Positions 1-37,146 of a DNA stretch of 37,146 nucleotides are shown one piece after another; positions within the stretch are counted from its first letter, which is position 1, and each line of letters starts with the position of its first letter. The DNA lies in IMG/VR virus record IMGVR_UViG_2684622543_000013; one strand, written 5' to 3'. The notes under the pieces are model-generated. The model had not been told where the DNA came from and did no database searches. It worked only from the letters and a program-made list of their open reading frames with translations. The translations under genes were made by a program, and so were the position numbers. Origin of the DNA: a virus. Taxonomy: Duplodnaviria > Heunggongvirae > Uroviricota > Caudoviricetes.

Positions 1-841
1 GTGGATAGCGCACGCGCCCTTATTGCCCGGGGATGGGGAGTAAGCTTAGTCAGCCGTTGTCTCCGGGTGTCGCGTGCGCAGTTGCACGTCATTCTCAGAC
101 GAACCGATGACTGGATGGATGGCCGCCGCAGTCGTCACACTGATGATACGGATGTGCTTCTCCGTATACACCATGTTATCGGAGAGCTGCCCACGTATGG
201 TTATCGTCGGGTATGGGCGCTGCTTCGCAGACAGGCAGAACTTGATGGTATGCCTGCGATCAATGCCAAACGTGTTTACCGGATCATGCGCCAGAATGCG
301 CTGTTGCTTGAGCGAAAACCTGCTGTACCGCCATCGAAACGGGCACATACAGGCAGAGTGGCCGTGAAAGAAAGCAATCAGCGATGGTGCTCTGACGGGT
401 TCGAGTTCTGCTGTGATAACGGAGAGAGACTGCGTGTCACGTTCGCGCTGGACTGCTGTGATCGTGAGGCACTGCACTGGGCGGTGACTACCGGCGGCTT
501 CAACAGTGAAACAGTACAGGACGTCATGCTGGGAGCGGTGGAACGCCGCTTCGGCAACGATCTTCCGTCGTCTCCAGTGGAGTGGCTGACGGATAATGGT
601 TCATGCTACCGGGCTAATGAAACACGCCAGTTCGCCCGGATGTTGGGACTTGAACCGAAGAACACGGCGGTGCGGAGTCCGGAGAGTAACGGAATAGCAG
701 AGAGCTTCGTGAAAACGATAAAGCGTGACTACATCAGTATCATGCCCAAACCAGACGGGTTAACGGCAGCAAAGAACCTTGCAGAGGCGTTCGAGCATTA
801 TAACGAATGGCATCCGCATAGTGCGCTGGGTTATCGCTCGC
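1..841 (+). mobile_element. IS2 (IS3 family) internal segment, cut at the window edge on the left and interrupted on the right by the 36-kb insertion; the remaining 3' tail of IS2 resumes at 36876
   Basis: Sequence and translation recognised as the IS2 orfB (insD) region; the native IS2 reading frame ...HSALGYRS continues as [12 protein letters not shown]... only at 36882 onward. Confidence 0.85.
836..841. repeat. Left copy of the 6-bp target-site duplication GCTCGC (IS2 target sequence)
   Basis: GCTCGC at 836-841 and again at 36876-36881; uninterrupted IS2 has one copy (TATCGCTCGCCACGG). Confidence 0.75.
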
Positions 842-890
842 TGATGCGCCGCGCGATAAATAAGCCCGTATCCGTGAGATAAATGGTACC
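842..890. repeat. Left terminal inverted repeat of the transposable phage, with two copies of a GAGATAAAT-like motif (853-861 and 876-884)
   Basis: Reverse complement of the right end (36827-36875) shares TGAT tip, GAGATAAATG at about 12 bp and GTGAGATAA(A/T)T at about 35 bp from the tip. Confidence 0.7.
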
Positions 891-934
891 GCTGCGGCGT
901 TTCAATATATGCAAAAGAATTACAATCCTACATA

Positions 935-1501
935 TCACTCCGGCCTTTGAACACCAGCCGGAAAGTACCGATAGAGTGTCGATAATCCCACACCGTAAAT
1001 AATGGCCAACTGATGGCGTGTATATCCTTTAACTAATAATCGTCCAATCTGCTCTCTCTCATGGGGCTTTAGTGCATTTGGCCTTCCACCTATACGTCCC
1101 TGTACTCTCGCAGCGGCCAGTCCGGCCAATGTCCGTTCCACTATCAACTCGCGCTCCATTTCTGCCAGTGCTGACATGACATGAAAGAAAAAACGGCCCA
1201 TAGCAGTGCTGGTATCGATACTGTCCGTCAGTGATCGGAAGTGTGCGCCCCGTTCGTGCAAATCAGATATCAGGGTTATGAGGTTTTTGACACTGCGCCC
1301 GAGTCTGTCCAGCTTCCACACAACAAGAGTATCGCCACTATTAATGCACTTTAAAGCACGTTTAAGGCCCGGACGGCTGGCCACTTTTCCGCTCATGCGG
1401 TCTTCAAAAATGCGGTCACAATTTGCGCTTGTGAGTGCATTACGCTGCAAATCACTGTTTTGGTCAATTGTTGATACGCGGATATAGCCGATAACAGCCA
1501 T
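935..1501 (-). CDS. Serine-recombinase DNA invertase (Gin/Pin/Cin/Hin family)
   Basis: Translation MAVIGYIRVSTIDQNSDLQRNAL...LVVWKLDRLGRS...MGRFFFHVMSALAEMERELIVERT...LSTLYRYFPA is the typical invertase pattern (catalytic Ser in IRVST, C-terminal HTH); adjacent to the invertible tail-fibre segment. Confidence 0.9.
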   Translation of the reverse strand: MAVIGYIRVSTIDQNSDLQRNALTSANCDRIFEDRMSGKVASRPGLKRALKCINSGDTLVVWKLDRLGRSVKNLITLISDLHERGAHFRSLTDSIDTSTAMGRFFFHVMSALAEMERELIVERTLAGLAAARVQGRIGGRPNALKPHEREQIGRLLVKGYTRHQLAIIYGVGLSTLYRYFPAGVQRPE

Positions 1502-2166
1502 TGGTTCCTCCTCATTTTTACTGTAATGAGTGGATTATTACGAATTTACACGGCTGTGGCTGCATCCCCGAAAACCTTGGTTTGAGAGAACTTTACCTTG
1601 CACTGACAGGCGGGACGCTGAAGGGGCCGTTAAATATCGAATATGTTGGAGGTCGGGGGTTAACTACAGGAGCAACAGCCGGAACATCAATTTATCATGA
1701 ACTGTATCTGCTTGGAAAACTGGTTGCCTGGTGGGGAGTTATAAACAGTAACGAATTAGTGCTTGAAAACAGAGTCGCTGGTAAAAAATTAATTATTGGC
1801 CCTGATGGTTTCAAAATTGACGGTAAAGACATTGCGACTACTGAGCAACTTTTCGGTGTTGGTCAGACCTACAGAAACCTGACGACCAGCCGTCAAAATA
1901 AAGTCTGGTACACCAACACCGACAGCAAACCCCGGATTGTTCATGTCGAAACGAACAGAACAGGTACTCAGTATCCTTTCAGTATTGATATTCAGGTCAT
2001 TCATAACGGAGTACAACATCGTGCGGATTATCGCTGGACAACTGCTGATGAGGTTATTTGTTTAACTGCTGTTATTCCGCCCGGCGCAAGATATAGCGTC
2101 AACGGAGGATGGGGACAGCCGACAGAATGGACTGTTATTAATTTCTGGCTGGAGTACTCGCTATGA
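1501..2166 (+). CDS. Alternative tail-fibre C-terminal variable domain (silent in this orientation; becomes fused to the constant part of the fibre gene after inversion); the true 5' limit is the crossover site near 1578, not 1501
   Basis: Open frame running across the crossover site with no upstream promoter or start context; followed by an assembly-protein gene; frame arithmetic predicts in-frame fusion after inversion. Confidence 0.6.
   Translation: MVPPHFYCNEWIITNLHGCGCIPENLGLRELYLALTGGTLKGPLNIEYVGGRGLTTGATAGTSIYHELYLLGKLVAWWGVINSNELVLENRVAGKKLIIGPDGFKIDGKDIATTEQLFGVGQTYRNLTTSRQNKVWYTNTDSKPRIVHVETNRTGTQYPFSIDIQVIHNGVQHRADYRWTTADEVICLTAVIPPGARYSVNGGWGQPTEWTVINFWLEYSL
1566..1590. repeat. 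gix/hix-like invertase crossover site (ccccgAAAACCTTGGTTTgagagaa), centre TT at 1577-1578
   Basis: 22 of 25 positions match the inverted partner site at 3790-3814; core AAACC-NN-GGTTT resembles Gin/Hin recombination sites. Confidence 0.7.
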
Positions 2167-2516
2167 AATATTACAAAACGAAAAATAATGAAGTTTATGC
2201 ACTTGAAGATAACGACTCTGCAAAAGAGTGGATAAAAGAAAAAGTGACTGAAATCACCAAAGAGGAAGCTGATAACATCACAAATCCGCGACCAACGAAA
2301 GAACAACTGATCGCAAAAGCGGAATACGATAAACAGGCACTGATTACAGAGGTTCAGGCTGAACCTCAGTTACTGCAAACAAAACTGGCACTTGGCCGTA
2401 TCAGTGATAATGAAAAGGCGCGGTTAAACGCCTGGCTGGATTATCTGGAAGAACTGGAGGCAGTGGACGTATCCACCGCCCCGGATATTATCTGGCCGGT
2501 GAAGCCGGTCGTGTAG
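2163..2516 (+). CDS. Alternative tail-fibre assembly protein (partner of the silent fibre variable domain)
   Basis: Small acidic protein directly downstream of the alternative fibre domain, convergent with the active assembly gene, as in Mu G and P1 C segments. Confidence 0.6.
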   Translation: MKYYKTKNNEVYALEDNDSAKEWIKEKVTEITKEEADNITNPRPTKEQLIAKAEYDKQALITEVQAEPQLLQTKLALGRISDNEKARLNAWLDYLEELEAVDVSTAPDIIWPVKPVV

Positions 2517-3117
2517 GCCATTCAGTACCGACACCGTCGGATGTGTCGGTATCAGTGACTTTCACACTGTAAATTTCCCATTCTGTCAGTTTTGCCCGGT
2601 CTGTTTCAGTCGCCATGTTGAGGCGTATTTTACGCTCCAGCATGGCAATTTCCTGCTCAGCTTCTGCCAACAGCGACTGTTTCTGACTTTCGGCAACAGC
2701 GACCTCATGCGCGTACTGTTCTGCTTTATCTGTCACCCACTTTTTCCTGTCCCACTTATCAAAAGGCGTTTGCGGCTCAAGCAATGTCAGATTATCCGGC
2801 AGCGCACCGACGTTGTTTATCAGGACTTTTTCTTTTGTGGTTTTGTCATAAGCGGTTTTACCGCGATGGTCTTCCACATGCAGCCAGCGTTTACCGTCCT
2901 CACTGCGGACAATGGCAAATCCCGGTGCGGGTAATTCCGGTTTATCCGGATAGGCATCAGCTTTCAGACTGAATCCCAGCGGTACCTCATCCATGCTTTT
3001 CCCGGTATATTCCCGTGTCAGCGGGTGGCAGCAATACACCTCAGCCCATCCCGGAACCGTAGCCAGCCCATTTTCATCAAATACCGCGTACTGAATTTCA
3101 GTGTTGTAATCTGCCAT
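2488..3117 (-). CDS. Tail-fibre assembly protein (currently expressed orientation)
   Basis: 209-aa ORF immediately downstream of the tail-fibre gene; typical position and size of Mu U / P2 G type chaperones. Confidence 0.7.
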   Translation of the reverse strand: MADYNTEIQYAVFDENGLATVPGWAEVYCCHPLTREYTGKSMDEVPLGFSLKADAYPDKPELPAPGFAIVRSEDGKRWLHVEDHRGKTAYDKTTKEKVLINNVGALPDNLTLLEPQTPFDKWDRKKWVTDKAEQYAHEVAVAESQKQSLLAEAEQEIAMLERKIRLNMATETDRAKLTEWEIYSVKVTDTDTSDGVGTEWPTRPASPAR

Positions 3118-4413
3118 TTAAATAACCCTCGTAATATAAATCACCGCTTTGTTTACCGGTCTGAATTCATTTGCTGTGCTTACCTGACGGGATGCGTCAA
3201 AGGAGTATGCGACAGAGTTCCCGCCTGCTCCGGCTGCGCGACCGCCGGAATTGACGGAGTGACGAAATACCCCTTCGGAAAAATCCCCGCCCTCAATTGT
3301 CGGATTACCAAAGCGGCCGGTCAGGTTCCGCATGGCATCACCCTGGACACTGCCCAGCGTTCGCCCGGAGTCATAACCTTTTCCGCTGTCCAGTGCCCGT
3401 TTAAACAGCCCCCGGTCGTCGGGAAGTTTCAGTCCGGGAAAGACTTTGGCAAGCTCCGAATAAACTGATGCACTGAATGAACGGCCGTCATTCGCTAAAA
3501 AGTTTTCAGGGATAGCGGCTGTTGACTGCCATTCTATGGTTGCTCCGATTGGGATCCCCACAATACGGTTTTGTTGTATCGCACCATTGCTGTTCAGATA
3601 TCTGACAGTCAGCACAGCATAAGGATCGACATAGAACTGACCGGTATCAGTTTCTCCGGCTGCCGATGCGACTGATATTCCTTTGACATAAGTTGTGTTC
3701 ACATCACCGGAGAACGCACCGGTAAATCCGCGTCCCGGTAATTTGTTGACTGTTCTGAAAGGCAGGTAGTTTCCCTTCGGCTGAAATTTTTCTCCCAAAC
3801 CAAGGTATTCGAGAAGAGCTGCGACAGATTTTCCTGACAAGGCAGTCAGCGTATTATCCAGCGGCTGCTTACCGGCCAGAGCATTCGTCATTGTGGTGGC
3901 AAAATTTGGATCGTTACCCAAAGCCGCCGCCAGTTCATTCAGTGTATCAAGCGCCTCGGGAGACGATGCAACCAGTGCAGCAAGTGCCGATTTCACAAAT
4001 GCCGTTGTGGCAATCTGCGTATTATTAACGGTCTGCGGGGCAGTCGGAGCGGTAGGTGTGCCGGTTAATGCGGGACTGGCCAGAGGTGCATAGTCAGCAA
4101 CAACCGTTTTGACGTGTGCAGTATTGGCCAGTTTGGTGCTGTTATCCGTTTTGACCACCGTCGGTGCCGCCGGATTTCCTGTAAACGTCGGGCTGGCTTT
4201 CGGCGCATACTGGGTATGCGGGTCAGCAGCCTTAATGTGTTCCGAAAGGTCTGAACTGCCTTTTTCAACCTGTTGTTTCAGGTATGAAGTACGGCTGGCC
4301 AGTTGTTTAGCCTGACGGTTAGAAATCCCGTCAGGCCCGCCCAGGACGGGGTCAGAGACCTCAATCTGGTAGATGCCGTCTTCCCACTGCGGGGTTTCGG
4401 GTAGGTTTGCCAT
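3118..4413 (-). CDS. Tail-fibre protein (constant N-terminal part about 3804-4413, variable C-terminal part 3118-3803 inside the invertible segment)
   Basis: Translation MANLPETPQWEDGIYQIEVSDPVLGGPDGISNRQAKQLASRTSYL... with repeated TAPTAP-type fibre motifs; crossover site lies inside the gene. Confidence 0.8.
   Translation of the reverse strand: MANLPETPQWEDGIYQIEVSDPVLGGPDGISNRQAKQLASRTSYLKQQVEKGSSDLSEHIKAADPHTQYAPKASPTFTGNPAAPTVVKTDNSTKLANTAHVKTVVADYAPLASPALTGTPTAPTAPQTVNNTQIATTAFVKSALAALVASSPEALDTLNELAAALGNDPNFATTMTNALAGKQPLDNTLTALSGKSVAALLEYLGLGEKFQPKGNYLPFRTVNKLPGRGFTGAFSGDVNTTYVKGISVASAAGETDTGQFYVDPYAVLTVRYLNSNGAIQQNRIVGIPIGATIEWQSTAAIPENFLANDGRSFSASVYSELAKVFPGLKLPDDRGLFKRALDSGKGYDSGRTLGSVQGDAMRNLTGRFGNPTIEGGDFSEGVFRHSVNSGGRAAGAGGNSVAYSFDASRQVSTANEFRPVNKAVIYITRVI
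3790..3814. repeat. gix/hix-like invertase crossover site (inverted partner of 1566-1590), centre AA at 3802-3803
   Basis: ttctcCcaaaccaaggtAttcgAga versus reverse complement of the left site ttctcTcaaaccaaggtTttcgGgg. Confidence 0.7.
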
Positions 4414-4415
4414 AA

Positions 4416-4994
4416 TTAACTGCTCCCGTGGTTATAGCTGCCGTCATAGTTGACGGTATTGTTGTAGCGGATAGCGACAGACTGATACTCCAGGCTCGCC
4501 AGATGGCAGCGGGCCGGTGCAAAAGCAGAGAGGGTTTTGCGTAACAGCGCCGCCTGATCGTTAGTAATGGGCTGCTGAAGGATGACGCGGTAAACCGCCC
4601 ATGATTCCGCATCACCGTGGACGAAAAGACCGTTGTAACGGTGTTTGCCGTCGTAGCTGATCTGGCCGGTGCCTTCAATCAGATCCACCTCACCGAAGCC
4701 GAAACGGCGGATAATTTCCCGGATTGACCACGGCGTCCCTTTGTAGCGGTGCAGCTCGATGGCGGATTTGATAAGCATGCGGCGTACATCGTCAGATTCC
4801 GCCAGCTCCCAGCCATCGCCGAACAGCGAGAACTGCTCACCCAGCCACGGCAGTGCGGAGCTGTCGACAATATCAACCAGGCAGACCATCAGTACGCTCA
4901 GGTCGATGTTATCCAGCCGCCCGGCCAGTCTTCCCAGCGTTCTGAGGCTGATATCACCCTCAAGCGGCGGAGGAAGTTGCAGCCGTTCAGCCAT
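4416..4994 (-). CDS. Tail protein, P2 gpI-like (baseplate wedge/fibre attachment)
   Basis: 192-aa ORF between the baseplate J-like gene and the tail fibre; synteny with P2/Mu baseplate modules. Confidence 0.65.
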   Translation of the reverse strand: MAERLQLPPPLEGDISLRTLGRLAGRLDNIDLSVLMVCLVDIVDSSALPWLGEQFSLFGDGWELAESDDVRRMLIKSAIELHRYKGTPWSIREIIRRFGFGEVDLIEGTGQISYDGKHRYNGLFVHGDAESWAVYRVILQQPITNDQAALLRKTLSAFAPARCHLASLEYQSVAIRYNNTVNYDGSYNHGSS

Positions 4995-6090
4995 CGGACA
5001 CCCCGGTCATGTTCAGCTTAACTGCAGTGCAGTTTGCCCATTCATTTTCGGTCACCACCCGCAGCGCCGGTGTCACCAGTTCGACCTGGTACACTCCGGC
5101 AACCGACAGTACGCTGATAATCTGGCTGGGAACGATATCACGGCCCAAAGTCGCGGTTCGGGATGCCACCCAGCGCTGTATGGCGCTTTCAGCAGATGCC
5201 TTCACTGAGTTGGCGTCCCCGTCACGGTAGATCGTGATGTTAGCTTCAATGGCATAATCAACCTGAACAGGTGCTTTAGCCCGCACGGTATCAGTGAGCG
5301 GTCTGACTTTTTCATCTGAGCAAAAGCTCTCAACCAGAGTGAGGATACTGTCGTCCGGCAGGCCGGTACTGAGCAGCGGATACAGCTCCACAGTGCCCGG
5401 AACCGGAGAAAGAACAGCAACGTCAAGGATATTGGGATGAGCCTGCATGGCATGAAAGCGGTATGCCATACGGCTTCCGGCATTCGTGAATGACTCCGGT
5501 GCCAGCCTGATACGTTCGCGGAGCCTGTCATTATCTTCCTGCTCTGAACCACCGGCGCTGACCGACGGGTTAGTCACCTGCAGGTCGATGTTGCCAATCT
5601 CATCAAGCAGCTGACTGATCTGCGCCGGTTGCCAGCCGTTTCCGGCAACTCCGGGCTCAGTGCAGGTAGCGGTGACATTGACCAGCAGCAATCCGGCCTT
5701 CAGCACCACATCAGAATCGGTAGCGAAAATAACGCTGTCGGACGCGCTGACGCGGGTACCCGCCGGAATCAGCACATCAGTATCCTGTGCTGACTCCACA
5801 GAGAACCGCAGTGTGGTGCTGGCGGGTTGGGCGGCAAGACGGTACACACCGACCAGTTCCCCGAGGTAATCAATCATCGGCTCACGGGCAAAAGCAACCA
5901 GGTTTTGTTTGGCTGCCTCCTGTACTGCTACCCGGAGCAGCATTTCCCGGTATGCCCACAGGTCAATCAGCAGGCGCTCAGCCTGTGCGGGATACAGTGT
6001 TTTACCGGTTGAGGTCTCGTACTGTGCAATCATTTCTGCCGTGATTTTACCGGCATCGCGTTCGATAAAATCGGGTTCTGTCAGCGCCAT
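4987..6090 (-). CDS. Baseplate J-like protein (Mu gp47 / P2 gpJ family)
   Basis: 367-aa ORF, position after the gpW-like gene; translation start MALTEPDFIERDAGKITAEMIAQYE... typical of baseplate J proteins. Confidence 0.75.
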   Translation of the reverse strand: MALTEPDFIERDAGKITAEMIAQYETSTGKTLYPAQAERLLIDLWAYREMLLRVAVQEAAKQNLVAFAREPMIDYLGELVGVYRLAAQPASTTLRFSVESAQDTDVLIPAGTRVSASDSVIFATDSDVVLKAGLLLVNVTATCTEPGVAGNGWQPAQISQLLDEIGNIDLQVTNPSVSAGGSEQEDNDRLRERIRLAPESFTNAGSRMAYRFHAMQAHPNILDVAVLSPVPGTVELYPLLSTGLPDDSILTLVESFCSDEKVRPLTDTVRAKAPVQVDYAIEANITIYRDGDANSVKASAESAIQRWVASRTATLGRDIVPSQIISVLSVAGVYQVELVTPALRVVTENEWANCTAVKLNMTGVSDG

Positions 6091-6428
6091 GGCAGCTCCT
6101 GAGTTAAGATTTGTCCGTCAGAGCTTTTCCAGCTCACCCGGAGCGTAAGATGTTCGCCGTCAACGGCAGGTTTGACCGTTATCAGCTGACAACGCGGTTC
6201 CCAGCGGCGTATGGCATCGACAGACTCCCGCACTACATGCGGGATTGCTCTGTCGACAGGCCAGTCAATGTAACGGTGCAGATTACTGCCGAACTCCGGG
6301 CGGTGCGGATCACTGCCACGGGGAGTACGCAGGATTATTTGAATGGCCTGTCGGATATCATCGGCTCCCCGGACGATTTCGCCGGGAGCCTGCAGGGCTG
6401 GTTGCCAGAATACAGAGGTCGTTTTCAT
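6081..6428 (-). CDS. Baseplate wedge protein, GPW/gp25-like
   Basis: 115-aa ORF with ...IRQAIQIILRTPRGSDPHRPEFGSNLHRYI... pattern typical of the gp25/GPW family. Confidence 0.8.
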   Translation of the reverse strand: MKTTSVFWQPALQAPGEIVRGADDIRQAIQIILRTPRGSDPHRPEFGSNLHRYIDWPVDRAIPHVVRESVDAIRRWEPRCQLITVKPAVDGEHLTLRVSWKSSDGQILTQELPWR

Positions 6429-6483
6429 TGGGGCAGTATTGCCCCTGTGAGCCGTTGCCGATATTAAAGGCGTTTAAGAAGGT

Positions 6484-7080
6484 TCAGTGGGAGTGGTGGT
6501 TGGAGTTATTTCCGTCAGACAGCATACTGCCGGTTGAGTGGGCATTTCCGATAATTTCAAGATTACCGTCGATTACCGCAGCATTACCAACACCTCCGGA
6601 GCCAGCCATCCCGCCCCGGTAGGTGAGTTTTCCTTTGACCAGCAGATTACCTGTTACTTCGGTTTCTTCCGCGTCAATTTTCGCTTTTGGTACTTTTACC
6701 ACCGCCGATGCGCTGCATTCAATTGTTATATGTTCGATACCACCACGGATAATCAGCGTGTGTGAGTCCCGGTTGTAGCTGAACTCAGCCCCGTCTGCGT
6801 ATTTTGTACCGCGAACATTTTTATCGCTGAACGGGGGGGTGTCGACACCGGAATATACCGCACCGAGAATCACGCCATCCTCGCCGTTGGCATCCAGCAA
6901 CACCTCCACCTGTTCACCCACATCCGGAAGCCAGTAATCCTTGTTGTTCTGTGTATTGCGCTGCAGCACATTGAGCCAGTTAGTGCGCATATTGTCACAC
7001 TCAGGCAGACGGACTCTGGCCTGAACCCTGTCGGCATCGACAGCGCTGACTGTACCGACCTGACGGGTGACATTTGTCAT
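6484..7080 (-). CDS. Baseplate spike/assembly protein V-like (Mu gp45 family)
   Basis: 198-aa ORF; synteny between the gpD-like and gpW-like genes; glycine-rich C-terminus typical of spike proteins. Confidence 0.7.
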   Translation of the reverse strand: MTNVTRQVGTVSAVDADRVQARVRLPECDNMRTNWLNVLQRNTQNNKDYWLPDVGEQVEVLLDANGEDGVILGAVYSGVDTPPFSDKNVRGTKYADGAEFSYNRDSHTLIIRGGIEHITIECSASAVVKVPKAKIDAEETEVTGNLLVKGKLTYRGGMAGSGGVGNAAVIDGNLEIIGNAHSTGSMLSDGNNSNHHSH

Positions 7081-8249
7081 TATTTTTTCTCCTTAATTAC
7101 TGTTGATGTGCTGCCATCTGCCTTGTAGACAGTCAGTGTCTGGTTTTTTCCGGATTTCCGGCCTTTCTTTGCCTTACCCTGCGTCTCCGGGCCTCTGGCC
7201 ACATCAATTTCTGTGGTATATCCGCTGTTACGATCAAATGCATGCCGGGCAGTGGTTATCAGCCATTGTCCGGATAATCTGCCGAATCCCGTCAGTTCAA
7301 TTTTATTCCCCGCTGTAAGCCGGGGTGTCCCCATCAGCGTCAGGGAGCCACTCTGCTGATATTCGTTGTGTCCGGCCAGCGCTGAATCCGCCTTAATCCT
7401 GGCACTGTCAGGGTCGCTGACCCGGCTGTTAACCTTCAGAGAGTCGGCACTGGTGGTTTTGCCGCCTTTGACCTGTTTGTCGCTTTCACTGGTACCGCCG
7501 TCAGCTTCGTAGACGATAAGCTTTTTATCGCTGCTTTTCTGGTGTTTTACCTTAGCGGATTTATAGACCCTGTTGATGGTGTCACGCAGGGAAAAACCGG
7601 CCACATCCTGCGGCTTTAACTGCCTGACCGGATCCTGACTCCGCAGCGTGGCCAGATGGGAAAACACCAGCTGGTCGCTGACAACTTTCACGGCATAACC
7701 ATATTCACCGGCCAGTCTGCGCAGGAACCCCACATCTGTTTCGGCATACTGGGTTATCCGGTCTATTTTGATGTCCTCAATACTGCCGACCAGTTTCAGC
7801 TGATGCTTTTTGGCAATACGTCCGGCGATGGCTGCCAGCGTGGTGTTTTCGAAACCGCGACTGGATTTTGTCCGCAGTGCGTGATTAACAGAAGTGGCCA
7901 CTCCCCTGACAGAGACAACAGACGGCGGCGAGCTGACCTCAATCTCATCTATCGAGAAGGTACCGCATGACAGCAGTTTTTCTCCTGTGTAACCCATTTT
8001 CAGTGTCAGCGTATCGCCTTTGCCCGGATACCATTTATCCAGCCAGCGGCCATCGGTATCATCCAGCTCCAGTTCAATAGTGTCAGACTCACTTTTAATG
8101 TTATCGCTGTATGTCACACGGGTGACATAAGGTGTGATATCGCTGGTGATATTCTTCTGCAGATACCACAAAGTAAACACCGGGCTCAGTACATCACTGA
8201 CGCCGGTTAACTCTGGTGCAGCCTGCGGGATGCTGTTTACCTCAGCCAT
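7080..8249 (-). CDS. Tail/baseplate hub protein, P2 gpD-like (late control D family; Mu P-like)
   Basis: 389-aa ORF following a gpX-like gene; conserved position after tape measure and N-like genes. Confidence 0.75.
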   Translation of the reverse strand: MAEVNSIPQAAPELTGVSDVLSPVFTLWYLQKNITSDITPYVTRVTYSDNIKSESDTIELELDDTDGRWLDKWYPGKGDTLTLKMGYTGEKLLSCGTFSIDEIEVSSPPSVVSVRGVATSVNHALRTKSSRGFENTTLAAIAGRIAKKHQLKLVGSIEDIKIDRITQYAETDVGFLRRLAGEYGYAVKVVSDQLVFSHLATLRSQDPVRQLKPQDVAGFSLRDTINRVYKSAKVKHQKSSDKKLIVYEADGGTSESDKQVKGGKTTSADSLKVNSRVSDPDSARIKADSALAGHNEYQQSGSLTLMGTPRLTAGNKIELTGFGRLSGQWLITTARHAFDRNSGYTTEIDVARGPETQGKAKKGRKSGKNQTLTVYKADGSTSTVIKEKK

Positions 8250-8452
8250 GGGGCTATATCCTCTTCTGTGGCGGTATCTTCTGCCTCAATAACCGGTATC
8301 AGTAATAACAGACCTGAAGGAAGAACTGACGTGATGGCCACATGCGGATTGGCAGCGATAATCCGGGAATAGCCCAGCGGATCACCATAGTAGTGCCATG
8401 CAAGGGAATCCCATCGTTCCCCGTCACGGGTGATATGTTCAAGAAACATCAC
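8237..8452 (-). CDS. Tail protein X-like (P2 gpX family)
   Basis: 71-aa ORF with ...ERWDSLAWHYYGDP...IIAANP...LPSGLLLLIP... matching the gpX signature. Confidence 0.75.
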   Translation of the reverse strand: MMFLEHITRDGERWDSLAWHYYGDPLGYSRIIAANPHVAITSVLPSGLLLLIPVIEAEDTATEEDIAPWLR

Positions 8453-9333
8453 ACACTCCTGGTCATAATTTTGGCGGCCATTTTACTTAATGCCGGGGAC
8501 ATGCGGGTGAATGTGGTACCGGCAGAATCCAGCTGACCGGAAACAGCATCCAGTGCTGCGGCTATATTGCTGCTGTCCGCCCCGCTGAGCGAGGAGTGAG
8601 CCTGCTGTACATACGTGACCGCATCACTGATGGCTCTGGCCAGGCTGACGGCATCAGGCATGTACTCTGAAAGCGCATCAAAAGCAGGGAAACTTTTCCC
8701 GAGAGCCCCTGACACATCCCCCAGACCGTTCATCAGTCCGGGGACGCGGCTCAGCGCAACAACAGGGTTATCTTTCATTTTTTGTGCTATCCGGACAGCA
8801 CTGATGGTTGTCCGGAGAACAGACTGAGCCTGTTTTGCATAGCTGACGCCGTCGCGGACGAATTGTGCGATACCGGATGGTGACGGAACAGCATTCGTCA
8901 CGGCTCCGGCATCCGGTACCGGCGATTTGACAGCCGGGGGCTTCAGCGGTTTTTTGGGGTCGCCGGTATACTCACGCAATGATACTGATGCATTCAGTGC
9001 AAGCACATTACCTGTACTGTCAGTCTGTTCGCTGATTGCTGATATATCGGTAATAACAAACCAGCCACGGTAGTCACCGTTTCCGAAGACCAGTGCCAGC
9101 GCCTGATGAGCTTTCATCGCTGTTCTGAGACGGGCCAGTTCAGTATCCGGCTCACAATAATGCTGATGAAAGACCAGACTGATCATAATTTCGTCGAGTT
9201 TATCACCGATGAACTGCAGGCCGGGTTTCCCTTCGATGCGGGGATGCTCCGCATAGTCGGTGCCGAACGTTGCCTCAAAGCCGTCCCAGTAAGTAATCAG
9301 CTCAAACTCAATATCACCTAATACCGCAAACAT
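8449..9333 (-). CDS. Tail protein (Mu N-like / gpU-like) downstream of the tape measure gene
   Basis: 294-aa ORF, synteny only; N-terminus MFAVLGDIEFELI... resembles tail gpU/N-type proteins. Confidence 0.5.
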   Translation of the reverse strand: MFAVLGDIEFELITYWDGFEATFGTDYAEHPRIEGKPGLQFIGDKLDEIMISLVFHQHYCEPDTELARLRTAMKAHQALALVFGNGDYRGWFVITDISAISEQTDSTGNVLALNASVSLREYTGDPKKPLKPPAVKSPVPDAGAVTNAVPSPSGIAQFVRDGVSYAKQAQSVLRTTISAVRIAQKMKDNPVVALSRVPGLMNGLGDVSGALGKSFPAFDALSEYMPDAVSLARAISDAVTYVQQAHSSLSGADSSNIAAALDAVSGQLDSAGTTFTRMSPALSKMAAKIMTRSV

Positions 9334-11879
9334 CAGCTGTAACTCCTCCGTTGCTGCCGGGCTGTCAGCCGCTCCAGCATTTTCTCCAGTTCGTGCAGAC
9401 TCAGATTCAGCGCACTGGTGATCCCTCCGGATGCCGTAGTCTCTTTACCATTGAGGTAAATCTGCGGACTGAAGACAACCTGAATACCGGAGGAATCGCT
9501 GCCACGACCGGCACCGCGTCCGGTATAACCGGCTGCCATAATTTCCGGAGAGGGAATATACGGAACGTCGGGGATCATCTCCTCTGCCAGCTGCTTACCG
9601 GCATTTGCGGCAAGGGGGGTTGTCCGGTTCAGACCGATAGCGGCACCCTGGGCAATATTGTCACCGAAGCCCATAAACACACGGCTCGGGGAATTAATAC
9701 CCAGGGTTTCTTTGAACCAGGAAGATATAGAACTGCCGAAACTGACAATTGTTTCTTTTGCTGCTGTCAGCTTGTTACCGATACCGTCAACCAGACCGGT
9801 AATCAGATTGCCGCCGAATTCTGTAAAGCTTTTCGGCATATCGATACCAAACCACGACATTACACCGGCGAAGGCTTTATGGAACAGTCCCAGCGGCGAC
9901 CAGTCCACGATGAGCTTACCGACCCCCTCGATGCCACCGTTAAACGCCGTTTTAATTTCTGTCCATATGCCGGAAAACCAGCCGGTGACGCCACTCCAGA
10001 CGGATACAATACTGCTCCATGCTTTACTGAAGGCGTTGGTGACCTGTGCCCATAACCGTTTAAAGAAAGCGGATACCGGCCCCCAGTAGCGGTAAAGCAG
10101 ATAAGCTGCAGCCGCAATTCCGGCAACGATCAGACCGATGGGGTTCATCAGCAGCGCACGCCCGATCCAAAGTACAGCCCGTCCGGCGAGATTAAGCCCG
10201 CGAAGTAATCCTCCGGCCAGCACTTTGCCGAGACTTCCGGCACTTTTTGCGACAGAACCAAAACCGGTTGCCAGCCAGCGAAGCTTACCGCCTTCCCCGA
10301 ATGCAAGTGTCAGACGAAGCCAGTTTGCCCGCAGAAGAGTAATATTCTTCCAGACATTCACGAAGGGTGATAACAGTAGGTTCAGTCCGAGCTTAAGTCC
10401 GATGGTCGCTATTTTAAAAGCCAGTAAAGCACTAACCACTTTTACCGCACCGCTAACCAGTTGTGGATTGGCGGCAATCCATTTACCGGCACTGTCCAGT
10501 AAAGGCATGAATGTCTCTCCCAGCTGAATTAGCGCCGGACGTAATGACTCCCCAATACTGATCGCACTATCATTGAATCCTATTTGAACTTTCCGCCACC
10601 GGGCCTCAAGAGTGTCGTTCTGCTTATCGAAATCTGTGCTAATTGAGTTCTGGGCTTTAGAGCCATTCATATCCTGCTTAATTTTTTGATAGTCACCCCA
10701 GCGCTGGCGCATTGCTAACAAGTGGTTGACTGTTTGGACATCTGTAAATATTGAAGAAAGACCAAATGATTCCATCAAAGTTTGCTGTGCTTCGCGATCA
10801 CCTTTTGCTCCAGCTTTTTCCCACTGAGAAAGGAACTCTTTACCTTTATTCTTGATAAAGCGATCCGCTATAAGAATGGAGGCTTCATATTGCGACGTTC
10901 CCGCAGCAACGTAATCGCTCATTGATGTTTGGTAGTCCACACCAGCATCAGCGTAACGTTTGGCTATATCACCACGTCCCATTGAGGCTAACCAGTTACG
11001 CATATTGGTAGCGGCTTCACTTTCATTCCCTGCACCTTCACGCCCAACCTCAAGACTTGCGATAATCTCTGATACAGCATTTTGCCCATAGATACCTTTT
11101 CCTGCGAATTGCTGGGCCATTTCAGGTAAGTATTGAGCCATATCTTTTAATTCGAATCGACCTGCTTTACCGCCAAATACAGCACGGTTAAAAGCCTCTT
11201 CCAACTCACGGTTATCAGTAATACGCAGTGACTCAAATGCAAGGCTCATTTTTGCCAAATCATTAATATTGGCTCCTGAAGCTGTTGCTGTTTTACCTAA
11301 CAGTCCGCTTTTCTCGGCGGCTTTTAATGGTTCCTGACCGGCGGCAACAAGGGTGCCGATCCCTTCCATCAAAGTTTCCTGATATTGGTTAGTCTCCAAC
11401 GCTTTTTTACGAATAATAGTGCCGATTTGATTTTCTTGTGATTTGGTTAAGTCACCGGTTACACCAATATCTCTGAGTTGAGACTCAAAGGATGCATACT
11501 GAGTAATAGATTTGAGTACTGGAGTGCCTAGCGTTCTGGCGACAGCATAGGTCTCTGCCCCCTGGCCATAGAGTGCCATGCGGTTGGATTTCAGTGCATC
11601 ACTGGTGGCCGATGCCGCTGACAGACGGCGCTGCTGACGCTCAATCTGCTCCATAGTGCGGCCCACACGCAGCAGCTCACGGTTCAGTTGTTGCATTCTG
11701 CTGCCACCCAGCTGACCATAGCGTTCCGTTGCGCGGGTTAAGGCGTTCTGCCGTTCCTGCAGGCGGCGGGATGTATCACCCAGAGAGTCAAGGGCACGCC
11801 GGGTACCACTGACGGCAGAACGAAAACTGCTGCCGATAAGTCCGCCGATGACCACACCGATTGAAAAATTACTGGCCAC
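9333..11879 (-). CDS. Tail tape measure protein
   Basis: 848-aa ORF, alpha-helical and Ala/Gly rich with a hydrophobic central segment; located after the tail chaperone frameshift pair. Confidence 0.9.
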   Translation of the reverse strand: MASNFSIGVVIGGLIGSSFRSAVSGTRRALDSLGDTSRRLQERQNALTRATERYGQLGGSRMQQLNRELLRVGRTMEQIERQQRRLSAASATSDALKSNRMALYGQGAETYAVARTLGTPVLKSITQYASFESQLRDIGVTGDLTKSQENQIGTIIRKKALETNQYQETLMEGIGTLVAAGQEPLKAAEKSGLLGKTATASGANINDLAKMSLAFESLRITDNRELEEAFNRAVFGGKAGRFELKDMAQYLPEMAQQFAGKGIYGQNAVSEIIASLEVGREGAGNESEAATNMRNWLASMGRGDIAKRYADAGVDYQTSMSDYVAAGTSQYEASILIADRFIKNKGKEFLSQWEKAGAKGDREAQQTLMESFGLSSIFTDVQTVNHLLAMRQRWGDYQKIKQDMNGSKAQNSISTDFDKQNDTLEARWRKVQIGFNDSAISIGESLRPALIQLGETFMPLLDSAGKWIAANPQLVSGAVKVVSALLAFKIATIGLKLGLNLLLSPFVNVWKNITLLRANWLRLTLAFGEGGKLRWLATGFGSVAKSAGSLGKVLAGGLLRGLNLAGRAVLWIGRALLMNPIGLIVAGIAAAAYLLYRYWGPVSAFFKRLWAQVTNAFSKAWSSIVSVWSGVTGWFSGIWTEIKTAFNGGIEGVGKLIVDWSPLGLFHKAFAGVMSWFGIDMPKSFTEFGGNLITGLVDGIGNKLTAAKETIVSFGSSISSWFKETLGINSPSRVFMGFGDNIAQGAAIGLNRTTPLAANAGKQLAEEMIPDVPYIPSPEIMAAGYTGRGAGRGSDSSGIQVVFSPQIYLNGKETTASGGITSALNLSLHELEKMLERLTARQQRRSYS

Positions 11880-11963
11880 TGTGAGCCCTCTGATTACGTA
11901 ATAAAGGAAAATAAAGGAGGAAAAGGTCTCAGGTAAAACAGCCGCCTGATGCGGCTGTCCGGG

Positions 11964-12221
11964 TTATGTTTTGTTGCCGTACTCGCTTTTGATTTGCTCT
12001 TCCGCCTGTTCCAGCCACATTTCCAGATCATCAGTATCGAGGGAATCAATCTCCCCCGGCTGAAACCTGAACCACCTCGCCAGCAGCCCCTGCGCCTGTT
12101 TCAGTGCTTTCGGTGCTCTTGCCCAGCCCAGTGACCTGCTGAAATCGTTTCTGCAGCTCCATGTAATCAGCAAGATCCATCTTATCGAGGTCTTCCGGCA
12201 GCATGCCGGTACTGCGGGCAA
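11964..12221 (-). CDS. Frameshift extension of the tail assembly chaperone (second frame, offset one nucleotide downstream of the chaperone frame)
   Basis: Open frame overlapping the 3' half of the chaperone gene and ending just upstream of the tape measure gene; conserved arrangement in tailed phages; slip site not identified. Confidence 0.5.
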   Translation of the reverse strand: MPAVPACCRKTSIRWILLITWSCRNDFSRSLGWARAPKALKQAQGLLARWFRFQPGEIDSLDTDDLEMWLEQAEEQIKSEYGNKT

Positions 12222-12381
12222 TCAGTGGTTCATCCCAGTCAGCGGGGTCTTTACTGGTTTTACGTGCCTGCTTCAGGTCTTTGACCGTCAGGCGTTTTAG
12301 TTCAACCAGCTCAACTCTGGTGCCAGCAGCTGTGGTGAAGGGGTAAGACAGCTTAAAAGTATCGGATTTGGTCTGTGACAT
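12046..12381 (-). CDS. Tail assembly chaperone (short form)
   Basis: 111-aa ORF between tail tube and tape measure with AGGAG ribosome-binding site upstream of ATG at 12381; overlapped by a second frame (11964-12221) typical of programmed-frameshift chaperone pairs. Confidence 0.7.
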   Translation of the reverse strand: MSQTKSDTFKLSYPFTTAAGTRVELVELKRLTVKDLKQARKTSKDPADWDEPLIARSTGMLPEDLDKMDLADYMELQKRFQQVTGLGKSTESTETGAGAAGEVVQVSAGGD

Positions 12382-12458
12382 GATCGTGCTCCTGTGTAAG
12401 TTCAGAGCAGTATGTCCGGAGGTGAGGCTGACAGATATTAAAGGGGATTAAGAAGAAA

Positions 12459-12472
12459 GGGGCCGGAGCCCC
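12459..12472 (-). terminator. Candidate intrinsic terminator or attenuator hairpin (GGGGC-cgga-GCCCC) followed by a T-rich run on the minus strand
   Basis: Perfect 5-bp GC stem; downstream minus-strand sequence TTTCTTCTTAAT; lies after the tail tube gene and the following small ORF. Confidence 0.5.
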
Positions 12473-12479
12473 TGTGATA

Positions 12480-12761
12480 TCAGTGAGTGCGAAAACCCTT
12501 GCAGTGGCGCAGAAAAGTAATGAGGAGAACTTTGCCTTCGTCTTTACGGATGCCGCTGAACCAGTGGTCAGGAGGCTCCCATGCCTCAATCAGGTCAGCC
12601 AGCTTCCGGGCTTTGGAGCGGGTACAGTCAATTGGGTCATTAGTTTTCCGGGTATTAAAGAGATTTCCGACTCCCGGAATATCCAGAATAGTGAACCAGG
12701 TACTATTGCTCATACCGATACCGCTGCACTTTCCGCCTTTATCTTCAATCGCAACAGTCAC
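12480..12761 (-). CDS. Hypothetical protein between tail tube and tail chaperone
   Basis: 93-aa ORF co-oriented with the late operon; no recognisable motif. Confidence 0.4.
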   Translation of the reverse strand: MTVAIEDKGGKCSGIGMSNSTWFTILDIPGVGNLFNTRKTNDPIDCTRSKARKLADLIEAWEPPDHWFSGIRKDEGKVLLITFLRHCKGFRTH

Positions 12762-12763
12762 CG

Positions 12764-13285
12764 TCAGCCCCCGATGTTGATACGGTAGTCAGTCAGCTGG
12801 TCAACACCACCGACGCGGAAGATATTGGCCAGGTAATCCAGCTCCAGCAGCTCTTCACCATCCAGTACCTGCTTGATGTACGTGCAGGTGAAGCTGCTGG
12901 AGAACTCGGCGTTCTCGTGCTGTTTGAACGTCCCCAGCGGGTTCTTCTTGAACATGATCGTCAGGAAGGTGACCAGTGGGATTTCGTCAATCAGCCCCTG
13001 CGAACTGTAGCGCTGGACGCTGGAACGGCACTGCAGCGCCAGCGACTTATACGGGTTCGCGGCAGACAGCATCGCGTCTCGGTAAAAACTGTTCCACTTG
13101 ATCTCGCCCTCCAGCTTGTCGAAGCCTGCCGGGAGTTCCACCTTGCCCACCATCCCCAGCGCTTTGTGCTCCTGCATGGTCATGGACACATCAGGAAGCT
13201 TGACCTCCTCGGCCCGGCCCAGCAGGTTGGCACCATCCAGGTAGATATTGGCATTCGTGATGCGGTTGATTTCGATCTTTGCCAT
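12764..13285 (-). CDS. Tail tube protein (Mu M-like)
   Basis: 173-aa ORF immediately downstream of the sheath gene; size and position typical of contractile-tail tube proteins. Confidence 0.8.
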   Translation of the reverse strand: MAKIEINRITNANIYLDGANLLGRAEEVKLPDVSMTMQEHKALGMVGKVELPAGFDKLEGEIKWNSFYRDAMLSAANPYKSLALQCRSSVQRYSSQGLIDEIPLVTFLTIMFKKNPLGTFKQHENAEFSSSFTCTYIKQVLDGEELLELDYLANIFRVGGVDQLTDYRINIGG

Positions 13286-14712
13286 CAGCTGTTTCCTTTC
13301 AGGGTTAACAGGTATTCCGAGGTGATCTCGGTCTCAAACGTCAGTCGCTCCAGCGGTGGCGGCGGCGTGTATTTATAGCTGAGCAGCAGGTGTCCTGCGG
13401 CCAGCTCCGTCTCTTCGTTTCGGGCAGGATCAAACCAGCAGCGGAAGCCCAGCAGCGCACCGTCACCAATCATCTTGCGACCGTAGGCGTTGACCGACTC
13501 CGTCAGCGCATCAATCACCGCCTGGGTAATCGGCATGTCGATGTACTGCTGGCTGAAGTAGCGCAGGGACTCGTTGATCACATCACCGGTACGGCGGACG
13601 TTCTCAAAGTTGCGCATATGCGTCACCGCTGGCCATGCTGCTGTCCGGTTGCCCCACAGACGCAGGCCGCTGCCGTAGCTGCTGAAGACCGTGGTGATAC
13701 CCTGTTCGTTGAGCAGGTTCACCTCGCTCTGCGGGTCGTCAATCATGGCCGACAGCTGTCGCTCTACGCCGGTAATGCCCAGAATCTCCTGATTGGAGGA
13801 CGACCACCAGTAGCCTTTGTCCAGGTCGACTTTGGCACGCAAACCTGCAGCACGCTGGCTCAGCGGCTCCAGTCGCTCACTGTTGGTGACCGCGTCGTAC
13901 ACCTTGACGTGCGGATAGCACAGGCGGACACGGTCTGAGCTGGTGTTAAAGTTAATGGTACCTTCCGGGCCACGCCCCGACAGAGCCTGCGCAAAGGTGG
14001 TTCCGACCGGCGCATCGATGTAGGTCACCGCACCCAGCTTTTCAGCCATGGCGATAAGCTCAACCGAGACGCTGTTCTGGGTACAAAATACCGGAGCGAT
14101 CAGGATTTTGGCGAAGTAGCCGAAGAGGTTGAAGCTGTCGGTAAGCAGCTTCATCCCGGTACGATTACCTGCAGCGTTGACTGCCCCGATGATATCAGCC
14201 GGGGTGACTTTGGTCGGGTCAGCATAGTTATAGCTGGCCTTCACTGTTGCATCTGCAGCAATGCTCTTACCAAGGTTAGTTATGACCCCGGTTTGCGCAT
14301 CAAGCGAGTAGTCCCGGCCTTCTACGTAAGGCTGGCCATCGCTGTCCGGTTTAAGCACCAGCTGTGCGACCACCGGGTTAGCCAGTTGCGCCTTGCCCGT
14401 AGCCTTGTCGAACGCCACATCCTCATCGGCCACAGCGGTTTTATGCACCGCCGGGTCAAGAACGTTAATGACCAGAACAGTACCGGTTCCGTGGTCGTAA
14501 ATCGCATCCAGTGCCTGCGGAATGGTAAAGCCGGTGAGCTGGCTGCCGAATGCTGCTGCATCTTTCTCAGACAGGCACTGCACCAGCGTATTGACGCTCC
14601 CCGCCGGGGCGGTACCAATCAGGCCGATGACGGCAGACTTCACCGTTTTTACCGGGCGGGCACCGTTTTCCACCTCAATGGTTTCGACGCCATGCAGATA
14701 GTTAGCTGCCAT
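13285..14712 (-). CDS. Tail sheath protein (Mu L-like)
   Basis: 475-aa ORF; N-terminus MAANYLHGVETIEVENG... and overall pattern typical of contractile tail sheath proteins. Confidence 0.85.
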   Translation of the reverse strand: MAANYLHGVETIEVENGARPVKTVKSAVIGLIGTAPAGSVNTLVQCLSEKDAAAFGSQLTGFTIPQALDAIYDHGTGTVLVINVLDPAVHKTAVADEDVAFDKATGKAQLANPVVAQLVLKPDSDGQPYVEGRDYSLDAQTGVITNLGKSIAADATVKASYNYADPTKVTPADIIGAVNAAGNRTGMKLLTDSFNLFGYFAKILIAPVFCTQNSVSVELIAMAEKLGAVTYIDAPVGTTFAQALSGRGPEGTINFNTSSDRVRLCYPHVKVYDAVTNSERLEPLSQRAAGLRAKVDLDKGYWWSSSNQEILGITGVERQLSAMIDDPQSEVNLLNEQGITTVFSSYGSGLRLWGNRTAAWPAVTHMRNFENVRRTGDVINESLRYFSQQYIDMPITQAVIDALTESVNAYGRKMIGDGALLGFRCWFDPARNEETELAAGHLLLSYKYTPPPPLERLTFETEITSEYLLTLKGNS

Positions 14713-14956
14713 GGGAGTCCTCCGTTTTCACATCGTTGTCGCCGCCGTTCCTGCGCTTTGGTGACTGCACAGCCGGTGTTCCGGCGGGTTTAGTCTCTTC
14801 AGATACCGGCGTCAGATGCTTCAGCGCCACCAGTACCTTCACATAGTCATGTCCCTCCGGCAGGGAAACATTCTTCCCCGTCCAGAGCAGGATTTCAGTT
14901 CCGTCCGACAGCGTGACGCCGCTGGCCGGGCCGGAATAGCGGTATTCTTTCATCAC
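14702..14956 (-). CDS. Hypothetical small protein upstream of the tail sheath gene
   Basis: 84-aa ORF in operon register; no recognisable motif. Confidence 0.4.
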   Translation of the reverse strand: MMKEYRYSGPASGVTLSDGTEILLWTGKNVSLPEGHDYVKVLVALKHLTPVSEETKPAGTPAVQSPKRRNGGDNDVKTEDSHGS

Positions 14957-15417
14957 TCGCGTTCCTCATAGTTCACTTCGGTTAACAACGGGCCGGACGG
15001 TAAATCGCTGTCTTCGATAAATACGCTTTCGGTTGCGAAGTCGAGAGCGTACTGCCACAGCCCCCTGACCTCACCGATAAACACTTCACGGGTCAGCCAG
15101 ATACGACGGCGGCAGTTCGGCGGGGTGTAGCCACCGAGGATGTGGCGGACTGCATCCAGAACGTCAATCGCCCCTCTTTTACCGTTGAGCTGACGGAAGA
15201 CAACCGTGACACATAACTGGATAGTCTGAGGCTGGATCACCGCACCAATATCATCGGGTTTGTCGAAGCGCGAACCGGCATAACTCAGCAGCAACGCCCC
15301 GACAGGATGATTCAGACGGTATTCAGCCGGTTTCTCCGGGAAATACTCCACCTGCAGCTGCGGCAGCTTCTCGCGTAACCGGGCCAGTACCGCATCAAGG
15401 ACGGGCAGAACGTTCAT
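14953..15417 (-). CDS. Head-tail connector / tail completion protein (Mu gp37-like)
   Basis: 154-aa ORF; synteny between head and tail sheath genes. Confidence 0.55.
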   Translation of the reverse strand: MNVLPVLDAVLARLREKLPQLQVEYFPEKPAEYRLNHPVGALLLSYAGSRFDKPDDIGAVIQPQTIQLCVTVVFRQLNGKRGAIDVLDAVRHILGGYTPPNCRRRIWLTREVFIGEVRGLWQYALDFATESVFIEDSDLPSGPLLTEVNYEERE

Positions 15418-15863
15418 CAGTATTTCTCCAGTAAGCCGTCGCGCCCGCCAAAGGTGGGGCGGCGTGCCCGTGCCCGGATTTCACCGGACTCAGGTACGTC
15501 TTTTTGAGTGGACTGCAGCCCCAGCGTCAGTTTCCCGTCGCGGATGGCCTCAAGCTGACGCCGGGCCTCTTTGTGGTCATCCTTCACCGTGTCCGGGACT
15601 GCGCCTTCCGGGCGGCGGGTGTAGAGCCGGTAACGCACCAACGTGATGGCAATGTCCCGCAGAACGGTCGGTATCTCCGCCAGCGGCAGGGTATAGCGCC
15701 CGCGCAGATGGGCATCAATCAGCTCACCGGCATAGCGGATACAGCTGTCCGCCACCTCTGTCTTCACCGTCGCAGGCGAGTCGAAATCCAGCTCCTCGTT
15801 AGTGAGCTGGATAAGCGTCCGCTCCGGCACCTGCTCAAGCAAATCCGCCAAGGTGCAGTACAT
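15417..15863 (-). CDS. Mu gp36-like protein (DUF1320-type head-tail joining protein); start taken at internal ATG 15863
   Basis: Translation MYCTLADLLEQVPERTLIQLTNEE...; the longer ORF to 16043 overlaps the upstream gene and is rejected. Confidence 0.6.
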   Translation of the reverse strand: MYCTLADLLEQVPERTLIQLTNEELDFDSPATVKTEVADSCIRYAGELIDAHLRGRYTLPLAEIPTVLRDIAITLVRYRLYTRRPEGAVPDTVKDDHKEARRQLEAIRDGKLTLGLQSTQKDVPESGEIRARARRPTFGGRDGLLEKY

Positions 15864-15864
15864 G

Positions 15865-16221
15865 TCACACCCCGCGCAAGATGCGGATAACATCACCTTC
15901 CGCCAGTGCTTCATCCAGTGCAATACCGGCTGAAATACCTGCCGGGGTGTCGCCTGATGCGGCAGTCTGCGGAACCGCACAGGCATTTGCATCGGACTGG
16001 ATGCGCTGCCCCCGGGTAATCGCGGCACCCGCCTCAACGGCAATAATGCCCAGAACGCTGACCGGCGTTAAATCACCGGCAGCGGCATCCACCTCAGCCA
16101 CGCCGAGCACGACGGCTCCGGCCTGACAGGGCGCGTTATCGGCACCGACAAAGCGCTGTTGCATCAGCGCCGCGCTGGCCGTCACGGTAGTGGTCAGAAT
16201 GACCTGCTGAGTTGTACCCAT
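15865..16221 (-). CDS. Putative capsid-associated structural protein (Ala/Gly-rich, DUF2190-like)
   Basis: 118-aa ORF directly downstream of the major capsid gene. Confidence 0.5.
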   Translation of the reverse strand: MGTTQQVILTTTVTASAALMQQRFVGADNAPCQAGAVVLGVAEVDAAAGDLTPVSVLGIIAVEAGAAITRGQRIQSDANACAVPQTAASGDTPAGISAGIALDEALAEGDVIRILRGV

Positions 16222-16231
16222 GACCGTCTCC

Positions 16232-17185
16232 TTATTTCACGATGTTGGTGACGAGATACCCGGCATCGCCACCGACCACGGCGACTTTGTAGATATCGGT
16301 ATAACGGCAGTACTTCACCTTGCCGCCCACGCCGTCATATTTGTCCGCCACCGGCATCCCTTTCCGGCGCAGGGTGTAACCGAATGACGGCTCATTTTCG
16401 TCGGCGCTGTCGGTGCCGGGCTGGGGTTTTCCAACGTAATGCAGCATCAGGTTATCGCCCCAGATATCGGTCGGGAATTTGTCCTTGTTCTGCGCGTCTT
16501 TCATGGAGGTCATGGAGACCGGCTCGCCGACCACCACATCTTCCAGCTGGAAAAGGTCTTTCAGAATTTCGATGGTGATACGCTTGCGCTCGTTAGCACC
16601 AATCGCTGCCTGAATCGCCGGGTGGAACTTCAGCAGCGACATGACGCTGGCCCCCATGGTCATCAGGTTCGGACGCAGACCGGTTGCATTACGCACCGCT
16701 TCGATCCCGCCTTCAATGATGCCAATCGGATCACCCTTGCCACCGCCCCAGCGGTCAGCCGCAGCCAGCGCTTTGACGTTAGCTGAGCGATAGACGTTTT
16801 TGTCCTGGGCCAGACGGGCCGCATAGAGTTCGCGCTTGAGGTTGACGCCGCTCGTCACACGGCGAATGGCCTTGGCCTCTTCGTTGAACATCGACTCAGC
16901 CTGCTCGCGGTAGTCCACCGGTGCGGCCAGATCGTGCTCGTTGAGAACCAGATCCAGTTTGCCGGTTTTCTCGCGCACCAGAACGTTACTGTCAGCCCCT
17001 ACGGCACGCTCGGTGTCGTACTCCACAAAAGCCGATTTACCGAAGGTCGGCACGGTCACACCTTCTTTATCGGTCAGAACGACGGGGAAAATACGTTCGC
17101 CGATGAGCGCGGCATTTTTATAACCGCGTGCGATGCTGGTCAGCACCGGGTCAACGACGCGCTTACCCTTTAAATAATCAGACAT
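16232..17185 (-). CDS. Major capsid protein (Mu T-like)
   Basis: 317-aa ORF; translation MSDYLKGKRVVDPVLTSIARGYKNAALIGERIFPVV... matches the Mu-type major head subunit pattern; follows the protease/scaffold gene. Confidence 0.85.
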   Translation of the reverse strand: MSDYLKGKRVVDPVLTSIARGYKNAALIGERIFPVVLTDKEGVTVPTFGKSAFVEYDTERAVGADSNVLVREKTGKLDLVLNEHDLAAPVDYREQAESMFNEEAKAIRRVTSGVNLKRELYAARLAQDKNVYRSANVKALAAADRWGGGKGDPIGIIEGGIEAVRNATGLRPNLMTMGASVMSLLKFHPAIQAAIGANERKRITIEILKDLFQLEDVVVGEPVSMTSMKDAQNKDKFPTDIWGDNLMLHYVGKPQPGTDSADENEPSFGYTLRRKGMPVADKYDGVGGKVKYCRYTDIYKVAVVGGDAGYLVTNIVK

Positions 17186-17198
17186 GCTCTCTCCTTAA

Positions 17199-18296
17199 TC
17201 ACAGGCAGCGTGAGACAGCAGCGTCATAGCTGATGCCTTCTTTTTTAGACAGTTCCAGCGCTTTCTGATGCAGCGCCAGACGTTCCGGATCAGCCTCAGC
17301 AAACTCCGCTGAAGTCGTTCCGGTATCCGTGCTCACACGGTCTTTGGTCGCGTGCTCACTGAAGCTCAGTACCGGTTCAGTGCTGTCCAGCAGCGTCTTA
17401 AACGCCGTGGCCAGCGGGGTACGGGTGTCGCCCTCGGCAAACTCAACCGGCTTATCGCCTGCAGAGACTGCGTCCAGGATGGCCACAACAACGGACTTCG
17501 CTTTGGGGGCCAGTCGGCCATCACCCACCAGTTTCTCGGCAAAGGCCACATTATCGGCATGTAATTTGTCCTGTTTCGCTTTGACGTCCTGCTCTGTACG
17601 TGCCGCCGCTTCAGCTTTCAGGCGTATGTTTTCAGCCTGAAGCGCTTTGATTTCTTCATCAGTCATGATGCTGTTCTCTTGTTGAGGGTTGGGATTGTGT
17701 TCACTGAATTCCGGCCCGGACTTCCCGGTGTCGCGGTAAGCCTCTTCGCGCAGGGAGTCCACTTGCCAGGAAGGAAGAACCTTGTCTGTCGCATCCAGCC
17801 CGAACTGAGCAATCAGGAAATCACGTAACCGGCCCCATAAAGACGCATTGGTGATATCCCCCCAGTCGGCAAACTCCACGACACCTTCTTCTTTCTCACC
17901 AAACGAGACCTGTTTCAGCCCCTTAACGGAAGGCGGCTGTGCCCCGAGAAAACCGACATGACGCAGGTAAAGTGTGCCGGGTTTCGGGTTGCTCGGTGAA
18001 TCCGGAAGATAAAATGAAGCAGAGACTTTTTTGAAGCGTCCGTTGCCCACCAGTTCGGCAAACTGCGGGTCGAGCTGATCAGGCTCAGCCAGCAGATCAC
18101 CGCCGTTAAGCGACAGGGATTTCACCCAGCCCCACGCCGGGTCTTCCGTTTTTGGGTGACCAATAACGAGCGGTGCTTCATGGACGGACGGGTCATAGGC
18201 TTTCACGCAGGCGGCAAGATCGCTTTGCGTGAACGGCAGTTTTGTGCCGTGCATATCGGTATGAGTACCGGCTTTGAAAATGTGAATGGCTGGCAT
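17199..18296 (-). CDS. Head maturation protease / scaffold protein (Mu I-like)
   Basis: 365-aa ORF; N-terminus MPAIHIFKAGTHTDMHGTKLPFTQSDL... typical of the Mu I family; acidic coiled-coil C-terminus. Confidence 0.8.
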   Translation of the reverse strand: MPAIHIFKAGTHTDMHGTKLPFTQSDLAACVKAYDPSVHEAPLVIGHPKTEDPAWGWVKSLSLNGGDLLAEPDQLDPQFAELVGNGRFKKVSASFYLPDSPSNPKPGTLYLRHVGFLGAQPPSVKGLKQVSFGEKEEGVVEFADWGDITNASLWGRLRDFLIAQFGLDATDKVLPSWQVDSLREEAYRDTGKSGPEFSEHNPNPQQENSIMTDEEIKALQAENIRLKAEAAARTEQDVKAKQDKLHADNVAFAEKLVGDGRLAPKAKSVVVAILDAVSAGDKPVEFAEGDTRTPLATAFKTLLDSTEPVLSFSEHATKDRVSTDTGTTSAEFAEADPERLALHQKALELSKKEGISYDAAVSRCL

Positions 18297-18507
18297 TTTG
18301 CTGTCCCGCGTTAAGTTGTCGGAGACAGTCTGCGGAAAAAGGGCAGTAAGCGCTTTTAATCTGGTTTAGAAAAAGTGAGGGGGCAGAGCGGAAAATGTCA
18401 CTGACGGATAAGCTATGGTATAAAGCGGCGGCTGTAAAGCCTTTATAAAGGTAATACAGCCCCGCAATGCCCGGCAATGATAAATCATCCGCCCTGATGG
18501 TCAGGAG

Positions 18508-18966
18508 TCAGCGACGGGCCGCAGATTCAAGATGACGCACAATCGTATCGAGGATGGGAATAACCACATCAGACTGCAGCTCACCGTCCCCCGTCAGCGG
18601 CAGGAACGGTCGGGCCGGAAGCTCAACGGACTCATTGCGCCCCGTTTTACCACCGAACTGATGAACCGGCCCGTAAACGACATTAGTGCCAACCGCTGCC
18701 TGCCTGTCGTCATGGTCTGTTGATACTGATCCCATCAGTCGTCCGGTGAGCTGCAGTGTCTGACCATCACGATCCTGTGCTGCAAGGGACGGCATCCAGC
18801 CCGGACGGCCCTCATCCAGAAAGTTAAACTGCGTTTCCGTCAGCAGGGTTCCGGCGATTTTACGCATCGCAGGCTCAAGGTCTGTGGCGGCTGAATCCAG
18901 CGCGCGCAGACTCTGGCGCAGGGACTCATCGTTAATGGTGATATTGACCAGATTATCAGAAGCCAT
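18508..18966 (-). CDS. Virion morphogenesis protein (Mu G-like)
   Basis: 152-aa ORF between the F-like and I-like genes. Confidence 0.65.
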   Translation of the reverse strand: MASDNLVNITINDESLRQSLRALDSAATDLEPAMRKIAGTLLTETQFNFLDEGRPGWMPSLAAQDRDGQTLQLTGRLMGSVSTDHDDRQAAVGTNVVYGPVHQFGGKTGRNESVELPARPFLPLTGDGELQSDVVIPILDTIVRHLESAARR

Positions 18967-18968
18967 CG

Positions 18969-19790
18969 TTATCCTCTCAGTTCCCGCTGTGCCAGCGGTT
19001 GCAGTGTGCCCTGATAACGGGCAAGGTCAGGACGGTAGGCCGCACCCGGCGCATAAGACCACCCTGCATCGGTGGCTACTTTAGTTGTGCCGGTGCTGAA
19101 GGTGGCCACCTGCCGCATCTCGCCGGTTTTCTCTGAAATCAGCTTCAGTTCCCGGCCCATAGCGGAGCCGGAATCCACGACCTTCAGGCCACGGGCCCGC
19201 ACATCTGCGGCACTCAGGGCAATCACACCACAACGGCAGCGCCAGCCGTTCGGCGGGTAGAATGCCTGCCAGAACGGGTCATCATAACGCAGCACCAGAC
19301 CATGCAGAGCCAGATGGCTTCTGCGGGTATGGCTGTCGCTGATACCGGTATACATCCAGTACGGCCTGTCGTCAGTGTTTTCCATCTGCTCAGCCCAGCG
19401 ACCGGCACTGTAGAGCACCGACATGTTGGTGCGAAAGATGGTGTCGAGCCGCCACGGGCTGCCCTGCATGATGGTGACCGGTTCACCCGTTACCGGGTCG
19501 GTGGTGTCACGCGGCCCCCACCATCCCCTGCGCTGCAGTTCCGGCTCCAGCTCCTTTCTGAACCAGTGGTCTGTCTTCCCCTCGTCCAGCGCCTTCTGCA
19601 GGGCACTCCGGATATCCTCCAGAATATCGAGGCGGGTTACTTTCGCCACGGTGAACGCACGGGCATGGGCATCCTGCCACATGTCCTCCCAGTCCCATGT
19701 GATTTTATACCCTTTGGATTTCAGGTAACTGACAGCCCGCTTCGGGGGAAGTGTCATACAGTACGCCAGTTCAGCTGTTGTCACGCTCAT
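18969..19790 (-). CDS. Head morphogenesis protein (Mu F-like, gp30 family); start taken at ATG 19790
   Basis: Translation ...YKITWDWEDMWQDAHARAFTVAKVTRLDILEDIRSALQKALDEGKT... matches the Mu F signature; directly downstream of portal. Confidence 0.8.
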   Translation of the reverse strand: MSVTTAELAYCMTLPPKRAVSYLKSKGYKITWDWEDMWQDAHARAFTVAKVTRLDILEDIRSALQKALDEGKTDHWFRKELEPELQRRGWWGPRDTTDPVTGEPVTIMQGSPWRLDTIFRTNMSVLYSAGRWAEQMENTDDRPYWMYTGISDSHTRRSHLALHGLVLRYDDPFWQAFYPPNGWRCRCGVIALSAADVRARGLKVVDSGSAMGRELKLISEKTGEMRQVATFSTGTTKVATDAGWSYAPGAAYRPDLARYQGTLQPLAQRELRG

Positions 19791-21270
19791 GCAGACGCCC
19801 CCAGAGTGTTGCAACAAACATAATCCGCGCCAGCCGTTCCTGCAGGTCTTCAGCCTTCATCTGCGGGTACAGTTCAGCCAGCTCCCCCAGCAGTTCAGAC
19901 GGATTTACACCACCCTCAACCCGCTTAAACAGCGGAGCCAGTACGGGTTCCAGCGTACCGTTTAACGAACCTCCGTTCATCAGAATATCCAGTGCATCAT
20001 CCAGTGCCTGCTGTGCCTGAACATCGGCATCAACCGCCTCGGCAAATGACAACGGCAGCATAGCGTTCTTCTGCCGTTCTGACGGTGGCGTCTCATCAAT
20101 ATCGCCGTCCTGCAGCTGGTATTCCCGTTTAAAGTATTGCGGGGTGAAAACCACACCGGTGCGGCTGAGTTTCTCGTCGCGGGTCGCCCGGGTATCGTCG
20201 ACCGTTTCCTGCTCCCACATCTTCCAGACGGGACTGGCCACATCGCCAAAGTTTTGTGATACCACCATCCTGATAGCCTGATTCACTGCGCTTTCCACAA
20301 TATCGGCATCAGCGTCCCTGATATCGTCAGTCACCTCCAGACCAACCATTGCTGATGCCCGGTTACTGTTGGCCTCGGTGGTCTGGTTCTGTCCCAGCAG
20401 GGCGATGGAGATTTCACTGCGGGCCAGCGTTATCAGGTTCTGATAAATATCACTGCTGTCGGCCTTACCTGCGGCCTCCTTGATTTCAATGGACGAATCA
20501 TCAGGGATCGCGGCCACCGCGTCTTCCACCATTGCTTCCATGGAATCCAGCAGCAGGTCAATCTCGCCCTGTGCTGTACCGCGCGGATGCCTGCCGATGA
20601 CCCACGGTGAACCGTATTTCTCGGCGAAGCGCACCCAGAACTTCATACCGCCTTTTTTAAAGGTCACGGGCCAGAAACACATCGACAGATCAGGGAAGCC
20701 ATACGGGTTGTCGTAGGTCGCATCCTGACGCGGTACCACGAACTTGTTCGGCGGTACAGCTTCACCTTCCAGCCCTGAGTCTCTGGCGCGAAAGCGCAGC
20801 AGGTTGTCGTTGTCGAACTGAAACCACTCAGGCGGCTTACCCACGATATCGGTGATGGCCCAGGATTTCACAGAGCGTCCCCACATGATCTCACAGGGCT
20901 GATACCCGTAGAGAACAGCGTCAGTCATCTCACCGATGATGCGGGACAGATCCAGATCGTCCAGCATATCCCGGATGAAACTGAACACCTGTTCCGGGGC
21001 ATGGCCGCGTTCAAGGCCGCGCTCCAGTGATTTGACCGCCGCCTTGCGCCTGCGGATACAGCCGCCGACCAGCGGGTCGGTACGCAGCTCACGGTAGATG
21101 CGGATATCCCGGCCCTGGGATTTCAGAATGGGATCGGGGTTGGGCAGATACATTCCCAGCCCGAAGAAGTCGATGGAACGGCTGCGCGAGGCAATCTGCT
21201 CCGTCAGTGTTTTAGCAGGTTCGGCAAATTTGACAAACTCATCGGGTGAAACCCAGATACCTCTGGCCAT
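19771..21270 (-). CDS. Portal protein (Mu gp29-like, DUF935 family)
   Basis: 499-aa ORF after the terminase large subunit; N-terminus MARGIWVSPDEFVKFAEP... Confidence 0.85.
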   Translation of the reverse strand: MARGIWVSPDEFVKFAEPAKTLTEQIASRSRSIDFFGLGMYLPNPDPILKSQGRDIRIYRELRTDPLVGGCIRRRKAAVKSLERGLERGHAPEQVFSFIRDMLDDLDLSRIIGEMTDAVLYGYQPCEIMWGRSVKSWAITDIVGKPPEWFQFDNDNLLRFRARDSGLEGEAVPPNKFVVPRQDATYDNPYGFPDLSMCFWPVTFKKGGMKFWVRFAEKYGSPWVIGRHPRGTAQGEIDLLLDSMEAMVEDAVAAIPDDSSIEIKEAAGKADSSDIYQNLITLARSEISIALLGQNQTTEANSNRASAMVGLEVTDDIRDADADIVESAVNQAIRMVVSQNFGDVASPVWKMWEQETVDDTRATRDEKLSRTGVVFTPQYFKREYQLQDGDIDETPPSERQKNAMLPLSFAEAVDADVQAQQALDDALDILMNGGSLNGTLEPVLAPLFKRVEGGVNPSELLGELAELYPQMKAEDLQERLARIMFVATLWGRLHERDNS

Positions 21271-22793
21271 CAGTATCCCTCCAGCATACGGGCAGACTGG
21301 CGGCGACGGCGCGAACTCGCCTTCACCGGCCCTTTGTTTATTTCACGGCTGGCAAAATATGCCAGCGCCAGTGCGATGGCGGCATCGCCATGACGTTTGC
21401 CGCCATCCGCCTTTGCTTTTGAGCGCTGTTCCGGCACACGGGGAACGCCGTTGACCACCTGAACCGCCCGCAGGTCGTCCAGTGTGTCTTCATCCTTCGG
21501 TAAATCCACCAGGTTGCCGTCTTCCAGCGCAGCCCTGACCGGCGGCATATGCTCGCGATACCAGTTTTCAGTAAGCATCACCTGTTTAACCCGGCTTGAG
21601 CCATAGCGCTGCATGGCATATTCTGCGAGGTAAGAGCCGTTACCACGGGCATCAAGTGCCGCCCCCATCAGATTTGGCAAACCGTCCATCAGATACCAGG
21701 CGATTTGCTCCTGCTGCTTGAACGGCACGTTACGCAGTTCCAGCACGAACGGCACACGGCGAACCAGGTTCTTCTCCTGTAACAGGGGATAGTCCACCGA
21801 CAGGTCACCGCTGCGGCCAAAGTCGCGTCCCAGGAAAGAGCGGGTGTCCGCAGGCAGCGCCTCCAGCAACGGCTTCAGATGCTCATCAAGCCAGTCCTGC
21901 GTTTCACTCCGGCGCACCTCGTCAGGGAGCAGCTCGTAACCCTCCCTGCAGGTCAGACGCAACACCGGCGTGTCAGCCGACATACGGGACTCAATCAGAG
22001 CACGGGACAGCCAGGCCCCGCCACCGTTGGCCGGAATACAGTCAAGTTCCTCGGATGCACCGGCACCGTAGAATTTGTACACCGATGCCATCCACGCCTG
22101 TTCGGATGCTTCCGACCATTCTTTCCCGGTGCGCAGGCAGACGCGGCGGAACAATCCCTCCGACACCGCCTCCTGAAAAGTGATGCGATGTATGCTGCCA
22201 CCCTGACGTCCGGCCCGTATATCACCGATAAGCGTATTGAACGGGTTGTCGTCACCGTCATGAGTGGAGATAACCCGCACTTTGCCGCCCCAAATGAGCA
22301 TCGCCAGCGCCGCCTTCAGCAGTTCGTCCAGTTGCTCATGGAACGCTGCCTCATCAATAACGATGATGCCCTGACGGCCACGCAGGTTTGACGGGCGGCT
22401 GGAAAGCGCGACGACACGAAAGCCGGAGTCCGGAAATCTGATGGTATAGGTTTTGATGTGCTTGTCGTCTTCGTCCTCTTCCCAGAAACCTTCTTCGATT
22501 TCCCCGGCGGCGTAGTTGAATGCCCGCGCCCACATCGCACAGGCCTGGATATATTCGACCGTCATGTCCTGGTTATAGGCGATATAATAGACGTTCATTC
22601 CTCCCGCAGCGGCTGAAGATGCGGCGGTCAGCACATTGTCAGATGCCTCAGCCCAGGTAATACCGGTACGGCGGCTCTTTTCAATCACCTTGAGCGGAGA
22701 CGTGTCAGCCACCCAGCGCTGCTGGTATGACATCAGAACGACCGGAATATCCAGTGCCGAGGTATCAGGCAAAACGGGTGTATGCTGACTCAT
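21270..22793 (-). CDS. Terminase large subunit (Mu gp28-like)
   Basis: 507-aa ORF; ATPase and nuclease-type acidic motifs (VIDEAAF, DGDDNPF); position before portal. Confidence 0.85.
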   Translation of the reverse strand: MSQHTPVLPDTSALDIPVVLMSYQQRWVADTSPLKVIEKSRRTGITWAEASDNVLTAASSAAAGGMNVYYIAYNQDMTVEYIQACAMWARAFNYAAGEIEEGFWEEDEDDKHIKTYTIRFPDSGFRVVALSSRPSNLRGRQGIIVIDEAAFHEQLDELLKAALAMLIWGGKVRVISTHDGDDNPFNTLIGDIRAGRQGGSIHRITFQEAVSEGLFRRVCLRTGKEWSEASEQAWMASVYKFYGAGASEELDCIPANGGGAWLSRALIESRMSADTPVLRLTCREGYELLPDEVRRSETQDWLDEHLKPLLEALPADTRSFLGRDFGRSGDLSVDYPLLQEKNLVRRVPFVLELRNVPFKQQEQIAWYLMDGLPNLMGAALDARGNGSYLAEYAMQRYGSSRVKQVMLTENWYREHMPPVRAALEDGNLVDLPKDEDTLDDLRAVQVVNGVPRVPEQRSKAKADGGKRHGDAAIALALAYFASREINKGPVKASSRRRRQSARMLEGY

Positions 22794-23338
22794 GTCGCAA
22801 TCCCCAGAATTTCACGGCGCAGCGCCTGTACCGCATCGGCTGAGAGACCACCCTTACGGGCAATTTTCTCGGCATTGCTGGCTGCCAGTCGGGCACGGTC
22901 ACGGACTTCGCTCTGAAATTTCTTCAGATTGACCGACGCGCGGGACAACGTAGCCACGTTCTTCGCCACCTTTGACAACAGCGCCACGCGTTCTTTGGGG
23001 TCGACTTCGCCTTCCTCCGCTTCCTGCAGCTGAACGATGCTCTCGAACAGCTCGGTCTGGATCAGGGCGATCACCGCCTCCGAACGTGCATCCTGATCGT
23101 CAGCCGCGCCTTCGGTCAGCATGCGGGCCGCTTCGGTGGCCGCACGGATAGCGCCGTAGCGGCGCTCAATCTTCTGGCCATAGCGGTGGATAGCCGACTT
23201 GCTGATAACGTAACCCTGCTCACGCAGCAGAGACTCCAGTTCGGTGTACCCGCTGAAACCGGATTCGGTCAGCGCCCGTTCAAGCCAGCGGCGCACGTCT
23301 TCCGGCAGTTTCTCTATCGAGCTGCGTCTGGCCATCAT
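22790..23338 (-). CDS. Mu gp27-like protein (DUF3486; putative terminase small subunit)
   Basis: 182-aa ORF overlapping the start of the terminase large gene by 4 bp. Confidence 0.6.
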   Translation of the reverse strand: MMARRSSIEKLPEDVRRWLERALTESGFSGYTELESLLREQGYVISKSAIHRYGQKIERRYGAIRAATEAARMLTEGAADDQDARSEAVIALIQTELFESIVQLQEAEEGEVDPKERVALLSKVAKNVATLSRASVNLKKFQSEVRDRARLAASNAEKIARKGGLSADAVQALRREILGIAT

Positions 23339-23646
23339 TCACTCCAGTACTTTTCCGGACGGGCAATGCCGGGTCCGCATTCCACGGTATATTCCACCAG
23401 GTCAACACCGAGGCGGGTCAGGTCGGCAAACCAGTCGCCGGACGGCTTTTTCTCCAGATCAACCATTCTGCGGTCTGACAGATAATCCAGCTCTCGGCGC
23501 AACTCCAGCGGCGTGGTGTCAGGATAGATGGCGCGGGCCACATCCAGCAGCAGCGTCTCACTGGCGGTGTACGGACGGGTTTTGTTAAGGGCCACCAGCA
23601 GACTCCAGCGCAGGGATTCCCGGCGCACACGGGTAATATCAACCAT
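23335..23646 (-). CDS. Hypothetical late protein; start taken at ATG 23646
   Basis: Translation MVDITRVRRESLRWSLLVALNKT...; the longer ORF to 23748 overlaps the upstream gene. Confidence 0.45.
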   Translation of the reverse strand: MVDITRVRRESLRWSLLVALNKTRPYTASETLLLDVARAIYPDTTPLELRRELDYLSDRRMVDLEKKPSGDWFADLTRLGVDLVEYTVECGPGIARPEKYWSE

Positions 23647-23971
23647 TTTTACCTCCGGTAATACGGTACTGCTGTACCACTTCCAGTTTGTTATAGAGTG
23701 CGTCCAGCTTTGCCTCAATGACCGTCTGACCCCGGATGTAATCTTCACGGCGGACGTAGTTCAGCGGTAAATCGGCCTTGAACCGCATAAATTCTTTTTC
23801 CAGTTCACCCCAGTTGGAAGCGGACTGCTGCAGCGACTGCTCAAGTGACGCAAACCTGGCAGCCTGCCGCTCCTCTGCTTTACTGAAAAGCCACTTGGCC
23901 ATCCCTCCGGCAAAGCTCATAAAGGTGATAAGGAAACCCACCACCGTCCAGAATTCAACCTGCAGCGTCAT
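23639..23971 (-). CDS. Small membrane-anchored late protein (N-terminal transmembrane helix)
   Basis: 110-aa ORF with hydrophobic N-terminus WTVVGFLITFMSFAGG; lies between the lysis cassette and the terminase genes. Confidence 0.5.
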   Translation of the reverse strand: MTLQVEFWTVVGFLITFMSFAGGMAKWLFSKAEERQAARFASLEQSLQQSASNWGELEKEFMRFKADLPLNYVRREDYIRGQTVIEAKLDALYNKLEVVQQYRITGGKNG

Positions 23972-24570
23972 TTCTGTAATCCTTCCCGTTCATCCAGCAA
24001 CCCGTTTATCTGGCTTCGCCAGGTACGGCACTGCTGTGCGTTGTCAATGATGTTGGCGAGGACATCCCGCTGTGAGACGCCTGAGTCGCGTAGCCGGGTA
24101 TCAGTGGTTTCAGGTTGCCGGGACGTTGTGCCAGCGCCGGTGCCAGCGGTGGCAGCTGTGTCCGGAATGCCTGTACTGCCGGATGTATCGTCATATCCGA
24201 GTGCGGCGTTGTACTGCTGCACGAAACCGCGAGTAAACACGCACTCAATGGAATGGCTCGTGCCTTTTTCATCAACCCAGCGCTGTGTGACATCTTTTAC
24301 CTGCCTTTGTAGTTGTCTGTTCCGGCTTTCCAGCTGAGCAATCTGCTCAAGGTAACCGGCCTCTGCCTGATGCCCTGCGGTAACCTGCTCCTGATAACGC
24401 GCAGCCCAGGCTTTAAGTGCGGCGTTCTCCTGCTCTGCCTGTTCTCTTCTGTATCTGTCGAACTCAGACTGCAGTTTGCTGATTGCGGTATCCCCGTCAC
24501 GCTTTGCATTATCGCGGCCATTGCCGTATCCCATGTAATACAGCCCTGCGAGAAACCCGCTGATAATCAT
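23968..24570 (-). CDS. Inner-membrane spanin (Rz-like); start taken at ATG 24570
   Basis: N-terminal TM helix MIISGFLAGLYY followed by a charged coiled-coil (RYRREQAEQENAALKAWAARYQ...); an embedded lipoprotein ORF lies in another frame. Confidence 0.7.
   Translation of the reverse strand: MIISGFLAGLYYMGYGNGRDNAKRDGDTAISKLQSEFDRYRREQAEQENAALKAWAARYQEQVTAGHQAEAGYLEQIAQLESRNRQLQRQVKDVTQRWVDEKGTSHSIECVFTRGFVQQYNAALGYDDTSGSTGIPDTAATAGTGAGTTSRQPETTDTRLRDSGVSQRDVLANIIDNAQQCRTWRSQINGLLDEREGLQK
24006..24272 (-). CDS. Outer-membrane spanin (Rz1-like lipoprotein) embedded in the spanin gene
   Basis: MKKARAIPLSACLLAVSCSS signal with lipobox-like Cys, then a proline-rich mature region; wholly inside the Rz-like gene in a different frame. 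Confidence 0.6.
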   Translation of the reverse strand: MKKARAIPLSACLLAVSCSSTTPHSDMTIHPAVQAFRTQLPPLAPALAQRPGNLKPLIPGYATQASHSGMSSPTSLTTHSSAVPGEAR

Positions 24571-24610
24571 AGCCGGCAACAATCCGCGCCACGGCAGTTT
24601 TTGTATCAGA

Positions 24611-25339
24611 TTAATCCACACAGCTGCCGCCTCCCCAGGTGAGATAACGGGGGGCCAGCTCCAGCAGAATACGCTGCGGGTAGTGACGGTTCTCGCGCCA
24701 GTTAGCCGCACTGCGTCCGGCATTGACGGTGGCGACATGACCAAACCAGCGGGTGCTGTCCAGTCCCTGCTGCAGAGCCAGACGTTTGTCACGCTGCACC
24801 CAGCCCAGACCACCGTTATAACCTGAGAGCGTCATTGCCATACGCTCACAGTTACCGGCTGCACTGACACGCTGCCACAGCCAGCGGTCATAACTGACCA
24901 GCGCCCGGATAGCCCAGGACGGATTAAACGGCTCGCGCTGATGAAGTCCGGGAACTGAGCGGCTTATCCAGTCGGCAGTGGCGGGCATGAACTGAGCCAT
25001 GCCCTGAGCACCAGCCGGAGATACAGCACCGGGCCGCCAGCCGCTTTCCTGATGTAACTGTGCGGCAAAATCAGCCACCGGCGCAGATACCCCCCATTCC
25101 AGACGGGCATTACGAATCAGCTCACTGCGGTACTTCAGTGCGGCCTGCGGGAGCTGTGCTGCTGCGGCCTGACTGAAAAAACCACCGCACCAGAGCAACC
25201 ACGCAATAAGCAGATTGTCCATAAGCTTCCACCAGAAACTGTATTTATCGTTGCGTGGTTCACCATGTTTAATGGCGGTTGCGCCCAGACAAAAAGCAAT
25301 CAGAAAGATGAATGTAATCTGAGGCCAGTTCATGGTCAC
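24611..25339 (-). CDS. Endolysin, lytic transglycosylase family, with N-terminal signal-anchor (SAR-type)
   Basis: Transglycosylase motif ...QLHQESGWRPGAVSPAGAQGMAQFMPATA...; hydrophobic N-terminus MTMNWPQITFIFLIAFCLGATAI. Confidence 0.8.
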   Translation of the reverse strand: MTMNWPQITFIFLIAFCLGATAIKHGEPRNDKYSFWWKLMDNLLIAWLLWCGGFFSQAAAAQLPQAALKYRSELIRNARLEWGVSAPVADFAAQLHQESGWRPGAVSPAGAQGMAQFMPATADWISRSVPGLHQREPFNPSWAIRALVSYDRWLWQRVSAAGNCERMAMTLSGYNGGLGWVQRDKRLALQQGLDSTRWFGHVATVNAGRSAANWRENRHYPQRILLELAPRYLTWGGGSCVD

Positions 25340-25686
25340 AGCCCCGTTGCCACAGACAGGCAGACTGCCGCAACAATCAGCGCACGGCGGATCAGGGCAG
25401 CGGAAAACACCAGGTGACGGCCTGTCTGAACGGGATAGCGTCCTTCCGACATCAGCTTTTTATCGTGCATCAGGTACTGACCCGGACGGGCTTTGGGGAA
25501 AAGTGACCGGTCAAGCCAGTAACCCAGCACAGCAGCCAGTGTGATAAGTGACAGTTTGTAGACCACCACCGGCAGTTGCTGCGGAGATACAAGACCGATA
25601 ATACCGAGCAGCAGCACGGCGGTCAGCAGCCATCCGATGAGGCGGGGTTTTTTAACGGGAGGGATGATTTTTTTCAGGTTTTTCAT
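25336..25686 (-). CDS. Holin-like membrane protein (first gene of the late operon)
   Basis: 116-aa ORF with 2-3 predicted TM helices, immediately upstream of the endolysin gene with 4-bp overlap. Confidence 0.65.
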   Translation of the reverse strand: MKNLKKIIPPVKKPRLIGWLLTAVLLLGIIGLVSPQQLPVVVYKLSLITLAAVLGYWLDRSLFPKARPGQYLMHDKKLMSEGRYPVQTGRHLVFSAALIRRALIVAAVCLSVATGL

Positions 25687-25800
25687 GAGGGTCTCCTTGT
25701 TATGTCGGAGACAGCATCACAAATACCGGGGGAAAGGGATTTTAAACAGCGTTAATAGTGAGACGGCAGGCGGTAACGGCATGATGCCCTGAAAGAACGA

Positions 25801-25828
25801 CCGGCCCGGTGCGCTAACACCGGACCGG
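25801..25828. promoter_or_regulatory. GC-rich imperfect dyad (CCGGCCCGGTG-cgctaa-CACCGGACCGG) in the late-operon leader; candidate activator-binding site or leader hairpin
   Basis: 11-bp arms with one mismatch, about 115 bp upstream of the holin start, in the 247-bp gap between the divergent late operon and methyltransferase gene. Confidence 0.35.
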
Positions 25829-25933
25829 CCGTCAACCCACAGACAAGACCTGTGAGCCGACCAGGGTTCAGTCAGTCTCGCGAGACCTGACCAGCCTGCC
25901 ATATTTTCACTGACAGTAAAAGGCTTACATATA

Positions 25934-26701
25934 ATGAAACAGCAATTTTTACCCATCGTCCCCTGGATTGGCGGAAAACGTCGGCTGGCCAAACATATTC
26001 TGCCGTTGTTTCCTGCTCATACCTGCTACGTGGAACCATTCTGCGGCGCAGCGGCACTTTACTTCCTCAAGAACCCCTGCAAGGTTGAGGTCATCAATGA
26101 TATCAATGGTGAATTAGTCAACCTCTACCGGGTGGTAAAGCATCATCTGGAAGAGTTCGTCCGTCAGTTCAAATGGGCACTGGTCAGCCGCCAGATTTAT
26201 AAGTGGCTGCAGGATACCCCGGAAGAAACACTCACTGACATTCAGCGGGCGGCAAGGTTCTACTATCTGCAGAAGCAGGCGTTTGGCGGTAAGGTGGCAG
26301 AACATACATTCGGAATATCCACCACCAGTGCACCGCGTTTTAACCTGTTGCGTATTGAAGAGGAACTGTCGATGGCGCACCTGCGCCTGTCCAGAACGCT
26401 GATAGAGCATCTGGACTGGCACCAGTGTATTGAGCGTTATGATCGCCAGCATACGCTGTTCTACTGCGACCCGCCGTACTGGGGAACGGAAGGTTATGGT
26501 GTGGACTTTCCGATAGGTAACTATATCCACATGGCGGAACTGGCCAGGAGTATCAAAGGGAAAATGATTATATCAGTGAACGATATCCCTGAAATGCGAC
26601 AGATATTTAACGGTCTGAATATTCACAGTGTAGAGATTAATTACAGTCTTGCAGCGAAGGGAACATCACGAAGTGAACTTATTGTAAGTAATTTAGAGTA
26701 G
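25934..26701 (+). CDS. DNA N6-adenine methyltransferase, Dam family
   Basis: Translation has the AdoMet motif PWIGGKRRLAKHILPLFP...YVEPFCGAAALYF and the catalytic DPPY motif (LFYCDPPYWGTEG). Confidence 0.85.
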   Translation: MKQQFLPIVPWIGGKRRLAKHILPLFPAHTCYVEPFCGAAALYFLKNPCKVEVINDINGELVNLYRVVKHHLEEFVRQFKWALVSRQIYKWLQDTPEETLTDIQRAARFYYLQKQAFGGKVAEHTFGISTTSAPRFNLLRIEEELSMAHLRLSRTLIEHLDWHQCIERYDRQHTLFYCDPPYWGTEGYGVDFPIGNYIHMAELARSIKGKMIISVNDIPEMRQIFNGLNIHSVEINYSLAAKGTSRSELIVSNLE

Positions 26702-26729
26702 ACTCGAAAGGGAACTTGTCGTCTTACAT

Positions 26730-26755
26730 AAAGATGCACCATAAGGTGCATCTTT
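26730..26755. terminator. Bidirectional terminator hairpin (AAAGATGCACC-ataa-GGTGCATCTTT) between the convergent methyltransferase and membrane-protein genes
   Basis: Perfect 11-bp inverted repeat with 4-nt loop, AT-rich flanks on both sides. Confidence 0.65.
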
Positions 26756-27173
26756 ATGATATTACTTTGATAATATTGAACAATCGTCTGCCTGTTTGTA
26801 ATAAACATAACATAGACGTGGCAACAAGCCCGATAAGAATAGCGGCTATAAACTCTTGATGTTTGCTTTGCAGCATTAGCCCAATTAAGCATGTCAACAC
26901 CAACACTAACAGAACCAAGCAAGTATCGAATGCATCACTCATCAGGCGCCTGTAATGTCCCGTTTTTTGCATATTTTTAAGTAACGGTTTATCAAGCAAC
27001 GATGCGAGTAGCGCAATTGCTGTAATAATAAAACCCAGTAATGTTGCAAAAACACTGGATAATGTTGTCATAAAGTTTGGGATTGCGGCTACTGGCATGT
27101 GGGGCAACTTGAACCAGTAGAGAAAACCTATTCCACATCCAATCAACAATCTAAGCAATAGGGCCGAGTTCAT
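26754..27173 (-). CDS. Small 4-helix integral membrane protein, second gene of the repressor-linked cassette (RexB-like architecture); start taken at ATG 27173
   Basis: About 139 aa with four hydrophobic segments (LLLRLLIGCGIGFLYWF; FMTTLSSVFATLLGFIITAIALLASLL; CLVLLVLVLTCLIGLML; FIAAILIGLVATSMLCLL); AT-rich; overlaps the upstream gene by 23 bp. Confidence 0.7.
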   Translation of the reverse strand: MNSALLLRLLIGCGIGFLYWFKLPHMPVAAIPNFMTTLSSVFATLLGFIITAIALLASLLDKPLLKNMQKTGHYRRLMSDAFDTCLVLLVLVLTCLIGLMLQSKHQEFIAAILIGLVATSMLCLLQTGRRLFNIIKVIS

Positions 27174-28044
27174 CTTCTCCAATATATGCATTGATACTCT
27201 CCCGGTTTTCAGCATACGCAGTATCGATTAGGCGGTACATGGTTTCGGCTGGAGGGAAACGAGCGTCAGTAACCACCGATTGATAGGACGAAATACGCTC
27301 GGCGATCAAATCTATTGGATGGACAACACCATCAGAATCAAACACATCAATTACCGCCTTTTTCGCCCCGAACTCGACCAATTCTTGCATAGCAAATTTT
27401 ATATTCTGTTTAAGCCTACCGTCACTATCGCCACGACGAGTATTAATCCCCATTATAATTTGCATTGTATCAGCCCCCGCATCACCAAGCAGTTGTAGTG
27501 TTTTTTGGCTGAAATCAGTATCAGGGTAAAGCTCAGGGTTACGGGGGCGAGGAATTGTTAACTGAATTTTTTTCATTTTGACATCTCCCCTCATTAGCCT
27601 AGTAATTGCATCTTTTTCCAGCAAAGGCGCAGGCTTAACCTTTGAACCAAAGATAGTTGAAAGAAATGCACTAAAACGGGTTATGCCACAAGCCACATGA
27701 TTGTAGTGCCAACCTACTATATTGATTTGAGGATAAAATACAAAAAAATTGCGTTCAATGATTCCTTCATCCTTAGCAAGTGGAATCGGGGTAGACTGCT
27801 TTCCTGGTGCACCTTTATCTGGGATATTCGAGTTGCGAAATTTCCTCAGCTCACCACTAAAAGAACCATCCACGCGTTTTTTCAACCCCCAAATTTCTCT
27901 AGTAAAACCCTCATGATTTGAAGATGAAGGTGTCAGCTTATTAACTACAGACTGAAAAGCATCTCCGAGATTTGCTAACTGTTTTGTGGACTTAAACGAT
28001 AACTGATAAAACTCAATACGATAATTTCTTACATCACCACTCAT
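27151..28044 (-). CDS. Hypothetical 297-aa soluble protein, first gene of the repressor-linked cassette (RexA-like position)
   Basis: Long ORF co-oriented with and 122 bp downstream of the repressor gene; distinctly AT-rich compared with the rest of the prophage; no motif recognised by eye. Confidence 0.7.
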   Translation of the reverse strand: MSGDVRNYRIEFYQLSFKSTKQLANLGDAFQSVVNKLTPSSSNHEGFTREIWGLKKRVDGSFSGELRKFRNSNIPDKGAPGKQSTPIPLAKDEGIIERNFFVFYPQINIVGWHYNHVACGITRFSAFLSTIFGSKVKPAPLLEKDAITRLMRGDVKMKKIQLTIPRPRNPELYPDTDFSQKTLQLLGDAGADTMQIIMGINTRRGDSDGRLKQNIKFAMQELVEFGAKKAVIDVFDSDGVVHPIDLIAERISSYQSVVTDARFPPAETMYRLIDTAYAENRESINAYIGEDELGPIA

Positions 28045-28166
28045 ACGATTAATCCTTAATATGGCAAGTTCAAATGGTTAGCGCGAACAACAAATCTTGG
28101 TGTTTAAACCAGCATGCATAACGAAGAGGTTTGATAGCCTCGTCGATTATTCCCATTAGGAACAGA

Positions 28167-28583
28167 TTAACCCACATTTTTTAGCCGCTCAATTGTTGCG
28201 GATAATTCTTTAAGTTGTTTTTCCATTTCAATTACACGCTGTTTTTCTTCAGCGCCTCGCATGAGATCTCGGCGAACCTCTGGGTCTAGCTGATTTAGGA
28301 GTTCAAGCATTTTAAGATCAGCTGGACTGAAGTTTTGCGTTGCAGGTTCAATCGTCAATACCTCGCTCCTATCCTCGCCTTTACCTGTAAGTAACCAGTC
28401 AAGAGAAATACCCTTTTCCTCTGCAATGTTTATGCAAATTGAATAAGGCACAGAGTCTCGCTTTCTCCAGCTAGCTAAAGTCTGTCTATTAACATTCAGC
28501 ATACGAGCCAGCTCACTGTCGTTATCAACATTAAACAGTGACATTAGTCGCAGAAGCACTGCATTAATGTCCTTTTTATTCAT
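28167..28583 (-). CDS. Prophage repressor (CI-like HTH DNA-binding protein)
   Basis: 138-aa ORF; N-terminal HTH ...LARMLNVNRQTLASWRKRDSVPYSICINIAEEKGISLDWLLTGKG; transcribed divergently from the ner-like gene. Confidence 0.8.
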   Translation of the reverse strand: MNKKDINAVLLRLMSLFNVDNDSELARMLNVNRQTLASWRKRDSVPYSICINIAEEKGISLDWLLTGKGEDRSEVLTIEPATQNFSPADLKMLELLNQLDPEVRRDLMRGAEEKQRVIEMEKQLKELSATIERLKNVG

Positions 28584-28666
28584 TTCAAATAAATCCCACT
28601 TGAGTTATTCATTTTAAATAAGTACACTTATTCATATTGAGTACATCATAACCTAACAGGAACACG
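28576..28666. promoter_or_regulatory. Divergent repressor/early-promoter switch region with three direct repeats of TTATTCAT (28576-28583, 28605-28612, 28628-28635)
   Basis: AT-rich 83-bp intergenic region between divergent repressor and Ner-like genes; repeated 8-mers spaced 29 and 23 bp. Confidence 0.55.
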
Positions 28667-28897
28667 GTGCATATGAACAAACAACAGGTTCGGGCACGAC
28701 TGATTGAACGGGGCAGCAGCCTACGCCAGTTCGCGCTTAACGCTGGCTATGAGCCACGTACTGTTACCCAGGCAGTAAGCCGCTGGGCTGGCCGGAATGA
28801 GCTTCCCCGTGGGCGTCTGACGTATCGCATTCTGCGAGATCTGTCCGTCGTGATCGGTAAAGAAGTTACACCCGGCATCCTTCAGGAGGTGTCATGA
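28667..28897 (+). CDS. ner: Ner-like DNA-binding regulator (Ner/Nlp family); start may be ATG at 28673 rather than GTG at 28667
   Basis: Translation ...VRARLIERGSSLRQFALNAGYEPRTVTQAVSRWAG... fits the Ner/Nlp HTH family; first gene of the early operon. Confidence 0.8.
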   Translation: MHMNKQQVRARLIERGSSLRQFALNAGYEPRTVTQAVSRWAGRNELPRGRLTYRILRDLSVVIGKEVTPGILQEVS

Positions 28898-29199
28898 GAA
28901 AAGTAAATATTTCCAGCTCAGGTTCCCGCATTTTGCGTGTTCTTAAAGCTCTTCGCGGTCACACACTTAATGGGATCTCAAATGGTGAGCTGGCATTAGC
29001 ACTTGAAGATTCTCCGGCCAATATCAACCGTGCGTTAAATACACTGATCGAAGAAGGGCTAGCAATGAAGCTGGATAACGGTCGTTTTGCACCGGGCATC
29101 CAGCTTTTGCAGATCGCTGTTGCGTATAGCAACGAGATGAGCCGGGCACAGGATCGCATAAACGAAATTAACCAACGGGTATTAGCTGGTAGTCGATAA
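28894..29199 (+). CDS. Winged-helix DNA-binding protein (putative early regulator)
   Basis: 101-aa ORF with HTH-like ...LNGISNGELALALEDSPANINRALNTLIEEGLAM... Confidence 0.55.
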   Translation: MRKVNISSSGSRILRVLKALRGHTLNGISNGELALALEDSPANINRALNTLIEEGLAMKLDNGRFAPGIQLLQIAVAYSNEMSRAQDRINEINQRVLAGSR

Positions 29200-29208
29200 G
29201 GAATAAAA

Positions 29209-30117
29209 ATGGGACGCGAAAAAATACAACCTGCTGAATTAGTAGAAAATTCACAGCTATCCGATGATATAAACGTCAATCTTAATGCCATGGCTGAGCA
29301 TCGCCTTGAAATCATGCAGCAGTTTGGTGAAGGTCTGCCTTACGAACGTGATCGTATTGTCCATGAAACGAAGTTTTACATGGCACAATCGGCAGAAGCA
29401 ATGCTGGAAGCAGGTAAACGACTGATTATTCTTAAAGAATGTGAACCTCATGGCGATTTCACTCAAATAATTACAGAACAACTTGGTCTTGCGGAAAGAA
29501 CCGCCAGATTGGTCATGCAGGCAGCTGTTAAATATTGCTCACCAGAGTTGGAGTCAAAACGGCAAGCGCTTGCCGTTTTGGGAAAAACAAAGTTGTTTGA
29601 ACTTATGACTGAAGATGATGGAGACCTAGTTGAATTAGCTGATGGCGGTACGATCGCCGGTATGAGCCTTGATGATATTGATCGCATGACAAGTCGTGAA
29701 CTGAAGGCCGCACTGCGCGAAGCACGTGAGACCAACGCAGCACAACAGCGCGTTCTCGCCGATAAAAACGAGAAGATTGACACGCTCTCCACAAAGCTGG
29801 AGAAGAAATCCCGGATACAACCACCAAAACCCGACGAAGAAGTGAAGAAGTTGCGGGCAGAAGTGACCGCATTATCCACTGAGGCGGAATCTGCCATCAC
29901 TGTCCGCCTGTTCAGCGCCTTCGAGATCCTGAGCGCCTATTGCGCAGAAAACCAGATTGATACGCCGAAAGACTTTATGGCGGGACTGGTCTGCGAACTG
30001 GAGAGCGCTGCCCGCAACCTGCGTTCTGCATTTGATCTGCCGGATGTGCCGACCGGCAACGTTGCCCCTTCCTGGCTGACAGACCCGATACCTGAGATTA
30101 ACGGGCGGGAGGCATAA
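29209..30117 (+). CDS. Hypothetical early protein upstream of the transposase
   Basis: 302-aa ORF in the early operon with AGGAA-type spacing; acidic, coiled-coil-rich C-terminal half. Confidence 0.55.
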   Translation: MGREKIQPAELVENSQLSDDINVNLNAMAEHRLEIMQQFGEGLPYERDRIVHETKFYMAQSAEAMLEAGKRLIILKECEPHGDFTQIITEQLGLAERTARLVMQAAVKYCSPELESKRQALAVLGKTKLFELMTEDDGDLVELADGGTIAGMSLDDIDRMTSRELKAALREARETNAAQQRVLADKNEKIDTLSTKLEKKSRIQPPKPDEEVKKLRAEVTALSTEAESAITVRLFSAFEILSAYCAENQIDTPKDFMAGLVCELESAARNLRSAFDLPDVPTGNVAPSWLTDPIPEINGREA

Positions 30118-30120
30118 GCG

Positions 30121-31890
30121 ATGAGTGCTGCCCTGACTGAACGACTGGTTTCTGTTGCCCGCGCGGCACGTGACGCGGGGCATGGTAAACGTGGTGCAAT
30201 ATACGACGCCGCCTGCACAGAACTGGGTATATCCCGTGCCACACTGCTGCGCAAGCTGAAGGAGGTATCAGTGACTGACAAACGCAAAAAACGCGCTGAT
30301 GCAGGACGCAGCTCACTGAGCCGCGATGAAGCTGCGCTGATATCCGCCACACTGCGCGAAGCTACCCGTAAAAATGGCAAGCGCCTGTATTCCATCGCGG
30401 ATGCGGTGGAAACTCTGAGGTCAAACGGCTTTATAACTGCAGGCAGAACGGACGAGGCCACAGGCGAGTTTTTCCCGCTGTCCGATGACACCATCAGCCG
30501 CGCACTGCGTAACTATGGCCTGCACCCGGAACAGCTTGATGCACCGGCCCCATCTTCCGAGGTGGCAAGTCTGCACCCTAATCACGTCTGGGAGATTGAT
30601 GCGTCGCTTTGTACGCTTTACTACCTGAGTAACGGTCACAAGGGGCTGCAGGTGATGGACAGCGCGAAGTTCTACAAGAATAAGCCTGCCAACCTTGCAC
30701 ACATCGCCAGTGACCGGGTATGGAGCTATGAGATAACCGATCATACCAGCGGCTGGATTTATGTTGAGTACGTGATGGGTGCGGAATCCGGTGAAAACCT
30801 CTGTTCTGTGCTTATCAATGCGATGCAGGAACGCGGCGGTGCAGATGTGCTGCACGGCGTACCTAAAATACTCTACCTTGACCCCGGTTCGGCGAACACC
30901 GCCGGCATGACGAAAAACATGTGCCGCTCGCTGGGTATCGATCTGATAGCGCACAAGCCGCATAACGCCCGCGCTACCGGTCAGGTTGAAAAAGCCCGTG
31001 ACATTATCGAACGCAAGCTGGAACCGGGTCTGAAGTTCCGTCCGGTTAACAGCCTGGAAGAGCTGAACTCACTGGCTGTGAAATGGCGCAGTCACTTTAA
31101 TGCCACAGCAATCCACAGCCGTCACGGTAAAACCCGCACCGATATCTGGCTGAAAATCACGGCTGAACAGTTGCAGAAAGCGCCATCTGCAGAGGTCTGC
31201 CGTGAACTGGCGGTGGCGGCACCGGAACTCCGCAAAGTCACACCAAAACTGCGTGTATCGTTCCGTGGCACAGAGTTTGATGTGTCGGCGGTACCGGGCG
31301 TTCTGGTCGGCGAAAAACTGATGATTACCCGTAACCCATGGCGCAGCGATGTGGCACAGGTGGTACTGACCGGCGGGGACGGTCACGAGACATTCTTTCT
31401 GGTCGAAGAGGTCAGAAAGAACGAGTTTGGCTTTGCCGAAAGCGCGGCGGTGTTTGGCAAAAGCTATAAACCCCTGCCGGAGACTACGGCACAGACTGCT
31501 GCAAAAGAAATTGAAGAGCTGGTCACCGGTACGGATAACGCTGCTGATGCAGCGGCAGCCCGTAAGGCAAAAACGCTGCCGTTCGGCGGACGACTGGATC
31601 CATACAAACATATCGACGACACCACGCTTCCCGCCTATATGCCTAAACGCGGTCAGGTTTCAGATGTGCGCGGCCCGCGTATTGAGCTACGCCCGCTGAC
31701 CCATGTGGAGGCTGCGAAAATTCTGCGTGAAAAGTTCAGCCTGAACGGCCATACCTGGACGCCGGAACATTATCGCCGGTTAACGGCGGATTACCCGGAT
31801 GGTGTGCCGGAAGCCACACTGGATGAAGTGATGGTCGCCCTGACCACCCCGGCCCGCAACAGCGTTATCAGCATTGTTAACGGCAACTGA
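30121..31890 (+). CDS. DDE transposase (Mu/Tn552/retroviral-integrase superfamily)
   Basis: 589-aa ORF; candidate catalytic triad D (HVWEIDAS), D (ILYLDPGSA) and E (ATGQVEKA) with about 35-residue D-E spacing; followed by an AAA+ ATPase gene. Confidence 0.85.
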   Translation: MSAALTERLVSVARAARDAGHGKRGAIYDAACTELGISRATLLRKLKEVSVTDKRKKRADAGRSSLSRDEAALISATLREATRKNGKRLYSIADAVETLRSNGFITAGRTDEATGEFFPLSDDTISRALRNYGLHPEQLDAPAPSSEVASLHPNHVWEIDASLCTLYYLSNGHKGLQVMDSAKFYKNKPANLAHIASDRVWSYEITDHTSGWIYVEYVMGAESGENLCSVLINAMQERGGADVLHGVPKILYLDPGSANTAGMTKNMCRSLGIDLIAHKPHNARATGQVEKARDIIERKLEPGLKFRPVNSLEELNSLAVKWRSHFNATAIHSRHGKTRTDIWLKITAEQLQKAPSAEVCRELAVAAPELRKVTPKLRVSFRGTEFDVSAVPGVLVGEKLMITRNPWRSDVAQVVLTGGDGHETFFLVEEVRKNEFGFAESAAVFGKSYKPLPETTAQTAAKEIEELVTGTDNAADAAAARKAKTLPFGGRLDPYKHIDDTTLPAYMPKRGQVSDVRGPRIELRPLTHVEAAKILREKFSLNGHTWTPEHYRRLTADYPDGVPEATLDEVMVALTTPARNSVISIVNGN

Positions 31891-33058
31891 GGAGGAACAC
31901 ATGCTGGTATTGAAACAACAACTTAAAGAAGCCCGTATCCCGCAGGCGGTGGTGGCAAGAGCAGTTGCCGTCTCCGAGGCAACGCTTGCCCAGATTGTGA
32001 ACCATAATGAGTGGCCCCGCACCAGTCCGGAAGATGTGCGCCAGCGTTTGGCGTCTTATCTGGAAAGTAAGGGGATTGATACAAAAAAGAGTTTTGATGT
32101 CGCACAGGGCGCTGCTGCGCCCGGCACAGCGGGTACAACCAACCTCCGTGAGGAAGAGAACATGTTACTTAAAAAACAGGTGTTATTTCCGGGAACCAAA
32201 AAAGCCTTTGGCCTTTTCCGTGACCCGTTCGCCGATGAAGCCATGCAGGGAGCGGACGATGTGTTTACCACACCGGATATCCGTTACGTGCGGGAGGCGC
32301 TGTACCAGACTGCCCGCCACGGTGGCTTTATGGCAGTTATCGGTGAGTCCGGTGCGGGTAAATCCACGCTGCGCCGCGATCTGACTGAACGCATCAACCG
32401 CGAGAACGCACCGGTGATTATTATCGAGCCATACATCATCGCCATGGAAGACAACGACGTGAAGGGCAAAACCCTGAAGGCGGCAGCTATCGCCGAAGCC
32501 ATCATCAGCACTATCGCGCCGCTGGAAAACATCAAACGCAGCCAGGATGCCCGTTTCCGCCAGTTACACCGAGTCCTGAAGGACAGCAGCCAGGCTGGCT
32601 TCAGCCACGTTCTGGTGATTGAAGAGGCCCACAGTCTGCCTATCCCGACACTGAAGCACCTCAAACGTTTTTTTGAGCTGGAGTCCGGCTTCAAAAAACT
32701 GCTGTCCATCGTACTGATTGGCCAGCCTGAACTGGCCACCAAACTGTCCGAACGCAATATGGAAGTCCGTGAAGTCGTGCAGCGCTGCGAAGTGGTTGAA
32801 CTGCTGCCGCTGGACAACAGCCTTGAAGAGTTTCTGGCGTTCAAACTGCAACGTGCCGGTAAGCAGCTGGCTGACGTCATGGACGCAGGTGCAGTTGAGG
32901 CCATCCGTGCCCGCCTGAGCAATCCGGGCAGCAACCGTAAAAGCATGGTCAGCCTGCTGTATCCGCTGGCTGTCAGTAACCTGGTGATAGCTGCCATGAA
33001 TCTGGCCGCTGAAATCGGGGTTCCGCAGGTCAACGCCGACGTTGTTAAAGGAGTTTAA
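31874..33058 (+). CDS. Transposition target-capture ATPase (AAA+, MuB/TniB-like)
   Basis: Walker A GESGAGKST, Walker B-like HVLVIEEAH; N-terminal HTH; overlaps the transposase gene end. Confidence 0.8.
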   Translation: MLTATEEEHMLVLKQQLKEARIPQAVVARAVAVSEATLAQIVNHNEWPRTSPEDVRQRLASYLESKGIDTKKSFDVAQGAAAPGTAGTTNLREEENMLLKKQVLFPGTKKAFGLFRDPFADEAMQGADDVFTTPDIRYVREALYQTARHGGFMAVIGESGAGKSTLRRDLTERINRENAPVIIIEPYIIAMEDNDVKGKTLKAAAIAEAIISTIAPLENIKRSQDARFRQLHRVLKDSSQAGFSHVLVIEEAHSLPIPTLKHLKRFFELESGFKKLLSIVLIGQPELATKLSERNMEVREVVQRCEVVELLPLDNSLEEFLAFKLQRAGKQLADVMDAGAVEAIRARLSNPGSNRKSMVSLLYPLAVSNLVIAAMNLAAEIGVPQVNADVVKGV

Positions 33059-33060
33059 CC

Positions 33061-33330
33061 ATGAAATCGATCAGCGATATCAACCGGCAGATGAGTAATG
33101 TCTGTTCCGCCATTGCGGTACTCAACACCATGAACATGATTGTACAGAGCGTCATGATTGCAGGCAGTAAACCGGTTATCCGTATCTCCCGCAACGGCCA
33201 CTGTGCCCGTCTGCTGGAACAGGGAAAAGCGGGGTATACCCATACAGGCCATAACGGCTCAGGACGCTTTCGTCAGGGCTTCTTTGAACTGCATGGCTGC
33301 CGTATTACCTGGTCAGAATCATTACATTAA
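33061..33330 (+). CDS. Hypothetical early protein
   Basis: 89-aa ORF tightly packed after the ATPase gene. Confidence 0.4.
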   Translation: MKSISDINRQMSNVCSAIAVLNTMNMIVQSVMIAGSKPVIRISRNGHCARLLEQGKAGYTHTGHNGSGRFRQGFFELHGCRITWSESLH

Positions 33331-33347
33331 CCATAAGGTGAACAACG

Positions 33348-33959
33348 ATGAACGAAGTAAATAAAGAAGACTACATGAAAGACCGCAAGGGGCGGCTGGT
33401 GCCGGTTGACCAAGTATCTGACTATGACCTTGCGATGGATTCTTTCGTTAAAGAACAGGTTGCCGCCGCGAAGGTCAAACGCGATGAACTCAGTGATTTC
33501 AAACGCCGGGCTTTTGACGAATGCTATGCCTGGCTTGACCTTGTGGCCGAGAAGTACGGCAGAACACGTGGCGGAGCCAAAGGCAACGTGACCTTCAGCA
33601 GCTTCGACGGCAGTCAGCAGATAACCATCCGTGTGCAGGAAACCCTGACTTTCGGGCCGGAACTGCAGATTGCCAAAGACCTGATTGACGAGTGCGTCAC
33701 CGAGTGGTCTGAAGGTGCGAACGCCAACCTGAGAGCCATCATCAGCGATGCTTTCCAGGTGGACAAGGAAGGCCAGCTTAACACCGGTCGTATTCTTTCC
33801 CTGCGGCGGGTCAAAATTCAGGACGACCGCTGGAACCGAGCAATGGAAGCCATATCAGAATCACTGCAGGTGGCGATGTCCAAAACCTATATTAATTTTC
33901 GCGAAAAAGATAAACACGGAAAGCTGATTAATATCCCGTTAGATATCGCTGCTGTTTAA
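33348..33959 (+). CDS. Hypothetical early protein (conserved Mu-like early-region protein, possibly DUF3164-type)
   Basis: 203-aa ORF with AGG-containing upstream region; assignment by position only. Confidence 0.5.
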   Translation: MNEVNKEDYMKDRKGRLVPVDQVSDYDLAMDSFVKEQVAAAKVKRDELSDFKRRAFDECYAWLDLVAEKYGRTRGGAKGNVTFSSFDGSQQITIRVQETLTFGPELQIAKDLIDECVTEWSEGANANLRAIISDAFQVDKEGQLNTGRILSLRRVKIQDDRWNRAMEAISESLQVAMSKTYINFREKDKHGKLINIPLDIAAV

Positions 33960-34039
33960 TTTTTAATTCCGTTTCTTTTTATTTCGGCGTCAGCGCCGCG
34001 GGTTTCTGCACGCCGAAAACTGTCAGGAGACCATCTGTT

Positions 34040-34225
34040 ATGTCTGTCAAATGCAACCATTGTAAGCAAAACATCACCACACTGAAGCCGTGTGAGGCCA
34101 ATATTATCATCACCGGAAAATACCATGTACCGGCGGTTCTCATCACGCTGGTTTGTCCTCATTGCAGTCAGCATTATTACGCGGAAGTCCCGGTTATGGA
34201 ATTTATACCTTGCGAGGAAAAATAA
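34040..34225 (+). CDS. Small zinc-ribbon protein (two CxxC pairs)
   Basis: 61 aa with C5-x2-C8 and C39-x2-C42 (CNHC ... CPHC); GGAG ribosome-binding site upstream. Confidence 0.55.
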   Translation: MSVKCNHCKQNITTLKPCEANIIITGKYHVPAVLITLVCPHCSQHYYAEVPVMEFIPCEEK

Positions 34226-34497
34226 TGATCACGCCTAAAGAAGCAGAAAAAAGAACCCGTGAAATTGTCGCGGAATATATTAGTGAATGTGGCTGTGAAA
34301 ATCCTGACCATATCCGGCAGGTATTAATCAAATTAATCAGCATGGCGGCTCACGCCATTGTGGCAACCAACGGACTGGAACAAGCCACGAATGTTCTTCA
34401 TTCAACCAGCGATTACCTGCAAAAGCTGCCGCCGCTGTACAGAACGGAAATGACCGAGGACGGTCAGATAAAAATCATGGGTGTACCCCGCCATTAA
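34225..34497 (+). CDS. Hypothetical early protein; start at ATG overlapping the preceding stop (TAATG)
   Basis: 90-aa ORF MITPKEAEKRTREIVAEYISECGCENPDHIRQ... Confidence 0.45.
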   Translation: MITPKEAEKRTREIVAEYISECGCENPDHIRQVLIKLISMAAHAIVATNGLEQATNVLHSTSDYLQKLPPLYRTEMTEDGQIKIMGVPRH

Positions 34498-34512
34498 TGT
34501 GGAGAGAATAAG

Positions 34513-35022
34513 ATGAAAGGCATGAAATTATATAACCGCTCGACTCTCTACAGCATGGCTCTGAAAACTTTTGGCCCGGAAGCTCAGGCTATGAAGCTGA
34601 TTGAGGAGGCTGCAGAACTGGCCGCTGCCGCAGCCCGTAATATGAACGGATTGGGCAATGAGGTTGATTTGGCCGGGGAACTGGCTGACGTTGAAATAAT
34701 GACTGAACAATTCCGTCTTAACGGACTGGGTAAACTGATTGACTTCAAAAAACAGGTAAAGCTGGAACGTCTGGCCAAACGTATCGGATGTTCATACCGT
34801 ACAGCAGATGATATTCATCCTACCGGCAGTTATGACGGGCTGGCAGCATTAATTAAAAAACTACCCCGCCGTGAACTGCTTGAAGACTGGTGTGGTGCAG
34901 TTCCAAACAGTGCATTTATCGGGGCGACAGATCAGGAGATTGCGGTAATGTCCGAATTTATCCTCGCCATACTTGATCTGCAGAATACCGGAATATTCGG
35001 GGGACCTTATGCAGGAAAATAA
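34513..35022 (+). CDS. MazG-like nucleoside triphosphate pyrophosphohydrolase domain protein (N-terminal domain) with uncharacterised C-terminal region
   Basis: Motifs LIEEAAELAAAA and GELADVEIM resemble the EExxE...ExxD metal-binding signature of all-alpha NTP pyrophosphatases. Confidence 0.5.
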   Translation: MKGMKLYNRSTLYSMALKTFGPEAQAMKLIEEAAELAAAAARNMNGLGNEVDLAGELADVEIMTEQFRLNGLGKLIDFKKQVKLERLAKRIGCSYRTADDIHPTGSYDGLAALIKKLPRRELLEDWCGAVPNSAFIGATDQEIAVMSEFILAILDLQNTGIFGGPYAGK

Positions 35023-35698
35023 TGAAAAGATACTGGATAAATTAAAAAAACTCCTGGCACTTTCCAAATCAGATAATCCCCATGAAGCAGCGGTTGCGTT
35101 ACAGCGGGCCCAGAAACTGATGAGTGCATATGGTATTACGCAACATGATATTGCGCTCAGTGATATAGATGAAAGCATCAGTAGCTACTGGGCGGCTGGC
35201 AGTGTTAATCCGCCGTGTTATATGCTGGGTCTGCTGGATATTATCCAGGCGGCATTTGGCGTTAAGTCTATTATCCATTCCGGCTTTAAACCCGGCGTTG
35301 GTTTTTACGGTAATAAAGACCGGGTTGAACTTGCCTCATATACATGGGAAGTCCTGGCAAGACAATTAATTGCAGCCCGTAAAAACTATATCCGTCAGCA
35401 GAATAAGCAGATCATGAATAAGACCAAGACCAGCCGTGGTGACAAATTTGCCGAAGGTTGGGTACTGGCTGTACGCAGCGAGGTTCAGTTATTCGCAATG
35501 ACCCGCGAAGAAAGAGAACTGGCAAGCCTCTGGCTTGAACAAAAATACCCTGACTCAGGAACAACTTCCGGACGTCAGGCCGGAAAATCCCGTGATGGGG
35601 ATGTCTCCCGCATTACCGGTTACAAAGAGGGGAAAAACGTCCTGTTGCATCAGCCTGTCAATGGCCAGGAACAGCAGAAGCTGGGGAGTGGCTTATGA
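35009..35698 (+). CDS. DUF2786-domain early protein; start taken at ATG 35009
   Basis: N-terminus MQENNEKILDKLKKLLALSKSDNPHEAAVALQRAQKLMSAYGIT matches the DUF2786 pattern. Confidence 0.55.
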   Translation: MQENNEKILDKLKKLLALSKSDNPHEAAVALQRAQKLMSAYGITQHDIALSDIDESISSYWAAGSVNPPCYMLGLLDIIQAAFGVKSIIHSGFKPGVGFYGNKDRVELASYTWEVLARQLIAARKNYIRQQNKQIMNKTKTSRGDKFAEGWVLAVRSEVQLFAMTREERELASLWLEQKYPDSGTTSGRQAGKSRDGDVSRITGYKEGKNVLLHQPVNGQEQQKLGSGL

Positions 35699-35910
35699 TG
35701 GCTGAATCTGTTGTATTTTACCTGTTCTGGTATGGTCTCGCGGGATGGTGCACTGCTGAGTTGCACCGCCATTCAGGGTTTTACTCACGTTGCAGCAGCT
35801 ACGGACGCTGGTTCTGTTGGGCCGTTACATTCATGTGCTGGCCTGCTGCTCTTCCTTTATATGTCGATTATATTGGCGACGCAGGAAAAAGGAACGGAGA
35901 TGATGAATAA
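35695..35910 (+). CDS. Small hydrophobic protein
   Basis: 71-aa ORF with two hydrophobic stretches; start overlaps the preceding stop. Confidence 0.4.
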   Translation: MMAESVVFYLFWYGLAGWCTAELHRHSGFYSRCSSYGRWFCWAVTFMCWPAALPLYVDYIGDAGKRNGDDE

Positions 35911-36328
35911 ACAGCGCCTTATTCAACTCATTCACATAGCCCGCAGTGACCTCCGGATGGATGAGGATACCTACCGGCAGATGCTGCAGGGCCTGACCGG
36001 TAAGGCCTCAACCAAAGGAATGGATGCCATACAGCTAAACCGCGTTCTGGAATCCATGAAAAAGAAAGGCTTTCGTATTAAGCCTGCCGGGAAAGGTAAG
36101 TCCGGTTTACCGCTGGATAACCATCCGCAGTCAAAGAAAATCCGGGCGCTGTGGCTTGAGATGTCTGCGGCTGGCATCGTGCGCGACAGTTCAGAGCAGG
36201 CGCTGGCGCTGTGGGTCAAACGGGAAACGGGTATCAGCGCGTTACGCTGGCTCAGCAGTGAGCAGGCTGGCAGCGTGATTGAGAAGCTGAAAAAGTGGCA
36301 GCGCAGAGCTGCGGGGAGGAAGCAATGA
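35900..36328 (+). CDS. GemA-like protein (Mu gp16 family, DUF1018); start taken at ATG 35900
   Basis: Translation MMNKQRLIQLIHIARSDLRMDEDTYRQMLQGLTGKAS...RALWLEMSAAGIVRDSSEQALALWVKRETGISALRWLSSEQAGSVIEKLKKW. Confidence 0.7.
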   Translation: MMNKQRLIQLIHIARSDLRMDEDTYRQMLQGLTGKASTKGMDAIQLNRVLESMKKKGFRIKPAGKGKSGLPLDNHPQSKKIRALWLEMSAAGIVRDSSEQALALWVKRETGISALRWLSSEQAGSVIEKLKKWQRRAAGRKQ

Positions 36329-36714
36329 GCGACCTGAATCAGTTTCGCAGTAAAGGGCCGGAACTGTTGGTGGAGCTGGCACAACATACCTCTGAGACCG
36401 TCCAGGAAATTATTGATATTGAACTGGGAATTGCCGACCAGATTGGTCAGGCCGTCGCAAACCGCATGATGCAGGTCTGGGGCGGGCAAAACGTCTATTT
36501 TCCGATGGGTATGGTATGGCGGGTCAGCCAGCGTGACAGAGAAATATTTAACGAATTCGACGGGCGTAACCATCACGAGCTGGCCCGTAAATTTGGTGTT
36601 TCGCTACAGTGGATTTACAGTGTGGTGAAGCGGGTCAGAAAAGAAGAATTGGATCGGATGCAGGGCAAACTGTTTGATGGTGAATCCGATGCAGACACGG
36701 GGAAAAAGGAGTAG
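36325..36714 (+). CDS. mor: Mor/C-family transcriptional activator; start taken at ATG 36325 with GGGGAGGA ribosome-binding site
   Basis: Translation ...GGQNVYFPMG...RDREIFNEFDGRNHHELARKFGVSLQWIYSVVKRVRKEE matches the Mor/C family (C-terminal HTH). Confidence 0.8.
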   Translation: MSDLNQFRSKGPELLVELAQHTSETVQEIIDIELGIADQIGQAVANRMMQVWGGQNVYFPMGMVWRVSQRDREIFNEFDGRNHHELARKFGVSLQWIYSVVKRVRKEELDRMQGKLFDGESDADTGKKE

Positions 36715-36743
36715 AATCCACAATCAGACTGGTTCGATTTCTG

Positions 36744-36795
<52 letters not shown>

Positions 36796-36826
36796 ATCCA
36801 GTCTTTTCCCACATTGACCCGGTTCT

Positions 36827-36875
36827 TCCCATAATTATCTCACTTATCCCCTGTCATTTATCTCAAGTCTAATCA
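36827..36875. repeat. Right terminal inverted repeat of the transposable phage (motif copies AATTATCTC 36833-36841 and ATTTATCTC 36856-36864)
   Basis: Reverse complement TGATTAGACTTGAGATAAATGACAGGGGATAAGTGAGATAATTATGG aligns with the left end 842-890. Confidence 0.7.
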
Positions 36876-36881
36876 GCTCGC
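36876..36881. repeat. Right copy of the 6-bp target-site duplication GCTCGC
   Basis: Identical to 836-841; both copies are IS2 sequence. Confidence 0.75.
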
Positions 36882-36957
36882 CACGGGAATATCTGCGGCA
36901 GCGGGCTTGTAATGGGTTAAGTGATAACAGATGTCTGGAAATATAGGGGCAAATCCA
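36876..36957 (+). mobile_element. 3' terminal segment of IS2 including its right inverted repeat (ends ...GGGGCAAATCCA at 36957)
   Basis: Sequence GCTCGCCACGGGAATATCTGCGGCAGCGGGCTTGTAATGGGTTAAGTGATAACAGATGTCTGGAAATATAGGGGCAAATCCA recognised as the IS2 right end; continues the reading frame broken at 841. Confidence 0.85.
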
Positions 36958-37146
36958 CTTACGCTTATCTTCTCTTATTTTGAAATACAGATTCGTCAGA
37001 TAAGTCAGAAGCCCCAGAAGCAGACTTCCCAGCACACCAATCGCAGCCCACTGTGATGGACTGACCTGATCCAACCACTGCAAAAACCAGTAGCCGGCAC
37101 TGCCGGCGGAGGTGCCGTAGGCAATGCCTGTTGATATTTTTTCCAT
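36958..37146 (-). pseudogene. S21-type pinholin gene of a different (lambdoid-type) prophage; the last few codons are displaced by the IS2 insertion, giving a reading frame that runs into the IS2 inverted repeat
   Basis: Translation [63 protein letters not shown] matches the phage 21 pinholin family; the ORF continues through IS2 sequence to 36844. Confidence 0.75.

Follow-up and report, generated by a model that had tools for sequence, protein, structure and literature searches.

The distal half of the tail-fibre gene in a Mu-like Shigella sonnei prophage of BcepMu layout is, at a probability of ~93% by our estimate, under the control of a working DNA inversion switch of the Hin/Gin family. 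The evidence includes pairs of public S. sonnei assemblies that carry the prophage at one and the same chromosomal position with the fibre segment in opposite orientations. The features of the switch in the window (i.e. the whole stretch of 37,146 nucleotides analysed here) are as follows.

935-1501, minus strand: gene of the 188-aa DNA invertase (Pfam domains Resolvase, E 4e-46, and HTH_7, E 1.5e-13; PHROG 125, DNA invertase)
1406-1480, minus strand: putative Fis-dependent enhancer of recombination, at nt 22-96 of the invertase coding sequence
1565-1590, plus strand: left, invertase-proximal crossover site, 26 bp, with TT at its centre (1577-1578), which lies 75.5 bp upstream of the start codon of the invertase gene
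1578-3802, no strand: invertible segment, 2,225 bp; when flipped in silico it matches the S. sonnei contigs of opposite orientation, with 0 mismatches
1579-2166, plus strand: fibre C-terminal domain A, silent, 194 aa and lacking its own start codon (PHROG tail fibre, E 7e-10)
2163-2516, plus strand: tail-fibre assembly chaperone A, silent in the window orientation, 117 aa (Pfam Caudo_TAP, E 3e-24; PHROG 188)
2488-3117, minus strand: tail-fibre assembly chaperone B, predicted to be expressed in the window orientation, 209 aa (Pfam Caudo_TAP, E 2e-27; PHROG 105)
3118-3801, minus strand: open reading frame of the other C-terminal domain of the fibre, domain B, joined to the constant part in the window state (PHROG 523, tail collar fibre, E 5e-36)
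3790-3815, minus strand: distal crossover site, 26 bp, within the fibre gene, where it codes for LLEYLGLGE, with its centre AA at 3802-3803
3803-4413, minus strand: N-terminal portion of the fibre that stays constant, ~205 aa, beyond the end of the segment

Fibre cassettes and crossover sites

In the window state, the constant part and domain B form a fibre of 431 aa (3118-4413), and the genes for chaperones A and B are convergent with a 29-bp overlap of their 3′ ends. Inversion of 1578-3802 in silico yields an uninterrupted ORF of 399 aa that begins at the same ATG at 4413 and in which domain A supplies residues ~206-399; as judged from the reading frames, domain A can be expressed in the inverted state only. 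Domains A and B show no relationship to one another (28% over 57 aa), and a separate chaperone accompanies each of them. The constant part, on the other side of the distal site, shows ~90% identity common to hundreds of enterobacterial fibres, and this similarity ends at the site. The first-pass annotation had placed the variable 3′ half of the fibre gene with its assembly gene on one strand and an alternative domain with its own assembly gene on the other, an arrangement that is borne out by the ORFs and the Pfam and PHROG assignments; its prediction that the alternative ORF would be in frame with the constant 5′ part after inversion agrees with the 399-aa ORF obtained in silico, which is annotated exactly as protein P0121.

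A repeat search of the window ranked the crossover-site pair first (22 nt, 91% complementary, with 2,199 nt between the arms). The left and distal sites lie in inverted orientation, and the central dinucleotide is TT for both when read in the inverted sense. The inverted pair had initially been described as 25-bp sites complementary at 22 of 25 positions; on realignment, which was named at the outset as a point at which the repeat similarity might fail, the pair holds and is in register with the gix sites of Mu, with a revised count of 21/25 identical positions (1566-1590 versus the reverse complement of 3790-3814) and a length better given as 26 bp, the extent being set by alignment with Mu gixL and gixR. 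Likewise, the exact core AAACC-NN-GGTTT that had been ascribed to both sites is correct for the left site, where it occurs solely at 1572-1583, but not for the distal site, which reads AAACCAAGGTAT on the plus strand and departs from the core by one mismatch. This mismatch is a T in place of the core-consensus A in the outer half-site (ATACC), a variant that is frequent among related loci.

A 25-nt degenerate consensus of both sites (≤3 mismatches) gave two matches in 37 kb, i.e. the sites themselves, and 0 in 100 shuffles, in a search that is partly circular as the pattern was derived from the very two sites that it recovers. The same consensus search revealed no further crossover sites in the window of the kind expected for a multi-segment, shufflon-like system. 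Among 59 related viral loci, a site is located 74-75 bp before the invertase ATG in most, and an equivalent site pair with the same spacing is present in 34.

The invertase and its putative enhancer

DNA invertases act on two 26-bp, imperfectly palindromic inverted sites that share an identical central 2-bp crossover dinucleotide, and depend on Fis, on negative supercoiling and on the presence of the sites in cis in inverted orientation. In such systems a cis enhancer, whose two Fis sites are spaced by 48 bp, is located early in the coding sequence of the invertase, at ~100 bp from the nearer crossover site. Members of the Hin/Gin/Cin/Pin subfamily are ~190 aa long and have an N-terminal resolvase domain, whose nucleophilic serine lies near residue 9-10, and a helix-turn-helix at the C-terminus. 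By its sequence, the product of 935-1501 is a small serine recombinase of this subfamily. [quoted passage not shown] The gene is intact and lies 63 bp from the left site, in keeping with the initial observation that an invertase gene adjoins the segment. Identity to Mu Gin is 70-72%, whereas the invertase of locus L063, which was identified as a Salmonella hin locus from the hix-like site and the flagellin gene beside it, is 85% identical at the amino-acid level; the recombinase is closer to Hin than to the Gin of the original label 'Gin-type'. A simple promoter scan gave no convincing sigma-70-like promoter for the invertase gene.

A crude Fis-consensus scan of the invertase gene returned scattered matches with a spacing of 58 bp instead of 48 bp, and the enhancer was assessed by comparison with the hin-type gene and by synonymous-site analysis in place of the motif scan. 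The enhancer region exhibits 87% DNA identity to the L063 gene, versus 71% elsewhere in the gene, and coincides with the minimum of synonymous diversity in the gene (0.27 versus 0.45 in 63 distinct relatives; permutation p ~1e-4). Two candidate Fis sites, 48 bp apart, have their centres near nt +33 and +81 of the gene. The Hin enhancer carries ATTTA/TAATG between its Fis sites (PMC3798978), and the sequence ATTTG...TAATG is found at the corresponding place here. Together, these traits suggest that a Hin-like Fis enhancer is retained in the 5′ coding region of the invertase gene.

In the mechanism that we propose, the 188-aa invertase would bind the two 26-bp sites, of which one lies in the fibre gene and the other 75 bp upstream of its own start, with the probable assistance of a Fis-bound enhancer in the invertase 5′ coding region. 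It would cut at the central TT/AA and then rotate the 2,225-bp segment. The constant 205-aa stem would be joined in frame to domain B, with chaperone B, in the window state (431 aa), and to domain A, with chaperone A, in the alternative state (399 aa). The unrelated C-terminal domains point to fibres that would recognise different receptors, and hence to different host ranges. As relatives of domains A and B are both present in Morganella fibres, the 'two host ranges' may instead be two receptors on the same hosts.

Both orientations in S. sonnei assemblies

A search for near-identical DNA in 5,426 complete genomes of E. coli and in a phage collection reached at best ~85% identity over ~25% of the query, and the element is absent from those E. 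coli genomes; evidence on orientation was accordingly drawn from protein and contig look-ups, with the orientations read from consensus assemblies. Two pairs of contigs from independent S. sonnei assemblies each share an insertion site and carry the segment in opposite orientations, namely L009 (SRR35574234) versus L014 (SRR36384233), and L010 (GCA_049305655.1) versus L013 (GCA_053890195.1). After an in silico flip of the segment, each pair shows 0 mismatches over ~16.5 kb, and in their phage part the contigs of both pairs do not differ from the window. The outer half-sites are kept and the inner half-sites are swapped between paired contigs, which places the exchange in the ACCTTGGTTTG core that the two sites share. 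The exact 431-aa fibre is found on 20 contigs, and the exact 399-aa fusion fibre (P0121) is annotated on 10 S. sonnei contigs. In addition, four S. sonnei assemblies contain partial fibre proteins that stop at residue 199, just before the site, which suggests contig breaks at the site. As the paired same-site assemblies are identical save for a precise inversion, the segment, on the evidence of these sequences, flips in nature and the switch is real and active. A single orientation together with an inactive invertase had been put forward at the outset as the finding that would speak against a switch; public S. sonnei assemblies hold both orientations, and the invertase gene is intact.

An inherited architecture in which inversion has ceased, so that the orientations in the databases are old, separately inherited states or separately acquired variants, would be in line with the single state in the window, the failure of the simple scan to find an invertase promoter, and the 2:1 excess of contigs with the 431-aa state over those with the 399-aa state. 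We regard it as very unlikely, given that contigs with the same chromosomal point of insertion have opposite states and show 0 further differences over 16.5 kb, and that the window and the flipped contigs have the same intact invertase, sites and enhancer region. A transposable phage that is found at no fewer than 10 sites and shows both states at one of them has presumably flipped in situ, after insertion.

Inversion might also proceed by general (RecA-type) or accidental recombination at short inverted repeats, with the neighbouring recombinase irrelevant, as the sequence places the exchange only within the 11-bp identical core and does not tell which enzyme performed it. This is more improbable still. 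Homologous recombination is efficient only with far more than 11 identical bp, the sites are in register with the gix sites of Mu, dozens of diverged relatives have a site at a constant distance of 74-75 bp from the invertase ATG, and the invertase is 85% identical to that of the hin-type locus. The least credible explanation, which we consider negligible, is that the opposite orientation reflects a mis-join at the inverted repeats during assembly. The evidence all comes from short-read assemblies and some contigs do terminate at the site, but the repeats share only 11 identical bases, fewer than assembler k-mers, and a repeat-mediated mis-join is therefore impossible; moreover, both states are obtained from independent pipelines (NCBI submissions and Logan), and the hybrid half-sites are exactly those predicted by a real reciprocal exchange. 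Site-specific inversion by the adjacent invertase is the reading that we retain.

Relation to known systems and the carrier prophage

The locus resembles the G segment of Mu and its Gin system in the order of its elements (constant fibre part, site, variable part with chaperone, then convergent chaperone and variable part, site), in the position of the invertase beyond the segment and on the same strand as the fibre gene, in the register of its sites with the 26-bp gixL and gixR, and in the in-frame fusion in both states. Chaperones A and B are each 36% identical to Mu U′ and U, respectively. The differences are a segment of 2.2 kb as compared with ~3 kb in Mu, a central dinucleotide of TT rather than TC, and a carrier of BcepMu type in which the early and late operons are divergent; sequence comparison detected no similarity of the variable fibre domains to Mu S or S′. 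The P1 C segment with Cin and the e14 P segment with Pin belong to the same class as Mu G/Gin.

Salmonella Hin is the closest recombinase found, with its likeness extending to the enhancer region at the DNA level. The hix core dinucleotide is AA/TT, which is shared here in agreement with the site in L063. The Hin gene lies within its own segment, which flips a flagellin-gene promoter, whereas the invertase here lies outside the segment and the flip swaps the coding sequence of the 3′ half of a phage fibre gene. A distance of ~100 bp separates the site here from the first candidate Fis site, in agreement with what is described for hixL (PMC3798978). Genome layout and a P2-type tail module are shared with BcepMu-like phages (Burkholderia phage BcepMu and enterobacterial relatives), and 'Klebsiella phage KP12 clone KP12_2' (OM835952) has an invertase of 92.6% identity and an equivalent site pair. 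BcepMu itself is reported to have no invertible G-like region (PMC2628397), unlike the enterobacterial branch described here.

Literature searches found no paper on this particular prophage. The switch is of a textbook kind and leaves the understanding of DNA inversion unchanged, as the mechanism, site type, enhancer placement and gene order were established decades ago for Mu, P1, e14 and Hin. Its interest lies in the capture of both fibre states at one insertion site by surveillance genomes of S. sonnei, a clinically important organism. For annotation, the fibre genes of such prophages will differ among otherwise clonal isolates, and the switch also bears on assembly breaks at the fibre locus and on the use or countering of this phage.

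The carrier prophage (842-36876) is inserted into an IS2 copy, with GCTCGC present at both prophage junctions inside IS2. It encodes an rve transposase, an AAA+ partner (AAA_22), GemA, a Mu-type portal (Portal_Mu), an SLT lysin and a P2-type tail module in a BcepMu layout. At least 10 different flanks occur in S. sonnei contigs, and in every case the divergence begins at 841/842 of the window. Mu-like and BcepMu-like phages are characterized by a DDE transposase with an AAA+ partner, Mu-type morphogenesis genes, many insertion sites and a short target duplication, and the gene content and flanks assign the carrier to these transposable phages.

A prophage of Morganella morganii is ~99% identical over the tail region and 99.7% identical in the invertase region, and has cassette A in common with the S. 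sonnei prophage but a different second cassette. The Morganella protein P0001 matches the 399-aa fusion fibre over its full length with one substitution, V258I; in view of this substitution and the different partner cassette, it was dropped as evidence of inversion of the segment in the window. Flipped in silico, the Morganella fibre would have 455 aa. It is conceivable, if rather unlikely, that the switch toggles the phage between hosts of different families, i.e. Morganellaceae (Morganella morganii) and Enterobacteriaceae (S. sonnei). Should cassette A target Morganella-type surfaces and cassette B Shigella-type surfaces, the invertible adaptor would permit cross-family shuttling, and the crossover site would double as a universal splice point for the exchange of cassettes among unrelated phage types. 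Cassette A is also found on a Morganella P2-type fibre, where it is joined at the same site-encoded LGL|RE junction.

Architecture of the tail-fibre cassette

The stretch carries an active, invertible tail-fibre cassette of the Hin/Gin family, which is real and supports the interpretation of the first-pass annotation; it is an addition to a thoroughly characterised kind of system. The invertible segment (2,225 bp, 1578-3802) extends between a proximal site beside the invertase gene and a distal site inside the fibre gene, and holds a silent plus-strand cassette (domain A, chaperone A) and an expressed minus-strand cassette (domain B, chaperone B):

3118-4413, minus strand: fibre gene, 431 aa, containing the distal site
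2488-3117, minus strand: Caudo_TAP chaperone B, 209 aa
2163-2516, plus strand: Caudo_TAP chaperone A, 117 aa, within the segment
ending at 2166, plus strand: fibre domain A, without a start codon, within the segment
935-1501, minus strand: invertase gene, starting 63 bp from the proximal site

The invertase gene is adjacent as claimed, and the order of constant fibre part, segment and invertase on the same strand is that of phage Mu. The chaperone genes are convergent, their 3' ends overlapping by 29 bp (2488-2516), and this overlap is also seen in Morganella morganii loci. Inversion of 1578-3802 in silico gives an unbroken 399-aa fibre ORF from the same ATG, in agreement with the in-frame fusion and the frame arithmetic put forward earlier. 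The domain A frame is also open upstream past the proximal site to a TTG at 1501 (1501-1566, plus strand). This mechanical ORF of 221 aa overlaps the start region of the invertase, and nothing suggests that it is expressed.

In a search of 800-4600, the best-ranked inverted repeat is 1569-1590/3790-3811 (22 nt, 91% complementary, arms 2,199 nt apart). The inverted pair of the first-pass annotation stands, although 21 rather than 22 of its 25 positions are complementary, and the AAACC-NN-GGTTT core ascribed to it is exact at 1572-1583 only, the other site reading AAACCAAGGTAT. The GAATACC variant of the distal site is no defect, as it recurs in several related viral loci. A 25-nt degenerate consensus, partly circular in that it derives from the two sites themselves, occurs with ≤3 mismatches nowhere in the 37-kb window but at these two places, and 0 times in 100 shuffles. 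Alignment with gixL and gixR of Mu brings both into register as 26-bp sites (1565-1590 and 3790-3815), with a central dinucleotide TT in place of the TC of Mu gix; the distal site is translated as LLEYLGLGE within the 431-aa fibre. The same site pair is present in 34 of the 59 related viral loci having enough upstream sequence, one site lying 74-75 bp upstream of the invertase ATG (in the window, 75.5 bp) and the second, in opposite orientation, 1.4-2.7 kb further upstream.

Orientation of the segment in sequenced prophages

The hypothetical 399-aa fusion was searched against ∼5.8 billion proteins and returned full-length matches, of which a Shigella sonnei protein (P0121) is identical to the in-silico product and a M. 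morganii protein (P0001) differs from it only by V258I. The window itself matches S. sonnei contig CWTC01000010.1 with 0 mismatches over 12.4 kb. The 431-aa form occurs on 20 contigs and the 399-aa form on 10, the same prophage being common to both sets. In two pairs of contigs from different samples (SRR35574234 and SRR36384233; GCA_049305655.1 and GCA_053890195.1), the prophage occupies the same insertion site within each pair, and the two members are identical over ∼16.5 kb except for the segment, which shows 0 mismatches once flipped. Both orientations, as opposed to only one, are thus found among S. sonnei contigs at a shared insertion site. At the four polymorphic site positions of these pairs, the outer half-sites are kept and the inner half-sites exchanged, as predicted for reciprocal exchange at the site centre.

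That the opposite orientation arises from mis-assembly is a poor alternative, given that the sites share only 11 identical bases, and inversion by homologous recombination fares as poorly on the same 11 bases. In four S. sonnei assemblies, partial fibre proteins (P0122) stop at residue 199, directly before the site, which is the expected behaviour of an assembler when reads support both orientations. Partial fibres from Morganella assemblies (P0123, 202 aa; P0124, 244 aa) end near or somewhat past the crossover site. That contigs break off around the segment boundary suggests that the sequenced cultures were mixed in orientation.

The invertase and a candidate enhancer

The invertase contains Resolvase and HTH_7 domains, aligns with Gin crystal structures (E about 1e-78) including the catalytic serine, and shares 70% identity with Gin of Mu, D108 and SfMu. 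In some loci among 80 IMG/VR relatives, the invertase is next to a hix-like site and a flagellin gene (MAQVINTNSL...), and these (∼20, L063-L097) are identified from their sequence as the presumed Salmonella hin-fljB flagellar switch, whose invertase is 85% identical to that of the window. These 'viral contigs' terminate at the hin-fljB-type switch, where the site TTTTCCTTTTGGAAGGTTTTTGATAA adjoins the flagellin gene start; they are the source of the hin-type reference sequence and are not fibre switches.

Nucleotides 22-96 of the invertase gene show 87% DNA identity to the hin-type gene, versus 71% in the rest of the gene, and constitute the whole-gene minimum of synonymous diversity over 63 distinct homologous genes (0.27 versus 0.45, permutation p about 1e-4). 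This stretch carries ATTTG...TAATG; at the corresponding place in the Hin enhancer, between the two Fis sites, the minor groove is contacted at ATTTA and TAATG (PMC3798978). The stretch starts ∼100 bp away from the neighbouring site, a distance also seen in Hin (PMC3798978). From the hin-type identity, the synonymous minimum, the motif pair and the spacing, we infer a putative Fis-dependent enhancer at 1406-1480. A simple Fis motif scan of the gene gave an ambiguous output.

The carrier prophage and its fibre domains

The window is a transposable prophage of BcepMu-type layout, also with a Mu-type portal, P2-type baseplate and SLT lysin; BcepMu itself was reported without an invertible region (PMC2628397). 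Its main features are:

∼25.7 kb down to the fibre, minus strand: late genes
28167-28583: CI-type repressor
30121-31890, plus strand: rve transposase
31874-33058, plus strand: AAA+ partner
plus strand: DUF3164 and GemA

All related contigs part from the window at 841/842, and the prophage (842-36876, 36,035 bp) lies within an IS2 copy (junctions in 1-882, 837-847 and 36871-36960), whose transposase ORF is cut at ...GYRS with loss of the C-terminus, the rest of IS2 resuming at 36877. Both junctions carry GCTCGC, a target duplication of 6 bp provided that the phage ends are TG...CA; TGAT(N9)GATAAAT is common to both ends. A D12-class N6-adenine DNA methyltransferase gene (25934-26701) stands alone on the plus strand between lysis genes and immunity region, an arrangement shared by 'Klebsiella phage KP12 clone KP12_2'. 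This closest deposited phage record matches the prophage in layout, encodes an invertase 92.6% identical to that of the window, and carries an equivalent pair of sites.

The prophage occupies at least 10 different chromosomal positions in S. sonnei (L004-L016, flanks beyond locus position 11572), including iap-cysD, a lambdoid tail region, IS2, wzz-hemH, malK, another prophage, tar, pspF and an invasin-like gene, so the transposable phage was active in S. sonnei in the recent past. A search of 5,426 complete E. coli genomes gave no close match. The M. morganii prophage (L001-L003) is ∼99% identical to that of SRR36384233 (invertase region 99.7%), but has a mosaic stretch of 59-75% identity within the tape-measure gene (locus 800-2000) and a different second, silent cassette (185-aa chaperone, 240-aa domain) that in silico gives a 455-aa fibre. 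This near-identical transposable phage across Shigella and Morganella, with cassettes exchanged, is the only mildly novel angle; it could mean that the switch serves hosts from different bacterial families, although this seems unlikely.

Domain A is unrelated to domain B (28% over 57 aa), and neither is related to Mu S or S'. With Mu U and U', the chaperones share ∼36% identity. For domain B the PHROG assignment is a tail-collar-type fibre tip (PHROG 523, E 5e-36); for domain A it is only a weak tail-fibre match. As the variable domains are unrelated, different receptor specificities, and with them the two host ranges proposed earlier, are plausible. Morganella fibres include relatives of both domains. 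The constant 205 residues are common to hundreds of enterobacterial fibres at ∼90% identity, which part company exactly at the site and continue into many different C-terminal domains. A 433-aa M. morganii protein (P0010) has a wholly different P2-type N-terminal part (PF12571), yet is joined to cassette A at the same site-encoded ...NLGL/RELYLAL junction, and the crossover site therefore doubles as a boundary at which unrelated phage types exchange modules.

Follow-up and report, generated by a model that had tools for sequence, protein, structure and literature searches.

The best reading of the 36-kb BcepMu-type prophage described here, to which we assign a probability of about three in four, is that its lytic programme has two steps, with a single Mor protein activating four late promoters directly. 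Loss of the repressor would lead to rightward transcription of the early operon, whose last gene, about 8 kb from the operon start, would supply the only activator of the Mor/C family. Each of four late start points would have, some 43 bp upstream (measured to its centre), an imperfect dyad of 16 bp (ideal TTTAAAGCGCTTTAAA) to which Mor would then bind, bringing sigma-70 RNA polymerase to promoters in which a -10 hexamer, nAnnCT, is present but a -35 is missing. The four units thus predicted would begin at the genes for the holin (P1), the protease/scaffold protein (P2), the tail chaperone and tape measure (P3) and the baseplate protein gpW (P4), with neither a middle operon nor a C protein in the scheme. 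We infer the binding of Mor to the dyads, the start points and the dependence of the promoters on the activator from the DNA sequence and its comparison with related phages.

The prophage (842–36875; 36,034 bp) lies in a stretch of 37,146 nucleotides, the IMG/VR record IMGVR_UViG_2684622543_000013, which we call the window. It begins with TG (842–843) and ends with CA (36874–36875), has two ends that resemble each other in sequence, and is bordered by a 6-bp target duplication, GCTCGC (836–841 and 36876–36881), termini of the kind seen in the genus Bcepmuvirus; its flanks are the two halves of IS2 orfB. The late block for lysis, head and tail (about 2488–25686, minus strand) is collinear with the annotation of KP12, PhiKM and BcepMu. 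It opens with the holin gene (25336–25686), followed by those for SLT lysin, terminase, portal, G (18508–18966), protease (17199–18296), capsid, sheath, tube, tail assembly chaperone (12046–12381), tape measure, baseplate, including gpW (6081–6428), and fibres, and its tail module is P2-like, with matches to Phage_tube FII, GPW_gp25, Phage_base_V and TAC_7. The early operon (28667–36714, plus strand) encodes, in an order syntenic with BcepMu gp16 to gp01, a gp16/Ner-like protein (28667–28897), a wHTH protein (28894–29199), a DUF3102 protein, a transposase (30121–31890), an AAA+ B protein (31874–33058), DUF3164 and DUF2786 proteins, GemA and Mor; three early ORFs (33061–33330, 34153–34497 and 35695–35910) have no family assignment. 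The transposase is of the Tn552/IS1604 rve type rather than Mu A and is 67.6% identical to BcepMu gp09, although its match to Pfam rve (32.0 bits, E 1.5e-07) is slightly below the curated cut-off of 32.6 bits. The B protein is ExeA-like, matches Pfam AAA_22 and is 58.4% identical to BcepMu gp08. Lysogeny control lies at the interface of the two blocks, where a CI-type repressor gene (28167–28583, minus strand; Pfam Phage_CI_repr, E 8e-19) diverges from the early operon.

A preliminary description of this DNA had placed the late genes leftward from 25.7 kb and the early genes rightward from 28.7 kb, as we also find, but had regarded this layout as a departure from the expected one. It is in fact the published organisation of BcepMu (Summer et al. 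2004, as summarised in PMC2771037; NC_005882), which likewise has two divergent clusters with the lysogeny switch between them, Mor/C (gp01) and GemA (gp02) at the outer end of the early cluster, a late cluster opening with a lysis cassette, a P2-like tail, TG...CA termini and a protease gene preceded by a gap of about 200 bp. Back-to-back early and late blocks with a single Mor-type activator are typical of the BcepMu group, and the window element is an ordinary member of that group. It differs from BcepMu in being enterobacterial, with about 55% GC against the visibly GC-rich sequence of BcepMu, in carrying a Gin-type invertase with an invertible fibre segment, which BcepMu lacks (PMC2771037), and in the cargo between its two clusters, which includes a dam gene. 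This gene (25934–26701, plus strand) encodes a D12-class DNA adenine methyltransferase (Pfam PF02086, E 7e-29; PADLOC MTase_II, E 2e-114), and no Mor-type site was found before it in a weight-matrix scan of the window.

The Mor gene (36325–36714, plus strand) is the last of the early operon. Its ORF (36295–36714) matches Pfam Mor (PF08765) with 146.1 bits (cut-off 24.9; E 4.5e-43) over profile positions 1–107 of 107, and the ATG at 36325 is the likely start, as judged from KP12 and PhiKM, giving a protein of 129 aa, as in those two phages. The GemA homologue (35900–36328, plus strand; Pfam PF06252, E 1.9e-39) lies immediately 5' of it, in the order of Mu gemA-mor and BcepMu gp02-gp01. In phage Mu, too, the early operon ends with mor, in agreement with the Mu gene order that we observed. 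The window protein is 55% identical to BcepMu gp01, and in an alignment with Mu Mor and Mu C residues G54, Y58, P60, R70, D71, F78, G80 and N82 are invariant. As described for the family (PMC2582627), it has a GG..Y.P linker and a C-terminal helix-turn-helix, and reading its sequence shows an acidic N-terminal and a basic C-terminal half.

Four sites resembling late promoters follow one pattern: an imperfect 16-bp dyad, a spacer of variable sequence but of fixed length (22 bp, or 23 bp from the second TTAA half-site), and a -10-like hexamer nAnnCT, with no -35 (the corresponding positions match TTGACA at about 1 of 6). All are on the minus strand. P1, upstream of the holin gene, has the dyad ATTAACGCTGTTTAAA (25741–25756) and the hexamer GATGCT (25713–25718), with a predicted start at about 25705–25706. 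P2, before the protease/scaffold gene, consists of TCTAAACCAGATTAAA (18355–18370) and CAGACT (18327–18332; predicted start about 18320), and across 27 distinct leaders no change is seen at positions A16, A18, C19 and T20. P3, before the tail assembly chaperone gene, has CTTAATCCCCTTTAAT (12437–12452) and CATACT (12409–12414; predicted start about 12402), and P4, before the gpW gene, has CTTAAACGCCTTTAAT (6463–6478) and AATACT (6435–6440), the latter 6 nt before the ATG, with a predicted start at about 6428. If transcription starts 7–8 nt after the hexamer, the dyads would be centred at -42.5 to -43.5. The second half-site, TAAAAT or TAATAT, by itself resembles a -10 sequence. A sigma-70 scan with P1 and P2 inside its range, and P3 and P4 outside it, listed neither P1 nor P2.

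The preliminary description had singled out the 25.69–25.93 kb interval, which indeed includes the first predicted late promoter (25713–25756), and the gap of 210 bp at 18297–18507, which is real and holds P2. Two further sites of this kind, at 12.4 kb and 6.45 kb, had been missed. Its GC-rich dyad at 25801–25828 is also real, forming part of a hairpin with a 17-bp stem (25796–25833, minus strand; RNA fold -38.7 kcal/mol, z -6.1) that is followed by UCGUUCUUUC; as an activator site we reject it, since it lies about 90–127 bp upstream of the predicted start of P1 and is missing in many relatives. It has the appearance of an intrinsic terminator that would stop leftward read-through. A similar terminator-like hairpin, AGGGGCTCCGGCCCCT with a T-run (12458–12473, minus strand; z -3.5), stands immediately upstream of P3, with an equivalent hairpin and T-run before BcepMu P3. 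Overall, the idea that Mor acts directly on the late promoters is favoured by the comparative evidence, while the role given to the GC-rich dyad and the supposedly unusual architecture are not.

The pattern YTAA-N6-TTAA-N23-nAnnCT has exactly four matches in the window, all on the late strand and all intergenic, although it was built from the same four sites that it recovers. We also trained a weight matrix on 79 sites of relatives, leaving out the window. It scored the four sites at 53.7 (P1), 40.1 (P2), 52.8 (P3) and 39.3 bits (P4), against -6 for the next best position in the window and 8.2 for the shuffle maximum, and found no other Mor-type site in the window; its training sites are, however, homologous by descent to those of the window. 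The real support therefore lies in the likeness among the four sites and in their presence in distant phages. Half-sites and hexamer are kept at fixed spacing in 54/64 relatives for P1, in 66/67 for P2 and in 61/63 for P3; for P4 the exact spacing is found in 70 of 78 further relatives, the remaining 8 having one extra base. BcepMu has four predicted late promoters at the same positions, with an identical 19-mer, TAAAGCCGATTAAAAGACC, before its holin and protease genes and the same geometry of P4 relative to gpW.

It is unlikely that the AT-rich block instead serves as the core promoter in its own right, the TAAAAT or TAATAT of the second half-site being its -10. In that case transcription would begin about 35 nt further upstream, the transcripts would contain the whole of a conserved hairpin, and late timing would be imposed after initiation, through translation or RNA structure. 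These hexamers match TATAAT at 5/6 positions in P1, P3 and P4, and the hairpins over the ribosome-binding sites, conserved with compensatory changes at P2, would fall inside such transcripts. Yet P2, both BcepMu 19-mers and many relatives have TAAAAG or TAACAG, where the critical T at the final position is missing, and the AT-rich block has neither a -35 nor an extended -10. An AT-rich core promoter would also leave unexplained the fixed distance from dyad to hexamer across four promoters and three phage lineages, and the retention of A2 and T6 of the hexamer in all variants seen, including those of P1 in relatives, and an unregulated promoter before the holin gene should kill the lysogen.

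The three phages that carry the TTAA dyad (the window phage, BcepMu and Pasteurella phage AFS-2018a, MH238466) have S(L/M)QWIY as the recognition helix of Mor. The helix reads TPSSIY in Pseudomonas phage H71, while Mu Mor has TFNTVY and Mu C has SQPQIY; on these sequences, the late-promoter motif tracks the recognition helix. Together with the suitable geometry of the four dyads, this indirectly supports the proposal that the window protein acts as members of its family do, by binding an imperfect dyad that overlaps the -35 region and activating sigma-70 RNA polymerase. AFS-2018a has a Mor protein 47% identical to that of the window, and its lysis, protease, chaperone and gpW genes are each preceded by the same dyad at the same spacing (with the hexamer 7 nt before the gpW ATG, against 6 nt in the window), whereas its organisation is Mu-like and collinear and its transposase of Mu type. 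H71, JBD25 and B3, B3-like transposable siphoviruses of Pseudomonas, share with the window the divergent layout, with late genes on the opposite strand, and have a single Mor gene at the extreme genome end (minus strand; 125–493 in H71, 136–333 in B3); they differ in their siphovirus tails, in the Mor recognition helix, in a Mor that is more diverged in H71, and in a shared motif of their own, TTTTCGCnnCTTCCAAAAgAC, before the holin, protease and tape-measure genes, in H71 at three of the positions used in the window. These comparisons make it quite improbable that the late activator is another early protein (the small wHTH protein, the gp16/Ner-like protein or an uncharacterised one) and that Mor has a different target. 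The early operon does encode several small DNA-binding proteins, and a site centred near -43 would suit many activator classes besides Mor/C. However, AFS-2018a has the motif at all four positions while a protein comparison with the window detected no homologue of the wHTH, gp16-like, DUF3102 or 61-aa zinc-ribbon proteins; H71 has the wHTH protein and not the window-type motif; and the window holds no further Mor-type site that could be a separate target of Mor. Among the three phages compared, however, the motif is accompanied just as consistently by GemA, DUF2786 and part of the repressor HTH, which AFS-2018a also has in common with the window.

The preliminary description had found no second Mor/C paralogue, and the six-frame search that it suggested bears this out. 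We built a profile from Mu Mor, Mu C, BcepMu gp01 and three enterobacterial homologues, and used hmmsearch and phmmer to search the six frames of the window, where 834 stop-to-stop ORFs reach 25 aa or more. Only 36283–36711 scored (E 6e-67; runner-up E 0.6), whereas the same profile recovered both Mu paralogues, the pair on which a three-step cascade of the Mu type depends. With E values up to 1 taken into account, it revealed no second gene across 1.49 Mb of related loci, nor in KP12, PhiKM or BcepMu. Of 84 phage records that include a Mor/C homologue, the ten listed with two copies are all Mu, D108, SfMu or Yersinia Mu-like phages, and apart from Mu and the phages closest to it a single gene is the rule. 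Since the right end is at 36874–36875, the Mor gene is only 161 bp from it, with no middle operon in between. Although small HTH proteins diverge fast and several early ORFs have no family, a three-step cascade with a highly diverged C-like activator missed by sequence detection is thus very improbable, given the control and the reach of the profile search, the single type of all four late sites and the lack of a middle-type promoter or operon in the stretch that separates Mor from the end of the prophage.

In Mu, a late promoter combines a -10 with an imperfect dyad of 16 bp centred at -43.5 and lacks a -35 (PMC2582627; bioRxiv 10.1101/2025.05.02.651988); given the predicted start points, the window sites would have the geometry of these C-type promoters. 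Mu also has an activator of the same family, mor directly after gemA, and four late promoters, of which one precedes the lysis genes and another the protease gene I (PMC2582627; PMC4461284). In Mu, Mor activates Pm, from which C is made, and C activates Plys, PI, PP and Pmom. The window encodes a single member of the family, and hence has neither C nor a middle operon; it differs further in its early block, inverted relative to the late block, its dyad sequence (TTAA-N6-TTAA type), the absence of mom and its transposase.

At every predicted Mor-type late promoter of the window, BcepMu and AFS-2018a, an inverted repeat begins within or brackets the -10 hexamer, and in all three lineages its other arm covers the ribosome-binding site or adjoins the start codon of the first gene. 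These conserved hairpins overlap the predicted starts and would be simpler to explain if transcription started further upstream. We tentatively propose, as possible rather than probable, a built-in rule by which only activator-initiated transcripts would express the holin, protease and tail units. Read-through RNAs from upstream would fold the hairpin and be blocked in translation, or be terminated in AFS-2018a, where at two promoters the hairpin, unlike in the window, is a full intrinsic terminator with a U-run; transcripts initiated at the promoter would lack the 5' arm and hence be translated. Such a rule resembles the fold-back inhibition of IS10, but would extend to a whole late regulon of a phage. 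The predicted start coincides with the A of the ATG, or is at most 1 base from it, in the case of gpW and of the protease genes of BcepMu and H71, and these mRNAs would be leaderless.

The late genes of the prophage form a leftward block that starts with the holin gene (25336-25686; Pfam Holin_2-3), continues with SLT lysin, terminase, portal and G, then protease/scaffold (17199-18296) and capsid, and carries sheath, tube, tail chaperone, tape measure, baseplate and fibre genes in its later part. A CI-type repressor gene (28167-28583) points away from the rightward early operon, which encodes a protein of the BcepMu gp16 family, a small wHTH protein, DUF3102, an rve transposase, AAA+ B, DUF3164, DUF2786, GemA and Mor. 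This layout, the position of Mor, the gap before the protease gene and a GC-rich dyad had all been located correctly in the preliminary description, which flagged the architecture as a departure from that of Mu. However, the same arrangement has been published for BcepMu, in which genes 1-13 (regulators and transposase) and genes 17-52 form two clusters on opposite strands, with a lysogeny switch at the interface followed by a lysis cassette and a P2-like tail (PMC2771037). The BcepMu record likewise has Mor/C (gp01) at its outer end, next to GemA (gp02), and leaves about 200 bp free ahead of the protease gene gp32, and the B3-like Pseudomonas phage H71 is laid out as the window is, with Mor at 125-493. 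The divergent layout is thus a known genus-level architecture and not unusual; together with a single Mor/C gene it is a published hallmark of BcepMu-like phages, and both features also occur in B3-like phages. Among annotated phages the closest are Klebsiella phage KP12 and Escherichia phage PhiKM, the latter classified as Bcepmuvirus, and E. coli genomes carry related prophages at about 86% identity. What the analysis adds to this picture is a predicted regulon of four late promoters under Mor.

The Mor ORF, most likely starting at the ATG at 36325, matched the full Pfam profile PF08765 (E 4.5e-43). The preliminary description had reported no second Mor/C paralogue, and this was borne out by a profile built from Mu Mor, Mu C, BcepMu gp01 and three enterobacterial homologues: of the 834 stop-to-stop ORFs with 25 aa or more in all six frames of the window, the Mor ORF alone scored (E 6e-67; runner-up 0.6). 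The same profile found one match each in KP12, PhiKM and BcepMu and two in Mu, and no further matches over 1.49 Mb of related loci. A tblastn search with the Mor of the window against 50,697 phage records hit 98 places in 84 records. Among the matches listed, 10 of 60 records had two places, all of them Mu, D108, SfMu or Yersinia Mu-like phages, and Bcepmuvirus, B3-like, Vibrio, Shewanella, Pasteurella and other records had one each; four more records with two places were among the other 24. In Mu, mor lies directly after gemA within the early genes and is the final gene of the early operon, and the Mor-then-C cascade of that phage shows itself to be the exception among transposable phages. 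As a separate candidate regulator, Com- or Ogr-like, we considered a 61-aa zinc-ribbon ORF with two CxxC pairs in the early operon (34040-34225, plus strand), which was set aside. It had no Pfam or PADLOC match and only a sub-threshold NCBIfam CXXC match, and homologues were absent from BcepMu, H71 and the Pasteurella phage AFS-2018a.

The two regions previously proposed as activator-dependent promoters, ahead of the holin and protease genes, share TTAAAA placed 25 nt ahead of an identical 12-mer, and a repeat search identified a 22-mer common to two more gaps, at 12.4 and 6.45 kb. All four sites align without gaps as YTAA-N6-TTAA-N23-nAnnCT, that is, an imperfect 16-bp dyad followed by a -10-like hexamer, and define predicted minus-strand promoters for the holin (P1), protease/scaffold (P2), tail chaperone (P3) and baseplate gpW (P4) genes, with predicted starts at about 25705, 18320, 12402 and 6428, respectively. 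The window has four matches to the pattern, all on the late strand, against 0.02 expected, a count that is not independent of the four sites from which the pattern was derived. At the -35 positions about one base in six agrees with TTGACA, and a sigma-70 scan did not call P1 or P2 (P3 and P4 lay outside the scanned range). If transcription starts 7-8 nt past the hexamer, as predicted, the dyad would be centred at -42.5 to -43.5. The late promoters of Mu have a -10 and no -35 element, and C binds a 16-bp imperfect dyad centred at -43.5 (PMC2582627); dyads just upstream of a poor -35 are bound by both Mor and C (bioRxiv 10.1101/2025.05.02.651988). Two other elements were rejected. The exact 12-mer CTGTCTCCGACA of the holin and protease leaders was weighed as an activator site or as a TGT...ACA site of the phage P2 Ogr type, but its position is downstream of the hexamer, and P3 and P4 lack it; it is shared by the two leaders because it comprises the hexamer end and a hairpin arm. 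TAATAT within the 22-mer was ruled out as a -10 by the gapless TTAA-N6-TTAA alignment of the four sites, with its common hexamer 23 bp on.

The interpretation offered in the preliminary description is supported in part, and its two promoter candidates fared differently. The gap at 18.3-18.5 kb does contain a predicted promoter, P2 (dyad 18355-18370, hexamer 18327-18332), but the GC-rich dyad at 25801-25828 was rejected as an activator site: the predicted P1 start is about 90-127 bp downstream of it, and in many relatives unrelated sequence stands in its place. It folds into a strong hairpin (-38.7 kcal/mol, z -6.1) with a 17-bp stem, followed on the late strand by a T-rich tail. Its likeliest role is that of a terminator-like insulator that guards against read-through in the leftward direction. 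A similar hairpin and T-run stand immediately upstream of P3, as they do in BcepMu. The G-protease gap also holds CTTTATAAAGGCTTTAC (18434-18450, minus strand), about 65 bp upstream of the P2 dyad and with a 10-bp palindrome inside; its core TTTATAAAG and TTTAC are invariant in 12 diverse aligned relatives including BcepMu, and are found in one copy per genome in 58 loci.

In relatives (80 loci fetched via the large terminase and 80 via gpW), the composite pattern was present at exact spacing upstream of the holin (54/64), protease (66/67), chaperone (61/63) and gpW (70/78) genes, and the remaining eight gpW regions had it with one extra spacer base. Half-sites and hexamer are kept across these loci, and the intervening spacer sequence varies freely. 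A weight matrix built on 79 distinct sites from relatives gave the four sites of the window 39-54 bits, with the next best position at -6 and a shuffle maximum of 8.2; no Mor-type site was found in the early region or ahead of dam in the window. BcepMu has an identical 19-mer, TAAAGCCGATTAAAAGACC, ahead of both holin and protease, and degenerate versions upstream of gp41 and gp49 with spacing unchanged. AFS-2018a, whose genome is collinear and Mu-like with a Mu-type transposase, shares Mor, GemA, DUF2786 and part of the repressor HTH with the early genes of the window but lacks the wHTH, gp16-like and DUF3102 proteins; it carries near-perfect palindromes (TTTAAAGCGCTTTAAA) at equal spacing ahead of its lysis, protease, chaperone and gpW genes. 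H71 has the wHTH protein and a Mor 42% identical to that of the window, and carries a different shared motif, TTTTCGCnnCTTCCAAAAgAC, at 11745, 20143 and 25651, ahead of its holin, protease and tape-measure genes, which suggests that B3-like phages have a parallel late regulon under a single Mor. Recognition helix and motif change together, since S(L/M)QWIY is found in the three phages with TTAA dyads and the helix is different in H71, Mu Mor and Mu C. Because of this covariation, we infer from sequence that the P1-P4 dyads would be Mor operators. The result is a testable late-regulon map, with coordinates for four promoters, a consensus operator and a likely activator, for a widespread group of enterobacterial prophages.

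Hairpins overlap the predicted -10 or start at all four promoters on the minus strand (25684-25722, 18294-18336, 12379-12414 and 6426-6452), covering the ribosome-binding site or abutting the ATG. In P1-P3 the stem begins in the final hexamer bases and pairs with the ribosome-binding region; in P4 the hexamer is bracketed by the stem, which ends one base ahead of the ATG. The arrangement recurs with different sequences in BcepMu and AFS-2018a, with U-runs after two of the hairpins in the latter. The P2 stem is 94% paired across 27 distinct sequences, with compensatory changes at four pairs (slid controls 33-47%); the holin leader stem showed no compensatory changes, and covariation was demonstrated for the protease leader alone. 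Folding energies for P1-P3, calculated for the window alone, are weak (z -0.6 to -1.4), and an Rfam scan of the whole window gave no matches. If the predicted starts were wrong, these hairpins would favour a different core promoter, in which the AT-rich block itself contains the -10, transcription starts further upstream and no activator sits at -43. With the starts predicted for the putative Mor-dependent promoters, only transcripts reading through from upstream would fold these hairpins. At P4 exactly 6 nt separate the hexamer from the gpW start codon (6426-6440, minus strand) in the window and at least 70 relatives; the distance is also 6 nt in BcepMu and is 7 nt in AFS-2018a, and a leaderless gpW mRNA is predicted from it. 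Hairpins and predicted leaderless message give a modest clue to the insulation of late units against read-through.

The transposable prophage (842-36875) is complete, with TG...CA termini alike as inverted repeats and a flanking 6-bp duplication, GCTCGC. It is inserted in IS2 orfB; positions 1-841 code for IS2 TnpB residues 1-281 and the remainder of IS2 is at 36876-36957. The flanks (1-841 and 36876-37146) record nested insertions, the IS2 itself interrupting the class II holin gene (phage-21 type) of a lambdoid prophage. Within the prophage, a Gin-type serine invertase gene (935-1501, minus strand) and 22-nt inverted repeats (1569-1590 and 3790-3811) flanking alternative tail-fibre ends occupy 935-3811; an inversion system of Gin type is reported absent from BcepMu (PMC2771037). 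Between dam and the repressor gene lie two low-GC genes (about 42-46%) of 153 and 297 aa (26754-28044, minus strand), with only sub-threshold, uninformative matches in Pfam, NCBIfam and PADLOC. KP12 and PhiKM carry other genes at this position, which has the look of a variable slot for cargo and might be a defence or moron locus. Directly 3' of dam, a hairpin with a perfect 14-bp stem (26727-26758) is likely to be a bidirectional terminator, with dam facing it from one side and the leftward cargo and repressor genes from the other.

Follow-up and report, generated by a model that had tools for sequence, protein, structure and literature searches.

What might a solitary DNA adenine methylase do for a transposable prophage, and how might its expression be governed? 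The stretch of DNA considered here (37,146 nucleotides, hereafter the window) is a transposable prophage of the BcepMu/SalMu-like kind: among its genes are those for a DDE transposase, a MuB/ExeA-like protein, GemA and Mor, and the gene order is that of BcepMu, all of which bears out its preliminary description as a transposable phage. That description had also drawn attention to an open reading frame for a protein of 255 aa (25934-26701), which indeed runs from ATG to stop, and had seen it as divergent from the late operon, as is borne out by the location of the holin and lysis genes (24611-25686) on the minus strand. The features relevant to the following discussion are collected in Table 1.

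Table 1. Positions of the methylase gene, its control region and other features of the window discussed in the text
Feature	Position	Strand	Remarks	Basis
Motif copy	1338-1354			
Motif copy	6461-6477	-	Just upstream of late gene 6081-6428	
SLT gene of lysis operon	24611-25339	-		
Holin gene	25336-25686	-		PF13272
Dyad-like motif, TTAAACAGCGTTAATAG	25742-25758	.	Between holin gene and RNA	
Conserved structured RNA	25775-25908	-	Opposite strand to methylase; end ~25 nt from ATG	Covariance model, covariation
RNA helix P3	25818-25830 with 25799-25811		13-bp GC-rich hairpin, U-rich tail after	
RNA helix P2	25850-25854 with 25838-25842			
RNA helix P1	25866-25870 with 25795-25798		Long-range	
RNA helix P0	25871-25891		Hairpin	
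Methylase CDS	25934-26701	+	ATG start, 255 aa, stop included	ORF call and translation
14-bp hairpin	26727-26758	.	Between convergent methylase and RexB-like genes	Terminator scan
Gene pair, 297 aa + 153 aa	26754-28044	-	RexA/RexB-like exclusion pair, convergent with methylase	
CI-like repressor gene	28167-28583		Two minus-strand genes downstream, convergent with methylase	
Mor/C-family late activator gene	36295-36714	+		PF08765, E=4.5e-43

At the level of sequence, the product of this gene is confirmed as an alpha-class D12/Dam-family N6-adenine DNA methyltransferase. It matches PF02086 (D12 class N6 adenine MTase) across profile positions 1-252 of 253 (E=6.9e-29; 101.8 bits, cut-off 22), passes the threshold of the NCBIfam 'dam' subfamily TIGR00571 (121.2 bits, cut-off 114.85) and matches PADLOC MTase_II PDLC03253 with E=1.9e-114. 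Its best solved relatives in a sequence search of the PDB are DpnM (5e-18) and EcoDam (3e-16), and a profile of its family aligns with EcoDam over 242 columns (hhalign probability 99.3%, 26% identity). The subfamily is tightly conserved (64-93% identity; mean column identity 69% in our 80-member alignment, A4). Of the two motifs noticed in the preliminary description, the DPPY of motif IV (residues 179-182) is as described, and is invariant among the 80 members; the predicted AdoMet-binding motif I (residues 34-44, EPFCGAAALYF) is also present, but in the form FxGxA (F36-C-G38-A-A40) rather than the textbook FxGxG. Since G38, A40 and A41 are invariant across the family alignment, we regard this as a conserved variant and not as decay. 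The order of the motifs, with motif I N-terminal and DPPY C-terminal, is that of the alpha class, and with these catalytic motifs intact the enzyme looks active. A literature search found no published activity, specificity or expression data on any member of the family.

Is the methylase really an orphan, as had been proposed? No restriction endonuclease gene was found beside it in profile and defence-family searches of the neighbouring genes. The adjacent gene pair, which separates it from the CI-like repressor gene, resembles the lambda Rex exclusion system in fold, membrane spans and gene order: the 297-aa protein has the RexA fold, its 153-aa partner is a RexB-like membrane protein with four hydrophobic spans, and the operon lies downstream of the CI repressor, in an order (repressor, 297 aa, 153 aa) that is that of cI-rexA-rexB. 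Sequence similarity of the pair to lambda RexA/RexB is not significant (hhalign probability 1.9%, BLASTP E=0.1), and fold comparison alone is informative here; on this footing the pair is RexA/RexB-like, and not a nuclease. The hairpin between the convergent genes is likely to be a bidirectional terminator for the methylase and RexB-like genes. Among relatives, the position of the methylase is constant and the slot between it and the repressor is variable, being occupied by the 297+153 aa pair, by a single 175-aa gene, by a 401-aa gene plus a nucleoid-associated protein, or by nothing. Among complete E. coli genomes, 45 have the methylase and 23 the two-gene neighbour. The exchange of neighbours, the disparity of these counts and the Rex-like character of the pair all uphold the view that the methylase has no partner restriction gene. 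BcepMu has no methylase at the corresponding position.

Close to the start of the methylase gene, on the opposite strand, is a conserved structured RNA. Covariance model R1 found one match only in the window, at this site (102.8 bits, E=1.6e-26). In the alignment from which covariation was assessed, 92.7% of cells were paired (71.6% after shuffling) and 23 of 23 base pairs showed double-sided changes, giving a covariation score of 0.576, compared with 0.199 for shuffled alignments and at most 0.133 when partners were slid; an independent set of viral contigs gave closely similar values (97% paired; 0.547 against 0.179). The presence of 122 G-U pairs versus 27 A-C mismatches points to the minus strand and disfavours a plus-strand mRNA leader structure, although by this measure helix P0 alone shows no strand preference. 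The folding z-scores were -4.89 for the minus strand and -3.10 for the plus strand. A linker, GCCUUGG, is invariant, and its CCUUGG is conserved and unpaired. The first ~10 positions of the model (GAAAAUAUGG) may represent promoter instead of transcript. No clean sigma-70 promoter was found for the RNA, its candidate elements being a TGAAAAT block, which is conserved, and a -35 that is weak; in the enteric copies this promoter is weak when judged by consensus. No Rfam family reached its gathering score for the RNA, either in the window or at 12 loci, and a match to Xoo8 at 12.8 bits was taken as chance. The possibility that the conserved upstream block contains a small ORF was rejected, its candidate ATG not being conserved. 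The preliminary description contained no mention of a conserved RNA directly upstream of the methylase.

The nearest parallel is with plasmid countertranscript RNAs (Rfam RF00236, ctRNA_pGA1), which are likewise small and highly structured, and are encoded on the strand opposite to the 5' region of the genes that they accompany. The layout of the phage RNA, with a short hairpin, then a long GC-rich hairpin, then a U-rich tail, is similar to that of RF00236, and full-length matches to that model were found below its gathering score of 45 (35.2 bits in the window, and 32.7 and 29.5 bits in loci L031 and L025). Unlike the RF00236 model, however, the phage RNA has an additional 5' hairpin (P0) and the covarying long-range helix P1, and it adjoins DNA-modification genes, whereas RF00236 is a plasmid replication-control element. 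Pairing of AAGCCU in the leader with the Shine-Dalgarno sequence AGGCUU was dropped as a general mechanism, as it is not conserved in the Paraburkholderia copies.

In what company does this RNA occur elsewhere? Of 86 sources, 77 have it once, on the opposite strand and beside the methylase or com, a placement that holds even where no other neighbour is shared. Immediately upstream of the methylase gene, 17-19 of 80 genome relatives encode Com (PF10122, E ~1e-14 to 1e-16), a zinc-ribbon protein that in Mu activates translation. When loci were sampled by the RNA pattern, this methylase was beside the RNA in 68 of the 76 usable viral loci (among the exceptions are the arrangements RNA-com-beta-class methylase and RNA-com-Mom), and when viral loci were anchored on Com, the RNA was upstream of com in 78 of 80, with members of this methylase family (43), beta-class methylases and other enzymes encoded downstream. 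In viral contig L164, the RNA-com front end is followed by a true Mom, 65% identical to Mu Mom (E=3e-109). This 229-aa protein has no NCBIfam match; its identity as Mom comes from direct comparison with Mu Mom. In its full form, the cassette is a divergent structured RNA, then com, then a modification enzyme, whether a Dam-like methylase, a beta-class methylase or Mom. Its placement differs from phage to phage: it may follow structural genes or transposase genes, or lie near a contig end. It appears to move among phages of beta- and gamma-proteobacteria, including Mu-like and BcepMu-like ones.

How might the methylase of the window be transcribed? Between the holin gene and the RNA is a dyad-like motif containing -10-like hexamers in both directions (TAATAG rightward to the methylase, and TAAAAT leftward to the holin gene), which we infer to be a candidate for a divergent promoter region that is late and Mor/C-dependent. 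Enterobacterial relatives conserve the motif, and the window has three matches to it with three or fewer mismatches, against 0.17 expected; in L001, one copy adjoins the holin gene and a second is directly upstream of the RNA-methylase module. The window's Mor/C-family gene is located where BcepMu has gp01, whose annotation is late activator, and its product is a candidate for activating the methylase promoter. The control region of the methylase has no GATC site, and control by Dam and OxyR, as at Pmom, is therefore unlikely. A promoter near 25753-25765 would cause the methylase mRNA to overlap the minus-strand RNA.

Given that the enzyme slot of the cassette can hold a Dam-like methylase, a beta-class methylase or Mom, it would follow that the methylase is the functional counterpart of the Mom protein of Mu. 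It seems to us reasonably probable that it is a Mom-like, late-expressed and tightly gated anti-restriction enzyme of an RNA-linked cassette, and, as part of the same reading, that the window's version of the cassette has lost com, the RNA being the control element that was kept. The methylase would be silent in the lysogen, and would be switched on late by a Mor/C-type activator acting at a promoter near 25742-25765; its expression would then be gated post-transcriptionally, the minus-strand RNA being complementary to the ~170-nt leader of the methylase mRNA and probably setting a threshold on expression, much as plasmid countertranscript RNAs do. Adenines of replicated phage DNA would be methylated before packaging, so that progeny might escape restriction in the next host. 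Kinship of the cassette with Mu com-mom, a late, C-activated and Com-gated anti-restriction modification system, gives indirect support for such a role: the window phage is likewise transposable and has a Mor/C-family activator, relatives of the methylase have a Com homologue directly upstream, and L164 has a genuine Mom behind the same front end. Methylases also replace mom in Mu-like prophages, where they shield DNA from many restriction enzymes (PMC3299994). On the other side, com is missing from the window (which contains no CxxC...CPRC ORF anywhere), the gene is central whereas mom is at the genome end, and the RNA is present in neither Mu nor BcepMu. Mom has an acyltransferase fold, in contrast to the Rossmann fold of the D12 methyltransferase.

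Comparison may also be made with the non-specific methylases Hia5, Hin1523 and Nma1821, which are alpha-class enzymes with DPPY, are found in the place of mom in Mu-like prophages, are silent in lysogens and protect against many restriction enzymes (PMC3299994). The Hia5 family is remote from Dam (~15% identity to M.MboIA, reached in the third PSI-BLAST iteration; PMC3299994). The window methylase matched DpnM and EcoDam directly, and, judged by the published description of Hia5, it would belong to another subfamily. M.EcoGII and M.EcoGI (beta-class architecture) and M.EcoGIX and M.BceJIII (plasmid-borne single-strand methylases) were considered and set aside. More speculatively, and with rather less than even probability, the cassette may be viewed as a general, modular means of gating over-promiscuous modification enzymes, combining a relaxed or nearly non-specific methylase with a new class of RNA regulator. 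The methylase family would then be the third lineage of this type, next to the alpha-class Hia5 and the beta-class M.EcoGII, and the ~115-nt RNA would keep the cassette off until late infection, either by pairing with the leader or through action of the unpaired CCUUGG on the ribosome-binding site.

What sequence does the enzyme recognize? The Dam equivalog model (NCBIfam NF008152) is widely missed (72.2 bits, cut-off 441). EcoDam, DpnM and T4Dam, the D12-class GATC methyltransferases, share with the window's methylase the fold, the order of motifs, DPPY and an aromatic residue at the intercalating position, but the residues by which EcoDam contacts its bases (roles from PMC4417163, according to which loss of R124 abolishes discrimination at the fourth base pair) are a different matter. 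By hhalign and the family alignment, R124, L122, P134, K9 and Y138 are not conserved in the family: R124 is aligned to A122, in a column that is variable, K9 to P10, a nearly invariant proline, and Y138 to S129, while P134 falls inside a deletion of ~7 residues that correspondingly shortens the recognition hairpin, although in this region the alignment is at ~25% identity and differs from method to method. Among the contact residues compared, the sole match is the intercalating aromatic, Y119 of EcoDam corresponding to F117. With the GATC-reading residues of EcoDam missing, it is more likely that the enzyme recognizes another sequence, or is relaxed in specificity, than that it reads plain GATC. 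The assignment to the Dam family in the preliminary description therefore stands as regards fold and family (PF02086, TIGR00571, EcoDam and DpnM) but not as regards GATC specificity. No recognition sequence for close homologues was found in the methylome literature on E. coli O111, ST131, Burkholderia and Shewanella.

In phages such as T1, HP1 and VT2, Dam enzymes whose recognition domain is small still methylate GATC, and on that footing GATC would be compatible with the absence of the contact residues used by EcoDam. The methylase might be a GATC-specific Dam paralogue, like those of T4, T2 or P1, that supplements Dam methylation while phage DNA is rapidly replicating or transposing, whether to evade MutH nicking or DpnII-type restriction or to control packaging or replication. 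In keeping with this, DpnM and EcoDam are both GATC enzymes, the 'dam' subfamily threshold is passed, and GATC is the most depleted four-base palindrome of the phage (85 observed, 178 expected), from which it follows that GATC-directed systems matter to it; yet avoidance of this strength would not be expected of a phage that fully protects its own GATC sites. A GATC enzyme would, moreover, be harmless in Dam-positive hosts, and would fit poorly with gating by Com and the RNA of a kind common to Mom. Taken with the equivalog score and the altered recognition region, these points make a Dam paralogue somewhat unlikely. Less weight can be given to the idea that the methylase is an epigenetic regulator, methylating phage or host promoters so as to stabilize lysogeny or change host expression. 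It does adjoin the immunity region, between repressor-side genes and the late operon, and a prophage methylase of Burkholderia cenocepacia H111, gp51, whose kinship to the present enzyme is not established, is reportedly needed for lysogeny (bioRxiv 10.1101/2020.03.09.983379). The cassette, however, is found at quite different sites in other phages, its front end is common to Mom, a late anti-restriction function, and comparable prophage methylases are silent in lysogens (PMC3299994; PMC5778455), so we consider a regulatory role improbable.

Might the conserved element not be an independent, methylase-regulating RNA at all, but a leader or attenuator of the lysis operon, or a mere terminator or insulator? 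In the window it faces the holin gene, 90 nt on, and P3 with its U-rich tail resembles a minus-strand intrinsic terminator. On the other hand, the element keeps to the methylase or com despite genes that intervene before the holin gene (L001, L002 and L005), and does so also amid unrelated or co-directional neighbours; a bare terminator, furthermore, would need neither the conserved, covarying P1 and P2 nor the invariant GCCUUGG. A late-operon leader was rejected on gene context across phages, and this whole group of explanations appears distinctly unlikely. Least probable by far is a two-part defence system, of the restriction-modification or another type, in which the methylase would supply modification and the neighbouring 297-aa and 153-aa genes the other part. 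The methylase and the pair do adjoin each other convergently and are found together in 23 E. coli genomes, and the top PADLOC match is labelled 'Type II methyltransferase', but the pair is lacking from 22 of the 45 E. coli genomes with the methylase, from phage KP12 and from all the beta-proteobacterial loci, and no nuclease family was matched.

Orphan phage methylases are well known, and the methylase by itself is of an ordinary kind, close homologues being labelled 'DNA adenine methylase' in databases. What is new is the RNA-linked cassette, with a widespread, covarying RNA outside the coverage of Rfam that nearly always accompanies com and several mutually unrelated DNA-modification enzymes, Mom included. 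The neighbouring pair, for its part, extends Rex-like exclusion systems to DUF6731, a family without sequence similarity to RexA. A relaxed specificity of the methylase would be of interest to users of Hia5 and M.EcoGII in chromatin footprinting, and for overcoming restriction barriers. If the RNA is a regulator, it would add an extra layer to mom, a classic case of multi-level gene control, and would provide a simple marker for anti-restriction modification cassettes in phage genomes.

The enzyme encoded beside the neighbour pair belongs to a known kind, and public records already annotate it accordingly; the preliminary description of it as a Dam-family adenine methyltransferase with DPPY and AdoMet-binding motifs stands: the 255-aa open reading frame begins with ATG, and its product matches PF02086 (D12-class N6-adenine DNA methyltransferases) over its full length (Pfam, E=6.9e-29, profile positions 1-252 of 253), passes the cut-off for the NCBIfam 'dam' subfamily TIGR00571 (121.2 against 114.85 bits) and matches a PADLOC methyltransferase model (E=1.9e-114). 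Among solved structures, DpnM (5e-18) and EcoDam (3e-16) are nearest in sequence, and hhalign matched EcoDam to the profile of the 80-member methylase family with 99.3% probability over 242 columns. DPPY occupies residues 179-182, and the AdoMet-binding motif is EPFCGAAALYF (i.e. FxGxA in place of FxGxG), in which G38, A40 and A41 are invariant throughout the family. Family members are 64-93% identical across gamma- and beta-proteobacteria, with a mean column identity of 69% in the 80-sequence alignment. Judged by sequence, this is a solitary, intact D12 methyltransferase with its motifs in the order of the alpha class.

The gene lies in a BcepMu/SalMu-like transposable prophage, in reverse orientation relative to BcepMu. 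Both the transposable nature of the phage and the divergence of the methylase gene from the late operon had been proposed before, and both are borne out: a DDE transposase, a MuB/ExeA-like protein, GemA and a Mor/C-family activator are present, the late genes run leftward and the methylase gene is on the plus strand. The gene order is that of BcepMu, which, however, has no methylase. Relatives include prophages of E. coli (DNA identity about 84%) and Klebsiella phage KP12. The left end (1-841) is 99.8-99.9% identical to IS2 (as found in records of Shigella phage SfX and Stx2 phages), so the prophage end or flank is interrupted or bordered by IS2. An AT-rich island at about 26500-29500 (GC 0.39-0.47, against 0.52-0.61 across most of the phage) takes in the 3' end of the methylase gene, the Rex-like pair, the repressor gene and the start of the early operon.

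Features of the prophage discussed in the text, in window coordinates
Feature	Position	Strand	Remarks
Motif TTAAACNGCGTTAATAG copy	1338-1354	-	further match
Motif TTAAACNGCGTTAATAG copy	6461-6477	-	short gap just upstream of late gene 6081-6428
SLT endolysin	24611-25339		late, leftward; terminase, portal, head and tail genes beyond
Holin	25336-25686		late, leftward
Dyad-like motif TTAAACAGCGTTAATAG	25742-25758		upstream of methylase
Structured RNA	25775-25908	-	helices P0-P3
P0	25871-25891		5' hairpin of RNA
P1			long-range helix; 5' strand overlaps base of P0
P2			short hairpin, CACAG...CUGUG
P3			long GC-rich hairpin with U-rich tail
Methylase	25934-26701	+	ATG start, 255 aa
153-aa gene	26754-27215	-	overlaps 297-aa gene
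297-aa gene	27151-28044	-	downstream of CI-like repressor gene
CI-like repressor	28167-28583	-	
Early operon	from 28667		rightward; includes DDE transposase and MuB/ExeA-like protein
GemA	35711-36328		early operon, rightward
Mor/C-family activator	36295-36714		early operon, rightward

When 320 bp around the start codon were aligned among six relatives, some 190 bp upstream of the gene surpassed the coding sequence in conservation, also in relatives with a different upstream gene. This region folds as GC-rich hairpins, and positions that are mismatched when read on the plus strand form G-U pairs when read on the minus strand. In an Rfam search in E-value mode, the countertranscript family RF00236 matched the minus strand at full length but below threshold (35.2 bits, where the gathering score is 45), and neither in the window nor in 12 diverse loci did any family reach its gathering score. 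A covariance model was built from 46 aligned upstream regions, drawn from 80 methylase loci in a one-genome-per-species collection. In 77 of the 86 sources it detected a single copy, which in every case was on the other strand from the methylase gene and directly upstream of that gene or of a small ORF preceding it.

Standard pairs filled 92.7% of cells in this first set (71.6% in a shuffled control) and 97% in an independent viral set (78.3%), which had been picked by a pattern fixing P2, so that only P1 and P3 were free to vary. The covariation scores were 0.576 and 0.547, respectively, against 0.199 and 0.179 on shuffling and at most 0.133 and 0.156 when partners were slid by one to three columns; although fitting both alignments to the model biases them somewhat toward the structure, the slid controls lie far below these scores. 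All 23 modelled pairs showed double-sided changes in the first set, and the RNA is assigned to the minus strand because G-U pairs exceed A-C mismatches in the modelled helices by 122 to 27. An unpaired GCCUUGG between P1 and P2 is nearly invariant. Since the base of P0 and P1 use the same nucleotides (25866-25891 and 25795-25798), they are mutually exclusive alternatives, and this could constitute a structural switch; the same three-segment arrangement is also seen in distant copies (e.g. loci L041 and L071).

With what else is the RNA associated? It still adjoins the methylase gene in beta-proteobacterial loci, where none of the other genes of the window is near. In 17-19 of 80 loci the small ORF between the two encodes a Com zinc ribbon (PF10122, E about 1e-14 to 1e-16), giving a com-methylase operon that resembles the com-mom layout of Mu; no com was found in the window. 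Sampling of viral contigs with an RNA pattern yielded 80 loci, 76 of them with enough flank, and in 68 of the 76 a member of the methylase family stood beside the RNA. The exceptions included two loci with RNA, com and a beta-class methylase (L103, L117); one with RNA (92.6 bits), com and a Mom 65% identical to that of Mu (L164; E=3e-109); three with full-length RNA (65.6 bits) beside a 679-aa tail-fibre/beta-helix-like ORF and no modification gene (L114, 4845-4980; L139; L166); and two in which the RNA had no recognisable partner (L118, L140). Conversely, when viral loci were sampled by Com, 78 of 80 had the RNA immediately upstream of com and opposite to it in strand, a figure that holds for the one Com subfamily picked by the search pattern IKCPRC. 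The gene after com belonged to the methylase family in 43 of these loci and in most others encoded a beta-class methylase of about 255-272 aa (some 26 loci, e.g. L249, 2643-3461); elsewhere it specified a 379-aa protein that combines a P-loop with an acetyltransferase-like motif (L194, L195 and L209; about 2807-3958), an SPPY-type methylase (one locus) or a 337-aa methylase with a CPPY motif (L227, 2661-3674). The RNA is absent from Mu itself and from BcepMu. Elsewhere, com as well as Mom or other methylases are attached to the same RNA. The unit is a cassette in which a conserved RNA diverges from the gene for an exchangeable DNA-modification enzyme, with or without com between them; the window has the com-less form. 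We found no description or catalogue entry for this architecture, and it is this, rather than the methylase, that is new.

How might the cassette be controlled? The dyad-like motif upstream of the methylase gene contains -10-like hexamers in both directions and is one of three matches in the window, where 0.17 would be expected; the other two may be sites of late (Mor/C-dependent) promoters. E. coli EC5654 has a copy adjoining the holin gene and a second directly upstream of the RNA-methylase module. The motif at 25742-25758 is a putative late divergent promoter region, which would give a rightward transcript from about 25765 with a leader of about 170 nt complementary to the whole RNA; the RNA might then act as a brake, much as a plasmid countertranscript does, and keep expression low until late activation. 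Alternatively, back-to-back promoters might compete over a common A/T-rich block (25892-25900), as has been described for momP1 and momP2 of Mu. That the RNA is just a leader of the late operon or a bare terminator is unlikely, in view of its genomic contexts and the covariation in P1 and P2.

Partnership of the methylase in a restriction-modification or defence system is largely excluded. As the preliminary description stated, no restriction endonuclease gene is adjacent, and the cognate gene that would have refuted this did not turn up among the neighbours. The pair at 26754-28044 looks, by fold and layout, like a Rex-like exclusion pair rather than a restriction enzyme: four membrane spans are predicted for the 153-aa protein, as in RexB, and direct comparison gave no sequence similarity to RexA or RexB. 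The position of the methylase gene beside the lysis genes is constant in relatives, whereas the slot between it and the repressor gene holds the 297-aa and 153-aa pair in the window and EC5654, a single 175-aa gene in KP12 and Ecol_542, a 401-aa gene with one for a nucleoid-associated protein in E. coli DLI.5a (L004, 5246-7461), and nothing in FEA3. By megablast against 5426 complete E. coli genomes, the methylase was found in 45 and the pair in 23; the pair is 91% identical to these 23 copies, closer than the flanking methylase (84%). Slots on both sides of the methylase gene are cargo hot spots in related prophages, with three small genes separating it from holin in EC5654 (L001, 4633-5955) and a gene annotated 'ABC transporter ATPase' in another locus (L005, 3827-4303). 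A function in regulating lysogeny or host expression is also improbable, being less consistent with the varied positions of the cassette.

More plausible, though still doubtful, is a paralogue of Dam acting on GATC. The enzyme misses the Dam equivalog model widely (72 against 441 bits). In EcoDam, R124 reads the guanine of the fourth base pair (a discrimination lost in R124A), Y119 intercalates, L122 and P134 touch inner bases, and K9 and Y138 recognize the first base pair (PMC4417163). The intercalating aromatic is retained in the family as F117, R124 falls in a variable column (A122 in the window), K9 is replaced by a nearly invariant proline and Y138 by S129, and a hairpin about 7 residues shorter leaves P134 with no partner. 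Because two alignment methods differ in detail here, and GATC is still the target of some phage Dam enzymes whose recognition domains are small, this pattern of residues is evidence against Dam-like reading of GATC, short of proof of another specificity. GATC is about two-fold depleted in the window (85 sites against 178 expected from a second-order model), making it, together with CTAG, the most depleted 4-base palindrome, and the control region of the methylase has no GATC site.

Mom, and the methylases that take its place in other Mu-like prophages (PMC3299994), suggest by analogy an anti-restriction role: the enzyme would modify phage DNA before packaging and so protect it from restriction. 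The heavy gating that it appears to have in common with Mom suggests that untimely expression may be harmful, which would fit a relaxed specificity better than GATC.

Follow-up and report, generated by a model that had tools for sequence, protein, structure and literature searches.

The stretch of DNA analyzed here (the window, 37,146 nucleotides in full) belongs to a draft Shigella sonnei contig (CWTC01000010.1, assembly GCA_001256215.1) on which a lambdoid holin gene fragment, an IS2 element, and a 36-kb transposable phage are nested within one another. Reading from the left, positions 1–841 correspond to nt 415–1255 of IS2 on the plus strand and contain most of orfB. They are followed by a BcepMu-like transposable prophage of 36,034 bp (842–36875), then by the right end of IS2, i.e., its last 82 bp including IRR (nt 1250–1331; 36876–36957, plus strand). 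The remainder of the window (36958–37146, minus strand) encodes codons 1–63, counted from the MEKI start, of a phage-21-type class II holin that keeps both transmembrane segments.

The minus-strand ORF matches the Pfam family PF04971 (“Bacteriophage P21 holin S”) with an E-value of 2e-34 and a score of 117.8 bits (cut-off 26), the match spanning residues 2–63 and 62 of the 64 profile positions. In E. coli FDAARGOS_944, an IS2-free copy of these 189 bp is 100% identical; its protein is 71 aa long, starts MYQMEKI, and ends AARGE*. In that genome, the holin is followed by rrrD (lysozyme) and a Rz-type lysis protein, within a lambdoid late region that includes terminase, Q-like genes, and tRNAs. 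Without IS2, the holin allele shares 94.1% identity with the Escherichia phage 21 holin (H66). The window frame instead reads KIREDKRK and then WICPYISRH: exactly five codons (AARGE) are displaced, with IS2 entering after K63 (K66 of the long form). The native charged C-terminus is thus replaced by 37 foreign residues, leaving a disrupted member of the class II holins. The original prediction, made from the sequence of the window, described an S21-type pinholin that is read on into the inverted repeat of IS2, that has its last codons replaced, and that abuts an IS2 right end at 36957. The Pfam match and the junction sequence agree with the first of these statements, the FDAARGOS_944 allele confirms the second, and the coordinates of the third hold to the base.

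The resulting chimeric ORF (36844–37146, minus strand) is 100 aa long, is annotated in GenBank as “lysis protein S” (CSE59444.1), and combines holin, IS2, and phage end. Its frame crosses IS2 and runs 32 bases into the phage, giving 63 holin residues, 27 IS2 codons, one codon (L) that straddles the junction, and nine phage-end codons (IRLEINDRG*). The holin tail had been described beforehand as IS2-derived; this is correct for the 27 IS2 codons, but the end of the tail is phage-derived and has therefore been rewritten by the phage as well. With IS2 alone, the product is 91 aa long and ends ...YSRGER*, as in the S. sonnei protein P0001. An exact look-up of the 100-aa chimera retrieved one contig only, namely CWTC01000010.1 of S. 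sonnei.

We also observed an upstream alternative start, MYQ-M, located 9 nt beyond the window (L003 92–103 / L001 4190–4198). The corresponding upstream start of phage 21 is MKSM, and a lysine in the extra N-terminal residues marks the antiholin form of S21. If phage 21 indeed reads MKSM, the MYQM start of the window holin would lack the antiholin lysine. S. sonnei proteins named “lysis protein S” additionally include length variants of 111, 94, 88, 84, 79, 73, and 67 aa, some of which have frameshifted tails (P0029, P0057). These variants indicate continuing decay, differing start calls, or assembly noise.

Multiple lines of comparison identify the interrupting element as IS2. Positions 1–841 of the window are 100% identical to features annotated as “IS3-like element IS2 family transposase” in thousands of E. 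coli RefSeq records, and the encoded protein contains rve, rve_3, and HTH_21 domains. The plus strand at 36876–36957 reads GCTCGCCACGGGAATATCTGCGGCAGCGGGCTTGTAATGGGTTAAGTGATAACAGATGTCTGGAAATATAGGGGCAAATCCA and ends ...GGGGCAAATCCA / ...GGAAATATAGGGGCAAATCCA. The orfB GTG is the first codon of the window; the 414 nt of IS2 that precede it, with IRL, fall immediately beyond the left edge. We rebuilt the element by joining the 414 bases to the left of the window (source contig, L006), window positions 1–841, and window positions 36882–36957. The rebuilt IS2 is 1331 bp long and aligns with 0 mismatches to the holin-locus copy in an S. sonnei chromosome. Its termini, TAGACTGGCCCCC... and ...GGGGCAAATCCA, match those of IS2, and it contains orfA and orfB with HTH and DDE (rve) domains. 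These matches to holin and IS2 are exact or near-exact and are not due to chance.

The window copy agrees with the IS2 of E. coli and Shigella in its length of 1331 bp, its 100% identity, and its HTH and rve domains; in sister genomes, a 5-bp duplication accompanies IS2 at the holin site. The window copy differs from them in being split at nt 1255 by the 36-kb insert, in encoding a C-terminally truncated OrfB, and, as assembled, in being flanked by two separate loci. Native OrfB is 301 aa long in the sister genomes, whereas orfB of the window continues into the phage as a chimeric ORF of 293 aa (1–882, plus strand), in which 280 native residues are followed by 13 read from the phage left end. 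A search for this IS2-OrfB/phage chimera found no record of it as a called protein. Because its OrfB is without the last 21 native residues, this IS2 copy is probably reliant on transposase supplied by other copies, and the phage-split element is probably crippled.

To define the ends of the phage, we used the points of divergence in approximately 20 other insertions, which were retrieved with the invertase and Mor proteins. Flank alignment places the ends of all phage copies at identical bases, 5'-TGATGCGCCGCGCG...CAAGTCTAATCA-3'. The termini are of the form 5'-TGAT...ATCA-3', and the terminal inverted repeats are imperfect, with GAGATAA(A/T)T motifs at matching spacing. On either side of the phage lies a 6-bp target duplication, GCTCGC, which corresponds to IS2 nt 1250–1255 (left copy, 836–841; right copy, 36876–36881). 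Duplications of 6 bp were likewise present in the three other genomes in which both ends are available (GCGAAG, AAATGT, and CCGCAG), i.e., in four of four cases including the window. The same termini recur in the approximately 20 loci with unlike flanks, as is the signature of transposition. The phage entered IS2 at nt 1255 through ordinary transposition.

The phage carries its late genes on the minus strand and its early genes on the plus strand. Near the left end, a Gin-type serine invertase (935–1501, minus strand; Resolvase and HTH_7, E = 4e-46) is adjacent to an invertible tail-fibre/assembly segment of 2243 bp (1569–3811) bordered by 22-bp inverted crossover sites. This segment is flipped, at 99.9% identity, in two other copies (L012, L013); the copies in L008 and L010 have other tail-fibre cassettes at the same position. 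Further features include P2-type tail genes, a phage repressor with a CI-type HTH (28167–28583, minus strand; PF07022, E = 8e-19), and a DDE transposase of 589 aa (30121–31890, plus strand), named “transposase” in the PhiKM annotation, whose rve match (E = 1.5e-7) is marginal at 32.0 bits compared to a cut-off of 32.6. These are followed by an AAA+ transposition ATPase analogous to MuB (31874–33058, plus strand; AAA_22, E = 4e-20), a GemA-like protein (35711–36328, plus strand; PF06252, E = 2e-39; a mechanical ORF, the called gene being shorter), and a Mor-family late-transcription activator that is the last gene before the right end (36325–36714, plus strand; PF08765, E = 4.5e-43). Going by its invertible segment and intact ends, the prophage may be active.

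The closest relatives of the early region are Phi06_2974 B, Klebsiella phage KP12, and Escherichia phage PhiKM, to which it is approximately 86% identical at the nucleotide level. The PhiKM match has 85.6% nucleotide identity over 36% of a 10.9-kb query, and the taxonomy line of PhiKM reads Bcepmuvirus. The window phage shares with these Bcepmuvirus-type phages its size of approximately 36 kb, an rve transposase, an AAA+ ATPase, GemA, Mor, P2-type tail genes, and insertion at many unrelated sites. In contrast to them, it has a Gin-type invertase and a 2.2-kb invertible segment at its left end, only 36–79% of its early region aligns (at approximately 86%), and its host, S. sonnei, is not among the hosts listed for the nearest phage records. 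There are also parallels with phage Mu, i.e., transposition with short duplications at near-random sites, Mor and GemA, and a Gin-like invertase with an invertible tail-fibre segment. Unlike Mu, which generates a target duplication of 5 bp, the window phage makes one of 6 bp; its early and late regions are divergent, with the early genes heading out toward the right end, and its transposase fits the generic rve core only.

The same phage was also observed at well over a dozen unrelated chromosomal sites (L004–L023), with L021 and L023 sharing one site. In two of these insertions it is nested within other prophages, specifically in lambdoid tail genes (L005/L017) and in Mu-like baseplate and sheath genes (L007/L018).

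We surveyed the 91-aa IS2-tailed holin (P0001), which occurs in 234 contig blocks, 18 of them longer than 1 Mb. The 24 longest contigs were read, yielding 18 long S. sonnei assemblies (ten listed loci and eight collapsed as similar to them), and a phage-free holin::IS2 allele was present in all 18. In each of the ten listed loci, the gene order is truncated holin (91 aa), IS2, lysozyme (165 aa), Rz (156 aa), DedA-like protein, terminase, and portal. In the five assemblies checked by sequence (L024–L028), IS2 lies between two direct copies of a 5-bp sequence that reads GTAAG on the holin strand, and the displaced GCTGCGAGAGGTGAATAA (AARGE*) lies beyond IS2, where it overlaps the start of the lysozyme gene. 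One copy of this target duplication is found in the window as CTTAC (36958–36962), and its partner is not beside IRL in the source contig. On these sequences, holin::IS2 is an old simple insertion that is common to all long S. sonnei assemblies examined.

The host locus had been interpreted as the lysis cassette of a lambdoid prophage. This interpretation is borne out in the sister genomes, in which endolysin, Rz, terminase, and portal genes accompany the holin, but not in the source contig, where the holin fragment stands isolated. The endolysin of the S. sonnei sister genomes has a Gly/Ala-rich N-terminus; this segment is predicted to be of the SAR type, as expected beside a pinholin. Resemblance to the S21 pinholin/R21 cassette of phage 21 extends to the fit of the 63 residues to PF04971, the 94% identity of the intact allele to the phage 21 holin, and, in the sister genomes, the succession of holin, lysozyme with a Gly/Ala-rich N-terminus, and Rz. 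The window gene differs from that cassette in having 37 unrelated residues in place of AARGE and in being separated from its promoter and partner genes by IS elements.

A further mobile element borders the other side of the holin fragment. The source contig ends 100 bp past the window, 81 bp inside an IS110-family element (L003 1–81). By comparing S. sonnei assemblies with and without the insert, we defined this element as a 1449-bp sequence (L035 2033–3481) without target duplication, located 19 bp before the MEKI ATG, or 10 bp before the MYQM ATG. The source and most long S. sonnei assemblies share this insertion; L039 and L041 lack it. The native prophage DNA between the IS110-family element and IS2 is therefore limited to an island of 208 bp containing the holin fragment.

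It had also been proposed that the insertions may have damaged the lysis timing of the resident prophage. The findings do not support this proposal: the prophage is decayed, with many IS elements that include further IS3-family copies, and with a split portal gene, and the holin is cut off from its upstream region. Lysis timing is a moot point for a gene that is a decayed remnant. Given that the fragment has neither its native upstream region nor an adjacent endolysin, it is probably inert.

We also considered whether the 100-aa chimera is a functional and selected product, for instance a retuned pinholin or a membrane toxin expressed via read-out from neighbouring elements. In favor of a function, the chimera keeps both transmembrane segments and its start codons, it is annotated as a CDS, and IS2-tailed holins recur in other alleles, with insertion at the same codon in P0003 and one codon earlier in P0004. 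We nevertheless regard a function of this kind as highly improbable. An IS element sits 19 bp upstream of the ATG in place of the native upstream region, and the endolysin is not adjacent in the source. The tail itself is simply read from the antisense strand of IS2 and from the phage end, and every insertion alters it (91 compared to 100 aa). Moreover, elsewhere in lysis cassettes IS2 lies in the middle of the holin gene or in the endolysin gene, a pattern that fits inactivation. An inert remnant hence remains our preferred interpretation of the fragment.

IS2 insertions in other cassettes were observed in three E. coli genomes (L002, L044, L045), where the element is located mid-holin or in the endolysin gene of DLP12/Qin-type cassettes. 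The collected cases suggest that lysis cassettes are recurrently struck by IS2, possibly with a preferred target near the 3' end of the holin gene. The cases do not support one exact hot spot for IS2 within holin genes, as those in E. coli lie mid-holin or in the endolysin; in P0003 and P0004, however, the same codon or a neighbouring one was struck in other holin alleles.

Considered together, the right end of the window very probably reflects successive insertions into the S. sonnei chromosome. The starting point would be a lambdoid prophage with a phage-21-type lysis cassette, comprising a class II holin, a SAR endolysin, and Rz. IS2 (IS3 family, 1331 bp) would then have transposed into the holin gene after codon 63 (66 in the long form), duplicating 5 bp (GTAAG) and exchanging the final residues AARGE for a 28-residue tail encoded by IS2. 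In a separate event, shared by most S. sonnei strains and by the source, the 1449-bp IS110-family element would have entered 19 bp ahead of the holin ATG. Finally, in the source isolate only, the 36,034-bp BcepMu-like phage would have integrated at IS2 nt 1255 via DDE transposition with duplication of 6 bp (GCTCGC). This last step would have deprived IS2 OrfB of 21 residues, moved IRR 36 kb away from IRL, and altered the tail of the holin chimera, which had ended ...YSRGER*, to one that finishes with the phage-end residues IRLEINDRG*.

The order prophage, IS2, phage follows from three findings: the long S. sonnei assemblies examined all have holin::IS2 without the phage, the form with the phage is recorded on one contig only, and excising the phage with one copy of its duplication gives a perfect IS2. 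The junctions, both duplications, and the distribution across the population are direct observations. A search of complete E. coli genomes for the phage/IS2/holin junction did not recover it, and neither did an exact-pattern scan of species-representative genomes. The original prediction had inferred three ordered mobilization events; the order is upheld by the phage-free allele, the duplications, and the one-contig fusion, but the count falls short, as there were at least four events. On the right side, the connection of the phage end to the holin, via 82 bp of IS2, is as assembled in a short-read draft. Both phage/IS2 junctions and this 82-bp connection should be short enough for reads or read pairs to cover.

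The left flank of IS2 does not match the right. In the source contig, IRL adjoins not the endolysin gene but tssM of a T6SS cluster (L006 11916–20567), whose neighbouring genes encode TssA, VasI, ClpV, DotU, and TssK. The junction reads ...CCTTATGTGG|TAGACTGG, and also ...GGGCCTTATGTGG|TAGACTGGCCCCC, with the IRL flank being ...TTATGTGG. Up to the IS2 end, at approximately codon 513 of 1144, this flank matches intact E. coli tssM at 100% identity. The 5 bp immediately outside the two IS2 ends differ (TGTGG compared to CTTAC), and no copy of CTTAC is found at IRL. The IS2 as assembled is hence a hybrid of two loci and not a simple insertion into the holin gene. Since any later exchange between IS2 copies would have used the left arm (1255 bp) rather than the right arm of 76–82 bp, the holin side is likely to be the original address of the phage-bearing IS2. 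The mismatched tssM flank is likely to be secondary.

Two explanations can account for this flank. The one we favor, with somewhat better than even confidence, is that assembly or scaffolding joined two loci through the 1255-bp IS2 repeat, in which case the true locus would read endolysin, IS2 with its phage, and truncated holin. The source is a short-read draft, the other side of the contig breaks 81 bp into the IS110-family repeat, and the canonical flank is present in all long assemblies. An S. sonnei chromosome has 229–348 IS copies, and IS2 is one of five that have expanded (PMC7373316); the left arm of a multicopy element of this kind is unplaceable by short inserts. Five runs of N of approximately 250 bp occur in the adjacent T6SS stretch (L006); they were rejected as proof of scaffolding, as they may be masking by the data provider instead of scaffold gaps. 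A further point against a join is that assemblers usually halt at such repeats.

The other explanation, to which we assign rather less than an even chance, is that the nest is real as deposited and that this IS2, either before the phage entered it or afterwards, recombined with an IS2 copy in tssM, causing an inversion or translocation that left endolysin and Rz elsewhere. This would be a possible fifth mobile-element event. The deposited contig does read tssM fragment, IRL, IS2, phage, IS2 end, and holin fragment, with differing 5-bp flanks; the tssM flank is identical to intact E. coli tssM, and the 1255-bp left arm is amply long for homologous exchange. In S. sonnei, inversions flanked by IS elements occur frequently (PMC12795559), and an IS in tssM has been reported for lineage 3 S. 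sonnei, with the IS type and site unnamed (PMC10924462). Against these points, tssM lies beside holin::IS2 in none of the 18 long S. sonnei assemblies, no second record of the tssM–IRL junction was found, and a strain-specific event on precisely the phage-bearing copy has a low prior. Exact scans for this junction in metagenome and genome contigs gave 0 matches, and the IS-site supplements of PMC7373316 do not list a tssM insertion in searchable form. A protein search for a TssM fragment with an IS2-encoded tail returned no tailed protein, a weak result given that the same search also missed full-length TssM. Two candidates from the TssM C-terminal search (P0177, P0253) were discarded as IS junctions, being Rhs-adjacent truncations in other strains.

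An assembler join through the IS2 repeat therefore remains favored over IS2-by-IS2 exchange, and the nest itself is unchanged by either reading. We think it improbable that the tssM flank is real in the full sense that an inversion or translocation between IS2 copies split the lysis cassette and set an IS2-bracketed 36-kb prophage beside the T6SS cluster. If the flank were real, the resulting 37.4-kb IS2-ended unit could in principle move with IS2 transposase provided in trans. This contig, with its unmatched IS2 flanks, reflects either a strain-specific rearrangement or a misjoin, of which users of GCA_001256215.1 should be aware.

Every layer of the nest is of a known kind, i.e., IS2, a disrupted phage-21-type cassette, and a BcepMu-like phage, and the case is an ordinary one. 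Nested insertions are routine in Shigella prophages. The findings bear on annotation, in that the 91- and 100-aa CDSs named “lysis protein S” in S. sonnei are insertion chimeras. They also establish, to the base, where a BcepMu-like prophage that circulates in E. coli and Shigella ends, and that it duplicates 6 bp. More broadly, the locus illustrates, at base resolution, the layering of IS expansion and transposable phages on decaying prophages of S. sonnei, with a relative timeline in which holin::IS2 is common to the long assemblies examined and the phage insertion is specific to the isolate.
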